64,000 nucleotides of DNA from Candidatus Omnitrophota bacterium. GTDB lineage: Bacteria; Omnitrophota; Gorgyraeia; JAGLLT01. A model generated the notes under the pieces. The model ran no database searches. It was given only the letters and a program-made list of their open reading frames with translations, and had not been told where the DNA came from. Both the position numbers and the translations under genes were made by a program. The DNA lies in assembly GCA_030632085.1 (NCBI GenBank), contig DAOVJY010000002.1, positions 248,319 through 312,318 on the forward strand, given 5' to 3'. Below, piece after piece: positions 1 through 64,000 of the stretch. Each line of letters opens with the position of its first letter. The first letter of the stretch is position 1.

Positions 1-59
1 CCCGGATTCCTCCGATTTCTTATTACTTTCCTATGATTTCCGTAACAAATTTATTTTAA

Positions 60-88
60 TTGACAAGGGATGAGTGAAGTGGTATATT
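60..88 (+). promoter_or_regulatory. sigma70-like promoter upstream of abiEi: TTGACA (60-65), 17-bp spacer, TGgTATATT (81-88)
   Basis: Near-consensus -35 and extended -10 with 17-bp spacing read directly from the sequence. Confidence 0.5.
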
Positions 89-140
89 GTATCCATTCAT
101 AGTAATTCCATTTGAACTGGAAATAAAAGGAAATAAAACA

Positions 141-932
141 ATGAACGCAAAGGGCTATTCTGAGCTTTCAAAAGACGCGGTGTATTTGCTGTCCCGATCA
201 GAATTTGAGAAGCAGAAGGTGATTACGACTAAATACGCGGTTAAAGTGTTGGGGAGCTACCGAAAAGCGGCCAGCATGCTTGGCGCGCTTGCTAAAAGAA
301 ACCGGCTTATCCAGCTAAGAAGAGGCCGGTATCTATTAGTGCCTTTAAGGGCCCCTAATCAGCTTTGGATGCCGAATGAGTACGTTGTCGCAGCCTTATG
401 GATGGATGAAGTCCCTTATTATATTGGGTATGTTTCGATGTATAACTACTGGGGATTTACGGAGCAAATTCCACAATCGGTTACTGTCTTAAACACAATG
501 AAAGAATGGAAACGAAACATCAAAAATATTAAGTATACAGCTGTTAAAATATCTCCTCGAAAAATGTACGGGATAAAAAAAATAAGAATTGATGAAGAAG
601 ACATCTGTATTAGTGACAAAGAACGCACACTTGTAGATTTTATATTTAAACCAATGGGGTCATGGGAGAATGTTCAGGCGGTTATTAACGGGCAAATCGG
701 TAAGATAGATATTCAAAAATTTATCCGCTATTTAATAAAATTCCCTGTAGCGGCAGTTCGTAAACGGGCGGGGCTTATGCTTGAGAGGGCCGGTGTGCCC
801 CAAAAAGACTTAGCTGAACTGAAAAAATCTATCGGCGCAAAAAACACATATATTAATTTTAATCCGTTTGTTAAGTCCCGAAAAGGGAAAGTGAATCAAT
901 GTTGGAAGGTTATCATCAATGGACAAGAATAA
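141..932 (+). CDS. abiEi: AbiEi-family antitoxin / transcriptional regulator (type IV TA). The ORF-track TTG at 87 lies inside the -10 box, so the ATG at 141 with an AAAGGA RBS is preferred.
   Basis: N-terminal wHTH ending in the RGRYLLVP motif typical of the AbiEi_4 domain. Overlaps the downstream AbiEii gene by 14 nt. Confidence 0.7.
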   Translation: MNAKGYSELSKDAVYLLSRSEFEKQKVITTKYAVKVLGSYRKAASMLGALAKRNRLIQLRRGRYLLVPLRAPNQLWMPNEYVVAALWMDEVPYYIGYVSMYNYWGFTEQIPQSVTVLNTMKEWKRNIKNIKYTAVKISPRKMYGIKKIRIDEEDICISDKERTLVDFIFKPMGSWENVQAVINGQIGKIDIQKFIRYLIKFPVAAVRKRAGLMLERAGVPQKDLAELKKSIGAKNTYINFNPFVKSRKGKVNQCWKVIINGQE

Positions 933-1782
933 ACTAAAGGATATTATCAATTTTATAGCTGATAAGCAGGGATTTCGCCCCGCGATTATAGAGAAGGATT
1001 ATCATTTGACCAGAATCCTTAACGCGGTTAATGAACATTTAAGCCGTGATATAATTTTTAAGGGCGGGACATTATTAAATAAAGCTTATTTGGATTATCA
1101 TCGATTAAGCGAAGATCTGGATTTTTCATATAGAAGCGATGCTGATGTTTCCGCGCGCGCCAAGAGATCATATGCCATAACATCAATCAGAAAGAAGATG
1201 CCTTCTTTTTTATCTTTTTTAGGGCTTACGAGTGAAAATCCCCAAGGGGAGGGATTTAATAATTCAACGCAGTATCTTTTCACTCTTCAATTTCAGTCAA
1301 TTATTATGAATCGTGAGGAGGGTATAAAGTTTGAAATATCATTGCGCCAGCCTTCTTTTTTGCCTCCTGTAACCGTACGGGTTAAACATTTTTATCAAGA
1401 CCCGTTCAGCGGAGAGGATTTGTTTCCACAGGGAAGTGTATTAGCGCTGTCGCTGGAAGAAGCCGTGGCGGAAAAACTGAAAGCCTCCATATCCCGCTTG
1501 ACACCCGCGATTAGAGATTATTACGATTTGGGGCATTTTATTAAAATAGGATTTGATTTCGCGCGGCCGGATTTACTAAAATTGGTTAATAAAAAATTGA
1601 AACTTGATGGATACAAAGGAGATTATTCTCATAATTTAGGCTTGTCCGACCAGGCAATTGAGGAACTAAAAAGAATCAGCGAAAGCGATCTTACGCCAAT
1701 GATCAGAGCTGATGAAAAGTTCGATTTAGATACGGTTTTAGTACATTTTAATAAGCTATTTGACAGGAATAAGGTGGAATAA
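919..1782 (+). CDS. abiEii: AbiEii/AbiGii-family nucleotidyltransferase toxin (DUF1814)
   Basis: IEKDYHLTRIL...FKGGTLLNKAY...RLSEDLDF matches the AbiEii NTase signature. Translationally coupled to abiEi. Confidence 0.85.
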   Translation: MDKNKLKDIINFIADKQGFRPAIIEKDYHLTRILNAVNEHLSRDIIFKGGTLLNKAYLDYHRLSEDLDFSYRSDADVSARAKRSYAITSIRKKMPSFLSFLGLTSENPQGEGFNNSTQYLFTLQFQSIIMNREEGIKFEISLRQPSFLPPVTVRVKHFYQDPFSGEDLFPQGSVLALSLEEAVAEKLKASISRLTPAIRDYYDLGHFIKIGFDFARPDLLKLVNKKLKLDGYKGDYSHNLGLSDQAIEELKRISESDLTPMIRADEKFDLDTVLVHFNKLFDRNKVE

Positions 1783-1879
1783 AATTTGTATTAATTGTGG
1801 GATGATTTTTTGGATGCGTAGCAATAGAGGGTTGAAGCAGTGACATTGCGCAAGTTCAAAAATTAAAATTATGGGGGAA

Positions 1880-1915
1880 GTGGGAAGAAAGAGAAATAGG
1901 TATCGTATGTCCCGA
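1880..1915 (+). repeat. REP/TIR-like repeat copy (GAAGAAAGAGAAATAgGTATcGTaTGTCCC); near-identical to the copy at 14882-14916
   Basis: Direct comparison with 14882-14916 and with the MITE right ends. Confidence 0.6.
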
Positions 1916-2066
1916 TTTTCCATATTTATGTTGTAGTTTATAATAAAATATTTGACAAATGATACTACTGGTAGTAACATATAAGAGATAACTAAAACAA
2001 AGTGGTGCGTTCGAAGGGGGAACCTCCACGATAAAATAAGTAAAACCTTCGGAAGCGGAGGTTTTT

Positions 2067-2975
2067 ATGCGTATAGAGCATGCAGAGGCGGCAATGAAAG
2101 ACGTTAAAATTAAACCATATTTTAAAGATAACGGATTTGAGCTCTATCTAGATGATTGCAGAGATTTCCTAAACAACCTACCAAAAGAATCAGTAGATAT
2201 GATATTTGCTGATCCACCTTATAATCTTTCAAACGGTGGATTTACATGCCACGCCGGTAAGATGGTATCTGTTAACAAGGGTAAGTGGGACCAGAGCAAA
2301 GGCCTTGATGAAGATTTAAAATTTCATGTTGAATGGATAGAGGCGTGCAGAAGAGTGCTTAAGCCTGGTGGCACTATTTGGATTAGCGGGACATATCATT
2401 CAATTTACCGTTGTGGCTATGCTCTTGAACTTACGGGTTATCATATTCTTAATGATATCTCATGGTTTAAACCTAATGCATCCCCAAATCTAAGCTGTCG
2501 TTTTTTCACAGCGAGCCATGAAACTCTTATATGGGCAAGGAAAGAGAAGAAAGCTAAGCATACCTTTAACTATAAGCAGATGGTAGACTGGGAAAAAAAT
2601 TACAAAAAAACCTTTAAGTGTGATAAAACAAATACATACCATGAGTGTGAAATCTTGCATGAAAAAGGTAAGCAGATGCGCTCAGTATGGGCTATTAATA
2701 CTCCAAGGCCAGTTGAGAAGCACTTCGGAAAACACCCTACCCAAAAACCTGAAGAACTCTTGAGAAGAATAGTTGTGGCAAGTACAAATAAGGGGGATTT
2801 AATTATAGACCCATTCACAGGAAGCTCTACAACAGGCCTTATAGCAAATCTTTATGGCAGAAAGTTTATAGGCATAGATAATGAAAAAGCCTATCTTGAT
2901 TTATCAGCTAAAAGATATAATGAGTTAAAAATGAACACGAAGAAAAAACAAGCAAGACAAATGGTGCACGCATGA
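2067..2975 (+). CDS. Type II DNA methyltransferase, beta class (N6-adenine or N4-cytosine)
   Basis: DMIFADPPYNL (motif IV, DPPY) precedes FTGSSTTGLIA (motif I, FxGxG). This motif order is typical of beta-class amino-MTases. Confidence 0.85.
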   Translation: MRIEHAEAAMKDVKIKPYFKDNGFELYLDDCRDFLNNLPKESVDMIFADPPYNLSNGGFTCHAGKMVSVNKGKWDQSKGLDEDLKFHVEWIEACRRVLKPGGTIWISGTYHSIYRCGYALELTGYHILNDISWFKPNASPNLSCRFFTASHETLIWARKEKKAKHTFNYKQMVDWEKNYKKTFKCDKTNTYHECEILHEKGKQMRSVWAINTPRPVEKHFGKHPTQKPEELLRRIVVASTNKGDLIIDPFTGSSTTGLIANLYGRKFIGIDNEKAYLDLSAKRYNELKMNTKKKQARQMVHA

Positions 2976-3496
2976 AAGAAGGAGGGGTGGGAGGCAGCAA
3001 AACAAAAACTGGTCTCCACTTTGAATCTCGAGTAAGCCTTGAAAAAGTAATCTCCGCACTTCCGGGCTATACCATATCAGATGATAGGGTATTTTTTCAA
3101 GGTGTAAAAGTTGCTGAACTTTATCAAAAGCACAAATTATACAAAAATCTTCTTAAACCCAATCACATAGATTACTCAGTAATTATTTCTAAAAAACTAC
3201 TCCCAGATGAAGCTATATTAATATTAAAAGATAAGACATTATACATAATAGAAATTAAATTTCAAAAGGTTTCAGGGTCTGTTGATGAGAAGCTTCAGAC
3301 CTGCGACTTTAAGTGCAGGGAATATAAAAAACTTCTTGCTCCATTAGGCATATCCGTTGAATATGTATATATATTAAATGATTGGTTTAATAAAAAAGAG
3401 TACAAAAATGTTCTTAATTATGTTAAATCAGTTGGATGTCATTATTTTTTTAATGAAGTGCCGCTAGAATTTCTAAACTTGCCAAAACCTGAATAG
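2972..3496 (+). CDS. Putative cognate Type II restriction endonuclease (small PD-(D/E)xK-like protein)
   Basis: Start overlaps the MTase stop (ATGA coupling). 174 aa with a D...IIEIKFQK segment compatible with a (D/E)xK catalytic motif. No recognisable family, so the specificity is unknown. Confidence 0.4.
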   Translation: MKEGGVGGSKTKTGLHFESRVSLEKVISALPGYTISDDRVFFQGVKVAELYQKHKLYKNLLKPNHIDYSVIISKKLLPDEAILILKDKTLYIIEIKFQKVSGSVDEKLQTCDFKCREYKKLLAPLGISVEYVYILNDWFNKKEYKNVLNYVKSVGCHYFFNEVPLEFLNLPKPE

Positions 3497-3675
3497 TTTA
3501 AAGGGGAACCTTGTATGGTATTGCACCCTTCATTCACCCTTGAAGTAAAACTGATTAAATTAAGTAAAAATCACGAGAAAAATCATAATAGCCTTAGAAG
3601 AATTGTGATTGATTCTTTTGTGAAAGAAAAGCTGGGCATGGCAATGGCGAAAATAGGTGATGATTTTATTTAAAA

Positions 3676-3699
3676 GTAATTAAGTATTGTGTCCCCGGA
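3676..3699 (+). repeat. REP/TIR-like repeat (AATTAAGTATTGTGTCCCCGGAA), copy 1 of a direct pair about 105 bp apart
   Basis: Matches the MITE right terminus TTAAGTGTTCTGTCCCCGGAA with two substitutions. Confidence 0.65.
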
Positions 3700-3756
3700 A
3701 CTATACAGCTTTTCTCGGAGGGATTGTATTCCAGTCCCAATAAAGCAGGAATTAAG

Positions 3757-3800
3757 GGGACGGTTCTATTTTAAAATAATTAAGTATTGTGTCCCCGGAA
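3757..3800 (+). repeat. Composite repeat: GGGGACGGTTCTATTTT block followed by REP/TIR-like AATTAAGTATTGTGTCCCCGGAA (copy 2)
   Basis: The GGGGACGGTTCTATTTT block recurs at 8609 and, degenerate, at 15571. The REP part matches 3676-3699. Confidence 0.65.
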
Positions 3801-3981
3801 TTACGTAAAAAGAAATAAATGTGGAATGTGGAGACTTGACCCCCATTGTGCTCTATTTTACTGATTTGTGATTCATGATAAGAAATATGGAAAATTTTCT
3901 TTCTTTCCATCTTATAAGAAACACTTGACAAATTGCATCATTTAATGTATAAGAGAAAGAAGAAAGTGAGGTGTTCAAATA

Positions 3982-4872
3982 ATGGAAGATAAAGACCAGA
4001 TAAAAGGATTTTTTGTCGAAGATGAACAATCATTCAAAAAAGAACAAGTCTTATCTTTAATTAACAGATGTAAAAAATATGCCAAACTTGTAGGTAGAAA
4101 AGGGCTTGTTCATATTGAAAAGAAAAATTTAACAGGCACAGACCAAATAAAGCTTTTTTTAATAACACGGCATTTGGGTGCAGACTTGGCAAAGTTAGAG
4201 CCTAATTTAAAGATTCCTTCTGAGATTGCAGATGTGCATACTTCTGAAATGGCAAAATTGTTATCTGTCTCTAATGAAAATGCTAGGACTAGAGCATCTG
4301 ATTTAATTCGTGATGGATTTGGACGTAAACCAAAAAAAGGATACATACGAGTATATTCATATCAAATTAGTAAATTTTTAGATTTACTTGAAAAAGGTGA
4401 ACAAAAAAAGGAAAGAGCCGCCAATAAAAAAACTTCCATTAAAAAAAGAGGGGTAAGAAAAATAATTGAAAATCCGAAGCTCAATGTTGACCAAGCGTTT
4501 AAGCGATTGTCTATAAATTTAGATGGTATTTTAGAAAAAAAACTTAAAGATTGTATTTTTTTCCAAGAAGATGCAAGCTTTAAATTTAATAAGAATTTTA
4601 CGGGGAAATCAAAACATAGTAAACAGACTAGAGGAATTCTATGCGCAGCCTATGTAATGTCTATTGGTTTAGGTTTACAGAGTTTTTCTAGCCGACAGAT
4701 AAAGGATGTTTGTTTTAATAGTAACATTGATGTAATGGGCTTGAATTATGCAACACGAGAATTAAAGAAGAGTGGATATATTTCTAAAGCGAGTAAATAC
4801 TCGCAAGATAATATAATCCTAGAAAAAGGTAAAGATAAGGCAAAAGAGATATTTAATGAGTTATGTGAATGA
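3982..4872 (+). CDS. Hypothetical protein: probable central winged-HTH (SEIADVHTSEMAKLLSVSNENARTRASDLIRDGF), lysine-rich linker, unknown C-terminal domain
   Basis: Long ORF with an AAAGTGAGG RBS. First gene of a three-gene operon bounded by REP copies upstream and a MITE downstream. Confidence 0.55.
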   Translation: MEDKDQIKGFFVEDEQSFKKEQVLSLINRCKKYAKLVGRKGLVHIEKKNLTGTDQIKLFLITRHLGADLAKLEPNLKIPSEIADVHTSEMAKLLSVSNENARTRASDLIRDGFGRKPKKGYIRVYSYQISKFLDLLEKGEQKKERAANKKTSIKKRGVRKIIENPKLNVDQAFKRLSINLDGILEKKLKDCIFFQEDASFKFNKNFTGKSKHSKQTRGILCAAYVMSIGLGLQSFSSRQIKDVCFNSNIDVMGLNYATRELKKSGYISKASKYSQDNIILEKGKDKAKEIFNELCE

Positions 4873-4954
4873 TTAAAATGAAATTATTGTAATTAAATTT
4901 ATCTAAGAGATTGATGGCATATATTTATTAAGACGATGTCCAAAAGGAGGAAAT

Positions 4955-5524
4955 GTGAAAAATATTACTGAAATCGATGTGATGAAAATTATTGATGACC
5001 ATTTTTCAAAAATACAAGATCGAGAGGCAAAGAATAGGATTCTTCGTTGGGCATGGGAGAAATTCTCAACTCAAGAGCTGCCCTTAGAAAGTGAAGAAAA
5101 AACCAAACAGAAAGATTCTAAAAAGAAAAAAGCACCTAAGAAAAATAATAAACAAAAGAAAAAAGTTAAATCTGGTCCTTGTTTAGTTAAAGATTTAAAC
5201 TTGAGGCCTTCAGGGGAAACAACTTTTAAGCAATTTGTACAAGACAAAAACCCTTCATCAAACCAAGAGAAATGCTTAGTAGCTGCTTATTATTTAAAGC
5301 AAAAACTAAAGAAAAAGACAGATGTCGATTCGATTTATACATGTTTTAAGGATGCGAAATGGCGAGTTCCATCTAATTTGGAAAATACACTTTGTGTTGT
5401 TGCCGTCCAAAAAGGTTGGCTTGATACAACTGACTCTAACGCCATAACAATACCAACCTTAGGTGAAAATTATATAGAACATGATTTGCCCAGAAAAGTA
5501 AAAGGAAAAAATAATCATGGTTAA
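4955..5524 (+). CDS. Hypothetical protein with a long poly-lysine linker (KKKKAPKKNNKQKKKVK) between two small domains
   Basis: ORF with a GGAGG RBS. Overlaps the next gene by 8 nt. Confidence 0.5.
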   Translation: MKNITEIDVMKIIDDHFSKIQDREAKNRILRWAWEKFSTQELPLESEEKTKQKDSKKKKAPKKNNKQKKKVKSGPCLVKDLNLRPSGETTFKQFVQDKNPSSNQEKCLVAAYYLKQKLKKKTDVDSIYTCFKDAKWRVPSNLENTLCVVAVQKGWLDTTDSNAITIPTLGENYIEHDLPRKVKGKNNHG

Positions 5525-6296
5525 AAATGCTTTCAATTTAACAAATTTACTTGGCAGTATTCCAGTTACATTAAAAAATGAATTGGTAAAAACTTTTAAT
5601 GAAATTGCACGAAATTATCGAGAACAACGCTGGGAACCATCGGAGTTAAATGGAGGTAAATATTGTGAGGTTGTTTACACCATTTTAAAAGGGTATACTG
5701 AGGGAAAATTTCCTTCAAAAGCAAGCAAACCGAAGAATATGGTAGATGCTTGCAATAAATTTGAGCAAATTCCTTCATCATCATTTCCGAGGTCAGTAAG
5801 GATTCAAATTCCTAGAATAATCATTGCTCTTTATGAAATACGTAACAATAGAGGCGTGGGGCACGTTGGTGGCGATGTTGACCCAAATCATATGGATGCT
5901 ACAATTGTGCTTTATATGGTTAAATGGATTATGGCTGAGTTGATCCGTTTATTTCATAATGTTAACACTGATATTGCAACTGAAGCAGTAGAACGAATTA
6001 CAGATAGGACTTTGCCTATTTTATGGAAAGTTGGCGGAAAAATTCGTGTGCTTGATACTTCTATTAACATGACAGAAAAGACACTAGTTGTTTTATATTA
6101 TAATCGAGATTCAGTCGCCGAAAATTTATTGGTTGATTGGGTAGAATACACAAATCTTTCTGTATACTGTAGAGACATTTTGCGGAAAGCCCATAAAAAT
6201 AAATTAATTGAATATGATAAAGCAAATAAACAAGTCACAATATCTCCCAAAGGCATAAAATACGTAGAAGATAATATAAATTTGGAAAAATTTTGA
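5517..6296 (+). CDS. Hypothetical protein with a possible HEPN-like R-x6-H motif (IRNNRGVGHVGG)
   Basis: The Rx4-6H spacing matches the HEPN RNase catalytic motif. Located in a defence island. No further homology recognised. Confidence 0.4.
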   Translation: MVKNAFNLTNLLGSIPVTLKNELVKTFNEIARNYREQRWEPSELNGGKYCEVVYTILKGYTEGKFPSKASKPKNMVDACNKFEQIPSSSFPRSVRIQIPRIIIALYEIRNNRGVGHVGGDVDPNHMDATIVLYMVKWIMAELIRLFHNVNTDIATEAVERITDRTLPILWKVGGKIRVLDTSINMTEKTLVVLYYNRDSVAENLLVDWVEYTNLSVYCRDILRKAHKNKLIEYDKANKQVTISPKGIKYVEDNINLEKF

Positions 6297-6391
6297 CCTT
6301 CATGGCCGATTTAAAATGTTATACATGATTATAGAAAAGGATTTGTTTCCTTTTATATTCTTAAAAAAAGTTCTAAATATACTTCCGGCAT

Positions 6392-6720
6392 ACTTCCGGG
6401 GACAGAACACTTAATTGTTGAAAAGGCGTCATTGTTCTGATAGAATCTATGTATGGCAAGGATAGCGAGAATAGTTATTCCCAATCACCCTCATCATATA
6501 ATCCATCGCGGTAATCGCCGGGAAAAAGTTTTCTTTAGTGAAGACGACAAACAGGCTTACCTTTGTTTATTAACTAATCAGGCCAAGAAATCGGGAATAG
6601 AATTTTCTTTAGGGGATGAGAGATTTATTAAGAAGATTGAAGGAATTACCGGAAAGATATTGCAAAAAAATAGGCCGGGACATATGCAGAAAGATAGTTA
6701 AGTGTTCTGTCCCCCGAAGT
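6392..6720 (+). mobile_element. MITE-like element (about 320 bp) with about 23-bp terminal inverted repeats (ACTTCSGGGGACAGAACACTTAA) enclosing a 5'-truncated RAYT/IS200-like transposase remnant
   Basis: Left IR at 6392-6414 and right IR at 6698-6720 are reverse complements. The interior is 90% identical to the element at 10873-11198. Confidence 0.75.
6453..6701 (+). pseudogene. N-terminal fragment (82 aa) of a REP-associated tyrosine transposase (RAYT, IS200/IS605 Y1 family)
   Basis: MARIARIVIPNHPHHIIHRGNRREKVFF..DDK..YL.LL matches the RAYT N-terminus. It terminates long before the HuH/Y catalytic motifs. Confidence 0.7.
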
Positions 6721-6765
6721 CTATTGACTCACTGGAAGATAATTTGATAGTGGAGGATTCGGAAA

Positions 6766-7410
6766 ATGAGTGAGACTATACCTAAAGATCCCAAGATTTA
6801 TCATATTGTACATCTTGATAGATTGGAGTCGATTATTTCTAAACAGTATTTGTTAAGTGATACAGATGGTCAGCAATACGATTTGGACGGTACTACTATA
6901 GGAATGTCGAAAATAAAAGAACGAAGAATGTATAATAATTTTATGAATTATCCAGATCTTTGCGTAGGTGCATGTGTTCCTTTTTATTTTTGTCCACGAT
7001 CGATTATGTTATACATATTTTACGAGAATAATCATCCGGAGATTACGTATCGAGGAGGGCAGGAACCTATTGTTCATTTGGTAGCGGATTTACGTAAAAC
7101 AGTTACGTGGGCGGAATCTTTGGGCAAGCGCTGGGTATTTACTGATTCGAATGCAGGGTCATCCTATTTTAACGATTTTGCAAAATTAAACCAACTTAAT
7201 CAAATTGACTGGAACGCGTTAAGAGCAACATCTTGGTCAGCGGTTAAAGAAAAGAAGCAAGCCGAGTTTTTGATCGAAGAATGCTTTCCTTGGGAATTGA
7301 TAGAATGTATCGGTGTATATTCAATAGTGCAGTACCAACAGGTTGCTCAAGCACTCCAATCAGCAACACATCGACCACCCGTGAAGGTGATGCGTACCTG
7401 GTATTATTAG
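6766..7410 (+). CDS. darT: DarT, DNA ADP-ribosyltransferase toxin (DUF4433)
   Basis: IYHIVHLDRLESII...VPFYFCPRSIMLY...GGQEPIVHLV...FTDSN...EFLIEECFPWELIECIGVYS closely matches the DarT family. Confidence 0.85.
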   Translation: MSETIPKDPKIYHIVHLDRLESIISKQYLLSDTDGQQYDLDGTTIGMSKIKERRMYNNFMNYPDLCVGACVPFYFCPRSIMLYIFYENNHPEITYRGGQEPIVHLVADLRKTVTWAESLGKRWVFTDSNAGSSYFNDFAKLNQLNQIDWNALRATSWSAVKEKKQAEFLIEECFPWELIECIGVYSIVQYQQVAQALQSATHRPPVKVMRTWYY

Positions 7411-7425
7411 AAGGAGGAATGAAAT

Positions 7426-8484
7426 ATGATTATATTTAAAACAGGTAATCTTTTGACCGAAGACGTAGAAGCAATTGTTAATACAGTTAATTGTGTTGGT
7501 ATTATGGGACGAGGAATTGCGCTTCAGTTCAAAAAAAGGTTCCCGGAAAATTTTAAAGTATACGCAGCAGCCTGTAAAAAAAAGGCGATTCTTCCCGGTA
7601 AAATGTTTGTTTATAAGACTGACTCACTTATAAATCCAAAGTATATAATCAGTTTCCCTACAAAGCGGCATTGGCGTGGAGCCAGCAGAATGGAAGATAT
7701 TGAGAATGGTTTGCAGGATTTGGTTAAAGTCATTAAAGATTTGAAGATTCAATCCATCGCCCTACCTCCGCTAGGGTGTGGGCTTGGGGGCCTTGATTGG
7801 AATACGGTACGCGTACGGATTGAATTTGTCCTGAATGAGTTGCGCGATGTCGATGTTGTTGTTTTTGAGCCAAAAGGGGCTCCGACTCCTGAAGAGATGG
7901 TAAAAAACAGGAAAGTACCTAAAATGACTCCTGGGCGCGCAGCATTGGTAGAACTGATGCATCGTTATTTTTTAGGGCTTCTTGATCCCTTTATAACGCT
8001 CCTGGAAGTACACAAATTGATGTATTTCCTTCAAGAAAGCGGAGAGAGCCTTCGTTTACAGTACGCAAAAGCACCATATGGTCCATATGCGAAAAATCTT
8101 CGCCATGTGCTCAATGCTATAGAAGGCCATCTCATTTTTGGTTACGCCGACGGAGAAGATAAGCCGGATAAGCAACTCAAGCTGGTGCCTGGTGCTTATG
8201 AAGATGCGACACGGTTTCTTAATGAGCACAAAGGAACTAAGGAACATTATGACAAAGTATCTGATCTTGTAGACGGATTTGAGACTCCTTTTGGTATGGA
8301 ATTATTATCAACAGTGCATTGGGTAATAACAAAAGAATCAGCACATTCTTTTAGTGAACTTATTACGAAGGTATATGATTGGAATAAGCGCAAGAAGCAG
8401 TTTTCTCAGCGACAGATTCAATTAGCCGTCAAGGTGTTAGAGCAAAAAAAATGGATTAATATTACGAATTGGAGTGAAGTTTAA
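7426..8484 (+). CDS. darG: DarG antitoxin: N-terminal macrodomain (ADP-ribosylglycohydrolase) plus C-terminal DarT-neutralising domain
   Basis: AIVNTVNCVGIMGRGIALQFKKRFPE is a macrodomain signature. Sits immediately downstream of darT. Confidence 0.85.
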   Translation: MIIFKTGNLLTEDVEAIVNTVNCVGIMGRGIALQFKKRFPENFKVYAAACKKKAILPGKMFVYKTDSLINPKYIISFPTKRHWRGASRMEDIENGLQDLVKVIKDLKIQSIALPPLGCGLGGLDWNTVRVRIEFVLNELRDVDVVVFEPKGAPTPEEMVKNRKVPKMTPGRAALVELMHRYFLGLLDPFITLLEVHKLMYFLQESGESLRLQYAKAPYGPYAKNLRHVLNAIEGHLIFGYADGEDKPDKQLKLVPGAYEDATRFLNEHKGTKEHYDKVSDLVDGFETPFGMELLSTVHWVITKESAHSFSELITKVYDWNKRKKQFSQRQIQLAVKVLEQKKWINITNWSEV

Positions 8485-8580
8485 TGAATTTTAGTGATAT
8501 AACTGAAAAAGGGCTTGAGACAATTATCGTCGAGTCCCTGATAAACGATGCCGTTTATGTTCAGGGCAATAGTGTTTAAT
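8485..8580 (+). pseudogene. 31-codon ORF (MNFSDITEKGLETIIVESLINDAVYVQGNSV*) resembling the N-terminus of restriction-enzyme/helicase subunits; likely a gene remnant
   Basis: Starts on the darG stop. The E..ii..L.....GY pattern is typical of restriction R-subunit/helicase N-termini. Truncated at a REP-like CTTCCGGGTG tandem. Confidence 0.3.
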
Positions 8581-8608
8581 ACTTCCGGGTGCTTCCGGGT
8601 GAGGAAAA

Positions 8609-8645
8609 GGGGACGGTTCTATTTTTTAAAAAAATTGGCAGGAAA
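8609..8645 (+). repeat. Intergenic repeat GGGGACGGTTCTATTTTTTAAAAAAATTGGCAGGAA
   Basis: Recurs at 15571-15636 (with a short insertion) and partially at 3757-3773. Confidence 0.6.
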
Positions 8646-8682
8646 TGCCTTTTGTCCGATAGAAAAAAAGGAGAGTGGCATT

Positions 8683-9048
8683 ATGGTTATATTGGTTAAA
8701 TCGTTTGGTATTCTCATGGTAGCCCTTGGAGCTATTTTCCTGGCCAGGCCGGCTGGGATGAAAAACTACATAGCTTTCTGGGTGAAAGGAAAGAGGATTT
8801 ACACAGGCGCTGCTTTAAGTCTTATAATAGGTATTATCTTTTTGCTTGCCGCTTCAGGATGCAAGGTCGGTTGGTTTGTAGCGGTATTTGGCGTTCTGGC
8901 GTTTATCAAAGGCATTGCGCTGTTTGTCCTTGGACAGAAAAAGATAATGTCCATGATGAAGTGGTGGCAGGGAAGGTCGCTTTCATTTCTACGCTTCCAT
9001 GCCCTTTTAGCCTTAGCCGCCGGCGCCCTGCTTATCTACGCTGCATAA
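8683..9048 (+). CDS. Small integral membrane protein (about 4 TM helices)
   Basis: Hydrophobic segments. AAAGGAGAG RBS 7 nt upstream of the ATG at 8683, so the ORF-track start at 8548 is unlikely. Confidence 0.5.
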   Translation: MVILVKSFGILMVALGAIFLARPAGMKNYIAFWVKGKRIYTGAALSLIIGIIFLLAASGCKVGWFVAVFGVLAFIKGIALFVLGQKKIMSMMKWWQGRSLSFLRFHALLALAAGALLIYAA

Positions 9049-9071
9049 ATATGCAATTCAGGACAAATTCA

Positions 9072-9090
9072 GGGGACACAATATTTAATT
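9072..9090 (-). repeat. REP/TIR-like repeat in inverted orientation (GGGGACACAATATTTAATT)
   Basis: Reverse complement matches AATTAAATATTGTGTCCCC. Confidence 0.55.
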
Positions 9091-9209
9091 ATTGACTTTT
9101 CAAATAGATAAGTATTGCGAGTGGGGGGAGTCCTGAGTATTTTTGAAGGGCATACCTAAATTTTTGTAAGTCCCAAAATGATGCGTTTCTAATTTTTTAA
9201 GGATGGAGT

Positions 9210-9482
9210 ATGGAGAAGGATTTAATAAATATAAAAGCAAGTGAAATTGCCGACTTTGAGTATTGTGAAGTTAGCTGGAGTTTTTCTAATATGCAACAGG
9301 GCGATGTTCAGATAGCTAACTTAAAAAAGGACTTTGCCAAGGGGAGTGTTGCTCATCAAGAACATATTCGAGCAGAAGAGGCGCTAAGTCAACTTATTCG
9401 TTATAAGAATCATGCTAAAGTTATCTTTATTCTATTTGCTTTAGGATTCCTAGTCTATTTACTTTACTTAGTGTGGAGATAA
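9210..9482 (+). CDS. Cas4/RecB-like nuclease, N-terminal half (first Fe-S cysteine, motif I region) ending in a TM helix
   Basis: ASEIADFEYCEVSWSF matches the Cas4 N-terminal S..l..f.yC motif, followed by KGSVAHQEHI (G..H). C-terminal hydrophobic helix FILFALGFLVYLLYLVW. Confidence 0.6.
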   Translation: MEKDLINIKASEIADFEYCEVSWSFSNMQQGDVQIANLKKDFAKGSVAHQEHIRAEEALSQLIRYKNHAKVIFILFALGFLVYLLYLVWR

Positions 9483-9483
9483 G

Positions 9484-10005
9484 ATGTCCATTGTGTTGAC
9501 AATTCTAATATTAGGTTGTTGCGCGCTTTTTTTATATATCTTAATTAAATCATTAATTAACGATAGAAATATAATCTATGTTGGCGATAAGAACAAAGTT
9601 TTAGTATATAATGAGGGAGATATAAGGATTATTGGAAGACCCGATTATATAAAAAGGGAAGAGAATAATTATGTCGCATACGAATATAAGAGCCTAAAAA
9701 TAAAATCCAAAAATGCCTATTTGGATCATAAGTTGCAATTAGCGTGCTATATGCGACTGGTAGAAAAGACCTTTAAACAGAAGCCTGATTATGGAATAAT
9801 TACTTATGGAAACAAGAGAAGATTTAAAATTAGTAATACTTTGGAACTACAGCAGAAATTGGATAAGAGAATCGACAGGCTTAAAGAGCTAAAAACTGGA
9901 AGAGCCGTGCCTGTTAGAAGCCATAATGTGTTTGAGAAATGCTTTGCTTGTAAGTATTATCCTATCTGTAAACACCGATTAGGGAAAAAGAAAATGGAGG
10001 GTTAA
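9484..10005 (+). CDS. Cas4/RecB-like PD-(D/E)xK nuclease, C-terminal half: TM helix, motif II (GRPDYI), motif III (EYK), QhxxY (QLACY), and a C-x2-C-x5-C cluster
   Basis: The motif order and the CFACKYYPIC spacing match the Cas4 4Fe-4S/DUF83 family. Starts 1 nt after the upstream stop, in a different frame. Confidence 0.65.
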   Translation: MSIVLTILILGCCALFLYILIKSLINDRNIIYVGDKNKVLVYNEGDIRIIGRPDYIKREENNYVAYEYKSLKIKSKNAYLDHKLQLACYMRLVEKTFKQKPDYGIITYGNKRRFKISNTLELQQKLDKRIDRLKELKTGRAVPVRSHNVFEKCFACKYYPICKHRLGKKKMEG

Positions 10006-10006
10006 A

Positions 10007-10405
10007 GTGATAATACCAAATGAAGTAAAAAATTTATTTGATAAACAGTCTTTAGTTGCCTTTGGCACCGCGGACAAGCAAGGAAATCCAAATGTTGTTC
10101 CTATATTCTGGAAAGAGATCATCGATGGGGAAAGAATTTTGTTAATCGATAATTTTATGAAGATGACCAAAAAAAACCTTTTAGAAAATGGCAATGTTTG
10201 CCTGGCTTTTTGGGATTCAAAAACAAATGAGGCTTATAAGATTGAGGGGGAAGCTGTCTACTATGCACAAGGTTCGATTTATGAACAAGGCAAAAAATTT
10301 ATACAATCAAAAAAACCAGCAGCAATTCCAAAAGGAGTTGTTGAAATTAAAGTAAAAGAAATTTACACTATAAAACCGGGTTCCGACGCGGGTAAAAGAT
10401 TATAA
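10007..10405 (+). CDS. Pyridoxamine 5'-phosphate oxidase-like FMN-binding split-barrel protein
   Basis: LVAFGTADKQGNPNVVPIFW...ERILLIDNFM..TKKNLLENGNV is typical of the PNPOx-like family. Confidence 0.55.
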   Translation: MIIPNEVKNLFDKQSLVAFGTADKQGNPNVVPIFWKEIIDGERILLIDNFMKMTKKNLLENGNVCLAFWDSKTNEAYKIEGEAVYYAQGSIYEQGKKFIQSKKPAAIPKGVVEIKVKEIYTIKPGSDAGKRL

Positions 10406-10449
10406 AAAGCGGTCACCTTTTTCATTGAGAAGATAAGAGAAAATTAGTA

Positions 10450-10481
10450 GAAAGATAGTTAAGTGTTCTGTCCCCTGAAGT
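10450..10481 (+). repeat. Solo MITE right end (AAAGATAGTTAAGTGTTCTGTCCCCTGAAGTC)
   Basis: 31 of 32 identity to the MITE right end at 6689-6720, with no partner left end nearby. Confidence 0.7.
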
Positions 10482-10494
10482 CTTACAATTCAGT

Positions 10495-10523
10495 TGCTTT
10501 TTTGGCTAATTTTTGGTATAAAT
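10495..10523 (+). promoter_or_regulatory. Conserved strong sigma70 promoter cassette, copy 1: TTGCTT, 17 bp, TGgTATAAAT
   Basis: Near-identical 45-nt block repeated at 17546, 18433 and 20813. Confidence 0.6.
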
Positions 10524-10684
10524 GGGGACATTGGACAGGTTGTATTTTAATGTGGGTAGATATTAAAGCAGTATGGCATTGTGGATGTGAAGAGTATATA
10601 ATTATGGAAGAATATAGAAATATAATAAAGACTCAAATAGAGCTTGCTTTTAATAGGGCAGTAGTGTATATTGTAAATAGCAAA

Positions 10685-10732
10685 CCCGCCGAGCCTCTGC
10701 TTAGCATGCTTAATTTCGGCGGGTATTTTTTT
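10685..10732 (+). terminator. Rho-independent terminator (CCCGCCGAG...TTCGGCGGG followed by T8)
   Basis: GC-rich 8-9 bp stem plus a U-tract, read directly. Confidence 0.65.
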
Positions 10733-10750
10733 GCATACAGAAGGGGGTGC

Positions 10751-10900
10751 TATGGAATATAAAAAGCATCCCCTTACTTATGCGGAACAAGCCGATCTCC
10801 TCATTTCACGCAAACTATCCGCTGACCGTAATGCTCTCATTGAAACGCTTAAAAATGTTAATTATTATCGGAGTTCCGGGGACAGAACACTTAATTATTG
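10751..10900 (+). pseudogene. N-terminal 49-codon fragment of an Abi_2-family (AbiD/AbiF-like) abortive-infection gene, truncated by MITE insertion
   Basis: MEYKKHPLTYAEQADLLISRKLSADRNALIETLKNVNYYRSSG matches the Abi_2 N-terminus (LT.EEQ..LL..RGL....YYRLSGY). The reading frame runs straight into the MITE left IR at 10873. Confidence 0.5.
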
Positions 10901-11198
10901 AAAAGGTGTTGTTGCTTTGATAAAATCTATGTATGACAAGGATAGCGAGAATAGTTGCTTCCAATCACCCCAATCATATAATCCATCGCGGCAATCGCCG
11001 GGAAAAAGTTTTCTTTAATAAAGATGACAAACAGGTGTATCTTCGTGTATTAACTAATCAGGCCAAGAAATCGGGAATAGAATTTTCTTTAGGGGATGAG
11101 AGGTTTATTAAGAAGATTGAAGGAATTACCGGAAAGATATTGCAAAAAAATAGGCCGGGACCTATGCGGAAAGATAGTTAAGTGTTCTGTCCCCGGAA
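10873..11198 (+). mobile_element. Second copy of the RAYT-derived MITE, with terminal inverted repeats
   Basis: About 90% identical to 6392-6720. IRs GGGGACAGAACACTTAA / TTAAGTGTTCTGTCCCC. Confidence 0.75.
10933..11181 (+). pseudogene. RAYT/IS200-like transposase N-terminal fragment (82 aa), copy 2
   Basis: MTRIARIVASNHPNHIIHRGNRREKVFF... is identical in architecture to the fragment at 6453-6701. Confidence 0.7.
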
Positions 11199-11565
11199 TC
11201 TTCCGGAATTTTATAGATCCTGGAAGGCCCAAAAAAGGGAGTTGACCTCTTTTTTTCCTTTTTTTTGGTAAATCTGACATCGGAGTAAACTTTATAAAAC
11301 TCCATAGTTTCTTGGCTAGAAATGAAGGATGTAATATTTTCTGCTTGTAGCCTCACAGAAATTAAATACAACCTCCGCTTGATTATCAGTATTTAGTTTC
11401 GTGTGAACAGCACACATTAATATCTCTTGCATATTCCCCCTTTCAGCGTTAAAATACAAATATTGCAAGTAATTTAATTATAGCGTTACTATAATAAAAT
11501 ATCAGCAATATATTATTAGTTACTCAAGGATAAAATATACTCTCAAAAAATATTAAGTTTTTAAG

Positions 11566-11670
11566 AAAAAAACATAGCATATCCCAAGAAACGTTTGCCA
11601 AAGAAATAAAGATAACATATAGCACTCTCATTAAAATTGAAGTGGGTGCAAGCAAAAATCCTATCTTGTA
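11566..11670 (+). pseudogene. Remnant of an XRE-family HTH regulator (..SQETFAKEIKITYSTLIKIEVGASKNPIL*)
   Basis: The helix-turn-helix core (S.E.LA...G.S...I...E.G...P) is present, but there is no start codon and no N-terminal helix. Confidence 0.35.
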
Positions 11671-11751
11671 AATCTTGCAAACTTTCCAGGGAATCGTTAA
11701 TGCGTTGGAGGTAAAAATAGATGAGTTGGCTCGTAAGTAAAGGGATTAACT

Positions 11752-12342
11752 ATGACTAAAACAGATATTTTGCTTATGTTATTATTTTCAGATAGAGCTG
11801 CTCCGATAGTAGGTACAACCCGCTTACAAAAGCTCTTATTTCTGAGCGAACACGAAAGTGAAGTTAAGTGCGATAAGGAATCTTTTAATTTTGAAGCCTA
11901 CAAGTTTGGGCCAGTGTCTAAAACGCTATACGACGATATTGAGTTTTTAGTAAACGTAGGTTTTTTAGAAAAAACTGGAGAGGACGCAAGTATTGATATA
12001 TATTCTTTAGATGACTTAGATAGTATTAATGTTGAAAATTTAATTGAAACTTCAGAAAACGAAAAAGTAGACCTAATTAGCGAAAAGGAAGAAGGAATAT
12101 TTTCAGAAGATGACGATGAGAACAAAGCTACCACAGAAGATGATCTGACAGTTTATAAAATCACAGATAAAGGTATTGGATACCTAAAAGAAAATAATCT
12201 AATAGGAGCAAAAGAAGCCAAAGAAATAGAAAATATAAAAAAGCGCTATGGAAAGAAATCTCTTATTGAATTATTGCGATATGTATATATGAAATATCCA
12301 AAATATACTACTGAGTCAGAAATAAAAGATGAATTATTATGA
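11752..12342 (+). CDS. Panacea-domain (DUF4065, SocA-like) putative antitoxin PanA with an acidic C-terminal extension
   Basis: TTRLQKLLFLSEHE...FEAYKFGPVSKTLYDDI matches the Panacea signature (KLQKLLYyaq...w.yGPv). Confidence 0.65.
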   Translation: MTKTDILLMLLFSDRAAPIVGTTRLQKLLFLSEHESEVKCDKESFNFEAYKFGPVSKTLYDDIEFLVNVGFLEKTGEDASIDIYSLDDLDSINVENLIETSENEKVDLISEKEEGIFSEDDDENKATTEDDLTVYKITDKGIGYLKENNLIGAKEAKEIENIKKRYGKKSLIELLRYVYMKYPKYTTESEIKDELL

Positions 12343-12884
12343 GTAATGGAAATAAAGAATTCAGTAATATTGGATTTATGCTATCTATTTTTGGGCCTAG
12401 TGCTATTTCTGCAATGTTTGCAATAATTACAAAACCACTCACTGAAAAATCAACCTTTGATGCTTTACGTAAAAACTTTCTAGAAACAATACGATTTCGC
12501 ATGGCTGCCGAGATAGCAGTGATGTTGCCTCCAAAGACAGGAAGAACGGTGAATGATGATTATGTTTCAATGTGTAAAACAAAACTAAATGAATATTTCG
12601 CAAATAATTCTGTTTTGTTGGTTGATTTTTTATACTCGGAAAAGTTATATATGTCCTACGGAAAGCTTTTTATTATATTTAAATACGCTATAGTGCTAAT
12701 TCCAGTGGTAGCTATCTTATGCGGCATCATATTGATTATCTATTTTCGTGATACGCTCAGTATAAAAAATTGTGGATTGTTTGTGTTTTTTTCTCTAGTG
12801 TTTGTTTTTGCAACTTGGCTTTTTAAAGAGCGTCGGCGAGATCAATACAGTGATTTATGTTCAAAATATGAAGTGGTTAAATAG
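12339..12884 (+). CDS. Membrane protein (N-terminal soluble part plus 2-3 TM helices); candidate PanT-type toxin partner
   Basis: ATGA start/stop overlap with the Panacea gene. Hydrophobic helices at residues about 108-170. Confidence 0.4.
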   Translation: MSNGNKEFSNIGFMLSIFGPSAISAMFAIITKPLTEKSTFDALRKNFLETIRFRMAAEIAVMLPPKTGRTVNDDYVSMCKTKLNEYFANNSVLLVDFLYSEKLYMSYGKLFIIFKYAIVLIPVVAILCGIILIIYFRDTLSIKNCGLFVFFSLVFVFATWLFKERRRDQYSDLCSKYEVVK

Positions 12885-13310
12885 GTGACTATTAACACTA
12901 AGTCAAATCCTTCTGAAAAAAAGATAGTAGCAGCGGTGGCTAAATTATTGCGGAAAAATGGGTATATAAATCAAAAAACTGAGGCCCAGATCTGTGAAAG
13001 ATTCATTGATTTAGTCTGTTGGGATAAAAGAAAGAAAAAGATTGTTGCTGTAGAGGCAAAGGTAAAGGCCCCATCAAAAGCATTTGAGCAGGCAATGCGA
13101 TATAGATATGTTGCAGATCATGTGTATGTTGCAATATTGAGAAATGGGTGTAATAAGAGAGCGATAGAATTGTCAGATAGAACTGGAATTGGATTAATTT
13201 TCGTAAGACGCGACTCATTAGAACGTTATTATGCAAAGATAGAAATAGAACCTGTCAAGTCTGAGTTAAAAAACGAAAAGCTTGCAAAGTATTTTTTTAG
13301 TGATGTTTAG
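12885..13310 (+). CDS. Hjc/Mrr-like PD-(D/E)xK nuclease-fold protein (141 aa)
   Basis: E...L...GY...FIDLVCW...IVAVEAKVK reproduces the archaeal Holliday-junction resolvase Hjc motif order (E, D, ExK). GTG start abuts the upstream stop. Confidence 0.45.
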   Translation: MTINTKSNPSEKKIVAAVAKLLRKNGYINQKTEAQICERFIDLVCWDKRKKKIVAVEAKVKAPSKAFEQAMRYRYVADHVYVAILRNGCNKRAIELSDRTGIGLIFVRRDSLERYYAKIEIEPVKSELKNEKLAKYFFSDV

Positions 13311-13331
13311 ATTATAGTGTTGGAGGTTGTT

Positions 13332-14744
13332 ATGGAGAAAAGTTTCTTATTAAGAATTGGTTCTAATGCAGAAAAGCAATATGTAAAAAAAATGGGGTCA
13401 CTTTTTTCAGGATTGGTGGTTAGAGCGAACTATTTTGAATCTGCGCCCGGAATGTTAAGTGCATTATTTTTAAAATTTGATTCTTTAAATCCATCAAAAG
13501 GATTTATTATTGATCCCGTCACGTATGTTTTTATGCTTGACTCAAAATATATCAGAAGCTGGCAAAAGATTAATGGGGAGAAATCGGAGGAAAAAATAAG
13601 AAAAGATTTACATATAGATGTTTCAGAAAATGTCCCAAATGAGTGGGTGCGTACAATACAAGATCCTACCGAAAAGCAAAAAAATAAAGTTGAAATCTAT
13701 AATATAAAAAAGGCTTATCGTAAATTAGCAGATTCCTATTTTACTCCTAACATGGCCCATGAAATAGGGAAACGGTCACTTGTCAAGGAAGATTTTAGTG
13801 AGCAAGATATACGTGAATTTGTAATGAAAGTGATCAATTACCAAGTGCAGGCGATTAGTACGCGGTATGATACAGCAAAATATTCCGATTTTAAAGCTAT
13901 TGTTCCACGCCCGCTGATGATACTTTCGCCCTATTTTTTGATAAGAAATCAAAGTGATTTAGACTTTATGGAAAGAATATGGAAGCGATTTGATTCCCAA
14001 TATACCAGAGATGATGGGGCCATTGTAGTACATTGTGCGGCAGAATTTTTTGAGATTAATTATCGGTCAATTTTAGAAGTTGTAGCTAAATTGAGTAAAA
14101 AAAATATTTTTTTGTGGATTAATAAATTTGACGAAAAAAAAGTTTCATCTACTCAACTTGATGGATATATAAAATTTGTAAGCAGTGCATATGATCAGGG
14201 CATAAGTGTAACTAACCTGTATGCGGGGGGATTATCCTCTTTTCTTTTTCCATTTGGTCTTACTGGAATGGTAAATAATATAGGATATGGTTTGCAGCGT
14301 GATGCTGAACCAGTTCAAGGAGGAATACCAACAGCTCAATTTTATATACCTAAATTACATATTCGCGCACAGGTTTTAGCAACTTACGATTTATTAGTAA
14401 AAAATGAATTAGGCGGTACAGCAAAAGACTTTTATCGTAACGTTTGTTCTTGTCCGATATGTAAAAAAGGAATCCGCGAGGAATTAAGCGATTTTATCAG
14501 TTTTTATGGTGAAGCGGATTATCCTAAAAGCAATTCAGAAAGCTCACGAAAGTATCCAACATCAAAAGCATTAAAGCGATGTTTTTTCCATTTTCTTTTT
14601 TCTAGATTGAAAGAATACAAATGGGCGATAAAGGCAAGTAAGCAGGAAGCAATAGATTTGCTAGATAGCGAAATAGCTTTATGGCGTACCGATAAAGATC
14701 ATCTTCAGAGGATGAGAGATGCGTTAGATGCAATAGCAAAATAG
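13332..14744 (+). CDS. Hypothetical 470-aa protein with a CSCPIC (CxCxxC) motif and a downstream His. The start at 13332 follows a GGAGG RBS.
   Basis: Long ORF, last gene of a four-gene operon. The CxCxxC...H spacing resembles the Zn site of TGT/DpdA-like transglycosylases; this is a weak inference. Confidence 0.5.
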   Translation: MEKSFLLRIGSNAEKQYVKKMGSLFSGLVVRANYFESAPGMLSALFLKFDSLNPSKGFIIDPVTYVFMLDSKYIRSWQKINGEKSEEKIRKDLHIDVSENVPNEWVRTIQDPTEKQKNKVEIYNIKKAYRKLADSYFTPNMAHEIGKRSLVKEDFSEQDIREFVMKVINYQVQAISTRYDTAKYSDFKAIVPRPLMILSPYFLIRNQSDLDFMERIWKRFDSQYTRDDGAIVVHCAAEFFEINYRSILEVVAKLSKKNIFLWINKFDEKKVSSTQLDGYIKFVSSAYDQGISVTNLYAGGLSSFLFPFGLTGMVNNIGYGLQRDAEPVQGGIPTAQFYIPKLHIRAQVLATYDLLVKNELGGTAKDFYRNVCSCPICKKGIREELSDFISFYGEADYPKSNSESSRKYPTSKALKRCFFHFLFSRLKEYKWAIKASKQEAIDLLDSEIALWRTDKDHLQRMRDALDAIAK

Positions 14745-14881
14745 ATAAAAGTGGGAAAAGGGGTCAGGGGTCAGAGTCATTTTTCATTCTGGCAGATAAG
14801 TATTGTATTGTTAGATTTTCGCATGTCTCAGATTAATTAGGAAGCGTCCCTATTAAAATGAGAAGAAGAGAGCGGGGCGCA

Positions 14882-14916
14882 GGAAGAAAGAGAAATAAGT
14901 ATTGTGTCCCTAGAAT
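14882..14916 (+). repeat. REP/TIR-like repeat (GGAAGAAAGAGAAATAAGTATTGTGTCCCTAGAA)
   Basis: Matches 1880-1915 and the family consensus. Confidence 0.6.
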
Positions 14917-14973
14917 TTCGCCAAAGAAAAGTTACAGGAAATATTTAATAAAAAACTAGAAAGAAAAAATATA

Positions 14974-15537
14974 GTGGAAAATTCACTTCAAGCAAAGACA
15001 TATAATACATTAGCCATTGTTAGTTTGTTTCTTAGTTTACTTATCTTTATTCCGCTTACAGGATTGGCTGGTTTAGTAGTGGGTATAATTGCTCTAGCTA
15101 AAATCTCGAAATGTAAAAAAGAACTTACTGGTCAAGGTTTGGCTATTGCAGGCACGATAATTGGTGGCATCAGAACAGTCTTATTACTAGTACTTGTCAT
15201 AGGTTTCTTTGCAGGTCTTATAGGACCAGGTATTCAGTCGGCAAAAACAGAAGCATTAGAAGTGCAAGCAGCAAGCAATTTAAGACAAACTGGCATTGCT
15301 CTATATGCCTACGCAAAAAATCATGAAGGTAATCTACCTGAAAAACTTTCTGAACTAAATGATGCTGGTTATATTGATGATGCGAGTATAGGCATTTTAT
15401 ATGATAATTTTCAACAGGGGTATTTTTGTGGCGATAAAAATCTTTATCGTATGGCGGAGGAAGATATACTGATTAAAGACACAAAATACAATATTAACCT
15501 CTATGCCAACGGAAGCGTTGGCCCTTCCCACCATTAA
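14974..15537 (+). CDS. Membrane-anchored protein with a pseudopilin/DUF1559-like segment (SNLRQTGIALYAYAKNHEGNLP)
   Basis: Two N-terminal TM helices, then the NLRQIGLAL.mY motif typical of DUF1559 / type II pseudopilin-like proteins. Confidence 0.5.
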   Translation: MENSLQAKTYNTLAIVSLFLSLLIFIPLTGLAGLVVGIIALAKISKCKKELTGQGLAIAGTIIGGIRTVLLLVLVIGFFAGLIGPGIQSAKTEALEVQAASNLRQTGIALYAYAKNHEGNLPEKLSELNDAGYIDDASIGILYDNFQQGYFCGDKNLYRMAEEDILIKDTKYNINLYANGSVGPSHH

Positions 15538-15570
15538 TAGTAAAAAAATAAAAGAAGGTGGCGAATTAAA

Positions 15571-15636
15571 GAGACGGTTCTATCCTATAACGGTAAAGCT
15601 ACGGTGGACAAGTTTTTTAAAAAAATTGGCAGAAAG
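15571..15636 (+). repeat. Degenerate copy of the GGGGACGGTTCTAT...TTTTTTAAAAAAATTGGCAGRAA intergenic repeat
   Basis: Compare 8609-8645. Confidence 0.5.
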
Positions 15637-15645
15637 ACACAATAA

Positions 15646-16158
15646 ATGAATATAAAATCAGGAGACATATTATTATTTAAAGCTGAAAAAGGTATATCCA
15701 GGCTCATTGCCTGGGGCACAAACAGCAAGTATTCGCATGTGGCGGTGTGTGTGTCGGCTGAGATGAACCTTGCTATAGAAGCTATGGCAGGTGGGGTGAG
15801 GGCGAGAGATATAAGAACGATAGAAGAGCCGTATGATATATATAGAATTAAAGAGGGACATAGTTATAATCTAAATAAGACTATTTCATTTCTGGTGAGT
15901 AAGCTGAATTTAAAATATGATTACTTAGGTGTATTTTTTCTTGGATTTATAAAGCTTATGTCAAAGATTGGCAAGCCGCTGAAAAAGGCGGCGAATAAGT
16001 GGCAGATAGACAGGGATTATTTCTGCTCGGAGTTATGCTATAAGGCTTTTTATAATGGCGGTAATCTGGATATTGTGCCTGATACTGATGAGGCAGATGT
16101 TACTTCGCCGGGTGATATTTCTAAAAGTTCCATAGTGGAACTAATAGCTAATGGCTAA
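15646..16158 (+). CDS. YiiX/YebB-like permuted papain-fold peptidase (C92 family)
   Basis: GDILLFKAEKGISRLIAWGTNSKYSHVAV and DYFCSELCYKAF resemble E. coli YiiX (GDIIFQ...WSHTGI; YCSELV). Confidence 0.5.
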   Translation: MNIKSGDILLFKAEKGISRLIAWGTNSKYSHVAVCVSAEMNLAIEAMAGGVRARDIRTIEEPYDIYRIKEGHSYNLNKTISFLVSKLNLKYDYLGVFFLGFIKLMSKIGKPLKKAANKWQIDRDYFCSELCYKAFYNGGNLDIVPDTDEADVTSPGDISKSSIVELIANG

Positions 16159-16188
16159 TAGCTAAGAGCGTACGAATGGAGATATAGA

Positions 16189-17316
16189 TTGAAATTTAAG
16201 GGTGCGGTAGTTGTTTTTATATTAACCCTTGCCGTAATTGGTGGGGGTTTTTGTTTTGCTGAGGATTTTTATTCGGCGCAGGTGCGCGATATATCCGATC
16301 GGGAATATGAGCAGGCTGTTATTGAGTTGATTGATAACGCCCAAGAGTCGATAGTTGTTGGGATGTACTATATCAGTACGCGGTTAAAGGCGAATAATCC
16401 GGTTAAGATGTTGTTGAATGATTTGGTTGAGGCCGAAGAGCGGGGCGTAGAGGTCAAAATATATTTAAATACAAAGTTTCCTGATGTGAGTTATGAAGAG
16501 CTTGTTGGTAGAGATGAATTTAAAAGGCTGCAGGATGCGGGGTGTGAGCTGTATTTTATTCCGCCGGGGCGTAAGCTGCACGATAAAGTTGTTGTTGTGG
16601 ATAGGCGTTATGTGGTTGAGGGGAGTATGAACTGGAGTATTGTAGCGCTCAAGAATAATTTTGAGTCGGTAACGCTGATTAATTCACCGGGGCTTGGTAA
16701 GGAGAAAATAGCAAGGTTAGAGAAGATTTATGAGATACAGAAGAAAAAGGAAGAGGATAAAGAAAGAGAACCTCTTTATATTGATAGTATCATTGAAAAA
16801 ATAGAGGTGAAAAAGGCTTTACTGGAGGATGAGAAGTATTTTCCGATGATGCTTAAGAGAAGTGACCGCAGGGCAATGGACCTGTATCTGATACTGCTTG
16901 CATATAGTAAGAAGTTGGATAAGATTGAGTTTTTCCTCAGATTAGAGGATGTTGGATTGGGACTGGGGTTGCCGGCGTCATGGGATGACGAAGCATTGAG
17001 GCGTCAGGTAATAAGGGCGTTGCGGACGCTGGAGAAAAAGTATAATCTTATAGAAGTTGAGTTTTATCATTCAAGTGACGCATATATAACCATTTTACCT
17101 ATTTTAGGAGAGAGTTTTGCGATAGAGACAAAGAGTATTGGCTCACGTGATAGAAAAATCCCTCAACGGGTTAAGTTTTTGCTCCTGATAAAGGCGCTTT
17201 TGGAGAAAGAGGGCAAGGACTTGGATTCGGTGCCGCAGAAAGAGATTATGCGGCGTTTTCATATCGCGGAGCGGACGCTGGAGAAAGCGATGAATTCACC
17301 AGAGGTGAATGGCTGA
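16189..17316 (+). CDS. Secreted/membrane-anchored phospholipase D-family protein with a single HKD motif (Nuc-like) plus an unknown C-terminal domain
   Basis: N-terminal signal/TM. LHDKVVVVDRRYVVEGSMNWS matches HxK(x4)D(x6)GSxN. Confidence 0.7.
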   Translation: MKFKGAVVVFILTLAVIGGGFCFAEDFYSAQVRDISDREYEQAVIELIDNAQESIVVGMYYISTRLKANNPVKMLLNDLVEAEERGVEVKIYLNTKFPDVSYEELVGRDEFKRLQDAGCELYFIPPGRKLHDKVVVVDRRYVVEGSMNWSIVALKNNFESVTLINSPGLGKEKIARLEKIYEIQKKKEEDKEREPLYIDSIIEKIEVKKALLEDEKYFPMMLKRSDRRAMDLYLILLAYSKKLDKIEFFLRLEDVGLGLGLPASWDDEALRRQVIRALRTLEKKYNLIEVEFYHSSDAYITILPILGESFAIETKSIGSRDRKIPQRVKFLLLIKALLEKEGKDLDSVPQKEIMRRFHIAERTLEKAMNSPEVNG

Positions 17317-17535
17317 TGGCTGATGGCTAATAGCTTATGGCTAATAGCTAAGAGCAAAGGGCAAAAATAAAAAACTAAAAGCAGAAACAAAAAAAGAAAC
17401 AAAAAGCAAGTAGCTTTTAGCTGATGGCTCATAGTAAAAGCACAAAGCAAAAACAAAAAACAAACAAGTAACGATAACCAAAAAACAAAATATAAGAAGC
17501 AAGTTGCAAGATACAAGAGGCAAGCTGTAAGTGCG
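17317..17535 (+). repeat. A-rich, T-poor low-complexity tract with GGCTAATAGCTAAGAGC-type short repeats
   Basis: Runs of AAAAACAAA and reiterated GGCTAAT/TAGC k-mers. Similar tracts at 20662-20800 and 24295-24480. Confidence 0.6.
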
Positions 17536-17545
17536 ATTAATTCAG

Positions 17546-17575
17546 TTGCTTTTGGAGTTAATTTTTGATATAAAT
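17546..17575 (+). promoter_or_regulatory. Conserved sigma70 promoter cassette, copy 2
   Basis: TTGCTT, 17 bp, TATAAAT; same block as 10495. Confidence 0.6.
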
Positions 17576-17657
17576 AAAGATAATTCCGACCTACTACGAG
17601 CCAATGAGTTTTTGTGGTATAATTTTTTTGAAACAGAAAAAGGAATAAGGGCAGGAT

Positions 17658-17903
17658 ATGATTAATAATAAACACAAAGACCCTCTTCATGGTATTACCC
17701 TTGAAATGATCCTTGTGTATCTGGTTGAAAAAATCGGCTGGGAAAATTTGGCTCGAAGAATCAGGATAAACTGTTTCGCAAAAGACCCCAGCATCAAGTC
17801 TAGTCTGACGTTTCTTAGGCGAACCTCTTGGGCTAGAAAAAAAGTTGAAGATTTGTATATAACTGAGATAGGCTCTGTGTCGAAAAAGGGTACGATTCAA
17901 TAA
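17658..17903 (+). CDS. DUF2132 (VF530) family small protein
   Basis: KDPLHGITLEMILVYLVEKIGWENL...CF..DPSIKSSLTFLRRTSWARKKVEDLY matches the DUF2132 consensus. Confidence 0.65.
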   Translation: MINNKHKDPLHGITLEMILVYLVEKIGWENLARRIRINCFAKDPSIKSSLTFLRRTSWARKKVEDLYITEIGSVSKKGTIQ

Positions 17904-18042
17904 TCTCTTTGCTTAAGTGATTACGCATGAGCTGTGAATGTTCTTAGAAGCGATTGGCAAAGGTAAGAGTGACAAGCTTGCCTGTTTGGCTGTTTTAAGG
18001 AGTGGTTATCAATGAATGAAATAAAGAAAAAAGGAGAAACTC

Positions 18043-18138
18043 ATGGCTAAAAGTCTTAATACTAAAAAAAATATAAAGAAGAAGGCAGGAAAAACAATGA
18101 AAGAAAAGCGGCTTGAGAAAAGAGCGAAAAAAAGATAA
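18043..18138 (+). CDS. Small lysine-rich peptide (31 aa, MAKSLNTKKNIKKKAGKTMKEKRLEKRAKKR)
   Basis: AAAGGAG RBS 7 nt upstream. Not in the ORF track, which appears to omit ORFs under 60 aa. Confidence 0.35.
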   Translation: MAKSLNTKKNIKKKAGKTMKEKRLEKRAKKR

Positions 18139-18175
18139 GAAAAATAACACTATTTATAAAAAAGGGGGAGTGTAA

Positions 18176-18259
18176 TGGGAGACAAGGGGCAGAAGGATAA
18201 GAACAAGGCGAGCAAACAGAAGAAATCAAAAAATGATAAAAAGGCAAAAAAGAAGTAGG
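18176..18259 (+). CDS. Small lysine-rich peptide (27 aa, MGDKGQKDKNKASKQKKSKNDKKAKKK)
   Basis: GGGGGAG RBS. Followed by the terminator at 18299-18332. Confidence 0.35.
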
Positions 18260-18298
18260 ATAAGAGACAAAAAACAGGACTAGGGAAAATGTACTCTA

Positions 18299-18332
18299 CA
18301 GCCTCAAGATTTATCTTGAGGCTGTTTGTTTT
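18299..18332 (+). terminator. Rho-independent terminator (CAGCCTCAAGA..TCTTGAGGCTG plus T-run)
   Basis: Perfect 11-bp stem and a U-tract. Confidence 0.7.
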
Positions 18333-18432
18333 AGATAGTTAATTAAAAAGCTTTTTTGACGGTTTTTATATCAATTTCTAAGACTTTGCCTATTTTGGCA
18401 TAAGACATGCCTAATAAGTGCAATTAATTTAG

Positions 18433-18462
18433 TTGCTTTTTGGCCTGATTTTTGGTATAAAT
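18433..18462 (+). promoter_or_regulatory. Conserved sigma70 promoter cassette, copy 3 (upstream of hflK)
   Basis: TTGCTT, 17 bp, TGgTATAAAT. Confidence 0.6.
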
Positions 18463-18622
18463 AAAACAGAGGCCACCTTGAATTCGTAAAACATGTACTC
18501 ATTAAAAAAAAGTAAAACATCCCTTGTTTAGTCAAACTTAAGTTCTAAATATTTACGCGAGCTTTACTTTTGTAAATGATGCTTTCTAAGAACAAAAAAA
18601 TAGTACTTTGAGTATATATCCT

Positions 18623-18680
18623 CCCTTGTTTTCCAAAGAAAACACGCAGGGGGGATTAATTCCCCCGCCTTGGCGGGGTT
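18623..18680 (+). promoter_or_regulatory. Conserved leader RNA motif (CCCTTGTTTTC-N-GAAAACACGCAGGGGGGATT) followed by mutually exclusive GC hairpins abutting the hflK RBS
   Basis: The same motif recurs at 20857-20893. GGGGGGATTAATTCCCCC and CCCCGCCTTGGCGGGG overlap. Confidence 0.4.
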
Positions 18681-18691
18681 ATTAAGGAGAG

Positions 18692-19696
18692 ATGAATATG
18701 GAATGGAAAGATGTTCGCGGACCGGATGATATTATTGAGATGGGCAGGAAGAAAGTTGGCGATGTTGGAAAGTTTTTTCCGCTGGCGATTGTTGCCGTTG
18801 CCCTGTTGATTTTGATTGGGGGTTCAATTTATTCTATCGGCCCGGATGAGGTGGGCGTGATACAAAGATTTGGCCGATATAGTCATACTACTTCGCCCGG
18901 CTTGCATGTGAAACTTCCCTTTGGGATTGATAAACTAACTCCGGTTAAAATACAGAGAGTATTTAAAGAGGAATTTGGAATGAGAACTCTGCGCGCCGGG
19001 ATAAAGACGCAATACTCTTCCCGCTCATTTCTTGATGAATCTTTAATGCTTACCGGAGACCTCAATATTCTGGATGTACGCTGGATTGTACAGTTTAAGG
19101 TTAAAGACGCGATTAAACTTCTTTTTGAAACCAGAGACCCGGTGGATAATGTGCGGGATATTTCTGAGGTGGTCATGCGCCGGCTGGTGGGTGATTATCG
19201 TGTAGATGAGGTGCTTACCATAAGAAGAGAAGAGATAAACGACCTCGCGCAGATTGAGATGCAGAAGATACTTGATAGTTATAAGACGGGGATTCAGATT
19301 GTTACCGTCAAACTTCAGGATGTAAATCCTCCCGATGAAGTAAAACCGGCTTTTAATGAGGTGAACGAAGCTAAGCAGGAAAAAGAGCGGATGATTAACC
19401 AGGCCTGGGAGGCTTATAATAAGGTTATCCCTCGCGCTCGAGGTGAGGCGGAAAAAACCATTCGCGAGGCCGAAGGATATCGATTGGATAAGGTAAACCG
19501 GGCCAAGGGCGAGGCCGAGAGATTCTTAGATACATGGGCAGAATATAAAAAGGCACCTGAAATAACTCAGAAGAGGTTATATCTGGAAACAATGGTGGAA
19601 GTTCTGCCAAGGGCAAAAGAGAAATATATTGTCGATTCCGAGCAGACTTCGATTCTGCCATTATTGAATCTTGGTCAGATAGGGGGGAACCAATAA
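18692..19696 (+). CDS. hflK: HflK, FtsH protease modulator (SPFH/band-7)
   Basis: N-terminal TM plus an SPFH domain; GPDEVGVIQRFGRY matches HflK. Confidence 0.85.
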   Translation: MNMEWKDVRGPDDIIEMGRKKVGDVGKFFPLAIVAVALLILIGGSIYSIGPDEVGVIQRFGRYSHTTSPGLHVKLPFGIDKLTPVKIQRVFKEEFGMRTLRAGIKTQYSSRSFLDESLMLTGDLNILDVRWIVQFKVKDAIKLLFETRDPVDNVRDISEVVMRRLVGDYRVDEVLTIRREEINDLAQIEMQKILDSYKTGIQIVTVKLQDVNPPDEVKPAFNEVNEAKQEKERMINQAWEAYNKVIPRARGEAEKTIREAEGYRLDKVNRAKGEAERFLDTWAEYKKAPEITQKRLYLETMVEVLPRAKEKYIVDSEQTSILPLLNLGQIGGNQ

Positions 19697-20661
19697 TGAA
19701 GCTAATTTTAAGAATATCAGGGATTTTAGTAATTTTGGTAATACTTCTATTTTTAAGTGGTGCGGTGTATGTAGTTCGTGAGACCCAACAGGTGATAATT
19801 ACCCAGTTTGGCAAGCCTGTAGGGAAGCCGATTACCACTGCCGGGTTGCATTTCAAAAAGCCGCTTATACAGCAAATCCAGTATTTTGAGAAAAGGCTTC
19901 TGGACTGGGATGGTGACCCCAATCAAATTCCTACAAGAGATAAAAGGTATATATGGATTGACATTACCGCCCGCTGGCGAATTAGTGATGCTTTAAAGTT
20001 TTTGCAATCGGTGGGGACAGAAACTAGCGCGCACGCCAGGCTTGATGATATTATCAATTCCGCCACGCGTGATGCCGTTACTAATCAGCTCTTGGTTGAG
20101 GCGATAAGGAATACTAATCGCATTCTTGAGACTAAAGAGAAAGAAGATGAGGCCGTTGTAGTTACTAAAGAGGCGTTGGAGAAAATCAAAGTAGGACGCC
20201 AGGCTCTGGAGGGGAAAATTCTGGAAAGGGCTAAAATCCTTGCTCCTCAATACGGCATCGAATTGGTGGATGTGCGCATCAAGCGCATCAATTATGTGGA
20301 AGCGGTGAGAAAAAAGGTCTATGAGCGGATGATTGCCGAGAGAAAGCGGGCTGCCGAGCAATATCGTTCTGAGGGCCAAGGGAAACAGGCTGAGATTGAA
20401 GGCCAGATGGGTAAAGAATTAAAACAGATTACATCCCAGGCCTACCGCAAAGCTCAAGGTATCAGAGGAAAGGCGGATGCCGAGACAACCAAGATTTATG
20501 CTGACGCGTATAATAAGGATCCTTATTTTTATTCTTTCTTAAAAACATTAGAGACATACCGAAAGACGATTGATGAAAAGTCTACTATAATCTTAACAAC
20601 TGATAGTGATTACTATCGATATTTGAAAGGCCTTAAGTTTGAGTCAGGAGATAATAACTAA
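19696..20661 (+). CDS. hflC: HflC, FtsH protease modulator
   Basis: TM plus SPFH; VVRETQQVIITQFGKP. Immediately downstream of hflK. Confidence 0.85.
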   Translation: MKLILRISGILVILVILLFLSGAVYVVRETQQVIITQFGKPVGKPITTAGLHFKKPLIQQIQYFEKRLLDWDGDPNQIPTRDKRYIWIDITARWRISDALKFLQSVGTETSAHARLDDIINSATRDAVTNQLLVEAIRNTNRILETKEKEDEAVVVTKEALEKIKVGRQALEGKILERAKILAPQYGIELVDVRIKRINYVEAVRKKVYERMIAERKRAAEQYRSEGQGKQAEIEGQMGKELKQITSQAYRKAQGIRGKADAETTKIYADAYNKDPYFYSFLKTLETYRKTIDEKSTIILTTDSDYYRYLKGLKFESGDNN

Positions 20662-20800
20662 GAGACAAGTATAAAGTCATACCCTGGTGGGCACAGGTAA
20701 GTCACAAGACACAAGAAATAAGTCATAAGTCACAAAAAAACAAAAGGCTAAGAGTAAAGGGCTAAGGGCAAAAAAGCATAGAGCTTACAGCTATCAGTTG
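20662..20800 (+). repeat. A-rich low-complexity tract with GTCATAAGTCACAAG / GGCTAAGAG short repeats
   Basis: Read directly; the same k-mers occur as in 17317-17535. Confidence 0.55.
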
Positions 20801-20812
20801 TTAGCAATTTAT

Positions 20813-20842
20813 TTGCTTTTTGGGCTGATTTCTGGTATAAAT
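20813..20842 (+). promoter_or_regulatory. Conserved sigma70 promoter cassette, copy 4
   Basis: TTGCTT, 17 bp, TGgTATAAAT. Confidence 0.6.
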
Positions 20843-20856
20843 GAAGGTGATAAGAT

Positions 20857-20893
20857 TCCCGCTTGTTTTTTCGTGAAAACACGCAAGGGGATT
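20857..20893 (+). promoter_or_regulatory. Second copy of the conserved leader motif (CCCGCTTGTTTTTTCGTGAAAACACGCAAGGGGATT)
   Basis: Compare 18623-18660. Confidence 0.4.
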
Positions 20894-20994
20894 GAGGAAG
20901 TTAATAGACTCCTCGCTTAAGCAAAGGTAAATTCTCTTCGACAATTTGCCTTTAAGCTTCGGAATTAATTCTCCACCTAAGGCGGATCATTAAG

Positions 20995-21903
20995 ATGAGA
21001 AAAATCGTTTTAGCAGTAACAATATTATTTATTTTTAGTTTTATCGCACCTTTTATATTTTGCGATATAGTGTATTTTGATGGGAAAAAAATTGAGGGTG
21101 AAATAGTAGAAGAAACAGAGTCAACTATTGTTATAAAAACAACTATTGGCAAAGTTACTCTTGATAAAGAAAAAGTTAAAGAGATTAAAAGAACAAGACC
21201 TGAGGAAAATTTTTTCAAAAAAGGAAATTACTACTTTGAACAAAATAAATATGACGCGGCGATAGATTATTACAATAGAGCTCTTGAAGTCAATCCAGAT
21301 TATACTAAAGCCAAAGAAGCGCTGAATAGGGCGAGGAGAATTATAGAAAAAGAAGAATTGGGTAAATTGCTTGAAGTCAGGCGCATAAAAGAGAAAAGAG
21401 AGAAAGCAAAGGAGAAATTAGAAAAGAAGAGAGGCTTGGTCATTGACGAAATAGACGGTGAATTTAAAGTTGTTCATGTAATGAAAAATTCCGCCTCTTA
21501 TAAGGCTCAACTCAAAGACTGTGACCACATTATAATCATTGGCGATTTTCATACTAAGGATATGAGTTTTGAGAAAGCGCATGAGTTGCTTGTGGAGAAG
21601 AGCCCATTATTTTTAACTATAGAGCGCGAAGTTAACTTAGTAAGAAAAAGATTTACGTATAAAAAAAGAAGTATTGTTGGTGTCGGCATTTTTGTAGTTA
21701 AAGATAAACAGGATTTGGTCATTAGGGGTGTTTTAAAAAATTCTCCAGCTGATGAAACCGGTTTAAAAGCTGAAGATATAATTTTAAATATAGATAGTAG
21801 AGATTGCAAGAGCTTGAGTTTAGATGAATGTGAAGCTCTTATTTCTGATGGTGAATTAACTACAGTGAATATTCTTATAAAGAGAGTTGTTACGGTAAAG
21901 TAA
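20995..21903 (+). CDS. Exported TPR-repeat protein with a C-terminal PDZ domain
   Basis: Signal/TM; YYNRALEVNPDYTKAKEAL is a TPR; GVGIFVVKD...GVLKNSPADETGLKAEDIIL is a PDZ. Confidence 0.6.
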   Translation: MRKIVLAVTILFIFSFIAPFIFCDIVYFDGKKIEGEIVEETESTIVIKTTIGKVTLDKEKVKEIKRTRPEENFFKKGNYYFEQNKYDAAIDYYNRALEVNPDYTKAKEALNRARRIIEKEELGKLLEVRRIKEKREKAKEKLEKKRGLVIDEIDGEFKVVHVMKNSASYKAQLKDCDHIIIIGDFHTKDMSFEKAHELLVEKSPLFLTIEREVNLVRKRFTYKKRSIVGVGIFVVKDKQDLVIRGVLKNSPADETGLKAEDIILNIDSRDCKSLSLDECEALISDGELTTVNILIKRVVTVK

Positions 21904-22494
21904 ATGAATAAAATTATATTAATTTTTATCATTTTTGTTTTCTTATTTTGTATGAGTCAGAACCTTTTGGCTGATTATTTATCTGTTGATACCTTTGATG
22001 ATCAAGTAAGACCAAATAATTTAGGTGGTGATTATGGTCCCTGGGTATTAAGTTGGGATGATTCACCTCAGAGCTGTACCATAGAACATGATGTAACTGA
22101 AAAGATTGACAATCGGGGCGCGTCGTTAAAAGTAAAGTATGATGTTGATTCAAAACGGAAAGCTGCCTGCGGATTCTTTGCTTTTTTGGAAGACGCGGAT
22201 TTACGGAAATTCGATAAGCTCATTTTTTATATTAAAGGTGATATTAAAGAAGGTTATACTCAGAACATTATGGTTGAAATTTCAACTTCAAATAATGTAA
22301 GTAGAGTACGTGTCGCGGGTATAACTGATAAATGGCAGAAAATAGCTATTCCCTTTTCTGACTTTAGAGAAATATCTGATTGGTCAAGGGTAAACAAGTT
22401 CGCCGTGGTTATAGAAGATAGCTTTGTTAGTAAAAAGACAGGTGTTCTTTATTTTGATGATATTTACTTTTCTGATGAAGAAAGAGTTATGTAG
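21904..22494 (+). CDS. Hypothetical secreted protein
   Basis: Signal peptide; no recognised domain. Confidence 0.5.
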   Translation: MNKIILIFIIFVFLFCMSQNLLADYLSVDTFDDQVRPNNLGGDYGPWVLSWDDSPQSCTIEHDVTEKIDNRGASLKVKYDVDSKRKAACGFFAFLEDADLRKFDKLIFYIKGDIKEGYTQNIMVEISTSNNVSRVRVAGITDKWQKIAIPFSDFREISDWSRVNKFAVVIEDSFVSKKTGVLYFDDIYFSDEERVM

Positions 22495-22578
22495 AACTTG
22501 CATGTTATCTTTTTCTACTTTTTTCTTGTCTCTATTTACGCAATTCTTCAATATTTCCCCATAGGTAAAAAATATTAA

Positions 22579-23619
22579 ATGATGAAAAAGATATCCAAAG
22601 AATACGAAATTGGTGATAGAGCCATAGACAGCTTAATAAATAAGCTTGCCAAGATGTCCGGTTCCGTTGAAACTGAACGCCTGTTGCGTGAAATACTTAC
22701 GACCACCGTCAAATTAGGGCGGGAGTCAGGCGATAAGGGAGACCTCAAGCTCGCAAATAATACGCTGAAAGAGTTAAGATATTCTTTTAAGATATTTTCT
22801 CCTTATAGAGCTGTCAAAAAGGTTATAATCTTTGGGTCGGCGAGATCGAAAAAAACATCAGCTGAATATAAGTTAGCTGAAGAATTCGCGCGGAAGCTAA
22901 CAGCAAAAGGTTACATGATTGTAACCGGAGGCGGTCCCGGGGTGATGGAGGCCGGTAATAAAGGCGCCAAAATCGGCACAGAGTTCGCGTTGAATATTCG
23001 GCTTCCTTTTGAACAAAAACCCAACCCATATATAGATGAAAAAGATAAAATAATTAACTTTAAATATTTTTTTACCAGAAAGTTAATTTTTATTAAAGAG
23101 ACTGATGCGACTGCTCTTTTTCCCGGAGGATTTGGCACAAATGACGAAGGATTTGAAATGCTCACCTTAATCCAAACCGGCAAATCTAAACCCAGGCCTA
23201 TAGTTTTGATGGAGCCGAAAGGTTCGACATACTGGAAGGCGTGGAAACATTTTATAAATAACCAGTTGGTTAAAAATGGATTTATTCAAAAGGAAGATTT
23301 TAATCTTTTTCGTATAGTAAAAACTGTTGATGAGGCAATTAAATATATAGAAGATTTTTATAAAGTATATCATTCGATAAGATATGTCGCGGGTTTGACC
23401 GTATTAAGACTAAATAGAAAAATTTCCGGAAAGACACTAAAGTTTATAAATCAAAAATTTAAAAACATTTTAACAAGTGGTGAAATTGAGGCTTCCGCTC
23501 CAACGAATGAAGAAATTCAAAATGGAGAATATCTCAATCTGCCTCGGTTAACAATGAACTTCAATCTGCGTGATTATGGCAGGTTGTATAAGATGATCCA
23601 GGTTATCAATAGAGATTAG
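22579..23619 (+). CDS. LOG-family (TIGR00730) nucleotide 5'-monophosphate nucleosidase-like protein with N- and C-terminal extensions (PpnN-like architecture)
   Basis: VIIFGSARS...GYMIVTGGGPGVMEAGNKGA...GGFGTNDEGFE are LOG Rossmann-fold motifs. Confidence 0.7.
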   Translation: MMKKISKEYEIGDRAIDSLINKLAKMSGSVETERLLREILTTTVKLGRESGDKGDLKLANNTLKELRYSFKIFSPYRAVKKVIIFGSARSKKTSAEYKLAEEFARKLTAKGYMIVTGGGPGVMEAGNKGAKIGTEFALNIRLPFEQKPNPYIDEKDKIINFKYFFTRKLIFIKETDATALFPGGFGTNDEGFEMLTLIQTGKSKPRPIVLMEPKGSTYWKAWKHFINNQLVKNGFIQKEDFNLFRIVKTVDEAIKYIEDFYKVYHSIRYVAGLTVLRLNRKISGKTLKFINQKFKNILTSGEIEASAPTNEEIQNGEYLNLPRLTMNFNLRDYGRLYKMIQVINRD

Positions 23620-23661
23620 ATCATAAAGGGTAAACTGTCTTCATTAAAAGGTAATAAATAT

Positions 23662-24294
23662 ATGGGTTTACTTCAGCTTTTATTTACAGATCCGATAGTG
23701 TTTTTTATGTTAGTGCCGCTGCTTCTTTATTCAGTCATCATTCATGAAATCGCGCATGGCTGGGTTGCTTCGTTGTTTGGTGATAATACGGCGAAGCACT
23801 ACGGCAGGTTGTCTTTTAATCCAATTCCTCATATTGATCCAATAGGCGCGCTGGCTCTTCTTTTTGTGGGGTTTGGGTGGGCAAAGCCGGTTCCTGTTGA
23901 TTATAGAAATCTGAGTAGTTCGCGCTGGGCTGTTACTGCTGTTTCTTTGGCGGGGGTTGGGGCGAATATACTTATTGCTACGCTGGCAATATTTTTGCTT
24001 CAGTTTCGAGCTATTTACGCGAACCCTTTTCTTTATCTCGCGCTTTCAATTACCGCGGAAATAAATATTATATTGGGATCATTTAACTTGATACCCATTC
24101 CCCCTTTGGATGGCTCGCGGGTGTTGATGGAGTTTTTGCCTTATGATGCCAAATATCAGCTCGCGAGGCTTGAACCGTATGGTTTTTTTATAATTGTCGG
24201 TTTGCTTATTTTGGGAATTTTAGACCCGGTGATTGCCTTTATTAGAAGCATTATCCTTGGGTCAATTGGAATATTGTTGAGTTTTATGGGATAA
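23662..24294 (+). CDS. Site-2 protease family (peptidase M50) membrane metalloprotease
   Basis: HEIAHGW HExxH within a TM helix; multi-pass membrane protein. Confidence 0.75.
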   Translation: MGLLQLLFTDPIVFFMLVPLLLYSVIIHEIAHGWVASLFGDNTAKHYGRLSFNPIPHIDPIGALALLFVGFGWAKPVPVDYRNLSSSRWAVTAVSLAGVGANILIATLAIFLLQFRAIYANPFLYLALSITAEINIILGSFNLIPIPPLDGSRVLMEFLPYDAKYQLARLEPYGFFIIVGLLILGILDPVIAFIRSIILGSIGILLSFMG

Positions 24295-24480
24295 GAAACA
24301 AATAAGACACAAGACAAATAGCGTATAGCGTAGAGCAGATAGGAAAAACAAAAAAACAAAAAACACAAACAACAGACATTAGACTATAGACCTTCAATAG
24401 CGTAGAGCGCATAGCGTGTAAAACAAAAACAAGAACAAAATCATAAGTCACAAGCTGCAGGTAATTAAGCAAAAAAACTT
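24295..24480 (+). repeat. A-rich low-complexity tract with TAGCGTATAGCGTAGAGC-type short repeats
   Basis: Read directly. Confidence 0.55.
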
Positions 24481-24541
24481 AATCCTTAGAGCGAACGCAG
24501 TGAGCGTCTTAATTCTTAGAGTGAATGAAATGAGCGTCTTA

Positions 24542-25351
24542 ATGAAGATATTGCTTATAGTTGTTATTGCTCTTATCCTTTTTAGAATATATTTTATTTT
24601 TTTGGAGCAGCAAAGTCTATATTATCCAGCCATGGAAGTTTTAGAGACACCGGCTGATATAGGTATTGGATATGAAGAGGTGAGTTTTAAAACAGTTGAC
24701 GGGGAAAATCTTAACGGCTGGTATATGCCGGTGAAAGATGCCCGAACTACGGTGCTCTATTGTCATGGTAACGCCGGAAATATATGTCATCGCCTGCATA
24801 AGGTGAAATTTTTTAATGAAATGGGAGTGAATTTTTTTATTTTTGACTATCGCGGTTATGGTAAAAGCAGCGGCAGGCCGGGAGAAAAAGGTTTGTATAG
24901 TGACGCGATTGCCGCTTGCGATTATTTAATGTCAAGGGATGATGTTGATAAATCTAAAATTGTTATGTATGGTAAATCATTAGGAGGGCCGGTTGCCGCT
25001 GAAGTTTGCCTGAGAAGAAAAATAAGCGCATTGATACTGGAGAGTAGTTTTGCTTCAGTTCTCATACGGGCACAGCAGCTTTACCCGTTTTTGCCTATGA
25101 AGTTTTTGATTACACAAAAATACGACGCGCTGAATAAGATAAAAGATATTGATATTCCAAAATTGATTGTTCACGGCAGAAATGACGAAATTATTAGTTT
25201 TAGCCACGGACAAATTCTTTTTGATGCTGCCGCGGAACCTAAGCAATTTTTGCCTTTTGAAGGCGGGCATAATGATGAAGTTTATGTAACGTCACCTGAA
25301 TATAAAGAGAAACTTAAAAAATTTCTGCTACAAGTAATAACCAAACAATAA
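24542..25351 (+). CDS. Alpha/beta-hydrolase fold protein with an N-terminal membrane anchor. Start uncertain: 24500, 24530 or 24542.
   Basis: HGNAGN...GYGKSSG...GKSLGG nucleophile elbow. The 5' end overlaps a 30-bp tandem repeat. Confidence 0.7.
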   Translation: MKILLIVVIALILFRIYFIFLEQQSLYYPAMEVLETPADIGIGYEEVSFKTVDGENLNGWYMPVKDARTTVLYCHGNAGNICHRLHKVKFFNEMGVNFFIFDYRGYGKSSGRPGEKGLYSDAIAACDYLMSRDDVDKSKIVMYGKSLGGPVAAEVCLRRKISALILESSFASVLIRAQQLYPFLPMKFLITQKYDALNKIKDIDIPKLIVHGRNDEIISFSHGQILFDAAAEPKQFLPFEGGHNDEVYVTSPEYKEKLKKFLLQVITKQ

Positions 25352-25581
25352 CCAAATCAAAACAAAACGAGGATAGCAGTTTGGTAATTGGATATTGGAA
25401 TTTGACCCTTCAATATATTCTGGGTCAATCCTGAGTACTTCGATAGTACTTAATATAAAATAAGTCGAAGGATTGAATATTGTTTGCCTGTGCCCTGCAA
25501 GGGTATATCTTGTATCTTGGTTATTGGTTATTTAAAGTTAGATATTTTTAACAGAATGGGGAAATTGGAGGAGCAGTTGAT

Positions 25582-26097
25582 ATGAAATCTTCAGTAGTGT
25601 ATTATTCTTATAGCGGCAACACGGATAAAGTGGCTAAGGTACTTGTTGACTGGTTAAAATGCAAAGATTTTACGGTGGATATCTATAGATTAAAACCTGA
25701 AAATGAGAAAAGAAGTTTTTTCCTTCAGTGCGCTGAAGCCCTTCAGGGAAAGAGAGCGGTTCTCTTGGGTAAAGATAATTTTGATTTAGCGGGTTATGAT
25801 TTGGTGTGTATAGGTTCGCCCGTATGGGCGTTTTCACCGACTCCCGCGGTAAATACCTACCTTGATAAAATGTTAAACGCCGATGATAAAGCCGTGATTT
25901 TATTTACAACCTATGGGAGCGGCACAGGCGTTAAAAAATGTATTAATAACATAGAAAAACGCTTAAAGAAAAAAGGTATCAGTGAAATATACAATTTTAA
26001 TATACAACAGGCAAAAGTTGACAATAGAGATTTTGTAATTAAAACAATAAAAGATAAAATAGGTTCTTTCTTGTTTAAGCTGTCCGAAAGAACTTAA
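25582..26097 (+). CDS. Flavodoxin-like protein
   Basis: VVYYSYSGNTDKVAKVL flavodoxin phosphate-binding loop. Confidence 0.65.
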   Translation: MKSSVVYYSYSGNTDKVAKVLVDWLKCKDFTVDIYRLKPENEKRSFFLQCAEALQGKRAVLLGKDNFDLAGYDLVCIGSPVWAFSPTPAVNTYLDKMLNADDKAVILFTTYGSGTGVKKCINNIEKRLKKKGISEIYNFNIQQAKVDNRDFVIKTIKDKIGSFLFKLSERT

Positions 26098-26166
26098 ATT
26101 AGGGAAAGTGTGGAGTAAGGAGGGCTGAACCCTCTTATTTAACCGGAAGACAAAAGGATTGATGAT

Positions 26167-26418
26167 ATGATAGAACTGATAATCGGATTATGCGCGGGAA
26201 CTCTCTGTACTATTTCATTTATTCCGCAGATAATAAAAATATGCAGGCAGAAGCATGCCCGTGATTTATCTCTGGCGACATTCTGCATACTTACCGGAGG
26301 GATATTATTATGGTTGGTTTATGGATTTATAATTGGTTCTATACCAATAATTGTTACTAATACGATTATGGCTTTATTGTCTCTTATGATCGTTACTTTA
26401 AAACTTAAGTATAAATAG
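26167..26418 (+). CDS. SemiSWEET / PQ-loop sugar transporter (3-TM)
   Basis: 83 aa, ISFIPQIIKI PQ-loop motif, three TM helices. Confidence 0.7.
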   Translation: MIELIIGLCAGTLCTISFIPQIIKICRQKHARDLSLATFCILTGGILLWLVYGFIIGSIPIIVTNTIMALLSLMIVTLKLKYK

Positions 26419-26426
26419 TTGTCGCG

Positions 26427-26843
26427 ATGGTTGATATTAATAGGTCTAAAAAAGAATTATTAAAACGGAAAATGGATGACTTGGGGGTTTTTGAAAAAGA
26501 CCTCGAAGAGAAGTTTATCCGTTCCGGGGGAAAAGGCGGGCAAAACGTCAACAAGACCTCGACTTGTGTGTATTTGAAACATAAACCCAGCGGCCTTGAA
26601 GTGAAATGCCAGCGAGAGCGTTCGCAGGTATTGAACAGATTTTTAGCCAGAAGAATTTTAGTAAATAAAATAGAAACACTTATTCTTGGAAAACTTTCCG
26701 AAGAAAAGAAAAAAATAGAAAAAATAAGAAGACAAAAGCGCAAACGTTCAAAACGGGCTAAAGATAAAATGCTGGAAGAGAAAGCAAAAAGAGGCCAAAA
26801 GAAAAAGGAGCGCTCGTACCGGCCTGAGTTGGAAGATGAATAA
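26427..26843 (+). CDS. arfB: ArfB (YaeJ), alternative ribosome-rescue peptidyl-tRNA hydrolase
   Basis: GGKGGQNVNKT GGQ motif, about 140 aa, basic C-terminal tail. Confidence 0.8.
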   Translation: MVDINRSKKELLKRKMDDLGVFEKDLEEKFIRSGGKGGQNVNKTSTCVYLKHKPSGLEVKCQRERSQVLNRFLARRILVNKIETLILGKLSEEKKKIEKIRRQKRKRSKRAKDKMLEEKAKRGQKKKERSYRPELEDE

Positions 26844-26976
26844 ATCATTTAATTGCGAAATTTGAAAGATTTGGAACGAGATGCTAACGAGAAAATTTTA
26901 ATTAGGATGTGTCCCTAATTATTTAATTGCGGATGTGAATAAAGTATGCTATAATTCAACGAAAAGGAGTAAAAGC

Positions 26977-27294
26977 ATGGAAAAAGAAGATTTTAAAAAG
27001 AAAATTGATAAGATGTGGAAAGCCAGCAAAAAAGATATGGAAAAAGTGATAAAAAACGCTGAGATATTAGCTAAAAAGGGCGAAATTTATCTGAAAGATA
27101 AATCCGCGGAAGGCAAAGTGCAGCTTGAAATAGCGTCTTTGTCGCTGCAAAGAGAAAAACTATATTATGATCTGGGTAAAACATTAGCTAAAACGGTTAA
27201 GACTAAGTGGAGTACCGATAAAAAGGTGCTTCTGATTACAAACAAGATTAAGATTATCAACCTAAAAATTGTGAATAAGAAAAAGAAGAAGTAA
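26977..27294 (+). CDS. Hypothetical lysine-rich coiled-coil protein
   Basis: ORF with an AGGAG RBS at 26964; followed by a terminator. Confidence 0.45.
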   Translation: MEKEDFKKKIDKMWKASKKDMEKVIKNAEILAKKGEIYLKDKSAEGKVQLEIASLSLQREKLYYDLGKTLAKTVKTKWSTDKKVLLITNKIKIINLKIVNKKKKK

Positions 27295-27320
27295 ATTAAA
27301 AAAAGTTAATAAAATATTAA

Positions 27321-27352
27321 AAGGTGACGGACTTACATCTGTCACCTTTTTT
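27321..27352 (+). terminator. Rho-independent terminator (GGTGACGGA..TCTGTCACC plus T8)
   Basis: Stem-loop and U-tract. Confidence 0.7.
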
Positions 27353-27569
27353 TAATATTTATAGCCTCTGCGTTTTTTATTAGTGCATATCAATTCATTT
27401 GCATTTTATGCTGTTTTCTGGTAGAACTATATATATGTCCTAGAGTTATATAATCCGGGAAAAAAGAAGATAAGTAAAGCTGGTTTCTTGATTTGTGAGG
27501 CATTGAATTATCTTATTTTTTAAGTAAAATGAAAATAGAAACAAAGTGATGCGCGCGGGAGAGTAATCT

Positions 27570-29141
27570 TTGAGTAATTTGAAAGATTTAATTATTTACG
27601 TATTAATTTTTTTAGGAGCATTTCTTGTTTGGTTTAATGTGTCACTTTGGGTTAAAGGGGACGCTAAGAGAAAAAGGATAAAATTTCCCGCTTTATGTTT
27701 TCTTTTTGTTTTCATTTTTAACCTGCCGGCTTTAATTATCTATCTTTTTATCCGCAAAAAGAGAAGGCCGTTCAGGTGCACTCATTGCGGTTATGATTTA
27801 GATGATGTTATAACTCAAACCAATTTCTTCGTATGCCCCAAATGTAATCATCTTATTCAATCCGATATAGCTCACCAAATATTCTATGATAAAATTAAAC
27901 ATTTTAAAGGCGAGCAGATAAAAGTTTTTGATTATGAAGGTTTGCCTTTAGATGATGTGGCTAAGAAGGCTTCTAAAAGTAAAATATGGACTATACTCAA
28001 ATTTTATCTTGAAGCCGGCATAAAACAAAGAGCTTCAGATATTCATTTTGACCCTAATAAAGCAAAAGTACGCATTAGGCAACGTGTTGATGGAGTGCTT
28101 TATGATATTATTTCACCTCCCAGGGAGCTGGGGGTAAAATTAACTTCGATTATTAAAATTTTAGCGGGCTTAGATATTGCCAAGAAGAAGGAAGCTCAAA
28201 GCGGCCGTTTCGAGGTTTGGTTGGATGATAATAAATATGATTTAAGAGTTTCAACTTCATATTCAATTATGGGAGAGAAGATTACCATCAGGCTTTTAAA
28301 TAGGGCCATGACCATGCTTAATCTGGAGGGCTTGGGGTTGTATGAGGAAGACCTTTTGAAGTTATCGGAAATTGTAGAGCGCCCGCATGGTATGATATTG
28401 ATTTGTGGCCCCACCGGCTCCGGTAAAACCACAACTCTTTATAGCATTATTAAGAGATTAAATCCCCAAAGCCGTAATATTATGACCATTGAAGACCCGG
28501 TTGAATATGAGTTGGCTCAGATAAGTCAGCAGCAGGTTAATACCAGGGCCGGCATAAGTTTTGCCGCGGGACTGCGTTCGATGTTGAGGCAGGATCCGGA
28601 TGTTATTATGATCGGTGAAATAAGAGATGCCGAAACCGCTCAAATTGCTCATCAAGCTTCAGATACGGGGCATCTGGTTTTAAGTACAATGCATGCCATT
28701 GATACAGCCGGCACAATAACCCGGCTTAAAGATTTTGGTATTAGTACGCATTATTTATCTAATTCGCTTTTAGCTGTAATATCACAGAGATTAATGAGGG
28801 TTTTGTGTGAAGATTGCAAGGAGAAGATAGAATATCAGGAAGCTGTTCCAGCAAATGTTATTAGGAATGTGTATAAATCTAAAGGTTGTCAAAAATGTAA
28901 TTATACAGGTTTTAAAGGTAGAACTGCCGTTTTCGAAATTCTTTATGCTACTAAAGAAGTGAGAGAACGTATATATAATGATGCCTCACCGGATGAGTTA
29001 AGGGATAATTATAAAAAATGGGGTATAAAAACATTAAAAGAGCAGGCTTTGAGAAAAGTTCAGGAAGGTAAGACAACGTTGCAGGAAGTTAAGACGATTG
29101 TACCTTTGGATATAATCCAAAAACAAGATGTCGGAAATTAA
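27570..29141 (+). CDS. GspE/PilB-family secretion ATPase with an unusual N-terminal two-TM anchor and zinc-ribbon (CTHCGY...CPKCNH)
   Basis: Walker A CGPTGSGKTTTL, Asp/His boxes, C-terminal tetracysteine (CEDC...CQKC). Confidence 0.75.
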   Translation: MSNLKDLIIYVLIFLGAFLVWFNVSLWVKGDAKRKRIKFPALCFLFVFIFNLPALIIYLFIRKKRRPFRCTHCGYDLDDVITQTNFFVCPKCNHLIQSDIAHQIFYDKIKHFKGEQIKVFDYEGLPLDDVAKKASKSKIWTILKFYLEAGIKQRASDIHFDPNKAKVRIRQRVDGVLYDIISPPRELGVKLTSIIKILAGLDIAKKKEAQSGRFEVWLDDNKYDLRVSTSYSIMGEKITIRLLNRAMTMLNLEGLGLYEEDLLKLSEIVERPHGMILICGPTGSGKTTTLYSIIKRLNPQSRNIMTIEDPVEYELAQISQQQVNTRAGISFAAGLRSMLRQDPDVIMIGEIRDAETAQIAHQASDTGHLVLSTMHAIDTAGTITRLKDFGISTHYLSNSLLAVISQRLMRVLCEDCKEKIEYQEAVPANVIRNVYKSKGCQKCNYTGFKGRTAVFEILYATKEVRERIYNDASPDELRDNYKKWGIKTLKEQALRKVQEGKTTLQEVKTIVPLDIIQKQDVGN

Positions 29142-30264
29142 AAAAATGTCATATAGAGAACCTGCCAAATATTTATTCCTGGGGGTTATTTTTTTATCTC
29201 TTATTATGCTCTCAGGTTGTGCCGGTAGAAGAAACCTGGTAAGAGGTAAAGCCCTTTATGATTTGAAAAAGGAAGCCGTTAGCGTTAAAGGTGAAGAGTA
29301 TGTTTCTTTGAGCCTGATGTGCGGTGTTTATGGAGTTAAGTGGGATTATGACCCTGTGAGTTACAGGGTTGTTCTTAAGAAAGACGGCCATAAGGCTATA
29401 GTTATGGCTAATTCAAATAGTTTTATATTAGACGGTCGATATTATGTTCATTTGAAGCCGGTTATTCTTTATGATGATAACATTTATGTTCCGTTCTCGA
29501 TGGTTGAAGATAAGTTTGATAGGGTTTTTAATCCTTATTACTATCAAGTACCTTCGACTAAAGTCTATTCAATCAGGACGGTGGTTATAGACCCCGGGCA
29601 TGGCGGAAAAGACCCGGGCGCAATTGGCCGTAAGGGACTTCAGGAAAAAGATGTTGCCCTGGATATAAGTAAGAAGTTAAGAAATATACTTGAAGATAAC
29701 GGTTTTAAGGTTGTGATGACCAGAGACACCGATAATTTTATCAGTCTCAGAAGAAGGGCTGATATTTCTAATAAGATTAAGGCCGACTTTTTTATAAGTG
29801 TTCACGCGAATGCCGCCAGAAATAGGTCCGCTCGCGGATTTGAGGTGTTTTATTTGTCAGACGCAATGGATGATAACGCCAGGGCTGTCGCGGCAGCTGA
29901 AAACGCTGTGTTGGAGTTAGAGGATGAGTTTGAATTAAAGCATTCAAACGCGCTTGATGCCATAGTTTGGGATTTGCTGTATGATGAATACCGCATAGAA
30001 TCAAAGGAGATGGCAGCCAGCTTATGTGAGTCAATGCAGCGTGATTCTATAGGAAAAAATAGAGGAGTCAAAAGTGCTCGTTTTTATGTCTTAAAAGGGG
30101 TTAGGTCTCCTTCTGTTTTAATTGAGGTGGGTTTTATTTCTAATAGCAGTGAGGAATCAAAGCTGCGCAGCACTTCTTTTAGAAAACAGATAGCTCAGGC
30201 ATTAGCTAAGGGTATAATTAATTATAAACAGAGATATGAAGAAACAGAGGGGTTTACTAATTAA
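29128..30264 (+). CDS. amiC: N-acetylmuramoyl-L-alanine amidase (Amidase_3, AmiC-like) with an N-terminal AMIN-like domain
   Basis: VIDPGHGGKDPGA...ISVHANA matches Amidase_3. Confidence 0.8.
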   Translation: MSEIKKMSYREPAKYLFLGVIFLSLIMLSGCAGRRNLVRGKALYDLKKEAVSVKGEEYVSLSLMCGVYGVKWDYDPVSYRVVLKKDGHKAIVMANSNSFILDGRYYVHLKPVILYDDNIYVPFSMVEDKFDRVFNPYYYQVPSTKVYSIRTVVIDPGHGGKDPGAIGRKGLQEKDVALDISKKLRNILEDNGFKVVMTRDTDNFISLRRRADISNKIKADFFISVHANAARNRSARGFEVFYLSDAMDDNARAVAAAENAVLELEDEFELKHSNALDAIVWDLLYDEYRIESKEMAASLCESMQRDSIGKNRGVKSARFYVLKGVRSPSVLIEVGFISNSSEESKLRSTSFRKQIAQALAKGIINYKQRYEETEGFTN

Positions 30265-31066
30265 TAGAAAAAACAGTTTACTTAAGCCTATTGGTATTTT
30301 TGATTCAGGTTTGGGCGGGTTAACTGTAGCAAAAGAAGTTTTTAGATTTATGCCCCATGAAAATGTAATTTATTTTGGGGATACCGCCAGAGTGCCTTAT
30401 GGAAATAAATCAAAAGAGACTATAACCAGGTTTTCTACTGAGAATGCCATTTTTTTGAAAAGTCGCGGCGTTAAATTAATTGTAGTGGCTTGTAATACAT
30501 CCTGTAGTTTGAGTTTACCGATATTAAAAAAGAGATTGAAGATGCCGATAATAGGGGTTATAAATCCCGCGGTTAAAAAGGCGGTAGAAATATCAAAAAG
30601 TGGAAGAATAGGTGTTATTGGCACCAACAGTACGATAAATAGTAAAGCTTATGATAAAAGATTAAAAATGCTTGATAGAAAGATAAAAGTTTTTAGTAAA
30701 AGCTGTCCTTTATTTGTTCCTTTAGCTGAAGAGGGCTGGCTTGATACGGATATAACCTATAGAACCGCAAAAATGTATCTTGATTATCTAAAGTTGAAAA
30801 ATATCGATACTTTAATCTTAGCTTGCACTCATTATCCGTTATTAAAAAAGATTATAAAAAAAGTTATGGGCAAGAAGGTTGAATTAATTGATTCAACCAG
30901 TGAAGTGGCTCGAGCGGTAAAGGCCACCCTCAAGCAACTAGGCAGTTTGAATGAGCAAAAGAAAAAACCCGGTTACCAATTTTACGTAAGTGATGAAGCG
31001 ACTCATTTTATTAAAGTGGGTGAAAAATTTTTAGGTAGAAAAATAAGTTGTGCTAGAAAGGTGTAA
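30236..31066 (+). CDS. murI: Glutamate racemase
   Basis: IGIFDSGLGGLTV and VACNTS motifs. Confidence 0.85.
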   Translation: MKKQRGLLINRKNSLLKPIGIFDSGLGGLTVAKEVFRFMPHENVIYFGDTARVPYGNKSKETITRFSTENAIFLKSRGVKLIVVACNTSCSLSLPILKKRLKMPIIGVINPAVKKAVEISKSGRIGVIGTNSTINSKAYDKRLKMLDRKIKVFSKSCPLFVPLAEEGWLDTDITYRTAKMYLDYLKLKNIDTLILACTHYPLLKKIIKKVMGKKVELIDSTSEVARAVKATLKQLGSLNEQKKKPGYQFYVSDEATHFIKVGEKFLGRKISCARKV

Positions 31067-31068
31067 TT

Positions 31069-31440
31069 ATGTATAGTGTTTCTGTTTTAAAAAATTTCAG
31101 TTCAGCGCATTTTTTACGCGGTTATAAAGGTAAATGTGAGAATTTACACGGTCATAACTGGAAAGTATTACTGAGTATTCAGAGCAAGAAGTTAGATAAA
31201 ATTGGTATGGTGCTGGACTTTAAAGGGTTAAAAATGATTCTTAATGAAGTGATAAGCGATTTGGACCATTGTTGTTTAAATGATCATATTTTTTTTAAGA
31301 AGGTTAATCCTACATCGGAAAATATCGCGGCTTATATATATAAGAAAGTGAAAAAAAAGATAAAGTTAAAAAATATTAGCGGAATTGAAGTTTCTGTTTG
31401 GGAGACAGACACATCACGTGCTACATATAAAGGTAAATGA
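31069..31440 (+). CDS. queD: 6-carboxy-5,6,7,8-tetrahydropterin synthase
   Basis: CENLHGHNW zinc-binding motif. Confidence 0.8.
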   Translation: MYSVSVLKNFSSAHFLRGYKGKCENLHGHNWKVLLSIQSKKLDKIGMVLDFKGLKMILNEVISDLDHCCLNDHIFFKKVNPTSENIAAYIYKKVKKKIKLKNISGIEVSVWETDTSRATYKGK

Positions 31441-32117
31441 AAAAAGCTATTGTTTTGCTTTCAGGAGGCCTTGATTCAGCGGTAACGCTTTTTTACGCGA
31501 AAAAGCGCGGTTTTGATATTACATGCCTGACTTTTGATTATGGCCAAAGGCATCGCAGGGAAACGCAATCTGCTAAAAAGCTGACGGAGCTTGTCAAAGC
31601 CAAGCAGGTGATTTTAAAGGTAGCCTTTCCTTCAGAGAGCAGCTCGCTTACAAATACAAAAACTAATTTGCCGCAAAGGCAAAGTTTGGAAATAAAAAAA
31701 ACAGGTATTCCCAGTACATATGTACCTGCTAGAAATATTATATTTTTAAGTTACGCGCTTTTGTACGCGGAAGTTATTAAAGCCGGCAGTATTTTTATCG
31801 GTGTAAACTCTATTGATTATTCCGGGTATCCTGATTGCCGCCCCGAGTTTTTAAAGGCTTTTACTGAAATGGCCGCCTTGGGCACTAAAAGCGGGGTAAG
31901 CGGTAAAGCGGTGAAAATAGAAGCACCTTTAATGATGAGCTCGAAAGCGGAAATTGTAAAACTCGGCAAGAAATTGAATGTTCCTTTTGAACATACCTGG
32001 TCGTGTTATGAGGGGGGCAGGTATCCTTGCTGTAAGTGTGATAGCTGCAGGCTTAGAGCCGGTGGTTTTAAGGAAGCCGGGATAGGTGATCCTTTAGAGG
32101 AGAAACGCGCCGGATGA
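31437..32117 (+). CDS. queC: 7-cyano-7-deazaguanine synthase
   Basis: VLLSGGLDSAV PP-loop; C-terminal Cys cluster. Confidence 0.85.
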   Translation: MKKAIVLLSGGLDSAVTLFYAKKRGFDITCLTFDYGQRHRRETQSAKKLTELVKAKQVILKVAFPSESSSLTNTKTNLPQRQSLEIKKTGIPSTYVPARNIIFLSYALLYAEVIKAGSIFIGVNSIDYSGYPDCRPEFLKAFTEMAALGTKSGVSGKAVKIEAPLMMSSKAEIVKLGKKLNVPFEHTWSCYEGGRYPCCKCDSCRLRAGGFKEAGIGDPLEEKRAG

Positions 32118-32821
32118 AAGTAAAGGGTATCGCGGAAGTTTTTTCATCAATTCAAGGTGAAGGCCTTTATGTGGGTGAGTATCAGGTATTTGTTCGTTTT
32201 GCCGGATGCAATTTAAAATGCAGATATTGTGATACTAGAAATTTGACTTCAAAAGATATTTCAAAAAAAGAGTTAATTAAGAAAATAATTAGTTTAAATG
32301 CCGGCGGCAGATGCCATTCGATATCTATTACCGGCGGCGAGCCCTTAGTTGACACCGGTAATTTAAAGATTTTACTTGATGCTTTAAGAGAGCTTAAGTA
32401 CAAAGTATATTTAGAAACAAACGGTTCTTTGCCTTTAAACCTAAAGCGTGTGATAAAATATATTGATTATCTTTCTATGGATATTAAATTACCATCAGCT
32501 GCGGGTCTTAAGAAGCCGTTGTGGGATTCGCATTATAGTTTTTTAAAAATAGCGAATGAAAAATTAGGTAAAAATAAACGTTTGTTTGTTAAGATGGTTA
32601 TTACTAATGATTTGAAAATAGCTGAATTTAAAAAAGCGATTACTATTATTAAAAAAGTAAACCGTAAGATACCGTTAATAATACAACCGGTAACACCCGT
32701 AAATAAAATCAAAAGGCGGGTTAAAGGTGAGGATGTAGTTAAACTTTTAAAAACAGCTAAACTTAGCTTAGAACACGTTTTGGTGATACCGCAAATACAT
32801 AAAATTTTGGGAGTAAAATAA
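32114..32821 (+). CDS. queE: 7-carboxy-7-deazaguanine synthase (radical SAM)
   Basis: CNLKCRYCDT radical-SAM motif. Confidence 0.8.
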   Translation: MKVKGIAEVFSSIQGEGLYVGEYQVFVRFAGCNLKCRYCDTRNLTSKDISKKELIKKIISLNAGGRCHSISITGGEPLVDTGNLKILLDALRELKYKVYLETNGSLPLNLKRVIKYIDYLSMDIKLPSAAGLKKPLWDSHYSFLKIANEKLGKNKRLFVKMVITNDLKIAEFKKAITIIKKVNRKIPLIIQPVTPVNKIKRRVKGEDVVKLLKTAKLSLEHVLVIPQIHKILGVK

Positions 32822-33234
32822 TGAAGACAAAGAAATCAAGTTACGAGAATTTACAGGGACATGTAAAGAAGCTGAAAACACCACTCTTGGAGGTTTGGGA
32901 AAATCAATATCCCGATAGAAGTTACCTTATTCATATAGGTACTGATGAGTTTACCTGTATTTGTCCGAAAACCGGCTTACCTGATTTTGCCCATATAAGC
33001 ATTGAGTACGAACCTGATAAATATTGTATTGAATTAAAGTCATTCAAGGAGTACCTTACTTTTTACCGAAATGTCGGCATTTTTCATGAGCATGTAATTA
33101 ACAGGATTTTAGATGATTTTATAAAAGTTTGCGAACCGCGTTATGCTAAGATAATAGGTGAATTTAATATCAGGGGCGGCATTACGACTGTTGTTACCAG
33201 AGAGTATCAAAGCGGGGGATATAAGAAAAAATGA
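32821..33234 (+). CDS. queF: NADPH-dependent 7-cyano-7-deazaguanine reductase (type I)
   Basis: EFTCICPKTGLPDFAHISIEY matches the QueF motif. Confidence 0.85.
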   Translation: MKTKKSSYENLQGHVKKLKTPLLEVWENQYPDRSYLIHIGTDEFTCICPKTGLPDFAHISIEYEPDKYCIELKSFKEYLTFYRNVGIFHEHVINRILDDFIKVCEPRYAKIIGEFNIRGGITTVVTREYQSGGYKKK

Positions 33235-34070
33235 GAATTATAAGCGCTTGCGAGATTCAAAAAAATGTAAGCAACTTATTTTTAAAGGCGGGTACTGTAA
33301 TCAGGCCTGATATTGAAAAGGCTATTAAGAAAGTTATGAAAAGCGAAAAAAATAAACTTGCCAAAGAGATGCTGCGGCTTATTATTGAAAATGCTCAAAT
33401 AGCTAAACGCGAAAAACTTCCTTTATGCCAGGATACCGGACTGCCCATAGTTTTTGTTGAAGTTGGAGAAGAAGTATTTGTTAGGGGGTCTCTAAAAAAG
33501 GCACTAATGAAGGGCGCTGAGGAAGCGTATAAGAAATACGCTTTTAGGCGTTCAGTAGTCGTTGACCCTATTTTAAGAAAACCTCCTTTTAAAAGCGGCC
33601 CGGCACTTACGCATATTGAAACCATAAAGGGAAATAAGTTGAAATTAACTGTTATGGCAAAGGGTTTTGGGAGCGAAAATAAGACTAAGCTTGGAATGAT
33701 GAATCCAACCGCGGATATTAGTGAGATTGAAGATTTTATTGTATCTTGTATTGAGGAAGCAGGGCCCGATGCCTGTCCGCCTTATATCGTAGGTGTGGGC
33801 GTAGGCGGAGTAGCGGAGACTGCTAATCTGCTTGCCAAGAAAGCCCTTTTATTACCGATAGGAAGTAAAAATAAGAAAAAGCATTTGGCTTTAATGGAGA
33901 AAAGACTCTTGAAGAAAATTAACGGCCTTAAGATAGGTGTTATGGGTTTGGGCGGTGAGGCAACCTGCTTGCAGGTTAAGATTTTAAGTAGTCCAACTCA
34001 TATAGCCGGTTTGCCTGTGGCTGTAAATATAGGCTGTCACGCGACCAGAAGTGCCGGCTGTACAATTTAA
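33231..34070 (+). CDS. Class I fumarate hydratase / Fe-S hydro-lyase alpha subunit
   Basis: LCQDTGLPIVFVEVG hallmark. Confidence 0.8.
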   Translation: MRIISACEIQKNVSNLFLKAGTVIRPDIEKAIKKVMKSEKNKLAKEMLRLIIENAQIAKREKLPLCQDTGLPIVFVEVGEEVFVRGSLKKALMKGAEEAYKKYAFRRSVVVDPILRKPPFKSGPALTHIETIKGNKLKLTVMAKGFGSENKTKLGMMNPTADISEIEDFIVSCIEEAGPDACPPYIVGVGVGGVAETANLLAKKALLLPIGSKNKKKHLALMEKRLLKKINGLKIGVMGLGGEATCLQVKILSSPTHIAGLPVAVNIGCHATRSAGCTI

Positions 34071-34072
34071 TT

Positions 34073-34633
34073 ATGAAATATATAGTGGATACTAATAATC
34101 TCAATGCTGAATTGATTAAAAAGCTTAAAGTTGGGGATATGCTTTATCTTAACGGTAAAGTCTATACGGCCCGGGATCAAGTCCATCTCAAATTGTATAA
34201 AGCGATAAAATCTAAAAAGAAGTTGCCGATAAATTTAAAAAATAAAGTAGTATATTATACGGGCCCAACTCCGAAAAAGAAAAAAATGGCTATTGGTTCT
34301 TGCGGGCCTACAACCTCATCAAGGATGGATTTGTATACTCCGGCATTAATTGAAACGGGCTTAAAGATGCTTATCGGAAAAGGCAGAAGGAGCAAAGAAG
34401 TCATTGAGTCTTTGAAAAAGAGAAAAGGTGTTTATTTAATCGCGCCGGCCGGCTGTGGGGCATACTTGTCTACTAAGGTAGTAAAAGCCAAACCGGTGGC
34501 TTATAAAGAACTGGGAGCTGAGGCGATATTTAAATTGGAAGTTGAGAATTTTCCGGTAATTGTCTGCATAGACTCTAGGGGGAATTATCTTTATAAGCGG
34601 AAAGGGAGCGCAAATGTCAAGAGAAGGACTTAG
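34073..34633 (+). CDS. Class I fumarate hydratase / Fe-S hydro-lyase beta subunit
   Basis: Beta-subunit size and motifs; adjacent to the alpha subunit. Confidence 0.75.
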   Translation: MKYIVDTNNLNAELIKKLKVGDMLYLNGKVYTARDQVHLKLYKAIKSKKKLPINLKNKVVYYTGPTPKKKKMAIGSCGPTTSSRMDLYTPALIETGLKMLIGKGRRSKEVIESLKKRKGVYLIAPAGCGAYLSTKVVKAKPVAYKELGAEAIFKLEVENFPVIVCIDSRGNYLYKRKGSANVKRRT

Positions 34634-35333
34634 GGGATACGACAAATTAAGAAAAGTAAAAGTAAAAACTAACTATATTAAATATGCTGAGGGTTCTTGT
34701 TTGATTGAGCAGGGTAATACCAAGATTATTTGTACGGCTTCAATTGAAGAGACTGTTCCGTTTTTTTTAAGAGATTGCGGTTCCGGCTGGGTGACCGCGG
34801 AATATAATATGCTTCCGCGTTCATGCACAAGCAGAGTCAAACGAGAAGGTAGAAGGGGCGGCATTTCGGGGAGGACACAGGAAATCCAAAGGCTTATCGG
34901 GCGAACATTGCGGGGAGTAGTTAACTTAAAGGCCTTGGGCGAGAGAACAATTATTTTAGATGCTGATGTTATTCAGGCGGATGGCGGTACCAGATGCGCG
35001 AGTATTACCGGTAGTTTTATCGCTTTGATTGAAGCTTTAAAATATTTAAAAAAAGAAAAAGCCTTTAATAAGCTGCCCGTTAGTCAGTATGTAGCTGCCG
35101 TGAGTGTGGGAATAGTTAAGGGTAAAAATATGTTAGATTTAGCTTATGAGGAAGATTCAAAAGCTGACGTAGATATGAATGTGGCCATGACTTCCAGCGG
35201 GCAACTAATTGAAGTTCAGGCTACAGCTGAAGGAGCTCCGTTTACAGTAGAGAAAATGAACGCGTTAATTAAATTAGCTCACAAGGGTATAAATGAGCTA
35301 ATTGAGATCCAAAAGGATATTTTAAAAATATAA
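34614..35333 (+). CDS. rph: Ribonuclease PH
   Basis: GRxDGR-type region and IICTAS...; 239 aa. Confidence 0.85.
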   Translation: MSREGLRGYDKLRKVKVKTNYIKYAEGSCLIEQGNTKIICTASIEETVPFFLRDCGSGWVTAEYNMLPRSCTSRVKREGRRGGISGRTQEIQRLIGRTLRGVVNLKALGERTIILDADVIQADGGTRCASITGSFIALIEALKYLKKEKAFNKLPVSQYVAAVSVGIVKGKNMLDLAYEEDSKADVDMNVAMTSSGQLIEVQATAEGAPFTVEKMNALIKLAHKGINELIEIQKDILKI

Positions 35334-35935
35334 TGTCAAAAAAAATTCTTGTTGCTACAAAAAATAAACATAAACTTATAGAAATAACTAAATTGCTTAA
35401 AGGATTAGATATCACTTTTAAATGTCTTGCTGATTATCCTGAAGCGCCCGAAGTTATTGAAGATAAAGAAACTTTTATTGAAAACGCGGCAAAAAAGGCG
35501 ATTGAATATTCAAAGTTTTCAGGACTACCCGCCTTAGCTGATGATTCCGGTTTGGAGGTAGATGTATTAGATGCTGAACCGGGAGTACATTCTGCCAGAT
35601 ATGCCGGGGAAGAGCAGGATGATGATAAGAATATTGCTAAATTATTAGATGCTTTGAGCGATGTGCCACAGGAGAAAAGAACAGCTCGCTTTAAGTGTTT
35701 GGTTGTCTTGGCTCAAGCTGATAATGTTTTGGTTACGGCAGAAGGAACCTGCGAAGGAACAATTACATTTAAACCCGCGGGGGAGTATGGTTTTGGATAT
35801 GATCCCATATTTATTCCAAAAGGATACGATAAAACTTTCGCGGAGCTGGGATCTGAAATAAAAGATACGATCAGCCATCGAGCTATAGCTTTTAATAAAA
35901 TGGCTGAAATTATGACGAAGAAGAGTTTTCTTTAA
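35333..35935 (+). CDS. rdgB: Non-canonical purine NTP pyrophosphatase (RdgB/HAM1)
   Basis: KILVATKNKHK...FGYDPIF motifs. Confidence 0.85.
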   Translation: MSKKILVATKNKHKLIEITKLLKGLDITFKCLADYPEAPEVIEDKETFIENAAKKAIEYSKFSGLPALADDSGLEVDVLDAEPGVHSARYAGEEQDDDKNIAKLLDALSDVPQEKRTARFKCLVVLAQADNVLVTAEGTCEGTITFKPAGEYGFGYDPIFIPKGYDKTFAELGSEIKDTISHRAIAFNKMAEIMTKKSFL

Positions 35936-38427
35936 AGGCCTAAAAGATCCCCTAGACCCTTAAGACCCTTTATTCCTTCCAGGAGAAGTTCATCAGGAGA
36001 AGCCGGTTCCAATTTATGTTGGGCGTTTTTGATTGTGCCGGTTGAGCGTATGCGGGTTATATATCTATTTGTAAAGTTGAATATCATTGAAAGAACTTGC
36101 TGGCTTGTATTTAATTCGTCATATTTTTCTTTTGAGAACTCCGCGTTTGATAAAAAGTTGATGTTGCCTTTGAAGTCCAGCGAGCCTTTGGATTTCAATT
36201 CAAAACCTTCACTGATCAGAGTAATATTTTCACTGCTTATAGTCTGATTTTTAATGATAAAGTCGGCATTAGCTTCTTTGAATGTTACTTTTTCCTCCAT
36301 GGAAATACCTAATAATTTTGCCATGGTATCAAGAACGGGTAATTTCAGGAGATGGCCGTCAACAATCACTATGCCTCCATCACCCGTAACGCCACTCATA
36401 TCTTTATAGGGATTTCTGAGGCGCATTTTTAGATAAGTTGTGCCTTTGATTCCTTTGTCTTTTAGTTTTGTGTCTTGAGTGAGTTTTTGAAGATTTAAGC
36501 CTTTGAGAAGAAGGTTAATATTGTAAGGCGTAGTCTCTTTGGATAGAATCATATCACCCGTCATAGCAAATATCCCGTCATAGGCCGAGAAAGTGAAATT
36601 CTTTAATATTACATTTCCGGCTTGCATGGCGGCATTAATATATAGATCCGTTAAATTAAAATTTTTCAGCTGCAGTTTACCGGCGTTAGCCTTTAAACCC
36701 GCGGTGGCTTCTTTCCATTTAGCAAGTTGTCCCTGAAAATGGAGATTACCCGGAATTTTACCTTTTAGTCCCAGGTTTGAGATATTTTTTGCATCGCCGG
36801 GTATTAATTTATCAAGATGAGCCGCATTTATTATGATATCACCGTAAAGAGTGAAATTGGGGTTTGAAAGATTTTCTATGTCTCCGGTTAATTCAAATGT
36901 ATGTGTGTGATAACTACCTTTTATTTTATTTATATGCGCGTTTGGGTGCACTATAGATATGTTGCCGCTGCCGAAGAAATTTTCTGAAATAATTTTAAAA
37001 TCAAGTATGGGACTTTCAAAATTATTCAAGACAGCATTTAATTTATATGCCTCATCTAAGAAAGTAAAACTAATATTATTTATTTCCGCTTTATCTTTGG
37101 AGAGGAATATTTTTCCGCTGGCAGATGAAATGCTAAACTTTGAATCATCTCCCTGAACCGATACATCAGATAAAGATATATCTCCGGTTATATCCAGGGA
37201 AATCATTTGCCTGAGACTGCCGTTTATATTAAGGGAAGCATAAGTTTTACCGGCCAGCTTTAGGTTTTTAAACTGTTCTCTGCTGGTTTTAGGTAGCAGC
37301 TCAATCGCTTTCTCGAGCCGCAAATCACTTTTTACAGCTAGTTTCAAATATAAATCTTTTAGATTTACCACGCCTTTTAATACGGTGGGGCATCCCAGCA
37401 AATTTCCGTTTATTTCTTCCAGGGTAATCTTTTTGGTATCAAATTTAGCTTTACCGGTCATATTTGAAAAAGAGTGAACATAGGGCAGGCCTTCAATTGA
37501 GAGATCTTTTGGCTTTATGTGTCCGGAAAGATTTAAGAGTTTCCTTTTATCTAAATCATAAGCTATATTAACGGAGACATCGGTATCTCCTTTGATTTGA
37601 TAGGTAATATTATCTAAAGTTAAATCATCTAGGCCGGCAGTAATATCTATATCTAAAAGTTTCTCACTCCCTAAAGAGACATTAATATTAGATGTTGCTG
37701 TACCTTCTAAGGACTTGTAGTCAACCGGCAGGCCGGCAGCAAGGTTTATTTCATGTAGGGAGAGGCTGTTTGTGTTGCCCGATAAGGATAATTTTTTGGT
37801 TTTAATGTTGTATGTTCCTTTTAAGAAACAGTTTGATTTTTTATCCGCTAGAGAGAAAGAGAGCTTGTATCTAATTGAAGCAGGAAGTAAATATCCGTAA
37901 TTGAAATTTATTTTATTAATTTTTTTAAAATATTTTTCTTCACGGCTGTAATCGGAATATGAGAGGGAGCCGTTATTAATGCTAGCGTTGGTTATTATAA
38001 ATGAATTCTTTTTAGAAGCCGGTTTATTTGAAGGCTTTAGCAGATCGCTGATATTGAAAGTTCTTTGAGGTGACTTATTGATGAGTATCCGAGGGTTATT
38101 AATATTTAAATTGGTGATTATTAACTTGCGCTTGATTATAAAAGGCAAGATAAGAACATTGAAGCTTACCTTATTGGAGCTTAGTAACGGTGTATTATCT
38201 TCTAAATCCTTTGAGGCTATCTGAATATCCTTTAGTACAATACCATCCTTAAGTGAATATAGGAGTTTGTTAATAGTAACTTCTCTCTTAAGAGATTCTG
38301 TTAACTTATTTGTAATTAAACCTTTCGCCTTATAGGGGAGAAGATAATTATTAAGCAGGAAGTAACTCCCGATAAATATAAGAAGGAAAAAAATAAATAT
38401 TTTTATTATTTTATTCATAAGTAACAT
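35932..38427 (-). CDS. AsmA/TamB-like large outer-membrane-biogenesis protein (831 aa)
   Basis: N-terminal TM, then long repetitive beta-rich sequence. The only credible minus-strand gene in the window. Confidence 0.55.
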   Translation of the reverse strand: MLLMNKIIKIFIFFLLIFIGSYFLLNNYLLPYKAKGLITNKLTESLKREVTINKLLYSLKDGIVLKDIQIASKDLEDNTPLLSSNKVSFNVLILPFIIKRKLIITNLNINNPRILINKSPQRTFNISDLLKPSNKPASKKNSFIITNASINNGSLSYSDYSREEKYFKKINKINFNYGYLLPASIRYKLSFSLADKKSNCFLKGTYNIKTKKLSLSGNTNSLSLHEINLAAGLPVDYKSLEGTATSNINVSLGSEKLLDIDITAGLDDLTLDNITYQIKGDTDVSVNIAYDLDKRKLLNLSGHIKPKDLSIEGLPYVHSFSNMTGKAKFDTKKITLEEINGNLLGCPTVLKGVVNLKDLYLKLAVKSDLRLEKAIELLPKTSREQFKNLKLAGKTYASLNINGSLRQMISLDITGDISLSDVSVQGDDSKFSISSASGKIFLSKDKAEINNISFTFLDEAYKLNAVLNNFESPILDFKIISENFFGSGNISIVHPNAHINKIKGSYHTHTFELTGDIENLSNPNFTLYGDIIINAAHLDKLIPGDAKNISNLGLKGKIPGNLHFQGQLAKWKEATAGLKANAGKLQLKNFNLTDLYINAAMQAGNVILKNFTFSAYDGIFAMTGDMILSKETTPYNINLLLKGLNLQKLTQDTKLKDKGIKGTTYLKMRLRNPYKDMSGVTGDGGIVIVDGHLLKLPVLDTMAKLLGISMEEKVTFKEANADFIIKNQTISSENITLISEGFELKSKGSLDFKGNINFLSNAEFSKEKYDELNTSQQVLSMIFNFTNRYITRIRSTGTIKNAQHKLEPASPDELLLEGIKGLKGLGDLLGL

Positions 38428-38563
38428 CTTCTTGTTTAACCATAATTTTACCTGTTATTAGCTGGCGGTGCAAGTTTCTTTTTAAGTTATTATTTTAGAT
38501 AAAACCGGTTAAAAAATAAAATTACTTGATACCGATGATAAAAAGAACTCTTTTATAGATTGC

Positions 38564-38593
38564 TTGACATGTAAGAGGCTATTCTGATAATAT
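38564..38593 (+). promoter_or_regulatory. sigma70-like promoter (TTGACA, 17 bp, ATAATA) upstream of the DUF481 gene
   Basis: Consensus hexamers and spacing. Confidence 0.45.
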
Positions 38594-38645
38594 TAAAAAA
38601 AGAAGACCCTGTTCGTAAATGTATTTATACACAATGGAAGGCGAA

Positions 38646-39587
38646 ATGAAAAAAAGTATAATATTCCTTATTTGTCCTAAGTTGATTATGATTATTTTAT
38701 TAGTATCCTTTTTTAGCGCGGGATATTCTTTTGCTGATACAATACATCTGAAAAATGGTGATGTATTAAGTGGAACTATAAAAAAAGAAACTAATAACTA
38801 TTATCTGTTAAACACAGCAGCCATGTCTCAGGTTAAGATTATAAAAGAGTATGTAGATACAGTGAGTTATGAGAAAGATAGTATAAAAGAAAGAAATAAA
38901 AAAGAGGAAGCATCTAGTGTTGATAAATCAGAGAAGCTATGGTCGAGAACTATTTCTCTTGGTTATAATGAATCGCGTGGTAATACCGAAAAATCAAAGT
39001 TAACCGGGAAATTACTTGCCAATAGGAAGACAGGCAGGAATGAGCTTATCTTTAAAGTGGAAGGCGTATATGCCTCATCAAAAGATCGGATGGATACTCA
39101 AGAATATAACGGATATGTTCGTTATGCCTATAGTTTTGGGAAAGACTTGAGATGGTATAATTTTTATAAATTATATGGCGAGCATAATAAATTCTCAGAT
39201 GTTGATTATCGCCTGATACCTTCGGCGGGTTATGGATATTGGTTTTTTACTAAGGATGAGTTTAAGTTACTGGCTGAAGGTGGCCTTGGATATGAAATGA
39301 CTAAATATTATAAAACCGGTGATAAGGGTGATGTAACCTCAGTTTTCAGAGGGTTTGTGTCCAAGAAGATATTTAGTGGTGCTACTATTTCACAAGATTT
39401 TTATGTATATCCTTCACTGGGAGAATTAGGGGAGTATATGGTCTATTCTGAGACTTCATTGAATAGTCCTATAACTGATAAGCTCTCATTAGTTATAAGT
39501 CTGATTGATGAATATGACTCGAACGCTCCTTCAACGGTCAAAAAAAATGATCTACAGTTAACTACATCTTTGGCCTATAAATTTTAA
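38646..39587 (+). CDS. Outer-membrane beta-barrel protein (DUF481/YdiY-like)
   Basis: Signal peptide; alternating beta-strand pattern; C-terminal aromatic (..LAYKF). Confidence 0.55.
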   Translation: MKKSIIFLICPKLIMIILLVSFFSAGYSFADTIHLKNGDVLSGTIKKETNNYYLLNTAAMSQVKIIKEYVDTVSYEKDSIKERNKKEEASSVDKSEKLWSRTISLGYNESRGNTEKSKLTGKLLANRKTGRNELIFKVEGVYASSKDRMDTQEYNGYVRYAYSFGKDLRWYNFYKLYGEHNKFSDVDYRLIPSAGYGYWFFTKDEFKLLAEGGLGYEMTKYYKTGDKGDVTSVFRGFVSKKIFSGATISQDFYVYPSLGELGEYMVYSETSLNSPITDKLSLVISLIDEYDSNAPSTVKKNDLQLTTSLAYKF

Positions 39588-39661
39588 TCCATATTTTGGT
39601 TCAATTTGTGTTGACTTTTATGTACCCGATTGTTATAATTGTTTGCTATATTTCGGGTTAT

Positions 39662-39739
<78 letters not shown>

Positions 39740-39769
39740 AATTAGCTAATGGCATATGGCTAAGGGCAA

Positions 39770-40135
39770 ATGGTTAAGAAAGTAATGTTTAGATTTGAAA
39801 GTTTGGATATATGGAAACTGGCAATTGAATATGCTGATGGTTTATATGAATTAGCAAAAGGATTGCCAAAAGATGAGAGGTTCAATTTAGTTGATCAGCT
39901 GAAGAGAGCCGCTCTATCAATATCAAATAATATTGCTGAAGGGTCAGGTACTGCAACTAAGAAGAATTTTAGTTCCTTTTTGGATATAAGTTTAGCATCA
40001 GCTTTTGAAACAGTTAACCTTCTATATTTTGCAACTAAGAGAGGTTACATTGCAGAAAAAGAAAGGTTAAAATTTTATAAGAAAGCAGAGTTACTCGTTA
40101 AAAAAATTTGTTCTTTTAAAAAGGCTTTAAATTAG
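39770..40135 (+). CDS. Four-helix-bundle protein (TIGR02436; 23S rRNA intervening-sequence protein family)
   Basis: LAKGLPKDERFNLVDQLKRAALSISNNIAEG matches the family. Confidence 0.75.
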   Translation: MVKKVMFRFESLDIWKLAIEYADGLYELAKGLPKDERFNLVDQLKRAALSISNNIAEGSGTATKKNFSSFLDISLASAFETVNLLYFATKRGYIAEKERLKFYKKAELLVKKICSFKKALN

Positions 40136-40172
40136 TCAGTAATTATAAGCCATATGCTATAAGTTATATGCT

Positions 40173-40254
<82 letters not shown>

Positions 40255-40353
40255 AATTAGCAAATAGCAAATAGCTTATGGCGAATGGCAAATTTTAGCT
40301 ATTAGCTATAAAGTGAGCCGAAGGTGAACAAGCTATAGGCGATAAGCTAAAGT

Positions 40354-40431
40354 GGTGGGTGTAGCTCAGTTGGTTAGAGCGCTGGACTGTGGCTCCGGAG
40401 GCCGGGGGTTCAAATCCCCTCACTCACCCCA
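40354..40431 (+). tRNA. tRNA-His (anticodon GTG) with encoded G-1
   Basis: Loop CTGTGGC; extra 5' G pairs with discriminator C73, which is diagnostic of tRNA-His. Confidence 0.75.
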
Positions 40432-40503
40432 TTTAAGAAGTAAATTTAGTTGTATTAATTGTTGGATTTTATAGAATTCATTTGAAGTAAGAAGTTCATT
40501 AAT

Positions 40504-40580
40504 GCGCCCGTGGCTCAATTGGATAGAGCGGTGGACTTCGAATCCGACGGTTGCAGGTTCGAGTCCTGCCGGGCGCGCCA
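40504..40580 (+). tRNA. tRNA-Arg (anticodon TCG by my reading); first anticodon-stem pair is a G-A mismatch
   Basis: Loop CTTCGAA; same acceptor stem as the Arg(TCT) gene. Confidence 0.55.
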
Positions 40581-40721
40581 TATTTTAGCGTATAGCGTGT
40601 AGAGAATGCGTTGATTTTTAAGAGAGTTATTGGAATATTTGTTTTTTGATGCAAAAATATTTGACCTTTCCAATCGGGTATTGTATAATGAGTGCTTCTA
40701 TAATTAGATTCTTGATAATTT

Positions 40722-40797
40722 GCCCGTATAGCTCAATTGGCAGAGCAGGGGCCTCTTAAGCCCAAGGTTCAAGGTTCAATTCCTTGTGCGGGTACCA
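40722..40797 (+). tRNA. tRNA-Lys (anticodon CTT)
   Basis: Loop CTCTTAA; acceptor stem with two G-U pairs. Confidence 0.65.
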
Positions 40798-40872
40798 ATT
40801 TGGCTAATGGCATATGGCTGATAGCGAATGGCACAAACAATTTGCGATTTGCAATAGGCAATTTGCTAGTTT

Positions 40873-40959
40873 GCGGACGTGGCGGAACTGGCAGACGCGC
40901 AGGATTTAGGATCCTGTCCTAGTGATAGGGTGAGAGTTCGACCCTCTCCGTCCGCACCA
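40873..40959 (+). tRNA. tRNA-Leu (anticodon TAG), long variable arm
   Basis: 87 nt; loop TTTAGGA; class II variable arm. Confidence 0.8.
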
Positions 40960-41009
40960 ATATAGCTAATGGCGTATGGCAAATGGCTAATGGCCAATAG
41001 TTTATAGAT

Positions 41010-41100
41010 AGAAATTATATCGTAGAAGAAAGACTAAAATTTTATGCACAAGCAGAATTACTTATTAAGAAAATTCATTCTTTTAAGAAAAATCTTTGAT
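41010..41100 (+). pseudogene. Remnant (last about 28 codons) of a second four-helix-bundle protein gene
   Basis: ..EERLKFYAQAELLIKKIHSFKKNL* parallels the C-terminus of the 39770-40135 product. The flanking spacer repeats are duplicated too. Confidence 0.5.
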
Positions 41101-41139
41101 TTAACTATATGCTATATGCTATATGCTATTTGCTATTCA

Positions 41140-41214
<75 letters not shown>

Positions 41215-41484
41215 AATGAGTACTAAACTTACAGAGCGAAGCGAAGGTAAGTTTATTGTACGAATTTGGCACTGAGGCTCAGAGTGAGTCGAAGTGCCTT
41301 AATATATATTAAGATCCTTCGCTTATGCTCAGGATTTAATTCGCATATACCATTTAGCTTCACTATCGTTTGCTAAACGGTAAGCTCATTTAAATTTGGC
41401 ACTGAATGTTATATATTTTGGTAACATGAAGTGCCTTGAAAGTTTTTTTATTAAATAATATAAATTCAGGAAGGAGTAGTGTTT

Positions 41485-42764
41485 TGAAAGTAAGTGTTTC
41501 AGAAGTAAATCCCTGTAAAAAAGTTTTAAAAATTCATATTCCCAGCGACGTAGTTCAGCAAGAGCTGGATATTGTCTATAAAGAAATAGCTAAAGTAGCT
41601 GAGGTTCCGGGATATAGAAAGGGTAAGGCCCCTAGAAGCATTATTGAACAGCGCCATTCCAAGGAAGCTAAAGATGAGGTGTTAAACAGGTTAATTCCGC
41701 AAACATACACTCAGGCGATAAAAGACTATAATATTAACCCTGTGGCTCATCCTGAAGTAAGTCAGGTAAAGCTTGTTGACGGAGAACCGCTCTATTATGA
41801 AGCGGCAGTTGACGTTAAGCCGGCCGTAAAACTAAAAAAGTATAAAGGCCTTAATGTTAATAAAAGAAAATTAAACGTTGAAGACTCTGAAGTAGAAAAT
41901 ACGCTGAATATGGCCAGAGAGAGATTTGCCGATTATAAAACAATTGATGGCCGTGCGGCGAAAGATGGCGATTTTGTAGTAGCAGATTATGAATTTACTA
42001 TTGATGGTAAGACAGAAAAAAGAGATAATGCTTGGTTTTCGCTAGGAGATAACCCTAATGAAATTAAAGAAATTACAGCTAAATTAAAAGGTGTTAAACC
42101 TAATGATGAAATTGAAGTAACAGCTAAATTACCCGAAAATTATCCTAAGAAGGAACTGGTGGGTAAAGAAGCTAATTTTAAGTTGAAGGTTAAGGAAATT
42201 AAAGAAAAAAGCCTCCCGAAGTTGGATGATGAATTTGTAAAGGGCTTGGGGGATTATAAAACGGTTGCCGATTTTAAAGATGCTCTTAGGGCGGATATAA
42301 CGGCAAGGAAAGAAAGAGAAATTAAACTTGAGGGGGAGAAGCAGTTAGCGGAGCAGCTTATTAAGCTTAATCCGATGACTGTGCCTGAAAGCATGATTAA
42401 AGAGCAGGCGGCTCAGATTGTAAAAGACCTTAAAATGCGCCTTGCTTATCAAGGATTGCCCCAGGAAGAAATTGATAAACAGGAAGAGTTACTTACTAAT
42501 AATGCTCTTAAGGATGCCGAAGAGCAGGTTAAAATTTACTTTTTGACCGAGGCAATTGCCAAGGCTGAGAATATAACTTGTTCTGATGATGAATTGGAGC
42601 AGCGTTTAGAACTATTGGCGAAGCAGAACAAAACTAATATTGAAAAGATTAAAGAACACTTTCAGAAAAATAACTCTATTGACAGTTTGAAAGAGCAGAT
42701 AGAGAGAGAAAAAGTAATTGATTATTTGATTTCAGAAGCGAAAGTGAAAGAAGTTTCAAAATAA
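41485..42764 (+). CDS. tig: Trigger factor. TTG start after a GGAAGGAG RBS, so the ORF-track ATG at 41436 is probably too far upstream.
   Basis: [10 protein letters not shown] motif; PPIase domain; about 426 aa. Confidence 0.85.
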
Positions 42765-42774
42765 GGAGAAGGAT

Positions 42775-43383
42775 ATGACAAGATTATCTGAAAAGGCCCA
42801 GCACTTAGTTCCTATGGTGGTTGAGCAGTCTGCTAGAGGAGAAAGGGCATATGACATATTTTCACGTCTTCTTAAGGATAGGATTATTTTTGTTGGCACG
42901 GTGATAGATGAAGATATATCGAATTTAATTATCGCCCAACTGCTTTTTTTGCAGATGGAAGACCCAAAGAAAGAAATAAGCATATATATTAATTCACCCG
43001 GTGGAAGTGTTACCGCGGGTCTTGCTATTTATGATACGATGCAATTTGTTAAATGTGATGTAGCTACTTATTGTATCGGCCAGGCGGCCAGTATGAGCGC
43101 GTTATTAATAGCTGCCGGTAAAAAAGGTAAAAGGTATATTTTGCCGCATGCCAGAGTTATGATTCACCAGCCGTGGGGCGGTGTTAGCGGAGCCGCTACT
43201 GATATCAGCATCCAGGCGAAAGAAATATTACGTTTAAAAGAAAAATTAAATGAAATTTTAGCTAAACACACAGGCCAGACATTAGAGAGAATTGAGCAAG
43301 ACGCTGATAGAGATTTTTTTATGTCAGCTGAAGAGGCTAAAAAATATGGCTTGGTAGATGAGGTTATTAAAAGTCAAAAATGA
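42775..43383 (+). CDS. clpP: ATP-dependent Clp protease proteolytic subunit
   Basis: Ser-His-Asp triad context (GQAASMSA..., HQP). Confidence 0.9.
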
Positions 43384-45779
43384 TGAGCGAAAAAATTCCA
43401 TTATTACCTATTAGAGATTTAGTTATTTTTCCGTATATGGTTATGTCCCTTTTGGTGGGCAGAGAAAAATCCATAAATGCTTTAGAAAAATCCCTCGAAA
43501 TCAATAAGGTTCTTTTTCTTTGCACTCAGAAAAATTATCTTGTGGAGAATCCCAAAGAAAGCGATTTGTATAGCGTTGGTGTTTTAGCCGAAGTGCTGCA
43601 AGCCCTTAAATTACCGGACGGTTCATATAAAGTTGTTGTTGGAGCAAAGAAGAGAGCTAAAATTAGAAAAGTTATTTCTATGACTGATTATGACCGCGTG
43701 GAACTTCAGGCTTTAAATGAGAAGCTGAAAATTACTTTGGAGGTTCAGGCGCTGATGCGCACCGTAGTTAAGCAATTTGAAAATTACGCGAAATTGAATC
43801 CAAAAATAAGTGGAGAAACGATTGTTTCGATAAATTCAATGAATTCTCCTTCTGAACTTGCCGATGCTGTAGCCGCCCAGCTGAATATTAAAATACCTGA
43901 GAAGCAGCGGCTTTTAGAGGAAATAGATTCCGTCAAAAGACTCAAGCGTTTAAGCGGTATGCTGAATTCAGAAATTGAAATTTTAAGAGTTGAGCAGAAG
44001 ATATTGGGAAATGTTAAAAAGCAACTGGATAAGTCTCAAAAGGATTATTATCTGCAGGAACAGTTAAAGGCCATAGAGAAAGAGCTTGGTTATAAGCGAG
44101 AAGAGAAGAAAGAAGTTGAAAATCTAGCCAAACAAATAAAAAAAGCAAAAATGAGCAAAGAAGCCAAGGAAGTTGCCTTGCGCGAAGTAAAAAAGCTGGA
44201 TCGCATGAATCCGATTTCTCCGGAGAGCGCGGTTATTAGAAATTACGTCGATTGGCTCTTAAGATTACCTTGGCAGTCTAGAACAAAAGACAGGCTTGAT
44301 ATAACGGCCGCGGATGAGGTGTTGAATGCCGATCATTATGGATTGGATAAAGCGAAAGAACGCATCTTAGAATATTTAGCTGTCAAAAAACACACTAAAG
44401 GTATTAAAAGCCAAATCCTTTGTTTTGTGGGGCCGCCAGGTGTAGGTAAAACATCATTAGCGAAATCTATCGCCAGAGCGTTGAATAGGAATTTTGTAAG
44501 GGTATCTTTGGGCGGCGTCAGGGATGAGGCTGAGATAAAAGGCCATAGAAGAACCTATATTGGCGCATTACCCGGAAGAATTATACAATCTTTAGTTAAA
44601 GGAAAGTCTAAAAATCCCGTATTTCTTTTGGATGAAATCGATAAGATGTCAGCTGACTTTAGAGGTGATCCGTCAAGTGCGATGTTGGAGGTTTTGGACC
44701 CCGAGGAGAATCATACTTTTTCAGATCATTACTTAGAAGTTGATTTTGATCTTTCTGAAGTGATGTTTATCACTACCAGTAATATTCAGGATAATATACC
44801 GCATCCGTTAATGGATCGGATGGAGATTATTAAATTACCCGGTTATACTAATTATGAGAAATTAAAAATAGCTAAAGAATTCATTGTGCCTAAACAGTTG
44901 AAGTGTCATGGGCTTTCTCAGAATTTTTTTAATATCTCTGATAATGCTCTTAGATTAATAATTAAGCAATATACACTTGAGGCGGGAGTTAGGAATTTGG
45001 AGAGAGAAATAGCTCATATCTGCCGCAAGGTTGTGAGGGATATTGTAGAAAACAATAAAAAGAAAGTTAAGTTTTCTATTGATTCTTCAAATGTCCATAA
45101 ATATTTAGGGCCGCCTAAGTTTTCTGAAAACAGAAAAGAAAAACACGATGAAGTTGGAGTTGCCTTTGGGTTGGCGTGGACTCAGGCCGGTGGTGATGTG
45201 ATGCCGGTTGAAACGGTTGTCTTGAGGGGGACCGGCAAGCTAACCCTTACCGGTCAGTTGGGAGAGGTGATGCAGGAGTCCGCTAAAGCGGCTATGGCTT
45301 TTATTAGGTCGGTTTCTGATGAGCTGAAGATAAATCCAAGTTTTTATAAAAATAAAGACATTCATATTCATGTGCCCGAAGGAGCGATACCGAAAGATGG
45401 ACCCTCGGCCGGAATTACTATTGCAACGGCAATTGTCTCAGCCTTAACTAAAAGGCCTGTTAATAAAAATGTGGCAATGACGGGTGAGATTACTTTAAGA
45501 GGTAAAGTTTTGCCTATCGGAGGCCTTAAGTCGAAAATCCTGGCGGCTCATAGAATAGGATTTAAAACAATCATTTTACCTAAAGAAAATAAAAAAGATT
45601 TAGTTGAAATACCTAATGATGTGTTAAAAAAACTTAATATAAAATTGGTAGAAAATGTCGGGCAGGTTTTTCAAATTGCTCTTGTAAGTAAAAGAAATAG
45701 TAAAACAGCGGGAAAATTAAAAGGCAAGAGTAATTTATGGCCGGATACCTACAGTCAAAAACAGATTATGTCAGTTTAA
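43380..45779 (+). CDS. lon: Lon protease
   Basis: LON N-domain; Walker [10 protein letters not shown]; catalytic [10 protein letters not shown]...K dyad. Confidence 0.9.
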
Positions 45780-45817
45780 TTTTTTCTATCTTAGACACAA
45801 AAGAAGGAGAATAACAA

Positions 45818-46957
45818 ATGTTAAAAAAGCGTTATCTACTTACCCCGGGCCCAACACCGGTACCACCGGAATGTCTTTTGGCGATGGCCAAGCCGATTAT
45901 TCACCACAGAACAAAACAATTTAGAGCTTATATAGCAGAGGCGACAAAGGGGCTGCAGGAGGTTTTTCAGACTAAGAATCCTGTCATAACTTTGGCATCT
46001 AGCGGTACGGGAGCTATGGAATCTGCGGTTTGCAACTTACTTTCTAAAGATGATAAAGTCCTGACTGTATCCGGCGGTAAGTTTGGGGAAAGATGGGCTG
46101 AAATATGTAAAGCTTATGGAGTTAACGTTAAAATTATAGAAGTTGAGTGGGGCAAGTCGGTTGATCCGGCCGTAATTAAATCCGAACTTGAAGTTGATTC
46201 TGAAATTAAAGCCGTTTTTACTACACTTTGCGAAACTTCAACCGGAGTTAAAACTGACATAAAAGCGATCGCGGAAATGACTAAAAACCATCAAGCGATT
46301 CAGGTAACTGATGCTATTAGTGCCCTTGGAGCGGAAGAAATTAAAATGGACGATTGGGGCATTGACGTCGTTGTTACAGGTTCACAAAAAGGCCTTATGA
46401 TGCCGCCGGGGCTCGCATTTATCGCCTTAAGTGACAAAGCCTGGAAACTCGCGGAAGTATCAGATTTACCCAAGTATTACTTTAATCTGACGAAAGCTAA
46501 TAAGTCACTTGCTAATAGTGATACACCCTGGACTCCCGCGGTTAATTTAATTATTGGTTTAGTCGAAGCCTTAAATATTATAACCTCGGAAGGCATTGAG
46601 AATGTGCTAAAGAGGCATGAGCTTTTAGCGAAAGCAACAAGAGAAGCTGTGAAGGCAATCGGGTTAGGATTATTAGCACCTGAAAGTCCGTCGTGTGTGG
46701 TTACGGCTGTAAAATTGCCCGAGACTATTGACGGTGTTGAGTTGGTTAAGAAGCTACGAGATAAATATGATGTTTGGGTAGCCGGCGGCCAGGCGCAACT
46801 TAAGGGAAAAATAATCAGAATAGCTCATTTAGGATATATGAATAAATTTGATACAATAGTTGGAATTTCAGCTTTAGAAATGGCCCTAAAAGAAATAGGA
46901 TATGAGTTTGAGTTGGGCGCGGGTATTAAAAAAGCGGAAGAGATTCTAACCGGATAA
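45818..46957 (+). CDS. Class V aminotransferase (probable phosphoserine/serine-pyruvate aminotransferase)
   Basis: PLP fold, SGSQKGLMMPPGLAF lysine region; sits upstream of serA. Confidence 0.7.
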   Translation: MLKKRYLLTPGPTPVPPECLLAMAKPIIHHRTKQFRAYIAEATKGLQEVFQTKNPVITLASSGTGAMESAVCNLLSKDDKVLTVSGGKFGERWAEICKAYGVNVKIIEVEWGKSVDPAVIKSELEVDSEIKAVFTTLCETSTGVKTDIKAIAEMTKNHQAIQVTDAISALGAEEIKMDDWGIDVVVTGSQKGLMMPPGLAFIALSDKAWKLAEVSDLPKYYFNLTKANKSLANSDTPWTPAVNLIIGLVEALNIITSEGIENVLKRHELLAKATREAVKAIGLGLLAPESPSCVVTAVKLPETIDGVELVKKLRDKYDVWVAGGQAQLKGKIIRIAHLGYMNKFDTIVGISALEMALKEIGYEFELGAGIKKAEEILTG

Positions 46958-46985
46958 AAAATAAATCTACTTGGAGGTTTTATAA

Positions 46986-48566
46986 ATGAAAATACTGGTC
47001 AGCGATCCGTTAGCCAAAGAAGGCATAGAAATTCTAAAAAAAGTTAAGACTTTTCAGGTGGATGAAAAATCTAAATTATCTCCTGAGGAGCTAAAAAAAA
47101 TAATCAAGGATTATGATGCCATTGTTATCAGATCCGGTACAAAGTTAACAAAAGATATAATTGAAAATGCCAACAAGATGAAAGTTATTGGTAGAGCCGG
47201 CGTAGGAGTTGATAATGTTGATGTTGATACTGCCAGCCTAAAAGGCATAGTTGTAATGAACGCTCCCGGAGGTAATACTATTTCTACAGCGGAGCATGCC
47301 TTTAGTCTTCTTTTGGCACTTTTAAGAAATATTCCTCAGGCAAACGCTTCTCTCAAGCAGAATCTCTGGGAGAGAAAAAAATTTATGGGAAGCCAGGTTT
47401 TTGGAAAAACGTTGGGTATTATCGGTATGGGCCGCATAGGAACGGAGTTTGCTAAAAGGGCGATAGCGTTTGGAATGAAGGCAATAGCTTTTGATCCGTA
47501 TCTGTCATTAGAAAAGGCTAAGGAGCTTAATGTAGAAATAGTTACTCTTAAAAAATTATTTTCAGAATCAGATTGCATTACCATACATACCCCTCTTACA
47601 GATGATACCAGGCATCTGATTAGCACGGATGAGTTTAATATGATGAAAAAGGGAGTAAGGATAGTAAATTGTGCTAGAGGCGGTATTGTTGACGAAAAAG
47701 CTTTATTGGAAGCCATTAAAAAAGGTATTGTTGCGGGAGCAGCTCTTGATGTTTTTGAAAAATCACCCCCGGTAAACAATCCTCTCGTTTTATTGGATTG
47801 CGTAGTTGCTACTCCGCATTTAGGCGCATCAACAGAAGAGGCTCAGGTAAGTGTAGCTATTGACATAGCTAAGCAAATTAGAGACGCGCTTTTGGGTAAA
47901 GGATATAAAAACGCTGTTAATTTACCGGCGGTTGATCCGGAAATTCTTGAAATTGTAAAGCCTTACATTGATTTGGCGGAAAAATTAGGTAAATTTCAAA
48001 GTCAAATACTGGATGGCAGAATAAATCAAATCATCATAAAATATAGTGGGGAGATAGCCAAATATACGCTGGCTCCGGTTACTATGGGTTTGGTTAAGGG
48101 GATATTATCCCCCATATTAGAAGAAGATGTTAATTATGTTAATGCCCAGGTTATAGCAAAGAATAGAGGCATTAAGGTAATTGAAAGCAAGCAGGAAGAG
48201 GCTGAAGAGTTTAGCAGTCTTATCAATGTTGAAGTTGTAACCGGTAAGGGTAAGAGTGAAGTAGGCGCTACAATGTTTACCAAGCAGGATCCCAGGATAG
48301 TTAAGGTTAATGATTTTTATGTTGACGCGGTTCCATCCGGTTATATGATGCTAACCAGGCATAAAGATGTGGCGGGTATGATTGGTCAAATTGGAACAAT
48401 ATTGGGTAAGAATAAGATAAATATCGCAGCTATGGCTGTAGGTAGAAAGAAAAAAGGCGGCGAAGCTATTACTGTTTTAAACATTGATGCTGCCGTAAAT
48501 GATAAGGTTATAAAAGAACTTAAATCCGCCAAGAACATTAAAGATGTGAAGTTAATAAAACTTTAA
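46986..48566 (+). CDS. serA: D-3-phosphoglycerate dehydrogenase with a C-terminal ACT domain
   Basis: GxGxxG NAD site (GIIGMGRIG), catalytic R/E/H, ACT tail. Confidence 0.85.
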   Translation: MKILVSDPLAKEGIEILKKVKTFQVDEKSKLSPEELKKIIKDYDAIVIRSGTKLTKDIIENANKMKVIGRAGVGVDNVDVDTASLKGIVVMNAPGGNTISTAEHAFSLLLALLRNIPQANASLKQNLWERKKFMGSQVFGKTLGIIGMGRIGTEFAKRAIAFGMKAIAFDPYLSLEKAKELNVEIVTLKKLFSESDCITIHTPLTDDTRHLISTDEFNMMKKGVRIVNCARGGIVDEKALLEAIKKGIVAGAALDVFEKSPPVNNPLVLLDCVVATPHLGASTEEAQVSVAIDIAKQIRDALLGKGYKNAVNLPAVDPEILEIVKPYIDLAEKLGKFQSQILDGRINQIIIKYSGEIAKYTLAPVTMGLVKGILSPILEEDVNYVNAQVIAKNRGIKVIESKQEEAEEFSSLINVEVVTGKGKSEVGATMFTKQDPRIVKVNDFYVDAVPSGYMMLTRHKDVAGMIGQIGTILGKNKINIAAMAVGRKKKGGEAITVLNIDAAVNDKVIKELKSAKNIKDVKLIKL

Positions 48567-48620
48567 GGCTCTTTTGGTGTTTAGTATTATTTCTTTTGCA
48601 ATCTCAAAGAGGAGAAGCGA

Positions 48621-49865
48621 ATGGCTAAGAAAAGCAAAAATGTTATAAGAATAATTGATGTTACCAATAGAGATGGTGTGCAGACAGCTCGTTTAGGATT
48701 GGCAAAACTTCAAAAAACAATAGTAAATATTTTACTAAATGATGCGGGTGTATACCAGAGTGAATTTGGTTTTCCTGTTACGCGTCATGAGACAAATTAT
48801 ATTAATGCCAATCTTGAGTTATCAAAGTTGGGTGTTATAAAACCCATGGTGCTTGAGGGCTGGATCAGGGCGATTCCGCAAGATGTTGAAGAGGCTGTTA
48901 AATTAACTAATGTCAAACATTTAAATATTTCTATTTCAACATCAAATCAGATGATTAAAGGTAAGTTTGGCGGCAGAAAGAATAAAGATGACATTATTAA
49001 GTTAATGATAGCAGCTTTAAGAAAAGCTAAAGAAAAAGGCATTAAAACCGTAGGTGTCAACTCGGAAGATGCCTCTCGTACAAATATGAACTATCTAATT
49101 AAGTTTGCTAAAGCCGCCAGAGATAATGGCGCGGACAGAATAAGGTATTGCGATACTTTGGGCTTTGATAACCCGATGTCTATTTATGGCAGAATTTCTG
49201 ATTTAGCTGCCGATGTTGGTTTGCCGGTAGAAATCCACTGTCATAATGATTTGGGTATGGTTATAGGTAATTCAGTTATTGGTGCTAAAGCCGCTATTGA
49301 TAATGGAGTTGATGCTTATATTAATACAACTATTAATGGTATGGGTGAAAGAGCGGGCAATGCGGACCTCGTATCCGTTATACTAGCACTAAAATATTCG
49401 AAGGATTTAGGTAAAGAAAATCTTCTGGATAATAAAATTAAATTAGATATGGCCTGGAAAATATCTAAATATGCTTCCTATGCCTTCGGAGTTCCAGTAC
49501 CTATTAACCAGCCGGGAGTTGGATCTAATGCTTTTGCTCATGAGTCAGGCATACATGCTGATGGCGCATTAAAGGATAGGCGCAATTATGAGTTGTATGA
49601 TTTTGAAGATCTCGGAAGAGGCGAACCGGATGTTATTGATACAGGCCGTAAGATTACGGCTGGCGAATATAGCGGTATTAAAGGCTTCAGAAACGTATAT
49701 CAAAGATTAGCTATCAAGTTCAAAAATGATATTGAGGCAAGGCAAATATTGGAACTAGTCAGATATGCGAATGTTCAAACCCAGAAGCCGTTAGTAGAGG
49801 ATGAGCTAAAATTTATTGCCGCGTATCCTAAAATCGCCAAGAAAATATTAACAATTACACCGTAA
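48621..49865 (+). CDS. HMGL-like DRE-TIM metallolyase (homocitrate/citramalate/isopropylmalate synthase-like)
   Basis: DVTNRDGVQ and HCHNDLGM motifs. Confidence 0.65.
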   Translation: MAKKSKNVIRIIDVTNRDGVQTARLGLAKLQKTIVNILLNDAGVYQSEFGFPVTRHETNYINANLELSKLGVIKPMVLEGWIRAIPQDVEEAVKLTNVKHLNISISTSNQMIKGKFGGRKNKDDIIKLMIAALRKAKEKGIKTVGVNSEDASRTNMNYLIKFAKAARDNGADRIRYCDTLGFDNPMSIYGRISDLAADVGLPVEIHCHNDLGMVIGNSVIGAKAAIDNGVDAYINTTINGMGERAGNADLVSVILALKYSKDLGKENLLDNKIKLDMAWKISKYASYAFGVPVPINQPGVGSNAFAHESGIHADGALKDRRNYELYDFEDLGRGEPDVIDTGRKITAGEYSGIKGFRNVYQRLAIKFKNDIEARQILELVRYANVQTQKPLVEDELKFIAAYPKIAKKILTITP

Positions 49866-49994
49866 AAATTTTATTAAGCTAATCTCTATAATTTTAAAGA
49901 TATCTAACTTATTTTTATGGTATAATAAAACAGATTTAATGAGTTGCGTATCTAAATGGGCAGGAATTTATATTCTGCAATTAAGGAGGGTAAT

Positions 49995-51314
49995 ATGTTA
50001 AACAGACTATCGAGTTTAATTCTGGCTATACTCATTTTGTTGTCTATGGCCGGTGAAGCCGCGGCTAGGAGTTCTGTTTTAGAAAGTGTTACATATAAGA
50101 CAGAGGAGAACAGATCGGCAATTACCTTTTTATATAATCAGCCAACAAAAATGGTTTTTTATACCATAGGCAATCCTCCTCAAATAGTGGCTGATATCGT
50201 CGGAAACGCTTTTGCTCAGGCAGCCAATGTCCCAACAGAAATTATAGTAAATGGCGTTGAAGTAAAAAGCATTATACCTTTCGTAGATCCTTCCCTGGGT
50301 GATGCTTATTTTTATGGAATTGATTTCTTGGTAATTCATCTGAAGGAGAAAGTGGCCTATACACAGGTAAAGCATAAAAAAGGATATACGCTTTATATCG
50401 CTAATTCTCCGAGCCAGGAGATTGCTGATATAAGGCCGCAATTTAAAAAAGAAGTAAAAAAAGAAAAAATTAAAACAGCCCCATCAACATCTCCAATAAC
50501 TCCAGATAGAACCCAAATAGCAGCGGCTGAAAAAGTAAAAGCTGAACCTATGCCGGAAGTTAATATTGAAAGTCAAGCTATAGCTGCCGCTATTAATGCC
50601 GAACCTGGAGCAACCGAAGATAAGCCGGAAACGGCCCTCGAGTTTAAACCAAAGAAAATAGACCTTAAAAGTAAAAAAGTTTATGATGATTCTGACGATT
50701 CTGTAATCTTGGATACTAATATAAGCTTTGGTAAAGGCGATAGCGATTTTAAAGATGAAAGGCCAATTAAAAGAGAAAAAAAATCTAAGGCTAAAGTAAA
50801 AAAGAAGACAGCCGGGGAAACTGCTGAGAGAACAATTAAGTCCGATATTCCTTCAGATAAAGAAGTAAGGAGTGCGGGGGTTGAATTGGAGCCTAAGAAT
50901 GTCGCTGCTATAACTCCAGCGGCACACACTGAAAAATTACGCTTAGCTATGCAATGGCGCCAGATTGGATACAGTCATCAAAAAAACAAGGAGTATGATA
51001 AAGCCCTTAAATCTTATAATAAAGCTGTTGAACTGCACCCTAATTATGCCTGCATACATAACGATTTAGGTATTATATATTTTCATCTTGGGGTTTACGA
51101 TAAAGCGATAGTAGAATTTCAGAAAGCAATCAAATTAGATAATGAATATTTAGCTTCTTACAGTAATTTAGCTACGGTTTATGAGCAGATTGGCGATAAT
51201 AAAAAGGCAATTGAATATTGGCGGAAAAGAGTTGCTGCGTCAAAATCTAATGATGTTTGGACTCAAAAAGCAAAACAAAAGATAGAAGAATTAGAGAGAA
51301 AAGGCGATAAATAA
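49995..51314 (+). CDS. Exported protein with an N-terminal AMIN-like domain and C-terminal TPR repeats. The ATG at 49995 follows a GGAGGG RBS.
   Basis: Signal peptide; TPR consensus (YDKALKSYNKAVELHPNY..). Confidence 0.55.
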   Translation: MLNRLSSLILAILILLSMAGEAAARSSVLESVTYKTEENRSAITFLYNQPTKMVFYTIGNPPQIVADIVGNAFAQAANVPTEIIVNGVEVKSIIPFVDPSLGDAYFYGIDFLVIHLKEKVAYTQVKHKKGYTLYIANSPSQEIADIRPQFKKEVKKEKIKTAPSTSPITPDRTQIAAAEKVKAEPMPEVNIESQAIAAAINAEPGATEDKPETALEFKPKKIDLKSKKVYDDSDDSVILDTNISFGKGDSDFKDERPIKREKKSKAKVKKKTAGETAERTIKSDIPSDKEVRSAGVELEPKNVAAITPAAHTEKLRLAMQWRQIGYSHQKNKEYDKALKSYNKAVELHPNYACIHNDLGIIYFHLGVYDKAIVEFQKAIKLDNEYLASYSNLATVYEQIGDNKKAIEYWRKRVAASKSNDVWTQKAKQKIEELERKGDK

Positions 51315-51367
51315 AATCTATATTGATTGGCAGGGGTAAGTTTTGCTCCTGCCTTCGGTATGTTTAA

Positions 51368-52687
<1,320 letters not shown>

Positions 52688-52688
52688 G

Positions 52689-54887
52689 TTGATGATTCTT
52701 GATAACATGTGGTATTTAATAATACCTGTCGCAGTTTGCCTTTTGGGTCTGGTGGTCGCGAAAATTCTAGCTTCTTTTGTTATGAGGCAAGATAAGGGTA
52801 ATGAAAATATGACCGAGGTTCATGGCTATATCCGGTCTGGCTCTATGATGTTTATGTTTGAGGAGGCCAGGGTAATGCTCGCGGCTTTAGTGATAATAGC
52901 CGCGGTTTTATGGGCCATATGGGATTGGCAGATAGCTATCAGTTTTACCATAGGAACTTTTTGTTCCGGCTTGGCAGGCTTTATAGGTATGAATATGGCT
53001 ACAAATGCTAATGTGAGAACCGCCCAGGCTGCTAGCGGAGGTTTCTCGAAAGCTTTAAAGGTGGCTTTTTCAGGCGGAGCTGTTATGGGAATTTCTGTTG
53101 GTTCTATTGCCTTACTGGGGTTATGCTTTGTAATCTGGATATTTAGATCTCAATTTATAGCTGATAATCTTGGTATTGAAAGTATCAGAGTTCCATTAAT
53201 AAGCGATATGCTCGGCGGTCGGGAAATAAACTTTATTAAAGGTGCTCTTATTATTAGCGCCTATTCAATGGGTGCTTCCCTGGTGGCTCTCTTTGATAGG
53301 GTTGGCGGTGGGATTTATACAAAAGCCGCCGATATGGCAGCCGATATGGTGGGGAAGGTTGAGGAGAGTATTCCGGAGGATGATGCTAGAAATCCCGCGA
53401 CTATTGCTGATAACGTTGGAGATAATGTAGGTGATGTTGGTGGTTTGGGGGCGGATTTATTAGAGTCTTTTGTGGGTGCAATCATTTCAGTTATTGTAAT
53501 AACGCTTTATATTTATGTAGGTAGGTCTAATCCTGATATAACAAGCGGTATATTAAGTAAGCTTGGCCTAGGTGATTTATCGGCCGCTAATTTCGCGGGA
53601 GCTTTGTATTTACCAATTCTTTTAGTTGCCGGAGGTATAATCGCGTCTCTGGCAGGAATTCTTTTTGTAACCTTATCTAAAAGTGAAAATGCTCACGCTA
53701 CTTTAATGAATGGCACCAGATTAAGTGCCTTATTAACTGCCGGTTTCGCTTATTTCGTTGTAAGTAAATTAAGTCCTTTTAATCTAGTGCCGTTCTGGTC
53801 TGTGCTAATTGGACTTGGTTCAGGAATTCTTATAGGGTTTACCAGCGAATATTTTACTTCCTATCAATTTAAGCCGGTTAAAAAATTGGCTGAAACATGC
53901 CAGGGGGGTGCCGGTGTTACTGTAGCTGCCGGGTTAGGATTAGGTATGAAATCTTCATTTTTCCCGGTGTTAATTATCACTGCGGCTACAATTTTTTCTT
54001 ATCAGCTTGGAGGATTGGTTGCTATTACGTATACGGCTTTGGGTATGCTTTCCTTTGTAGTTATGACAGTTTCCGTAGATACTTATGGTCCTATTGCTGA
54101 TAATGCCGGCGGTATTAGCCAGATGGCAAATTTGCCTGCTAAAGTGAGAGAGGTTACCGATGAATTGGATTCAATTGGTAATACGACTGCGGCTATAGGA
54201 AAAGGATTTGCTATTGGTTCAGCAGCGTTCGCGTCTTTAGGCTTAATAGCAGCGTATCTCTGGTCAGCTATCGGTAGTGCTCAGGAGATTAATCTGCCAA
54301 ATATTCAGCTTTTAAGCCCGGAGGTCGGGGCTTATGTTATCGCGGGTCTTTTGTTAGGTGCCATGGTTCCGTACGTATTTTCATCTTTGCTAATTGAATC
54401 GGTAAGTGAGACGGCCGATAAGATGATTATTGAAGTCAGAAGACAGTTTAAAGAAAATCCGGGTATTTTAAAAGGTGAAGTAATTCCTGATTATAATAAA
54501 TGTATTGCTATTTCATCAAGTCATAGTTTGAAAAAAATGGTTTTCCCGGCATTGATTGCTGTCATTACACCTTTATTGATAGGGATGCTTTTGGGTCGTG
54601 TAGCATTAGCCGGTTTCTTATTTGGGTCTCTCTTGTCAGCCCTTCTTTTGGCCTTATTGTGTGCCAATACGGGAGGAGCTCTTGATAATGCTAAGAAATA
54701 TATTGAGACAGGAAAGTTTGGCGGTAAAGGCTCAAAGGCTCATGCGGCTAGTGTTGCTGGAGATACATTCGGAGATCCTTTAAAAGATACGGTAGGGCCT
54801 TCTTTGGATATTCTGATTAAACTTATGTCAGTTGTTTCGTTATTATTTGCTTCATTATTTCCGATAGCGCCGATATTTATGAAGTGA
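52689..54887 (+). CDS. hppA: Membrane-bound proton/sodium-translocating pyrophosphatase
   Basis: GDNVGDVGG and AGDTFGDPLKDTVGPSL motifs; about 16 TM helices. Confidence 0.9.
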   Translation: MMILDNMWYLIIPVAVCLLGLVVAKILASFVMRQDKGNENMTEVHGYIRSGSMMFMFEEARVMLAALVIIAAVLWAIWDWQIAISFTIGTFCSGLAGFIGMNMATNANVRTAQAASGGFSKALKVAFSGGAVMGISVGSIALLGLCFVIWIFRSQFIADNLGIESIRVPLISDMLGGREINFIKGALIISAYSMGASLVALFDRVGGGIYTKAADMAADMVGKVEESIPEDDARNPATIADNVGDNVGDVGGLGADLLESFVGAIISVIVITLYIYVGRSNPDITSGILSKLGLGDLSAANFAGALYLPILLVAGGIIASLAGILFVTLSKSENAHATLMNGTRLSALLTAGFAYFVVSKLSPFNLVPFWSVLIGLGSGILIGFTSEYFTSYQFKPVKKLAETCQGGAGVTVAAGLGLGMKSSFFPVLIITAATIFSYQLGGLVAITYTALGMLSFVVMTVSVDTYGPIADNAGGISQMANLPAKVREVTDELDSIGNTTAAIGKGFAIGSAAFASLGLIAAYLWSAIGSAQEINLPNIQLLSPEVGAYVIAGLLLGAMVPYVFSSLLIESVSETADKMIIEVRRQFKENPGILKGEVIPDYNKCIAISSSHSLKKMVFPALIAVITPLLIGMLLGRVALAGFLFGSLLSALLLALLCANTGGALDNAKKYIETGKFGGKGSKAHAASVAGDTFGDPLKDTVGPSLDILIKLMSVVSLLFASLFPIAPIFMK

Positions 54888-54910
54888 ATTTAATAATTTG
54901 TCTTGATAGG

Positions 54911-54939
54911 TTGACACCTTATGTAAATTCTGTTATTAT
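54911..54939 (+). promoter_or_regulatory. sigma70-like promoter (TTGACA, 17 bp, TATTAT)
   Basis: Consensus hexamers upstream of the OmpA-like lipoprotein gene. Confidence 0.5.
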
Positions 54940-54966
54940 AGTTACAGAAAAGTAAGGGGTGAAGAT

Positions 54967-55617
54967 ATGGAAAAAAGCATGAAGAAGTTTGGTTTTTATT
55001 TTGTGTCGGCAATCATGATGATGCTCTTAACTGGTTGTGCTATTGGTGTGCATAAGAGAAGCCCCCAGGATGTTAAGACAATCAAAAGCTTAAGTCAGCA
55101 ATTAGAAGAATTGAGACGCACTAAAGCTGAGCTGGAAAGGCAGTTGCAAAAAGAAATTGCCCGGGGAGATGTTAGTATAACTATGGGTAAGCGCGGCTTA
55201 GTTGTTACGGTAGTCGCGGAGGTGCTTTTCGATTCAGGCAAAGCCAAGGTAAAACCTCAAGGGCAAACGGTTCTTAATAAAGTAGCTAATGTTTTAGGGC
55301 CATTGAGTGAGGATATTGCCATTGAAGGACACACGGATAATGTGCCTATTAAGTTTTCTCGTTGGAAATCTAATTGGGAACTTTCAACTCAAAGAGCGTT
55401 AAATGTATTGCATTATTTTGAAGATGATAAAGGTGTAAATCCTCAGAGATTGTCAGCTACGGGATATGGACCGTATCATCCGGTTGCATCTAATGATACC
55501 CCTGAAGGTAAGCAGATGAATAGAAGAGTTGAAATTATAATTCTTCCCAATGATGGCTTGACGGCACCAATAGGGTCAGGTTCAGCGTCTGATGATTATG
55601 ATCAATTCATAAAGTAA
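54967..55617 (+). CDS. OmpA/MotB-domain lipoprotein (Pal-like)
   Basis: Lipobox LLTGCA; TDNVPI...NWELSTQRA OmpA_C motifs. Confidence 0.75.
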   Translation: MEKSMKKFGFYFVSAIMMMLLTGCAIGVHKRSPQDVKTIKSLSQQLEELRRTKAELERQLQKEIARGDVSITMGKRGLVVTVVAEVLFDSGKAKVKPQGQTVLNKVANVLGPLSEDIAIEGHTDNVPIKFSRWKSNWELSTQRALNVLHYFEDDKGVNPQRLSATGYGPYHPVASNDTPEGKQMNRRVEIIILPNDGLTAPIGSGSASDDYDQFIK

Positions 55618-55646
55618 TTTACCAAAGATAAATAGAGGTTAACATC

Positions 55647-55676
55647 GGGGGATATGATTAATATCCCCCCTTTTTT
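55647..55676 (+). terminator. Rho-independent terminator (GGGGGATAT..ATATCCCCC plus T6)
   Basis: 9-bp stem, U-tract. Confidence 0.7.
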
Positions 55677-55682
55677 CATAAA

Positions 55683-56393
55683 ATGCAGGACAATATAAGA
55701 ACTCCCCAACATATAGCTATAATTATGGACGGTAATGGCCGGTGGGCTGCCCGAAAAGGGTTACCTCGGATAATGGGCCATAAGGCCGGTGTTGAAACTG
55801 TCGAAAAGATAATTGACGCGGTATTAGAATTCGGCGTAAGGTATTTGACATTGTATGTTTTCTCTTACGAAAACTGGAAACGCCCTAAGGCGGAAGTGAA
55901 TGCTTTAATGGGTTATTTGAAGACGTATCTTGCTAAAGCTGATAAAGAATTTAATAAAAAGGGAGTACGTTTACTGGCTATAGGTGAGCTTAGCATGCTT
56001 CCTGATGATGTTGCTCAAAGGCTTCAGCAAACCATTGAGAACACAAAAGATAATTCTAATATGACTGTGGTATTGGCTTTAAGTTATGGCAGTAGGCAGG
56101 AGATAGTTCAAGCCGCAAAGAATATAGCTCAAGATGTCAAAAACAAAAAGATTAATTTAAGTAGCATTAATGAAGATTTTTTTAGCAAATATTTATATAC
56201 CTCGCAAATACCTGACCCGGATATATTAATCAGAACTTCTTATGAGCTAAGATTAAGCAACTTTCTTTTATGGCAATTATCTTACGCGGAGTTCTATTTT
56301 AGTAAAAAGATGTGGCCGGATTTTACAAAAGAAGATTTGCTTGAAGTTATTTCTGATTTTCAGAAAAGAAAAAGAAGATATGGTAATGTCTAA
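55683..56393 (+). CDS. uppS: Undecaprenyl pyrophosphate synthase
   Basis: HIAIIMDGNGRWA motif. Confidence 0.9.
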   Translation: MQDNIRTPQHIAIIMDGNGRWAARKGLPRIMGHKAGVETVEKIIDAVLEFGVRYLTLYVFSYENWKRPKAEVNALMGYLKTYLAKADKEFNKKGVRLLAIGELSMLPDDVAQRLQQTIENTKDNSNMTVVLALSYGSRQEIVQAAKNIAQDVKNKKINLSSINEDFFSKYLYTSQIPDPDILIRTSYELRLSNFLLWQLSYAEFYFSKKMWPDFTKEDLLEVISDFQKRKRRYGNV

Positions 56394-57186
56394 AGTTTTA
56401 GTTAAAAGAATTCTCTTAAATGTTATCCTTGTCGTAATGACATTGGTTTCAATATTTGTTTGTCCTTCCTGGATTTTTATGATTTGGTTAATGTTATTTA
56501 TTGGTCTTGGCTTAAATGAACTTTTTGACATGATACTTAAAAAAGGCGTACCTGTTTACAAAAAAACAGGTATTTTTATGGGGCTGGTTATTCCGCTTAT
56601 CATATTAAATCCGGCAGAAGAATTGGTTTTAGTTTTTTTATTACTGGCTTTTATACTGTTCTTTGCTTTGCAATTTTTTAAAAAGAACCATATGGACGCA
56701 ATTTTAGGTATTTCCACTACGGTTTTTGGAGTTATTTATGTAAGTTGGTTAGCTAGCTATCTTTTGAAAATTAGACAATTCGACCAGGGAAGTCTTTTAG
56801 TCTTGTTTACCATTTTGGTTTGTAAGGCATCTGATGCCGGAGCCTTTTTTATAGGAAAAAATTTTGGCAGGCATAAACTCTTAAAAGAAATTAGTCCCAA
56901 TAAATCCATTGAAGGCGCAATCGGAGGATTTTGTTTTAGTATCTTAGCTGCTTTTTTAAGCAAGATATACCTTACTCGGATATCTGTACACCATCTTTTA
57001 GTCTTGGGTGTCTTAGTTGGTTTAGCCGCGCAGCTGGGAGATTTGTCAGAATCTCTTATTAAGCGCGATTGCGCGGTGAAAGATTCGGGCAATTTGATAC
57101 CCGGTCAAGGCGGCGTGCTGGATACGTTAGACAGCATCCTTTTTTCAGCTCCGATAGTATATTTGTACCTCAAATACATTTTATAG
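56386..57186 (+). CDS. cdsA: Phosphatidate cytidylyltransferase. Start ambiguous; 56386 is chosen because it overlaps the uppS stop.
   Basis: C-terminal ...KRD..VKDSGNLIPGHGGVLDR.DS motif. Confidence 0.8.
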   Translation: MSKVLVKRILLNVILVVMTLVSIFVCPSWIFMIWLMLFIGLGLNELFDMILKKGVPVYKKTGIFMGLVIPLIILNPAEELVLVFLLLAFILFFALQFFKKNHMDAILGISTTVFGVIYVSWLASYLLKIRQFDQGSLLVLFTILVCKASDAGAFFIGKNFGRHKLLKEISPNKSIEGAIGGFCFSILAAFLSKIYLTRISVHHLLVLGVLVGLAAQLGDLSESLIKRDCAVKDSGNLIPGQGGVLDTLDSILFSAPIVYLYLKYIL

Positions 57187-57197
57187 AAAAGATTAGT

Positions 57198-58370
57198 ATG
57201 AATAAAACAAAAAAAGTTGCCATATTCGGTTCAACCGGTTCAATTGGAAAGAGCGCCCTTGATGTTCTTAAGCGATTCAAGGATGATTTTGAAATAAAGG
57301 CGCTTGTAGCTTGCAAACAGTCTAAAAAATTTCTTAGGCAGATAAAAGAATATAAGCCTGATTATGCTGTTATGGCAGATATGAAAGCCGCGGATGAAAT
57401 AAAAAACAGTGTTGGCAAAATAAAAACGGAATTTAGCGCAGGCAACAAAGCTGTTATTGATTTAGCGAAAAGAAAAGACATTGATATAATTATCATGGCT
57501 ATATCCGGCGCTTCAGCCCTTTTGCCATTAATTGAGGCAATAAAGTCTTCAAAGACAATAGCCTTAGCTAATAAGGAATCTCTGGTTATGGCCGGTAAAA
57601 TAGTTATGAATTTAGCTCAAAAACATAAGGCGACTATTATTCCTGTGGATTCTGAGCACAGTGCTATATTCCAATGTCTTGAAGGTAAAAAGTATAAACC
57701 CGCGAGGATATACTTAACGGGTTCTGGTGGGCCATTAATAAAAACGCCCAAAAGTAAATTACGAAATATTACTCCAAAAGAGGCGCTGAATCATCCCAAG
57801 TGGTCTATGGGTAAAAAAATTACTATTGATTCCGCAACTTTAATGAATAAGGGTTTAGAGGTAATAGAAGCTATGCATTTATTTAGTATGCCCCTAGATA
57901 AAATTAAGGTTTTAATTCATCCGGAGGCGATTATTCATTCAATGGTGGAATTTTCAGACGGGAGTATTCTTGCGCAATTGGCAAGTCCCGACATGAAGCT
58001 TCCCATAGAATATGCTCTTTCGTACCCCGAGAGACTTAAAGCTGTGGCCCAAAGAGTTGATTTTATAAAAAATAATAAAATAACATTTTTGGAAGCTGAT
58101 ATTAGTAAATTTCCTTGCTTGAAATTAGCTTATCAAGCAGCCAAGAAAGGATATACCTATCCCATCGTTTTAAACGCGGCTAATGAGGTTGCCGTTTGGG
58201 CTTTTTTAGATAAAAAAATTAAGTTTACTGATATACCTTTAGTAATTAAAAAAATAATGAAGAAACATAAACCACTAAAGAAGTACAATCTTAAAGATAT
58301 ACTCTCAGTTGATAATCAAGCACGATTAGATGCCCAAAAAATAATAGAAAGGTTAAATTCAAGATGTTAG
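57198..58370 (+). CDS. dxr: 1-deoxy-D-xylulose 5-phosphate reductoisomerase
   Basis: VAIFGSTGSIG NADPH site; LANKESLV. Confidence 0.9.
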   Translation: MNKTKKVAIFGSTGSIGKSALDVLKRFKDDFEIKALVACKQSKKFLRQIKEYKPDYAVMADMKAADEIKNSVGKIKTEFSAGNKAVIDLAKRKDIDIIIMAISGASALLPLIEAIKSSKTIALANKESLVMAGKIVMNLAQKHKATIIPVDSEHSAIFQCLEGKKYKPARIYLTGSGGPLIKTPKSKLRNITPKEALNHPKWSMGKKITIDSATLMNKGLEVIEAMHLFSMPLDKIKVLIHPEAIIHSMVEFSDGSILAQLASPDMKLPIEYALSYPERLKAVAQRVDFIKNNKITFLEADISKFPCLKLAYQAAKKGYTYPIVLNAANEVAVWAFLDKKIKFTDIPLVIKKIMKKHKPLKKYNLKDILSVDNQARLDAQKIIERLNSRC

Positions 58371-59497
58371 GTATTGTTTTAGCAGTAATCATATTCGGCC
58401 TTATAATTCTTATTCATGAATTCGGTCATTATATTGTAGGTAAATTGTCCGGTTGTAGTGTGTCAAAATTTTCTATAGGCTGTGGCCCGAAATTGGCGGC
58501 TTTTAAAAGGAAAGAAACTGAATATCAAATTTCATGGATACCGCTAATAGGCGGGTATGTGCGCATGCCGGGCATGGAAGGGGAAAGCGCTGAACTAACC
58601 AAAGAAGAAGCCGAAGATATCAAAAAATACAACCTGAAAACTTTTGAAGAGATTAAAACCTGGCAGAAGTTTATGGTTTTTATTGGTGGTGTCGGTATGC
58701 AGATATTAACCGCTATACTTTTATTATCAATAGTAATTGCCGTAATGGGAAAACCGCTTAATAAACTTTACATTGCCTCGATAGGTGAGGATTCACCGGC
58801 TCATGCTGCAGGTTTAAAGCCGGCTGATATTATACTTAAAGTGGATAATAAATCAATTAATTCAGTTGACGATTTATTAAATTATCTTGAGGATAAAGAT
58901 AAAATACAAGTTGAAGTTAATTATAAGAGAGGTAATGAATATTTAACTACCGGTGTTATTCCGGTATATAACAGTGAATATAAGAAAGTGGTGATGGGCG
59001 TTAACATAGTTCCTACATTGTACTTTAATAAAGAAGATATGTCCTGGAAGGATTATGCTTTTGGGGGCATTATTTTTACGGGTAAACTTAGTGCGATGAT
59101 GCTTGAAGGTATTTGGATGTTAATTAGCGGAGAATTACCACTTAAAGAATCGGCTATGGGGCCGATAGGTATTGTAGCTATTACAAAAGATATTATTCAG
59201 ACAGGATTTTTAAACGTTATCATGTTTTTTGTTTTGATCAACATCAATTTGGCCTATATAAACCTTATGCCGTTTCCGGCATTAGATGGTGGACACATTG
59301 TTTTTTTAGCCATTGAAAAAATGTTTAGAATAAAGATAGGGACCAAGGTTAAAGAAAAAATAATCATTGTCGGTTTTTCTCTTTTGATATTATTAATACT
59401 ATACATTACTTTTAATGATGTTAGCCGTCTTTATAGGATTCATAAGTCTAAAAATGAAGTTTCTATAAGCGAAAAGGTTATTGATATAGAGAAATGA
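58364..59497 (+). CDS. rseP: RIP metalloprotease RseP (site-2 protease with PDZ domain)
   Basis: HEFGHY, PDZ, C-terminal LDGG. Confidence 0.85.
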   Translation: MLGIVLAVIIFGLIILIHEFGHYIVGKLSGCSVSKFSIGCGPKLAAFKRKETEYQISWIPLIGGYVRMPGMEGESAELTKEEAEDIKKYNLKTFEEIKTWQKFMVFIGGVGMQILTAILLLSIVIAVMGKPLNKLYIASIGEDSPAHAAGLKPADIILKVDNKSINSVDDLLNYLEDKDKIQVEVNYKRGNEYLTTGVIPVYNSEYKKVVMGVNIVPTLYFNKEDMSWKDYAFGGIIFTGKLSAMMLEGIWMLISGELPLKESAMGPIGIVAITKDIIQTGFLNVIMFFVLININLAYINLMPFPALDGGHIVFLAIEKMFRIKIGTKVKEKIIIVGFSLLILLILYITFNDVSRLYRIHKSKNEVSISEKVIDIEK

Positions 59498-60549
59498 TTA
59501 AGCGCAGGAAAACTAAGATAATAACTGTAGGTAATTTGCGAATAGGTGGTAGTAATCCTATCGCTATTCAAGGCATGGCCAAAATTTCTACTGATAAAGT
59601 TACCGAAGTGGTTTCCCAGATAAAAGAGATGCAAAGGGCCGGTTGTGAACTTGTGCGTCTGGCCATTAAGACCAAGGAGCAAGCTAAGGCTTTATCAAAA
59701 ATAAAGAAAAAAGTTAAAATTCCGCTTATTGCTGATATTCATTTTGATTATCGCTTAGCTCTTTTAGCGATTGAAAGTGGAGCGGATAAGATTAGGATTA
59801 ATCCAGGGAATATTACAGAAAAAAAAGCTATCGATGAAATTGTGAAGGCCCTTAAAAAGGCAAAGCTACCGGTGAGGTTAGGCTTCAACTCCGGTTCAAT
59901 ACCTTTTAAATATAGTAGTGCTAACCTTGCAAAGAAAATGGCTGGTTATTGTTTGGGATATATAAGTGAGTTTGAAAAAAGAGGCTTTTATGATATAATA
60001 ATTTCGCTTAAGACATCAGATGTTTTATCAACTATTGAAGTCAATGAATTAGTTGCCGGAAAAACTAAATATCCATTCCACTTAGGAGTGACAGCAACGG
60101 GCCCGGGTATTAGTTCTGTAGTTAAGTCTTCGGTGGGCATTGGAACATTACTAAAAGAGGGCATTGGTGATACCATAAGGGTATCATTGACAAATTCAGC
60201 AGTAAGTGAGATTAAAACGGCTAAAATGATACTTCAAAGTCTTGAATTGAGAAGGTTTTATCCTGAGGTAATATCCTGTCCGACATGTGGACGCTGTCAG
60301 GTAAATTTAATCAAAATGGCTGAAGAAGTTTCAAGTGCGCTTATGAAGCTGGTAATTAAAAAACCTGAGATAAAAGACATGACTGTAGCTGTCATGGGCT
60401 GTGAAGTTAATGGACCGGGCGAGGCCAGGCATGCTGATATAGGCATTGCTTGCGGCAGTAAATATGCCGCTTTATTTAAAAACGGCAAAATTGTAAAAAG
60501 AGTAAATGTTAAAAAAGCTAAAATAGAGCTTTTAAAGGAGATAAAATGA
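59494..60549 (+). CDS. ispG: 4-hydroxy-3-methylbut-2-enyl diphosphate synthase
   Basis: GcpE family; CPTCGRC Fe-S motif. Confidence 0.9.
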   Translation: MIKRRKTKIITVGNLRIGGSNPIAIQGMAKISTDKVTEVVSQIKEMQRAGCELVRLAIKTKEQAKALSKIKKKVKIPLIADIHFDYRLALLAIESGADKIRINPGNITEKKAIDEIVKALKKAKLPVRLGFNSGSIPFKYSSANLAKKMAGYCLGYISEFEKRGFYDIIISLKTSDVLSTIEVNELVAGKTKYPFHLGVTATGPGISSVVKSSVGIGTLLKEGIGDTIRVSLTNSAVSEIKTAKMILQSLELRRFYPEVISCPTCGRCQVNLIKMAEEVSSALMKLVIKKPEIKDMTVAVMGCEVNGPGEARHADIGIACGSKYAALFKNGKIVKRVNVKKAKIELLKEIK

Positions 60550-62249
60550 GGTGGTCTGATTATTATTTACCTACCTTAAAAGAGAATCCTAGAGAGGCAG
60601 AAGCCCAAAGTCATAAGTTGATGATTAGGGCGGGCCTAATTAGAAAGCTTGCCGCTGGGACATATTCCTATCTACCATTTGGCTTAAAGGCTTTAAATAA
60701 TGTTGAGAGTATTATACGTCAGGCTATGAGTGAAAAAGGCGCCTTAGAAGTGTTTTTGCCTGCTTTGCATCCTTTGGAAATATGGCAGAAGACCGGTCGA
60801 GATGTAACTTTAATTGATGATGTCGGGTATTCTTTTATTGACAGACATGGCAATAAGATGGTTTTAGGCCCTACTCATGAAGAAATTATTACAGCTCTTA
60901 TACAAGGGGAAGTCAAGTCATATAAGCAGATGCCTCTTATCCTATATCAGATACAAAGTAAATTCAGAGATGAGCCTCGGCCTAGATTTGGTGTTATCAG
61001 GTCAAAAGAGTTCATCATGAAAGATGCTTATAGTTTTGATGTTGATGAGAAAAGTTTAAATGAGAGTTATAAAAAAATGCAGGAAGCCTATTGTCAAATA
61101 ATGGATAAATGCGGGCTGGATTATATAATGGTTGAAGCTGATCCTGGAATGATGGGCGGTAAGGAATCAGCTGAGTTTATGGTTATTTCTGATAGTGGCG
61201 AAGATATGATAGTTCATTGTTTTGGATGTGGTTATGCGGCAAGTCTTGAAGCTGCGCCTTGCGTAGGAGGTGAGCTCAAGAAGAAAGATAAGGTTTTGAA
61301 AATTGAAGTAATCGATACGCCCGGGAAATCAACTGTTGAGGATGTAGCTAGAGCTCTTAAGATTCCGGAAGCAAATTTGATTAAAACACTAATTTATAAA
61401 GCCGATGATAGTTTTGTCGCGGTTTTAATGCGGGGAGATAAACGCATAAATGAAACTAAACTCAGCCGAGTTCTTAACGCGCAGCATCTTAAATTAGCTA
61501 ACGATAGTGAAATTGAAGATGTTACCGGAGGACCGGTAGGTTTTAGCGGGCCTGTGAAGTTGAAGGGTGTAAAGATAATAGCTGATTTCTTAGTTGAGCA
61601 TATGTCCAATGCGGTAACAGGTGCTAATAAAGCGGATAAACATTTTACTAATGTAAATATTAATAAAGACTTTAAGGTTAATTTGTTCTGTGACTTACGT
61701 TATATTGATGTCGATGACGTTTGTCCAAAGTGCCATAAGAAAATTGAAATTAAAAGAACCATGGAAGTGGGCCATATATTTAAATTAGGCACTAAATATA
61801 CGGATAGTTTAAATGCCAAGTTTCTTGATGAAAACGGCAAAGAACACCTTATTATTATGGGTTGCTATGGAATTGGGGTTAATAGAGTTTTGGCGGCTAT
61901 AATTGAACTCAACCATGATGATAGAGGGATTGTTTGGCCTCAAGAGATAGCACCATTTAAAGCTCAGATATTGCTTTTAGATGAAAGCAAGGAAGCCGTC
62001 TCAATTGCTGATGATCTTTATGGTGAGTTGAGCTTTGAAGGTTTTGATGTGCTTTATGATGATAGAAATGCCCAGGCTGGAGTTAAATTTAAAGATGCCG
62101 ATTTAATAGGTATACCTCTTCAGATTATAATTGGCTCCAGAGGTTTGAAAAAGGGCAACATTGAAATAAAATATCGAGGAAGCAATAAAAAAGATGAAAT
62201 TGCTATTAAGAACGCAGCTTCCAAACTTAAAAAAATCTTGACAATGTAA
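60546..62249 (+). CDS. proS: Prolyl-tRNA synthetase (bacterial type with editing domain)
   Basis: Class II aaRS motifs; 567 aa. Confidence 0.9.
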   Translation: MRWSDYYLPTLKENPREAEAQSHKLMIRAGLIRKLAAGTYSYLPFGLKALNNVESIIRQAMSEKGALEVFLPALHPLEIWQKTGRDVTLIDDVGYSFIDRHGNKMVLGPTHEEIITALIQGEVKSYKQMPLILYQIQSKFRDEPRPRFGVIRSKEFIMKDAYSFDVDEKSLNESYKKMQEAYCQIMDKCGLDYIMVEADPGMMGGKESAEFMVISDSGEDMIVHCFGCGYAASLEAAPCVGGELKKKDKVLKIEVIDTPGKSTVEDVARALKIPEANLIKTLIYKADDSFVAVLMRGDKRINETKLSRVLNAQHLKLANDSEIEDVTGGPVGFSGPVKLKGVKIIADFLVEHMSNAVTGANKADKHFTNVNINKDFKVNLFCDLRYIDVDDVCPKCHKKIEIKRTMEVGHIFKLGTKYTDSLNAKFLDENGKEHLIIMGCYGIGVNRVLAAIIELNHDDRGIVWPQEIAPFKAQILLLDESKEAVSIADDLYGELSFEGFDVLYDDRNAQAGVKFKDADLIGIPLQIIIGSRGLKKGNIEIKYRGSNKKDEIAIKNAASKLKKILTM

Positions 62250-62293
62250 AGCCGATTTTGTATACTACTTATAGTTAAATGAATTTAGACGAA

Positions 62294-62317
62294 AGTGGGT
62301 TTTACCCGCTTTTTTTA
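62294..62317 (+). terminator. Rho-independent terminator (AGTGGGTTTTACCCGCT plus T7)
   Basis: Stem-loop and U-tract after proS. Confidence 0.6.
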
Positions 62318-62324
62318 TTGAATT

Positions 62325-62801
62325 ATGTATAAAGAAGAAATTACAGAAAAACTTAAACAAATAGCTCAAAAGCCTATAGCGGAAGCTAAAGCGGAACTTG
62401 TTAGTTTTGAGTTGAGACCCCAAAATCGCAATATGTTTATCCGCGTTTTGGTAGATAAGCCAGAGGGGATTTCAATTGATGATTGCGCTTTAATATGCCG
62501 GGCAATTGAGTGTGAAATAGATGAAGAAGGATTGTTTTCTCAAGGGTATACACTTGAAGTGGCATCTCCTGGATTAGATAGATTGCTCACGACCCAGTTG
62601 GATTTTCAAAGGGTTTTAGGTAAAGCGGTAATTCTATCCTATGATACAGGAGGCAATCACATAGAGAAGATTGAAGGGGTTATAGAAGATGCAGCAGATG
62701 ATTCTATTACGGTTAATGTTAAAGGCAAAAAAGAAAGCATTAAGTACTTAAACATAAAAAAGGCAAAACAAAAATTGAAATATGATAAGAGGAAGAAGTA
62801 A
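62325..62801 (+). CDS. rimP: Ribosome maturation factor RimP
   Basis: Position upstream of nusA; size. Confidence 0.8.
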   Translation: MYKEEITEKLKQIAQKPIAEAKAELVSFELRPQNRNMFIRVLVDKPEGISIDDCALICRAIECEIDEEGLFSQGYTLEVASPGLDRLLTTQLDFQRVLGKAVILSYDTGGNHIEKIEGVIEDAADDSITVNVKGKKESIKYLNIKKAKQKLKYDKRKK

Positions 62802-63958
62802 TGAAAGGTGAATTATTAGCTATCTTAGATCACATGGAAAGAGAAAAGGGAATTGAGAGAGAGATTCTCATTGAGGCATTAGAGTTGGCCCTTTTATCTG
62901 CCGCAAAGAAGACCATTAAAGGTAAAGAAGGTGAATTATCTGTTAAATTCGATGCGGAGACGGGTGATATAGAAGTTTTTTCAGGCGACGTACTTATTAA
63001 ATCTGAAGAATTCGGACGCATCGCGGCTCAAACAGCTAAGCAGGTTATTATCCAAAAGATTCGTGAAGCTGAGCGTAATGTTATATTTGATGAATTTAAG
63101 GGTAAAGTTGGTGAAATTGTAAGTGGAACTATATATCGTTTTGAAAAGGGTGGCTTGATTGTTAATCTCGGTAAAGCTGAAGGTATTATTTTAAAGAAGT
63201 TTCAAGTGTCTAAAGAGAATTATGGACAGGGTCAGAGGATAAGGGCTTATGTGGAAGAGGTTGAGCAAAGCAATAGAGGGCCGAGAATTATTTTATCAAG
63301 AACTAGTCCTGAATTTGTAAGAAAACTATTTGAATTAGAAGTTCCGGAAATATATGAACATATAGTGGAAATAAAGGCAATTGCCAGAGAAGCCGGTGAA
63401 AGAACAAAACTAGCTGTATTATCTCACGATTCTAAAGTTGATAGCCAGGGAGCTTGCGTGGGTGTTCGCGGCTCCAGAGTTAAAAATGTAGTTAGTGAAC
63501 TTGATGGTGAAAAAGTTGATATTGTTAAGTACAGCACTGATTTAAAAGAATTCATTAAAAATGCTTTATCACCAGCTGAAATAATGGAGATTCAAGTTAA
63601 TGAAAATGAAAGCAGTGCTTTGGTTTTAGTGAACGATGATCAGCTGTCGCTGGCTATAGGTAAGCGTGGTCAAAATGTAAGACTTGCTTCTAGATTAGTA
63701 GAAGTTAGTTTGAATATTAAAAGCGCAAGCGAAGTTTCAAAAGCTTCAAATGATGATAAGAAATCTGTTAAGTCTGACAAATCGGAAATTAGCCAACTGA
63801 AGGGTGTTGGTAAAAAGACAGCTGAAGCCCTTATTGAAGCAGGCTATGACACTTTAGATAAAATTGCCCAAGTAAGTGCCAGTGATTTAGTTAAAGTACC
63901 GGGGATTGGAGCTAAAACGGCAGAGAAGATCATAATCAACGCAAAGGAAATCTGTTAA
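62801..63958 (+). CDS. nusA: Transcription termination/antitermination factor NusA (S1, KH, C-terminal HhH extension)
   Basis: S1/KH order; GVGKKTAEALIEAGY and VPGIGAKTAEKII HhH repeats. Confidence 0.9.
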   Translation: MKGELLAILDHMEREKGIEREILIEALELALLSAAKKTIKGKEGELSVKFDAETGDIEVFSGDVLIKSEEFGRIAAQTAKQVIIQKIREAERNVIFDEFKGKVGEIVSGTIYRFEKGGLIVNLGKAEGIILKKFQVSKENYGQGQRIRAYVEEVEQSNRGPRIILSRTSPEFVRKLFELEVPEIYEHIVEIKAIAREAGERTKLAVLSHDSKVDSQGACVGVRGSRVKNVVSELDGEKVDIVKYSTDLKEFIKNALSPAEIMEIQVNENESSALVLVNDDQLSLAIGKRGQNVRLASRLVEVSLNIKSASEVSKASNDDKKSVKSDKSEISQLKGVGKKTAEALIEAGYDTLDKIAQVSASDLVKVPGIGAKTAEKIIINAKEIC

Positions 63959-64000
63959 AGTTATGGGTATACGTGTTTTTAAATTAGCTAAGGAATTGGG

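Follow-up and report, generated by a model that had tools for sequence, protein, structure and literature searches.

Do four genes packed one behind the other in an Omnitrophota genome form a single system, and if so, what might it do? The genes, called g1 to g4 here (Table 1), lie within the window, a 64,000-nucleotide stretch of DNA from Candidatus Omnitrophota bacterium that was analyzed as a whole. An earlier note on this DNA had suggested that they may be a PanAT toxin-antitoxin pair plus a second, nuclease-based effector. The comparison of loci spoke against this division, with g1, g3, and g4 forming a constant core and the position of g2 (slot 2) being the variable part. The reading that we hold with slightly more confidence than doubt is that the four genes make up a single operon and a cassette that has spread horizontally, its most likely role being defense against mobile elements or that of a toxin-antitoxin-like system.

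Table 1. Features of the window: the four tightly packed plus-strand genes at 11752-14744 and the gene remnant preceding them
Feature	Position	Strand	Description
g1	11752..12342	+	196 aa, Panacea/SocA (DUF4065)-type; proposed regulator/antitoxin of slot 2
g2	12339..12884	+	181 aa, membrane protein; proposed effector/toxin (slot 2)
g3	12885..13310	+	141 aa, PD-(D/E)xK nuclease, basic
g4	13332..14744	+	470 aa, predicted TIM barrel with zinc subdomain; GTG at 13317 is an alternative start
Decayed XRE-type HTH regulator gene	11540..11740	+	immediately upstream of g1

All four open reading frames named in the earlier note were present on the plus strand, and the source assemblies' own annotation contains the identical four genes. 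Because each has conserved full-length homologues, they are real genes rather than chance open reading frames. The stop codon of g1 and the start codon of g2 share 4 nt (ATGA), and the GTG start of g3 directly abuts the stop of g2. The packing without spacers described in the earlier note did not hold between g3 and g4. The longest open reading frame of g4 has 475 aa and begins at the GTG at 13317; the ATG at 13332 has a GGAGG in front of it and agrees with the 470-aa gene call of the source and with the starts of the homologues. Taking this ATG as the start, the g3-g4 spacer is therefore 21 nt and not zero. The four genes are translationally coupled and are co-conserved across phyla. A promoter and terminator scan of the region gave fewer promoter-like sites than shuffled sequence did, and the sole terminator-like site falls within g4.

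The HTH remnant has in-frame stops in its translation and lacks a start codon. In the closest relative, L020, an intact 72-aa HTH_3 gene ends 2 nt before g1, and the remnant is 51% identical to it (E = 1e-14); a DNA alignment of the two was also made. The search of 12 further loci, those of the first set, gave no counterpart. The idea that the cassette generally has an XRE regulator as its fifth gene was rejected, since among the loci searched L020 alone has one and the window retains a remnant. The gene is an accessory of this sub-clade and lies outside the conserved core.

The co-occurrence that the earlier note had proposed to check was examined across loci. Among the 42 loci with enough sequence, g1, g3, and g4 occurred in the same order in 41; this count combines 13/13 complete distinct loci of the first set, L020, and 27/28 metagenome loci with enough upstream sequence. 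In addition, g3 adjoined g4 in 35/35 loci. The hosts belong to five bacterial lineages and to Nitrosopumilus, and include Phycisphaerales, Ignavibacteria, Armatimonadota, and Bdellovibrionales. The distribution is patchy, with 6 loci found by two peptide patterns in the representative genomes, one each, of 185,579 species. The presence of the cassette in both Nitrosopumilus and several bacterial phyla points to its transfer between domains.

The assignment of g1 to the Panacea (DUF4065) family was borne out, as a divergent member. Its match to Pfam PF13274 scored 25.5 bits (E = 2.7e-5), 0.2 bit short of the gathering cutoff of 25.7, and 24 of the 42 full-length g1 homologues matched this model at E ≤ 1e-3, the best at 9.7e-8. 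Homologues of g1 fell into 131 clusters; many carry a precomputed PF13274 match, and some are labeled YwgA or SocA-domain antitoxin by their sources. The protein contains the motif 'TTRLQKLLFL...YKFGPVS' and is acidic, with a net charge of -18 and a 54-residue insert that holds 19 D/E. A search of PDB sequences with its profile gave no match. Judged by sequence, g1 appears to be a divergent member of the Panacea/SocA-domain family, and its membership is convincing at the level of the family.

As for g2, hydropathy indicated three hydrophobic segments, at about residues 11-31, 106-135, and 139-164, the first being the weakest, which fits the two to three transmembrane (TM) helices reported previously. 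The order is TM1, about 75 soluble residues, TM2-TM3, and a conserved tail, 'ERRRDxYxDLCxKYEV'. This topology is common to the bacterial and archaeal loci, and no BLAST similarity was found between the clades. A PADLOC match of g2 to PycTM (E = 0.039) was not significant and was treated as noise. Nearly all loci encode a membrane protein in slot 2, most of them a 3-TM protein; in two loci distant from each other in origin or from the rest (L053 and L055), a PIN domain takes its place (PF01850, 46.1 and 57.4 bits), and we therefore regard it as an exchangeable effector slot. Such a swap is the behavior that would be expected of the toxin partner of a Panacea protein, in keeping with the earlier placing of g2 as a candidate toxin.

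A membrane or PIN partner beside a Panacea protein, within flanks that are in many cases ordinary chromosomal genes, would also fit a pure addiction module, in which g1 and g2 are a PanAT pair that stabilizes the locus while g3 and g4 are cargo with neither a role in defense nor coupling to the pair. We consider this rather unlikely. Across bacteria and archaea, g1 is constantly accompanied by g3 and g4, and it is the supposed toxin that changes; moreover, the four genes are joined by overlapping or abutting reading frames, and the linkage of mere cargo would be unexpected at 22% identity.

The product of g3 has a pI of 9.8 and shows the motif E11/E33...D42...E57-x-K59, with E11, D42, E57-x-K59, and Q69 as the predicted catalytic residues. 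The catalytic residues are invariant, and the PD-(D/E)xK motif was intact in every locus compared. Together with the restriction-endonuclease-like alpha/beta core, this is what defines the superfamily, and g3 is a PD-(D/E)xK nuclease, nearest to SPO1766 and NucS. Its homologues formed 29 clusters. All Pfam scores of g3 were under the gathering cutoff, and its profile found no match among PDB sequences. The likeness to the Holliday-junction resolvase Hjc proposed earlier stood as far as the order of the E/D/ExK motif is concerned; g3 is not specifically an Hjc. That assignment (PF01870) was rejected because it would require g3 to match the Hjc profile and to resemble Hjc more closely in structure than other proteins, which was not the case.

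The earlier note had seen a CxCxxC motif in g4 and no recognizable family. The motif is present, at C372-x-C374-x-x-C377, and at the level of the fold g4 does have a recognizable family. The structure model of g4 is a (beta/alpha)8 TIM barrel whose nearest structural neighbors are tRNA-guanine transglycosylase (TGT) enzymes. The three cysteines, together with H420 within helix 411-432 of the model, form a putative zinc site. All four residues were invariant across 14 loci, with C374 being only nearly invariant (at least 90%) in an alignment of 43 sequences. A matching CxCx2CxnH site is used by DpdA, whose His likewise sits on the last helix of the barrel (PMC10164549); from Cys to His, g4 has a spacing of 42 residues versus 22 to 25 in the TGT/DpdA motif. 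The invariant residues of g4 lie at or just after predicted beta-strands, as located from the secondary structure of the model and not from coordinates. They include D61-x3-Y65, which by eye is like the TGT base-contact motif 'D-S-G-G-Y/F', and g4 'YAGGLS' resembles TGT 'YAVGGLA'. An insert of about 130 residues separates the D61 strand from the next barrel strand.

Sequence searches placed g4 at a distance from known families. Neither g4 nor 43 relatives matched the Pfam TGT model PF01702, and no sequence-level link of g4 to TGT was found in Pfam, NCBIfam, PADLOC, or PHROGs; among the 43 relatives, PADLOC returned one stray LmuB match. The g4 profile retrieved only noise from PDB sequences. 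An hhalign comparison of g4 with Escherichia coli Tgt was not significant (probability 1%, E = 0.05); in this nonsignificant alignment the CxCxxC motifs were in register, and the nucleophile Asp264 of TGT tentatively corresponded to Q336 of g4 (K, Q, or R in the family). The link to TGT is thus one of modeled fold and zinc motif only, and at that level g4 is a remote member of the TGT/DpdA/Cap10 superfamily, a zinc-containing TIM barrel. A word-index search gave 35 clusters of homologues and a profile search gave 799 clusters at 50% identity. g4 founds a family that has no model in the libraries searched (Pfam, NCBIfam, and PADLOC).

A predicted TGT/DpdA fold with a zinc site and TGT-like motifs, next to a restriction-type nuclease, brings to mind Dpd-like modification-restriction, and for BRC systems there is a published proposal of modification by a GNAT/TGT module (PMC12839542). 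In such a scheme, g4 would exchange a base in host DNA or RNA as a self mark, g3 would restrict what is unmarked, and g1-g2 would stabilize the locus or act as a backup. We find this quite improbable. None of the cassettes examined contained a QueC/D/E-like or a DpdB/DpdC-like gene. QueC-like, DpdB/C, and CD-NTase genes were found inside no cassette and in none of the 11 flank sets listed gene by gene, and they were not among the best 25 of about 100 families in aggregate flank scans. Furthermore, g4 has no Asp at the position of the covalent nucleophile in the nonsignificant hhalign register, the Pfam TGT model does not match it, and no restriction enzyme is known to be combined with a Panacea protein and a membrane toxin that stands free.

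We also looked at the genomic surroundings. The flanks of the cassette loci are unrelated, with no flank gene family having more than three members, and in many cases they consist of housekeeping genes. By raw tally, four loci or more, a handful in all, have defense genes next to the cassette (the window, L003, L004, and L008 among them), and further PADLOC matches fall in unassigned flanks. In the window, the neighbors are DarT/DarG (DarTG, upstream of the cassette), a Cas4-like nuclease, and a DrmC-like PLD protein; at various other loci, they are BREX BrxP and PglY, a type IIG restriction-modification gene, and TIR/SEFIR with PycTM. No integrase was seen with the cassette. The cassette was absent from the phage and plasmid collections, where the homologues amounted to one weak partial plasmid match, and no homologues were found in IMG/VR viral contigs. 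TGT-fold enzymes and NucS-like nucleases are classically housekeeping proteins and two cassette loci lie near dnaX and recR, but a poorly annotated operon for housekeeping nucleic acid repair or tRNA modification is highly improbable given the scattered occurrence in unrelated phyla including archaea, the differing flanks, the presence of a membrane or PIN toxin-like gene with an antitoxin-family gene, and the existence of decayed copies (L052 and L007).

We therefore return to the four genes as one system for defense or of a toxin-antitoxin type. They are read as one system because of the gene coupling (the ATGA overlap, the stop/start abutment, and a start with Shine-Dalgarno spacing) and because they occur together in distant hosts between unrelated flanks. 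The defense reading draws on the defense genes that adjoin a handful of loci, on the exchange of the effector from a TM to a PIN protein, and on the components themselves: a Panacea-family g1, a basic g3 with invariant catalytic residues, and a g4 with the TGT-like fold and zinc motif. PanA is known to neutralize membrane toxins through contact with the part that precedes their TM segment, and a sensory role has been proposed for Panacea (PMC8832971; PMC10440598). In the mechanism that we propose, g4 and g3 would form a module for the inspection and cutting of nucleic acids, in which a base that is flipped out or modified would be bound in the TGT-like pocket of g4 and the cut would be made by g3. 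Like a PanA antitoxin, g1 would bind the membrane effector g2 directly and so keep it inactive. When g3/g4 meet foreign nucleic acid, or when g1 is titrated or degraded, g2 would be released, and the freed g2 could depolarize the membrane and so abort the infection.

Many phages insert 7-deazaguanines into their DNA by means of their own DpdA. In a more specific version, which we think unlikely, the TGT fold would have taken on a new task, that of reading unusual bases in invading nucleic acid, such as 7-deazaguanines, or of acting on them as a glycosylase: g4 would flip out and recognize the base, g3 would cut beside it, and g1 would relay the event, unleashing the membrane or PIN effector. 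If true, this would be modification-sensing restriction wired to an abortive-infection switch, common to bacteria and archaea.

The cassette is a plausible candidate antivirus system of which we found no description: literature searches on PDC-M19, on Panacea/YwgA, and on TGT/transglycosylases in defense turned up no account of this four-gene arrangement. If it is a defense system, it would take the Panacea toxin-antitoxin theme beyond gene pairs, to a machine of four set genes with a swappable effector, and it would offer a concrete test case for Panacea domains as sensors or relays versus simple plugs. The g4 family is sizeable (about 800 clusters at 50% identity) and lacks a library model. 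With it, the immune uses of the TGT fold would number four, the others being Dpd, Cap10 of type IV CBASS, and the computationally proposed BRC. With no deazaguanine-biosynthesis partner here, the g4 family raises the question of what a TGT-like pocket paired with a nuclease targets.

Finally, the cassette was compared with known systems. The C-terminal nuclease domain of NucS/EndoMS and SPO1766 (PDB 3DNX) are, like g3, minimal PD-(D/E)xK nucleases. g3 differs from NucS in having neither the N-terminal DNA-binding domain nor the PCNA-binding motif, and it is a stand-alone protein whose gene is always in an operon with g4. It is small, as Hjc is, and its catalytic residues follow one another in the order found there (E, D, ExK).

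TGT-like proteins are known in defense from Dpd, Cap10 of type IV CBASS, and BRC (PMC12839542 for BRC). g4 has no sequence-level match to DpdA of Dpd (PDB 7UI4), Cap10 (PDB 9NTN), or the TGT of BRC, and the cassette lacks a QueC-like partner (Cap9), DpdB/C, a CD-NTase, and a BREX-like partner. The canonical Asp nucleophile of TGT/DpdA is not evident in g4, whereas the zinc motif, which Cap10 of type IV CBASS lacks, is retained. g1 also matched two PDC-M19A models of PADLOC (5.5e-16 over residues 7-81 and 2.2e-5 over residues 142-196), in each case only part of a longer profile (294 and 234 positions). No PDC-M19 model matched g2, g3, g4, or 43 g4 relatives, so that the full set of components was not found, and we found no paper describing PDC-M19.

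A parallel also exists with PanAT systems (Kurata et al. 2022, PMC8832971; Ernits et al. 2023, PMC10440598), in which a Panacea gene is adjacent to, and transcribed together with, a toxin gene of a family that differs from one locus to another. Here, g1 lies just before, is translationally coupled to, and overlaps at ATGA with a variable candidate toxin, a 3-TM membrane protein or a PIN domain, and validated PanTs include membrane-depolarizing proteins (PMC8832971; PMC10440598). Many predicted membrane toxins of PanAT are small peptides, whereas g2 has 181 aa and three TM segments, and g1 carries no added HTH, PAD1, or Phd-C domain. The screen that defined PanAT required a conserved module of two, at most three, genes and left out neighborhoods suggesting operons of more than three genes (PMC8832971). 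In contrast to those pairs, the cassette is a four-gene operon, kept together in 41/42 loci, with an invariant pair of a nuclease and a TGT-like protein.

The four ORFs called in the earlier note were all present on the + strand, in a window of about 36% G+C that derives from a metagenome scaffold. The g1 stop overlaps the g2 start as ATGA. The packing of the downstream genes without spacers that had been described held for g2 and g3, where the GTG directly abuts the g2 stop TAG, but not for g3 and g4, which are separated by 21 nt with a GGAGG just 5' of ATG 13332. According to the alignment, this ATG is the start point of the g4 homologues, as well as that of the 470-aa product of the source assembly. 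Over window positions 1-64000, long ORFs are nearly all on the + strand, each 1-kb bin has a positive GC skew, and seven tRNA genes are clustered at 39662-41214.

Features of the four-gene cassette and its surroundings (window positions)
Feature	Position	Strand	Description
DarT and macro-domain DarG-like pair	6766-8484		DarT, PF14487, 2e-59; about 4 kb upstream of cassette
90-aa ORF	within 9210-10005		hydrophobic C terminus; before the Cas4-like nuclease
Cas4/PDDEXK_1-type nuclease	within 9210-10005		stand-alone; 173 aa; C-terminal cysteine cluster
XRE-type HTH gene remnant	11540-11740		directly upstream of g1; in-frame stops, start codon lost
g1	11752-12342	+	196 aa
g2	12339-12884	+	181 aa
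g3	12885-13310	+	141 aa; GTG start
g4	13332-14744	+	470 aa; ATG start, as called by source assembly
PLD-like protein	16189-17316		PLDc_2, 9e-24; C-terminal extension of about 200 residues; downstream of cassette

The conservation of this arrangement was examined in other genomes. Locus contexts of six g4 relatives at 36 to 50% identity showed the identical four-gene layout within unrelated flanks; in L003, a homologous locus, g3 was present and uncalled by the source annotation. Three distant g1 relatives (about 40% identity) had the same layout, with third genes matching g3 and last genes of 444 to 447 aa that were 28% identical to g4 (E 3e-46). Scanning a single genome for each species located the cassette in Phycisphaerales, Ignavibacteria, Armatimonadota, Bdellovibrionales, and two Nitrosopumilus genomes. 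HMMs for g1, g3, and g4 recovered the ordered trio from every one of 13 complete distinct loci, and also from L020, the closest relative. Among 36 further metagenome loci, g3 lay directly upstream of g4 in 35/35, and 27 of the 28 loci whose upstream sequence was long enough carried g1, the sole exception (L052) being a visibly decayed copy. Altogether, g1, g3, and g4 occurred together in 41 of 42 loci with sufficient sequence, in bacteria and Nitrosopumilus and with unrelated flanks, which bears out the proposed co-conservation of the four genes; we are highly confident that the cassette is genuine and conserved as a unit.

Decay was visible at two loci. In L007 (5028-5569; the same locus as L014, Ignavibacteria), g2 is split into ORFs of 78 and 102 aa, and L052 (4171-5435) lacks g1 together with the 5' end of g2, its g4 match being limited to residues 2-141. 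Many cassette-bearing contigs (e.g., L020, L023, and L026) are only 3.3 to 4.9 kb long for a cassette of about 3.0 kb, possibly because assemblies break at its borders as flanks differ between strains.

The g1 product scored 25.5 bits against SocA_Panacea (PF13274), 0.2 bit under the gathering score. Its full-length homologues formed about 130 clusters of 175 to 205 aa (E down to 1e-29, 100% coverage), many with a precomputed PF13274 match and with source labels such as YwgA, "phage-associated protein," or SocA-domain antitoxin. Of 42 aligned family members, 24 matched PF13274 on their own; the Panacea assignment is convincing for the family, of which the window's g1 would be a divergent member. 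Two blocks are conserved in the alignment, an N-terminal GTTRLQKLLFL...YKFGPxS..LYDD and a C-terminal YG..SL.ELL.YVY.KYP.YT.ESEIKD. In the window's clade, an acidic insert separates them (residues 75-128, window 11975-12135; 54 residues with 19 D/E versus 3 K/R), and the net charge of g1 is -18 in the window and -11 to -19 across the clade. The insert, possibly a nucleic acid mimic, is strongly reduced in clade 2, and the archaeal g1 proteins (147 to 149 aa) lack it. PADLOC PDC-M19A models matched parts of g1, and no PDC-M19 model matched g2, g3, or g4. A faint PADLOC match of g1 to the non-macro part of DarG was also seen (E 0.0077, profile positions 161-257).

No significant family match was found for g2. 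By hydropathy, a transmembrane (TM) segment at the N terminus is followed by a soluble stretch of about 75 residues and by a strong pair of TM segments at the C terminus, giving three helices where two to three had been predicted earlier. This topology recurs in every clade, the archaeal one included, with no g2 similarity between clades by BLAST. The position between g1 and g3 (slot 2) is held by a three-TM protein in nearly all loci and by a PIN-domain protein in L053 and L055 (PF01850, 46.1 and 57.4 bits; cutoff, 23.6), which belong to the most distant g4 clade. Because a PIN-domain protein replaces the three-TM protein there, we read slot 2 as an exchangeable effector position beside a constant core of g1, g3, and g4. 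This variable slot and constant core argue against the PanAT pair with a separable second effector put forward in the earlier note. Panacea antitoxins partner with dozens of unrelated toxins, validated membrane-depolarizing ones among them; one PanA contacts the region before the TM segment of its toxin, according to mutagenesis, and a sensory role has been proposed for the domain (PMC8832971; PMC10440598). The slot-2 exchange fits the behavior expected of a Panacea-partnered toxin.

For g4, no match was found in Pfam, NCBIfam, PADLOC, or PHROGs. Among 5.8 billion proteins searched by word index, only 35 relatives were found; all are 466 to 498 aa long except a fragment of 277 aa, and none carries a Pfam domain. 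A family profile reached 799 clusters at an E value of ≤1e-3 and 247 at ≤1e-30 (counted as 50% identity representatives), mostly of 430 to 490 aa, and 43 diverse members had no relevant Pfam or PADLOC match. The absence of a recognizable family claimed earlier was true of sequence families but not of the fold. The confident AlphaFold model (pLDDT 91.7, pTM 0.90) consists of a beta/alpha barrel and, after it, a helical region, and with Foldseek, the three best matches spanning approximately the whole model were Thermotoga maritima Tgt and archaeosine TGT, at a probability of 1.00. The alignment showed an invariant C372-x-C374-x-x-C377 followed by H420, which lies within helix 411-432 of the model; across 43 family sequences, C374 is nearly invariant (at least 90%). 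According to the DpdA structure paper (PMC10164549), TGTs conserve a zinc site of structural role, CxCx2Cx22H, whose His sits on the last helix of the barrel; this motif recurs in g4 as a putative metal site, with a spacer of 42 residues instead of 22. D61-P-x-T-Y65, Y170-Q171, P200-Y201-F202, W262, G299-G300, and Y319-G320 are also invariant in the alignment. The invariant residues of g4 fall at or just after predicted beta-strands. The C-terminal ends of the strands form the active-site face of a TIM barrel. The g4 profile found nothing among PDB sequences, and hhalign against Escherichia coli Tgt was not significant (probability, 1%), with both CxCxxC motifs nonetheless in register. In that non-significant register, the covalent Tgt nucleophile Asp264 aligns with Q336 of g4, where family members carry K, Q, or R. 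On visual inspection, IIDPVTYV and LYAGGLS of g4 resemble LTDSGGFQ and GYAVGGLA of Tgt. The kinship with TGTs, not detectable by sequence, is thus suggested by the predicted fold and the zinc motif.

Flanks vary by locus, every family being restricted to at most three of the 96 flank ORFs. Known defense genes among the neighbors include BREX-type BrxP and PglY (L004), a type IIG restriction-modification enzyme (L003), and TIR/SEFIR and PycTM (L008), and the window itself carries a Cas4-like nuclease and a DarT/DarG-like pair, a known type of toxin-antitoxin and defense system. The PLD-like ORF is probably the source of a PADLOC DrmC match (9e-17) from an aggregated flank scan without per-ORF assignment. 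An association with defense genes is suggestive. Apart from one weak, partial plasmid match, the family was not found in the phage genomes, plasmids, or viral contigs searched. L020 has an intact 72-aa XRE-type HTH gene whose end lies 2 nt upstream of g1; no counterpart came up in the other 12 loci of the first set, to which this search was confined. The stretch at 10463-11700 holds only short ORFs and may be debris of earlier insertions beside the cassette: by eye, 10731-10901 resembles the N terminus of an AbiD/Abi_2-type protein and 10933-11181 an IS200/RAYT-type transposase fragment, with no Pfam match for either. In L001 (9810-12566) and L021 (2651-4782), whose g4 is 50% and 72% identical to that of the window, the next few kilobases downstream contain dnaX and recR, which may reflect a shared insertion region or coincidence.

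In nearly all loci, g3 is coupled translationally to g4, and both proteins are usually basic (g4 in most bacterial loci); we take them as one nucleic acid-handling module. The TGT-like pocket of g4 would engage a base and g3 would cut, and g1 with the slot-2 protein would form a Panacea-gated effector pair. In the simplest wiring, either contact with foreign nucleic acid or the loss of g1 would free the effector and abort the infection. Our confidence is moderate that the cassette is a defense system and low for this specific mechanism. That the pair is a plain addiction module, with the rest as cargo, seems unlikely. A Dpd-like modification-restriction system is improbable, as no deazaguanine biosynthesis or DpdB/C partner was seen within the cassettes, in 11 flank sets gone through by gene, or among the top 25 families of the aggregated flank scans, and the TGT nucleophile is missing from g4 in the non-significant hhalign register. 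The patchy distribution across domains and the decayed copies contradict a housekeeping operon, a reading that can hardly be entertained. In the boldest form of the defense reading, which has a low probability, g4 would use its TGT fold to read hypermodified DNA of phages. DNA with 7-deazaguanine is frequent among phages (PMC6884629) and is sensed by the type IV restriction system GrwAB (PMC12137116).

Each domain type of the cassette is already known, and TGT-like proteins occur in Dpd (PMC10164549), type IV CBASS, and BRC (PMC12839542) systems. No description of the four-gene architecture or of the g4 family was found in the profile libraries or literature searched. The published PanAT screen deliberately left out neighborhoods suggesting operons longer than three genes (PMC8832971), which may be why the cassette, with its four genes, is missing from its catalogue. 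We rate it as a candidate toxin-antitoxin or abortive-infection module of Panacea type, with a conserved core of nuclease and TGT-like protein as its extension.

Follow-up and report, generated by a model that had tools for sequence, protein, structure and literature searches.

What is the 470-aa protein encoded in a defence island of a Candidatus Omnitrophota bacterium, and does it draw on the 7-deazaguanine pathway encoded on the same stretch of DNA? TGT-family enzymes were long believed to be restricted to tRNA. The earlier note on this stretch of 64,000 nucleotides (hereafter the window) had recognized in the protein a cysteine and histidine arrangement reminiscent of the zinc site of TGT and DpdA, and had pointed to a queDCEF block in the window as a possible source of substrate. 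Our analysis places the gene, termed here gene D, at the end of a four-gene cassette with the order A, B, C, D, which spans positions 11752-14744. The reading that we favor, and whose chances we regard as evenly balanced when the mechanism proposed below is included, is that D is a very divergent TGT-superfamily signature gene of a mobile A-B-C-D conflict module.

The reading frame of gene D lies on the + strand and ends at 14744, with possible starts at GTG 13317 and ATG 13332. The latter is likely the true start, giving 470 aa, and is favored because three lines of evidence agree: a Shine-Dalgarno sequence GGAGG (13322..13326, +) can be read 5 nt upstream, the independent ENA gene call also begins at ATG 13332, and the N-termini of the homologues match this start. 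The reading frame on which the earlier note was based (13332-14744) is real. A scan for promoters and terminators gave a signal no higher than chance.

The AlphaFold2 model of D (13332..14744, +), based on a 34-sequence alignment, reached a mean pLDDT of 91.7 and a pTM of 0.90. It presents a (beta/alpha)8 barrel of TGT-type topology, with strands alternating with helices, followed by a presumed C-terminal zinc subdomain, so that the structural check suggested previously did return a TIM barrel. TGT-family structures are the nearest ones; Foldseek comparison of the model with TGT-type structures gave E-values of about 1e-3 with TM-scores below 0.5, and the closest structures are tRNA-modifying enzymes. 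Judging from the model, D very probably belongs to the TGT structural superfamily, the likeness being one at the level of structure only.

Concerning the zinc site, the stretch CSCPICKKG provides C372, C374 and C377 (C372-x-C374-x-x-C377; 14445..14462, +), which conservation and the hhalign placement on TGT CDCYTC suggest to be three of four presumed ligands. The presumed fourth, H420, is found in FFHFLF and shares one long helix of the model (residues 411-432) with the conserved E428 (14589..14615, +). In an alignment of 146 superfamily members with a mean identity of about 25% to the window's protein, C372 and C377 are invariant (146/146), and C374 and H420 are kept in 144 and 145 sequences, respectively; because the arrangement is near-invariant at such low identity, it is not due to chance. 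Comparison by hhalign of the D superfamily with an alignment of eight bacterial TGT sequences produced a single weak local alignment (probability 8.9%, P=0.0037), which sets the CxCxxC of the family exactly onto CDCYTC, and the N-terminal half of the superfamily gave no signal against the same alignment. One stretch of this weak, C-terminal alignment, which pairs GIPTAQFYIP in D with GIDMFDCVMP in TGT, was set aside, as it disagrees with the number of strands counted in the model. The third cysteine and the histidine of D are separated by 43 residues, with a loop of lower model confidence between them. The zinc ligands of the Z. mobilis TGT are C318, C320, C323 and H349; by an offset of 16 residues from this numbering, the fourth ligand in E. 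coli Tgt is H333 in NTIHNL, 26 residues past the third cysteine. The deviation in spacing that had been remarked on is therefore genuine (43 against 26 residues), and the likeness of the CxCxxC...H arrangement itself stands, being both conserved and aligned on CDCYTC; what does not stand is the placement of the histidine in RAYLHHL, since the TGT ligand lies in NTIHNL. Overall, the zinc site of D is presumed from its sequence to be a TGT-type C-terminal subdomain with putative metal ligands.

The catalytic residues follow a different pattern. Among the Asp columns of the D superfamily only D61 is conserved (144/146), together with P62 (146/146), within the motif D61-P62-x-T64, found at the C-terminus of barrel strand 3 (13512..13523, +). 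The remaining conserved acidic columns are E268 (140/146), located after barrel strand 6 (14133..14135, +), and E428 (144/146). In contrast, D89, D143, D261 and D264 are all kept in the eight bacterial TGT sequences. D61 stands in the context IIDPxTYVF, where the third strand of the barrel ends; this context resembles LTDSGGFQVF of TGT, and from strand order only we infer that D61 is a candidate counterpart of D102 of Z. mobilis TGT and D95 of DpdA. At the end of strand 8, the TGT nucleophile is found in MFDCV; the window's protein has MVNN at this point and most of the superfamily V[SC]HG, with no conserved acidic residue there among the 146 sequences. The three Asp residues that are the canonical catalytic feature of TGT and DpdA are thus absent as a set from D. 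The catalytic Asp residues, which could not be placed previously, can now be accounted for in part, with D61 as a candidate acid/base and the nucleophile missing.

It appears that the clade of the window's protein has features of its own. Barrel strand 3 is followed by a three-stranded insertion of about 50 aa (residues 75-125; 13554..13706, +; DSSP of the model), located where TGT has its 'lid'; only this clade has it as such, and second-tier and archaeal members show a short version or none. In addition, the clade has N, L and G at positions 315, 321 and 300, which hold H, E and Y/F in most of the superfamily, and because these well-conserved residues are replaced the clade may differ in activity or be inactive. 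The net charge of D swings from +15 to -12 across members, so that binding of nucleic acid is less well backed.

Scans of gene D against Pfam, NCBIfam, PADLOC and PHROGs, TGT and DpdA models included, revealed no informative match. Likewise, D and 12 relatives did not match the PF01702, NCBIfam or PADLOC DpdA profiles at E<=1 or at lower thresholds, ten second-tier relatives were found to be without any Pfam domain, and searches of PDB sequences with D, its profile and the profiles of A and C returned nothing relevant, the D profile finding no TGT. A word-indexed search of 5.8 billion proteins recovered only 35 relatives of 466-498 aa and one fragment. When 1.84 billion cluster representatives were searched with a profile, 799 relatives were recovered at E<=1e-3, 645 of them at E<=1e-10, and the superfamily falls into two tiers, the first like the window's protein and a larger second one of about 440-450 aa. 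No match to D was obtained by tblastn in the phage and plasmid collections. In a scan of viral contigs, E. coli Tgt recovered close relatives only. One protein (P0073) that could be taken for a fusion of B and D was rejected as unreliable, as it lacks the N-terminal 125 residues of D. Families B, C and D have no family in Pfam, NCBIfam, PADLOC or PHROGs, no name is given to any of the four cassette proteins in public sources, and literature searches (PDC-M19; TGT-like with anti-phage; Panacea with transglycosylase) yielded no description of the cassette.

With regard to the cassette, genes of about 190, 185 and 145 aa, homologous to A, B and C, precede D in related loci. Synteny of A-B-C-D was observed at 13 loci, belonging to Planctomycetota, Ignavibacteria, Armatimonadota, Bdellovibrionales and Nitrosopumilus; MAG hosts include Phycisphaerales and the archaeon Nitrosopumilus, and the cassette also accompanies second-tier D members of 25-30% identity. 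In a census of 80 metagenome loci (545 kb), C was directly upstream of D at 66 of the 66 loci with enough sequence, and A, a TM-containing B and C were all present at every one of the 54 loci that extend 1,750 nt or more upstream. Clustering of all flanking ORFs of the 80 loci recovered D in 73, C in 70, A in 61 and B in 58, and the next most recurrent family was found in only 3, so that no fifth gene recurs with the cassette. A and B overlap by 4 nt (ATGA), the start codon of C abuts the stop codon of B, and D begins 21 nt after C behind its Shine-Dalgarno sequence; read from the sequence, these junctions indicate translational coupling. Because the genes are always together and their frames overlap or abut, A-B-C-D is probably one functional unit. 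The genes that come downstream in the window, namely the DUF4190, C92 amidase and PLD/DrmC-like genes, lie outside the cassette and are not conserved with it; the idea that the PLD/DrmC-like gene (16189-17316) might be a fifth component was dismissed for this reason. A variant was observed at a single locus (L033), in which B is missing and a SIR2-like protein (Pfam SIR2_2, 3.3e-5; PADLOC SIR2, 7e-9) follows D; A and C are nearby on the strand opposite to D, with DUF4365/PDC-M02A and PLD genes alongside. Replacement of a membrane effector by SIR2 is typical of immune systems.

Gene A (196 aa; 11752..12342, +) encodes an antitoxin-type protein of the Panacea/SocA type, resembling the C-terminal domain of DarG. 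Its match to the Pfam Panacea/SocA model (E=2.7e-5) lies 0.2 bit below the cut-off, that to PADLOC PDC-M19A is stronger (5.5e-16), and many of its 131 homologues are annotated as PF13274, 'YwgA' or 'SocA antitoxin domain'; A thus carries the Panacea/DUF4065 domain of the PanA family. Residues 1-77 and 130-190 of the model are predicted confidently, and its fold matches the C-terminal, toxin-binding domain of DarG, with no significant hhalign match to the window's own DarG. Between the confident parts lies an acidic disordered loop (residues 78-129; 11983..12138, +; pLDDT <50), with a net charge of -19 over residues 70-135, which is absent from the archaeal orthologues.

Gene B (181 aa; 12339..12884, +) encodes a membrane protein whose hydropathy profile shows a hydrophobic helix at the N-terminus (residues 11-31) and two more at the C-terminus (106-142 and 139-164), a topology shared by its orthologues. 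It forms one BLAST cluster at 58 of the 80 metagenome loci, without a family match in Pfam, NCBIfam, PADLOC or PHROGs. Toxins that disrupt membranes and carry their TM helices at the C-terminus are among those known to be neutralised by Panacea antitoxins (PMC8832971), and by analogy the topology of B may be called PanT-like. Gene C (141 aa; 12885..13310, +) encodes a small basic protein with a net charge of +13. Across 12 orthologues, archaeal ones included, E11, E33, D42, E57, K59 and Q69 are invariant; this set contains the E...D...(D/E)xK...Q core, and the ortholog alignments place the D...ExK catalytic motif (D42, E57, K59) at 13008..13061 (+). Together with weak Pfam matches (HSDR_N_2, 3.2e-4; NucS_C, 3.4e-4; Mrr_cat), this motif makes C a putative PD-(D/E)XK nuclease.

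The genomic setting was examined as well. Upstream of the cassette, the window holds AbiEi/Eii, a methyltransferase and a PD-(D/E)XK nuclease gene, DarT/DarG and a Cas4-like gene, which bears out the defence island described previously. At two other loci (L007/L008) the cassette lies between a DpnII R-M system and DUF4238, within an element carrying a terminase and a serine recombinase and adjoining tRNA genes, and at another (L004) an MmeI-type R-M system is 4 kb away. Many copies (L001, L021, L024, L029) lie amid housekeeping genes without defence neighbors, the housekeeping neighbors of some copies being UvrB, pseudouridine synthase, MraW and dnaX/recR. In the metagenome census, neighborhoods were wholly different from locus to locus. 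The cassette was found at 6 loci among 185,579 species representatives, and this patchy distribution across bacteria and archaea indicates spread by horizontal transfer.

The link to 7-deazaguanine synthesis needs to be considered separately. The genes queD, queC, queE and queF are present at 31069-33234 as described, flanked by murein amidase, racemase, fumarase and RNase PH genes in what is a housekeeping block. That they supply D is not supported, as the two are 16 kb apart and no que or tgt homologue was found within 6-8 kb of D at 15 genome or assembly loci and 80 metagenome loci. There is no tgt gene within the 64-kb window, and Rfam detects no preQ1 riboswitch either there or at eight related loci. 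No DpdB-like ATPase accompanies D among the four families recurrent at the 80 metagenome loci, and a PADLOC DpdK-like match is weak and falls on a non-conserved PLD gene.

These observations bear on several alternative explanations. D could be a DpdA-type transglycosylase that puts preQ0 or another 7-deazaguanine into host DNA, fed by queDCEF, with C as the restriction nuclease, so that the cassette would amount to a compact R-M system of the Dpd type. The TGT/DpdA-like fold with its zinc site, the topological match of D61 to the general acid/base position, the nuclease that is always adjacent and the queD/C/E/F genes of the host are in line with it. However, only one of the three invariant Asp residues is conserved and strand 8 ends without an acid, no TGT or DpdA HMM matches D, a DpdB-like ATPase is missing from the recurrent families, neither que nor tgt occurs near the 95 loci and no preQ1 riboswitch was found; furthermore, A and B would be left without explanation. 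We thus regard this as quite improbable, and the DpdA-like function raised by the earlier note is not sustained. An explanation that is also unlikely, but deserves somewhat more attention, is that D is a toxin acting on tRNA or rRNA, blocking translation by TGT-like removal or exchange of a base, with A as the antitoxin and B and C as accessory proteins. It would agree with tRNA-modifying enzymes being the closest structures, with the match of the A fold to the toxin-binding domain of DarG and with the fact that Panacea antitoxins often neutralise translation-targeting toxins (PMC8832971). The Asp nucleophile is missing, however, and a strictly conserved nuclease and a membrane protein would be redundant.

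It has also to be asked whether the four genes are two independent modules that travel together, a PanA/PanT-type pair of A and B and a nuclease plus TGT-like pair of C and D. A two-gene system made up of PanA and a membrane-located PanT has been established (PMC8832971), and at L033 A and C are on the strand opposite to D. But all four genes occur at 54 of 54 loci, in bacteria and archaea, in frames that mostly overlap or abut, and no lone A+B or C+D pair was seen among the loci surveyed, which are those containing D; we see little chance that this explanation is correct. The presence of several copies among UvrB, pseudouridine synthase, MraW and dnaX/recR could instead point to a housekeeping or repair operon, in which D would be a divergent enzyme of nucleic-acid modification or repair, e.g., a glycosylase, working with a repair nuclease. 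The very patchy distribution (6 of 185,579 species), the completely varying neighborhoods, the antitoxin-type A, the membrane protein B, the SIR2 variant and the frequent R-M or mobile-element neighbors all speak against such an operon, and we hold it to be very improbable. Least probable of all is that the resemblance to TGT is convergent and D is a generic TIM-barrel enzyme, e.g., glycosidase-like, with an unrelated zinc ribbon.

Returning to the A-B-C-D conflict module, we believe that the cassette is rather probably a conflict system, either of immunity or toxin-antitoxin-like, because of its patchy distribution and varied neighborhoods, the antitoxin-type A, the membrane protein B, the SIR2 variant and the R-M or mobile-element neighbors. 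Against it, several copies have ordinary housekeeping genes as neighbors, no homologue turned up in the phage and plasmid collections and the SIR2 swap was seen at a single locus. The specific division of labor among A, B, C and D is proposed only tentatively. D would bind nucleic acid and accommodate a base in a pocket composed of D61, Y201/F202, W262, E268, Y319 and Y338; binding of nucleic acid is suggested because the fold is kept and so is the zinc subdomain, which Cap10 lost on moving to a protein substrate. It may then sense or alter the base, by excision or exchange, through non-canonical residues, which are invoked because the Asp nucleophile is absent. C, given its intact catalytic motif, would cut nucleic acid that D has marked or recognized. 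B could be a membrane-disrupting effector of abortive infection, as its topology, the PanT precedent and the SIR2 variant suggest, and B, or SIR2 in the variant, would serve as a cell-killing back-up. A, with its Panacea/DarG-C fold, would bind and restrain one toxic partner, which a trigger, presumably phage infection, would free.

A bolder version of this reading, which we consider possible but rather doubtful, is that A-B-C-D is an unrecognised immune system, in which a TGT-fold sensor or enzyme with new chemistry or specificity is combined with C, an effector and an antitoxin. D might flip out and recognize or excise a modified purine, e.g., the 7-deazaguanines with which phages evade restriction, and would then pass the DNA to the C nuclease, the membrane or SIR2 effector being held in check by the Panacea-type antitoxin. 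If true, immunity would draw on the TGT fold in a third way, one that differs in mechanism from both Dpd and type IV CBASS. The fold has already been reused in phage defence by DpdA, acting on DNA, and by Cap10, acting on a protein-linked base; beside these two, the D family makes up a third and larger branch, comprising 799 clusters at 50% identity from bacteria and archaea, which has lost the canonical catalytic triad, has kept the zinc module and belongs to a four-gene cassette with clear features of a conflict system. Its characterization could uncover a novel activity in the recognition or excision of bases, a novel link between the sensing of nucleic acid and effectors of the nuclease and membrane type, and a novel role of Panacea antitoxins in multi-gene systems. 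Annotation pipelines, in turn, gain four new families to model.

Finally, the cassette can be compared with known systems. [quoted passage not shown] D differs from DpdA (7ui4) in lacking the full set of three Asp residues, DpdB, the dpd cluster and any PADLOC or NCBIfam DpdA match. Compared with bacterial TGT (PF01702; Z. mobilis 3unt, T. maritima 2ash), D has an identity of 9% and no Pfam match, one instead of three invariant Asp residues, a Cys-His spacing of 43 instead of 26, about 90 additional residues, and cassette partners in place of queA or yajC. The closest analogy to D is QTRT2 (6fv5), the eukaryotic non-catalytic, zinc-bearing TGT paralogue, which forms a heterodimer with its catalytic paralogue, whereas D is not accompanied by a second TGT-like gene. 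In Cap10 of type IV CBASS, which acts on a protein substrate, neither the zinc site nor the tRNA lid has survived, yet it keeps the nucleophile D248 and the base-reading Asp/Ser, and it binds the NDG-modified CD-NTase made by the QueC-like Cap9 (bioRxiv 10.1101/2025.04.06.647259). Compared with Cap10 (9ntn), D presents the reverse combination, retaining the zinc site without the nucleophile and without a CD-NTase or QueC-like neighbor. Known PanAT loci comprise two or three genes, and longer operons were left out by the discovery pipeline (PMC8832971). In contrast to PanA/PanT and the DarG C-terminal domain, A and B are here invariably accompanied by a nuclease and a TGT-like protein, and A of the window's clade is further set apart by its 50-aa acidic disordered loop. 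The cassette is neither Dpd nor type IV CBASS, and its architecture is also unlike that of the BRC system containing a TGT (PMC12839542). D is thus outside the TGT and DpdA enzyme families as these are defined, and would work most like a base-binding module of the TGT superfamily. The cassette is a new operon architecture, and D is a new, unannotated branch of the TGT superfamily.

Upstream of the four-gene cassette, defence genes were found to be densely packed over positions 87-10405 of the window. This stretch comprises AbiEi/AbiEii (87-1782), an R-M pair made up of an N6/N4 DNA methylase and a small PD-(D/E)XK gene (2067-3496), DarT/DarG (6766-8484), and a 90-aa TM protein (9210-9482) placed directly before a stand-alone Cas4-like nuclease (9484-10005), which is followed by a PNPOx-like flavoprotein (10007-10405). 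No CRISPR array was found near the Cas4-like gene. Between the R-M pair and DarTG lie three consecutive genes coding for proteins of 296, 189 and 259 aa (3982-6296); none of them had a Pfam match, and the trio could represent a further unrecognised defence system. In addition, an 82-aa ORF (10933-11181; N-terminus MTRIARIV...HIIHRGNRREKVFF) is located just upstream of the cassette. Judged by eye, its sequence looks like a fragment from the N-terminus of a Y1 transposase of the IS200/RayT type, and the ORF is possibly a scar of mobile-element activity beside the cassette.

Downstream of the cassette (14974-17316), our analysis revealed a DUF4190 membrane protein, a permuted papain-like C92 (YaeF/YiiX) amidase and a PLD-family nuclease of 375 aa (PLDc_2, 9e-24; PADLOC DrmC, 9e-17) that is extended at its C-terminus by some 190 aa. 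In the related loci, these three genes are not kept alongside the cassette. HflK/HflC-like genes are situated 4 kb 3' of the cassette (18692-20661), and in a Bdellovibrionales locus (L024) a Band-7/SPFH gene (5405-6190) stands immediately 5' of it; the proximity of these genes to the cassette is probably a coincidence.

The queD-queC-queE-queF genes form a compact operon (31069-33234), in which the genes overlap or abut, and they are surrounded by a housekeeping block encoding a T2SS/T4P ATPase, an amidase, a racemase, a fumarase and RNase PH. Neither tgt nor queA was found within the 64-kb window, which also gave no hit for a preQ1 riboswitch. Seven clustered tRNA genes (Pro, Arg, His, Arg, Lys, Leu, Gly; 39662-41214) are all on the + strand, which carries nearly all long ORFs of the window (1-64000). 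GC skew is positive in all 2-kb bins over the same range (0.08-0.33), at a GC content of ~36%. The excess of + strand ORFs, together with the uniformly positive skew, suggests that the genome is strongly strand-biased and that the whole window lies on a single replichore.

Irregular copies of the cassette genes were also observed. P0073, a 520-aa protein from the D profile search, combines a B-like TM segment with D sequence from about residue 126 on, and the part around D61 is missing. The protein reflects a chimeric gene call, a deletion or else a genuine fusion. In two near-identical metagenome loci, gene B appears to be broken into two overlapping ORFs (L093, 3010-3572; L094, 3855-4417), possibly owing to a frameshift or as a pseudogene. 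A variant cassette (L033, 4748-8581) has a SIR2-like protein of 447 aa in place of membrane protein B; it follows a D of 474 aa, the genes for C and A (141 and 187 aa, respectively) are on the strand opposite to D, and the neighbours include DUF4365/PDC-M02A-like and PLD genes.

Finally, the target's clade carries a lid insertion of ~50 aa in D and an acidic disordered loop of ~50 aa in A, neither of which occurs in the cassettes of Nitrosopumilus (L025, L026). D proteins of this clade also have G300, N315 and L321 (numbering of the target, 13332-14744), whereas Y/F300, H315 and E321 are found in ~80% of the superfamily.

Follow-up and report, generated by a model that had tools for sequence, protein, structure and literature searches.

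Several described systems resemble parts of the leaders analysed here. Stabiliser stem-loops at the 5' terminus of mRNAs are exemplified by the E. coli ompA 5' UTR hairpin and by the B. subtilis aprE and ermC leaders; such 5' hairpins of other bacteria lack sequence conservation. Inverted repeats in front of protein-quality-control operons include CIRCE/HrcA (TTAGCACTC-N9-GAGTGCTAA), where CIRCE acts as an RNA hairpin too, and HAIR/HspR (CTTGAGT-N7-ACTCAAG), and the LexA box of Verrucomicrobia is TGTTC-N4-GAACA. Modular intergenic repeats occurring in 5' UTRs are represented by the pneumococcal BOX, the enterobacterial ERIC and the Neisseria Correia elements. Beside the ROSE and fourU thermometers stands the nhaA-I (Li+/Na+) riboswitch (RF03057), which lies upstream of hflK in at least 34 of 80 other Omnitrophota. 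A literature search returned nothing on leaders or riboswitches of Omnitrophota.

The window (the whole stretch of 64,000 nt analysed here) carries two copies of a 35-nt motif, which is a conserved stem-loop, predicted to open two mRNAs driven by near-identical promoters, and not a switch. Like the 5' stabilisers, this stem-loop, hereafter hairpin A, is stable, portable, close to the predicted 5' end and indifferent to its loop; but those are defined by position and stability, whereas hairpin A has an invariant upper stem and a conserved 3' bulge. With CIRCE and HAIR it shares conserved half-sites around a free spacer, between the -10 box and the start of protein-quality-control operons, but it differs in sequence, in its 4-nt spacer and in a GC-rich outer stem with a bulge and G-U pairs. 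ROSE and fourU elements are likewise short 5' UTR hairpins beside the RBS with a U-rich strand; in the hflK leader, however, the Shine-Dalgarno sequence is never paired in the predictions, the U-rich strand pairs with GAAAACA and Rfam gives no match. The nhaA-I riboswitch occupies the same position, directly upstream of hflK in many Omnitrophota, but has no likeness to the window leader in sequence or structure, and its copies bear terminator platforms, of which the window leader has none. Finally, as with BOX, ERIC and Correia elements, hairpin modules vary in number and order between loci and strains, near-identical copies occur within a genome (L030) and some carry promoter or RBS signals. 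Here, in contrast, copies are few in the DNA covered, no terminal inverted repeats or target duplications were noticed, and the register with promoter and Shine-Dalgarno sequence is fixed.

Promoter cassettes and hairpin A

10494-10523, + strand: promoter cassette without hairpin A, upstream of a 52-codon ORF and a terminator-like hairpin
17546-17574, + strand: promoter cassette without hairpin A, upstream of the VF530 (DUF2132) gene at 17658-17903
18433-18462, + strand: promoter cassette of hflK (TTGCTT -35, 17-nt spacer, TGGTATAAAT extended -10)
18463-18617, + strand: segment of ~155 nt that separates the promoter from hairpin A and is peculiar to this genome; a 14-nt spacer stands here in the other four copies
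18618-18656, + strand: hairpin A, hflK copy (-19.7 kcal/mol, z -4.7; 61.3 bits; consensus structure)
18698-20661, + strand: genes hflK and hflC, two SPFH/Band 7 members (hflK start at 18692 according to the ORF finder)
20813-20842, + strand: promoter cassette upstream of the TPR-PDZ gene
20854-20893, + strand: hairpin A, PDZ copy (-14.8 kcal/mol, z -3.1; 51.7 bits)
20995-21903, + strand: TPR and PDZ protein with an N-terminal signal-like segment

The promoter copies at 18433-18462 and 20813-20842 are identical at 27 of 30 positions (expected 0.00). The original prediction had recognised these two, and two more were found at 10494 and 17546. The cassette at 18433 is the orthologue of the third cassette of L105, in a sister species, and the flanking terminator and upstream sequence are common to both.

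The two motif copies that had been reported are also real. Copy 1 (CCCTTGTTTTCcaaaGAAAACACGCAGGGGGGATT) occupies 18623-18657 in the hflK leader and copy 2 occupies 20858-20893 (not from 20857) in the PDZ leader, with identical spacing: CTTGTTTT-N5-GAAAACACGCA-R-GGGG. With up to 3 mismatches allowed, the window contains two matches to the 19-nt 3' half of the motif where 0.02 are expected, far above chance, and two or more matches were obtained in 0 of 100 shuffles. The motif folds as a bulged hairpin with a C-run/G-run base, an invariant UUGUUUU/GAAAACA upper stem and a variable loop. In the hflK copy the base is AUCCUCCC/GGGGGGAU, the 3' bulge CGC, the upper stem UUGUUUUC/GAAAACA and the loop CAAA; the PDZ copy has an additional GC on its 5' side, to which the GC of the bulge is paired.

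The expected recurrence behind repeated promoters was confirmed by three more copies in the closest relative, the sister species (L001 and L105), which brings the distinct copies to five. All five adopt the same bulged fold (-14.5 to -23.8 kcal/mol, z -3.1 to -6.1), i.e. each has the thermodynamic stability of a 5'-terminal stabiliser stem-loop. Their RNAalifold consensus has 13 pairs, two of them with changes on both sides, a thin covariation drawn from five copies in two close species that probably represent two or three paralogous loci. The promoter has a mean pairwise identity of 0.91 and the upper stem one of 0.95-1.00, against 0.49 in the 14-nt spacer and 0.30 in the loop. The stem is thus conserved while neutral positions are saturated, which indicates that it is under selection. 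Between the PDZ orthologues (86% protein identity) promoter and hairpin A alone are conserved and the remaining leader has diverged.

The distance from the -10 box (TATAAAT) to the start of hairpin A is exactly 14 nt in four of the five copies. The exception is the hflK copy of the window, separated from its promoter by ~155 nt. The motif had been described as lying downstream of both promoters: this holds for the PDZ copy, 14 nt after its -10 box, and only indirectly for hflK. No terminator-like site (GC hairpin with an immediate U-tract) was found on the + strand at either hairpin A; the copies are flanked on the 3' side by AUUAAUUC or AUUGAGGA, and a role as terminator was rejected for lack of a U-tract.

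A covariance-model scan, proposed with the original prediction, was run over ~900 kb of Omnitrophota DNA, with filters off for the window and nine further loci. It recovered the copies of the relative and nothing beyond the five training copies; a 17-bit match at 58106-58152 (- strand) was rejected, being antisense within an ORF. The two hairpins A and four promoter copies of this genome all lie inside 10.4 kb of the ~83 kb covered, and no further cassette was found in the ~19 kb beyond the window. A metagenome-wide scan with CTTGTTTTN{4,6}GAAAACACGCA gave 24 loci, none with flanking C-run and G-run. We took these as chance matches, mostly in coding-like context and none behind a cassette-type promoter, so the exact core of the motif appears confined to this genome and its sister species. 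Rfam 15 at gathering thresholds found 7 tRNAs in the whole window and nothing else. At E <= 10 nothing meaningful was obtained for 18300-21100, including nhaA-I, ROSE and fourU, and at E <= 1 the L001, L030, L009 and L034 leaders gave a single spurious match to a miRNA-family hairpin (L034).

Overlapping pairings in the hflK leader

18649-18666, + strand: alternative palindrome GGGGGGATTAATTCCCCC, which takes in the 3' side of hairpin A, then the 5' arm of module M, then the 5' side of its inner hairpin
18656-18685, + strand: module M, hflK copy, UUAAU-UC-(CCCCGC CUUG GCGGGG, 18663-18678)-UU-AUUAA
18686-18700, + strand: Shine-Dalgarno GGAG(AG) and likely true hflK start ATG 18698, predicted unpaired

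According to the original prediction the hflK leader would toggle between two structures, the palindrome GGGGGGATTAATTCCCCC at 18649-18666, folded as GGGGGGAUUAAUUCCCCC, and the hairpin CCCCGC-CUUG-GCGGGG (given as CCCCGCCTTGGCGGGG at 18662-18677; the folded stem is at 18663-18678), and would act as a riboswitch, a thermometer or a protein-operated switch. If true, this would be a new riboregulator of an FtsH-modulator operon. The evidence goes against it, and we consider such a switch highly improbable. In its favour, the element adjoins the Shine-Dalgarno sequence and the two helices do overlap, so that they are mutually exclusive; the segment that they share is, however, the C-run 18662-18666 and not the G-run. 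The G-run at 18649-18654 pairs more strongly with the C-run CCUCCC at 18620-18625, in the base of hairpin A. In the minimum free energy structure (-33.6 kcal/mol) hairpin A and the CCCCGC/GCGGGG hairpin form together. When the GGGGGGAUUAAUUCCCCC fold was forced the energy was -26.4 kcal/mol, i.e. 7.2 kcal/mol worse, its pair probability in the ensemble is 0.0, and its formation would require the displacement of hairpin A, which is transcribed earlier. All predicted states leave the Shine-Dalgarno GGAG (18686-18689) unpaired (p >= 0.9), and the minimum free energy structure is unchanged at 15, 25, 37, 45 and 55 C. The real start of hflK is probably ATG 18698 (MEWKDV, as in homologues), 8 nt after GGAG; this probably explains why an exact look-up of the 334-aa HflK ORF gave no match.

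The palindrome is also missing from the homologues. The orthologous leader of L001 reads GGGGGGATTAATTCGGGC, the remaining copies read ATTAATTCAGGT, ATTGAGGAAG and ATTAAGGGAG (the last two being PDZ copies) and the third L105 copy reads GGGGGATTAATTCAGGT, so that the helices are not both conserved as they would be in a two-state riboregulator. None of the hallmarks of such riboregulators and of thermometers was found, i.e. a paired Shine-Dalgarno or start, folds of comparable stability and conserved helices, and even at E <= 10 no thermometer or riboswitch family was matched. Thus a two-state hflK switch is unsupported: the alternative is unstable and absent from homologues, and the predictions keep the Shine-Dalgarno sequence accessible between 15 and 55 C. 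We judge the palindrome incidental, a product of abutting leader modules. Hairpin A and module M are here fused head to tail and are predicted to fold simultaneously; since both leave the Shine-Dalgarno sequence free, the leader is better described as constitutively open.

Module M and the other leader elements

20894-20914, + strand: Shine-Dalgarno-like GAGGA paired with anti-Shine-Dalgarno-like UCCUC (GAGGAAGUUAAUAGACUCCUC), also in relative L001
20915-20957, + strand: hairpin C (GCUUAAG..AAAUU CUCUUCGAC AAUUU..CUUUAAGC), with the conserved CUCGCUUAA just before
20965-20993, + strand: module M, PDZ copy, UUAAU-UC-(UCCACCUAAGGCGGA)-UC-AUUAA, ending 1 nt before ATG 20995

The second hairpin of the original prediction, CCCCGC-CUUG-GCGGGG, turns out to be the inner hairpin of module M (UYAAUUC-(hairpin)-UCAUURA-GGAG), an RBS-proximal element that is more widespread than hairpin A. 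The idea of a conserved structured element next to the RBS is therefore upheld in this form. Module M was found 10 times in ~815 kb, whereas shuffled sequence gave 0-2 instances. The short AU helix shows covariation in six species-level lineages; its second pair is U-A five times, C-G four times and U-G once, and never C-A. The helix (UYAAU/AUURA) would clamp a variable GC hairpin immediately upstream of the Shine-Dalgarno sequence. Module M is an RBS-clamping motif that covaries in several Omnitrophota lineages and is not in Rfam. GGA motifs flank module M, which prompted a regex search for a CsrA-like protein; it gave no match in the sampled DNA, a small part of each genome.

Hairpin C covaries as well, with 6 pairs of its stem changed on both sides in the comparison with L001 and L030. 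The leaders differ in how the modules are combined. The hflK leader of the window consists of hairpin A and one module M, that of L001 of hairpin A, three module-M-like units and an inserted element; two leader copies of L030 differ by a 58-nt insert, and L124 shows another combination. The gene order around VF530, hflKC, the PDZ gene and LOG also differs among close relatives, with two variants after hflC in one sample.

Role of hairpin A and competing explanations

Our preferred reading, to which we give roughly even odds (a probability of about 0.5), is a promoter-plus-leader cassette with a functional 5' hairpin A and an independent module M. The motif would be the promoter-proximal stem-loop of a ~110-bp cassette copied upstream of at least two operons (hflKC and the TPR-PDZ gene) in a narrow Omnitrophota lineage. 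From the geometry of the extended -10 promoter, and the constant 14-nt offset, transcription would start ~6-8 nt before hairpin A, leaving a short 5' tail and making the hairpin the first structure of the mRNA. Since the upper stem is conserved in sequence and the loop is not, hairpin A may be a recognised, functional 5' element: it could shield or mark the 5' end, serve as the binding site of a shared factor, or do both. It would also lock an anti-Shine-Dalgarno-like CCUCC tract against the G-run. Stabilisation alone fails to explain the invariant stem because known 5' stabiliser hairpins are not conserved in sequence. The hairpin most likely acts at the RNA level, the main rival being a DNA operator.

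A palindromic operator would likewise show an invariant stem around a free loop. On this view hairpin A would be a site TTGTTTTC-N4-GAAAACA, centred ~30 bp downstream of the -10 box, at which a dimeric repressor controls the cassette-bearing operons jointly, on the pattern of CIRCE/HrcA or HAIR/HspR. The inverted repeat does combine invariant half-sites (identity 0.95-1.00), a free 4-nt spacer (0.30) and, in four of the five copies, a fixed distance to the -10 box; the two strands are predicted to fold with about the same stability, and a comparison of sense with antisense therefore does not separate an RNA role from a DNA role. VF530 (PF09905), a small putative DNA-binding protein encoded behind a cassette promoter, adjoins the cassettes in both species. 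We nevertheless regard an operator as unlikely. The outer C-run/G-run stem keeps its pairing through sequence change (CCC/GGG to CGC/GCG) and uses G-U pairs, and the 3' bulge is asymmetric, which mark a folded strand and not a symmetric site in duplex DNA. Moreover, hairpin A of hflK is conserved 190 bp from its promoter, and that it is intact with ~155 nt in between favours a role independent of exact promoter distance. Reading the sequence directly, we found neither a CIRCE nor a HAIR consensus, and the neighbouring VF530 is the sole candidate for a cognate regulator. A LexA-box-like reading was rejected, as its half-sites are different and no SOS genes lie downstream.

It seems improbable that the similarity is a mere residue of recent duplication or recombination of the promoter region, with a functionless hairpin. 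The region is indeed rearranged among close relatives (order of VF530, hflKC, PDZ and LOG), and the cassettes cluster in 10.4 kb with none in 19 kb more of the same genome; but loop and 14-nt spacer are near random while the stem remains at 0.95-1.00, and hairpin A is kept in orthologues whose leader is otherwise replaced. A larger translational riboregulator appears doubtful too. In such an undescribed, stress-responsive device hairpin A and module M would be parts of a choice between Shine-Dalgarno and anti-Shine-Dalgarno pairings, in which CUCGCUUAA or CCUC tracts pair with UUAAGGAG and the 5' arm of module M serves as anti-anti-Shine-Dalgarno; the hflK leader of the window would be a reduced, always-on form. 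In the RNAalifold structure for three species the invariant CUCGCUUAA is paired with UUAAGGAG in the Shine-Dalgarno region, the L030 ensemble is split ~50:50 between bound and free Shine-Dalgarno, that of L034b is fully sequestered by CCUCGCU, and in the L006 species the Shine-Dalgarno of the first gene lies inside the cassette hairpin. In L030 the same leader stands upstream of hflK and of a GT20 trehalose-6-phosphate-synthase-like gene, and the position before hflK is the one that the nhaA-I ion riboswitch holds in so many other Omnitrophota. Against this, the predictions vary between leaders, CUCGCUUAA is present in 3-4 sequences only, no conserved core resembling a ligand pocket was found, and the modules shuffle in the manner of repeat elements. 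We mention only tentatively, and as rather unlikely, that the leaders with hairpin A, hairpin C, module M and CUCGCUUAA might form an undescribed Omnitrophota family of translational riboregulators replacing nhaA-I before hflKC in some lineages. If so, the family would also control the trehalose-6-phosphate-synthase-like gene of L030 and would offer, beside nhaA-I, a second RNA-based way of switching genes for membrane quality control and osmoprotection when ionic or osmotic stress occurs.

Under the preferred reading, that of a cassette with a functional 5' hairpin, hairpin A is a sequence-constrained, promoter-proximal element common to unrelated operons, in an uncultivated phylum without known gene regulation, and offers a handle for defining a regulon and searching for the factor that reads it. 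The hflK leader for its part is a regulatory hot spot in Omnitrophota. An association of HflKC with ions or osmotic control was not found in the paper describing the nhaA-I riboswitch; the occurrence of at least four unrelated leader types before hflK, nhaA-I among them, points to such a control of HflKC.

The hairpin A cassette in the window and its relatives

The window contains two copies of the leader motif, as the original prediction held: its 3' half is found twice where 0.02 would be expected, and both copies share the spacing CTTGTTTT-N5-GAAAACACGCA-R-GGGG. The two promoter copies that it placed upstream are also present (identity 27/30, chance expectation 0).

Main features of the window
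18433-18462, promoter copy upstream of hflK
18623-18657, motif copy in the hflK leader
18692-19696, hflK ORF, SPFH/Band 7 protein; the true start is probably ATG 18698 (MEWKDV), judging by the match to homologues
19696-20661, hflC, SPFH/Band 7 protein
20813-20842, promoter copy upstream of the TPR-PDZ gene
20858-20893, motif copy in the PDZ leader, starting one base later than first reported
20995-21903, gene of the TPR-PDZ protein

The promoter is of the canonical sigma-70 type (-35 TTGCTT, 17-nt spacer, extended -10 TGGTATAAAT) and conservation takes in the spacer as well as about 20 nt 5' of the -35 box. The family has four members in the window, the other two at 10494 and 17546. It is a clade-typical promoter family, not one specific to hflK. 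The cassette promoter, together with its conserved spacer and about 25 nt 5' of the -35 box, also occurs at L002 7472, L004 8034, L006 4794, L105 1906 and L124 659 (loci of related genomes), and the genes behind it in sister species are unrelated (Amidase_3, LOG-like, VF530, M50-peptidase-like).

The motif forms a bulged stem-loop, hairpin A, composed of an outer C-run/G-run stem, a 3' bulge (CGC/CGCA), an upper stem UUGUUUU(C)/GAAAACA and a 4-nt loop. Its folding energy is -19.7 kcal/mol (z -4.7) for the hflK copy and -14.8 kcal/mol (z -3.1) for the PDZ copy. The natural partner of the hflK G-run is the upstream CCUCCC at 18620-18625, which the original prediction had missed.

A scan based on HflK, with one genome per species, returned 80 loci. 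These are Omnitrophota MAGs and the HflK homologues carry that name, which places the window in an Omnitrophota genome. Hairpin A precedes hflK in only one of them, the closest (L001, HflK identity 96%), with the same promoter before it. The 86% homologue of the PDZ protein led to contigs L105-L108, of the same sister species as L001, and to two more copies: one precedes the PDZ orthologue; upstream of the other are the VF530 gene, two small Lys-rich ORFs and a terminator, and its contig stops short of the downstream gene. This brings the distinct copies to five. In four of the five, hairpin A starts exactly 14 nt past TATAAAT; in the window hflK copy about 155 nt are inserted between promoter and hairpin. 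The window promoter at 18433 is the orthologue of the third L105 cassette, since the two have their upstream terminator and flanking sequence in common.

When a covariance model of the five copies was run on the window (filters off), on 83 loci (749 kb), on 19 kb of extra sequence from the window's own genome and on nine more loci, it recovered no further one. Searched metagenome-wide, the exact core matched 24 times, and we took these matches as chance: none has the flanking C-run and G-run, none lies behind a cassette-type promoter and most are in coding-like contexts. As neither search yielded further copies, the motif is real yet limited to a very narrow lineage.

Constraint on hairpin A and its likely nature

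Mean pairwise identity is 0.95-1.00 in the upper stem and 0.91 in the promoter (30 nt), falling to 0.49 in the spacer (14 nt) and 0.30 in the loop. Because the neutral positions are saturated, the stem is kept by selection on its sequence and not by recency. In the outer stem pairing is maintained through differing sequences, CCUCCC/GGGGGG in the window hflK copy and UCCGC/GCGGA in the L105 PDZ copy; in the window PDZ copy an additional GC is paired to the bulge. For five related sequences such covariation is no more than suggestive.

The main rival to an RNA element is a palindromic DNA operator. Sense and antisense strands of hairpin A fold about equally well, so that computation does not separate the two roles. 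The G-U pairs of the outer stem, the asymmetric bulge and the persistence of the hairpin despite its displacement from the promoter in the window hflK leader lead us to favour a role as RNA. A terminator was ruled out by the absence of a U-tract. The leaders match no Rfam family, either at gathering threshold or at permissive E-values, and the element fits neither the CIRCE nor the HAIR consensus. The closest likeness is to promoter-proximal 5' stem-loops, and by this analogy hairpin A is most like a putative cis-acting leader hairpin, either a stabiliser or factor-binding. We consider the motif a sequence-constrained promoter-proximal hairpin in a narrowly distributed promoter-leader cassette.

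Module M and the proposed hflK switch

In the hflK leader hairpin A is joined to a more widespread RBS-proximal element, module M. The second hairpin of the original prediction exists, as CCCCGC-CUUG-GCGGGG at 18663-18678, but it belongs to this different element: it is flanked 5' by UUAAU-UC and 3' by UU-AUUAA, directly followed by GGAG. This arrangement, (G-rich)-UYAAU-UC-[variable GC-closed hairpin]-UC-AUURA-GGAG(G)-AUG, is found at other loci too.

Copies of module M
Window, two: before hflK and before TPR-PDZ
L001, two: the RBS-proximal one before hflK
L105, one: before the PDZ orthologue
L030, two: before hflK and before a GT20 trehalose-6-phosphate-synthase-like gene
L034, two: before an alanine-dehydrogenase-like gene and before a 20-codon Cys/poly-Lys ORF after hflC
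L061, one: before hflK
L124, one, slightly variant: before an M50-peptidase-like gene

A regex-plus-hairpin filter passed 10 sites, compared with 0-2 in shuffled sequence. The second pair of the AU helix is U-A in five cases, C-G in four and U-G in one; C-A, which the search pattern permitted, was never seen at this pair. In sequence the inner hairpins are unrelated, yet all of them are hairpins. Given this covariation and the constant folding of the inner hairpins, module M is a genuine RNA motif adjoining the RBS, more widely distributed than hairpin A.

The two hflK hairpins had been read as mutually exclusive states of a riboregulator, thermometer or protein-binding switch; the folding predictions and the homologous copies argue against such a switch. 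The alternative palindrome GGGGGGAUUAAUUCCCCC (18649-18666) is made up of three stretches in a row: hairpin A's 3' strand, module M's conserved 5' arm and the first five C of this inner hairpin. The joint fold of hairpin A and module M is the MFE (-33.6 kcal/mol, frequency 0.35); the alternative helix, when forced, is 7.2 kcal/mol worse, with a pair probability of 0.0. That helix must moreover displace a hairpin made earlier. The hflK Shine-Dalgarno (SD) sequence is predicted unpaired (p >= 0.9) with a short or long leader, the predicted fold is constant from 15 to 55 C, and a GGGGGGAUUAAUUCCCCC-type palindrome is missing from every homologous copy. As the joint fold wins, hairpin A forms first, the SD is predicted open and conservation is lacking, we conclude that the palindrome is a by-product of the module junction. 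On the minus strand the same 18649-18666 segment, together with the UGCGUGUUUU behind it, is scored as terminator-like; this is probably fortuitous, since no convergent gene end lies there.

Leader families and surrounding gene order

The window PDZ leader (20854-20994) comprises hairpin A, a second hairpin pairing SD-like GAGGA to anti-SD-like UCCUC, hairpin C and module M. From the second hairpin through hairpin C, 79 nt are clearly homologous to the L001 hflK leader (E about 1e-13) and more distantly related to both L030 leaders; six pairs of the hairpin C stem are changed on both sides. The hairpin C loop of L001 and that of the second L030 copy contain another conserved, structured element as an insertion (CCCCGUGGAAUU...AAUUCCCGGGAYUAAGUC...), portions of which occur in L009, L105 and L124. 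Its form CCCCGUGGAAUU-loop-AAUUCCCGGGAYUAAGUCC-hairpin lies at L001 5700-5790, L030 10130-10190, L009 7800-7923 (minus strand; alone, before an RBS), L105 1936-1990 and L124 690-745, and has no Rfam match. RNAalifold pairs an invariant CUCGCUUAA with the UUAAGGAG SD region, a helix that competes with the module M 5' arm. The predicted ensembles have the SD about 50% bound in the L030 leader, fully sequestered in L034b and open in the window hflK leader. Behind the orthologous cassette of the L006 species comes CUCCCCUUGCUUAAGCAGGAG, a hairpin holding the SD of the LOG-like gene before hflK. These predictions make SD/anti-SD play in this family plausible, not established, and the pairing differs from that originally proposed. 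The module shuffling between loci and strains resembles that of modular intergenic repeats.

At least 34 of the 80 species loci have, directly upstream of hflK, the conserved core of the nhaA-I (Li+/Na+) riboswitch and then a terminator-like stem and U-tract (about 60-110 nt upstream; L028, L032, L036-L039, L042, L048, L050-L060, L062, L064-L070, L072-L078, L080). All six such loci submitted to Rfam scored above gathering for RF03057. nhaA-I also precedes an MscS-type channel gene at L075 9283-9338 (Rfam and Pfam support) and, by pattern only, at L063 4844, L070 2503 and L078 9657. The main text of the Li+ riboswitch paper (PMC9646797) does not mention hflK, HflC, FtsH or SPFH. Because at least four leader types, unrelated to one another, occupy this position (nhaA-I, hairpin A/module M, that of L002/L003/L006/L007, and others), the hflK leader is a regulatory hot spot in the Omnitrophota phylum.

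Comparing window 17546-20842 with L001, L105-L108, L006/L113-L117 and L124, the gene order around VF530, LOG-like, hflKC and TPR-PDZ varies among species at 82-96% HflK identity. The breakpoints fall on or close to promoter cassettes, suggesting that cassette copies have recombined with one another. The post-hflC junction has two variants within one sample. Very small Lys-rich ORFs (e.g. MAKSLNTKKNIKKKAGKTMKEKRLEKRAKKR, MGDKGQKDKNKASKQKKSKNDKKAKKK) are conserved beside VF530 and hflKC, and after hflC there are 20-codon Cys and poly-Lys ORFs (MCSCGASHKKKKAKKKKKKK), each with its own SD. Repeats were also noted, among them a family with core GGGGACAGAACACTTAATTAT.

Small ORFs and repeats
Lys-rich or Cys poly-Lys ORFs: window 18044-18139 and 18176-18259; L105 about 2440-2700; L124 337-552; L034 8166-8228; L049 just past hflC
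7-nt periodic intergenic arrays (GGCTAAT, AGCTAAT, GGCAAAT), window: 16141-16169, 17303-17367, 20746-20774, and between tRNA genes 39736-41008
300-nt repeat, window: 6394-6693 and 10874-11173
GGGGACAGAACACTTAATTAT repeats, window: 3670, 3770, 6394 (minus), 6688, 9068 (minus), 10449, 10874 (minus), 11168, 14885

The GGGGACAGAACACTTAATTAT family flanks short gene cassettes (AbiEii, DarT, Macro, methyltransferase and ParE-like genes) and may represent an integron-attC-like or MITE-like array. After hflC, L001 and L107 diverge at a sequence that resembles this repeat.
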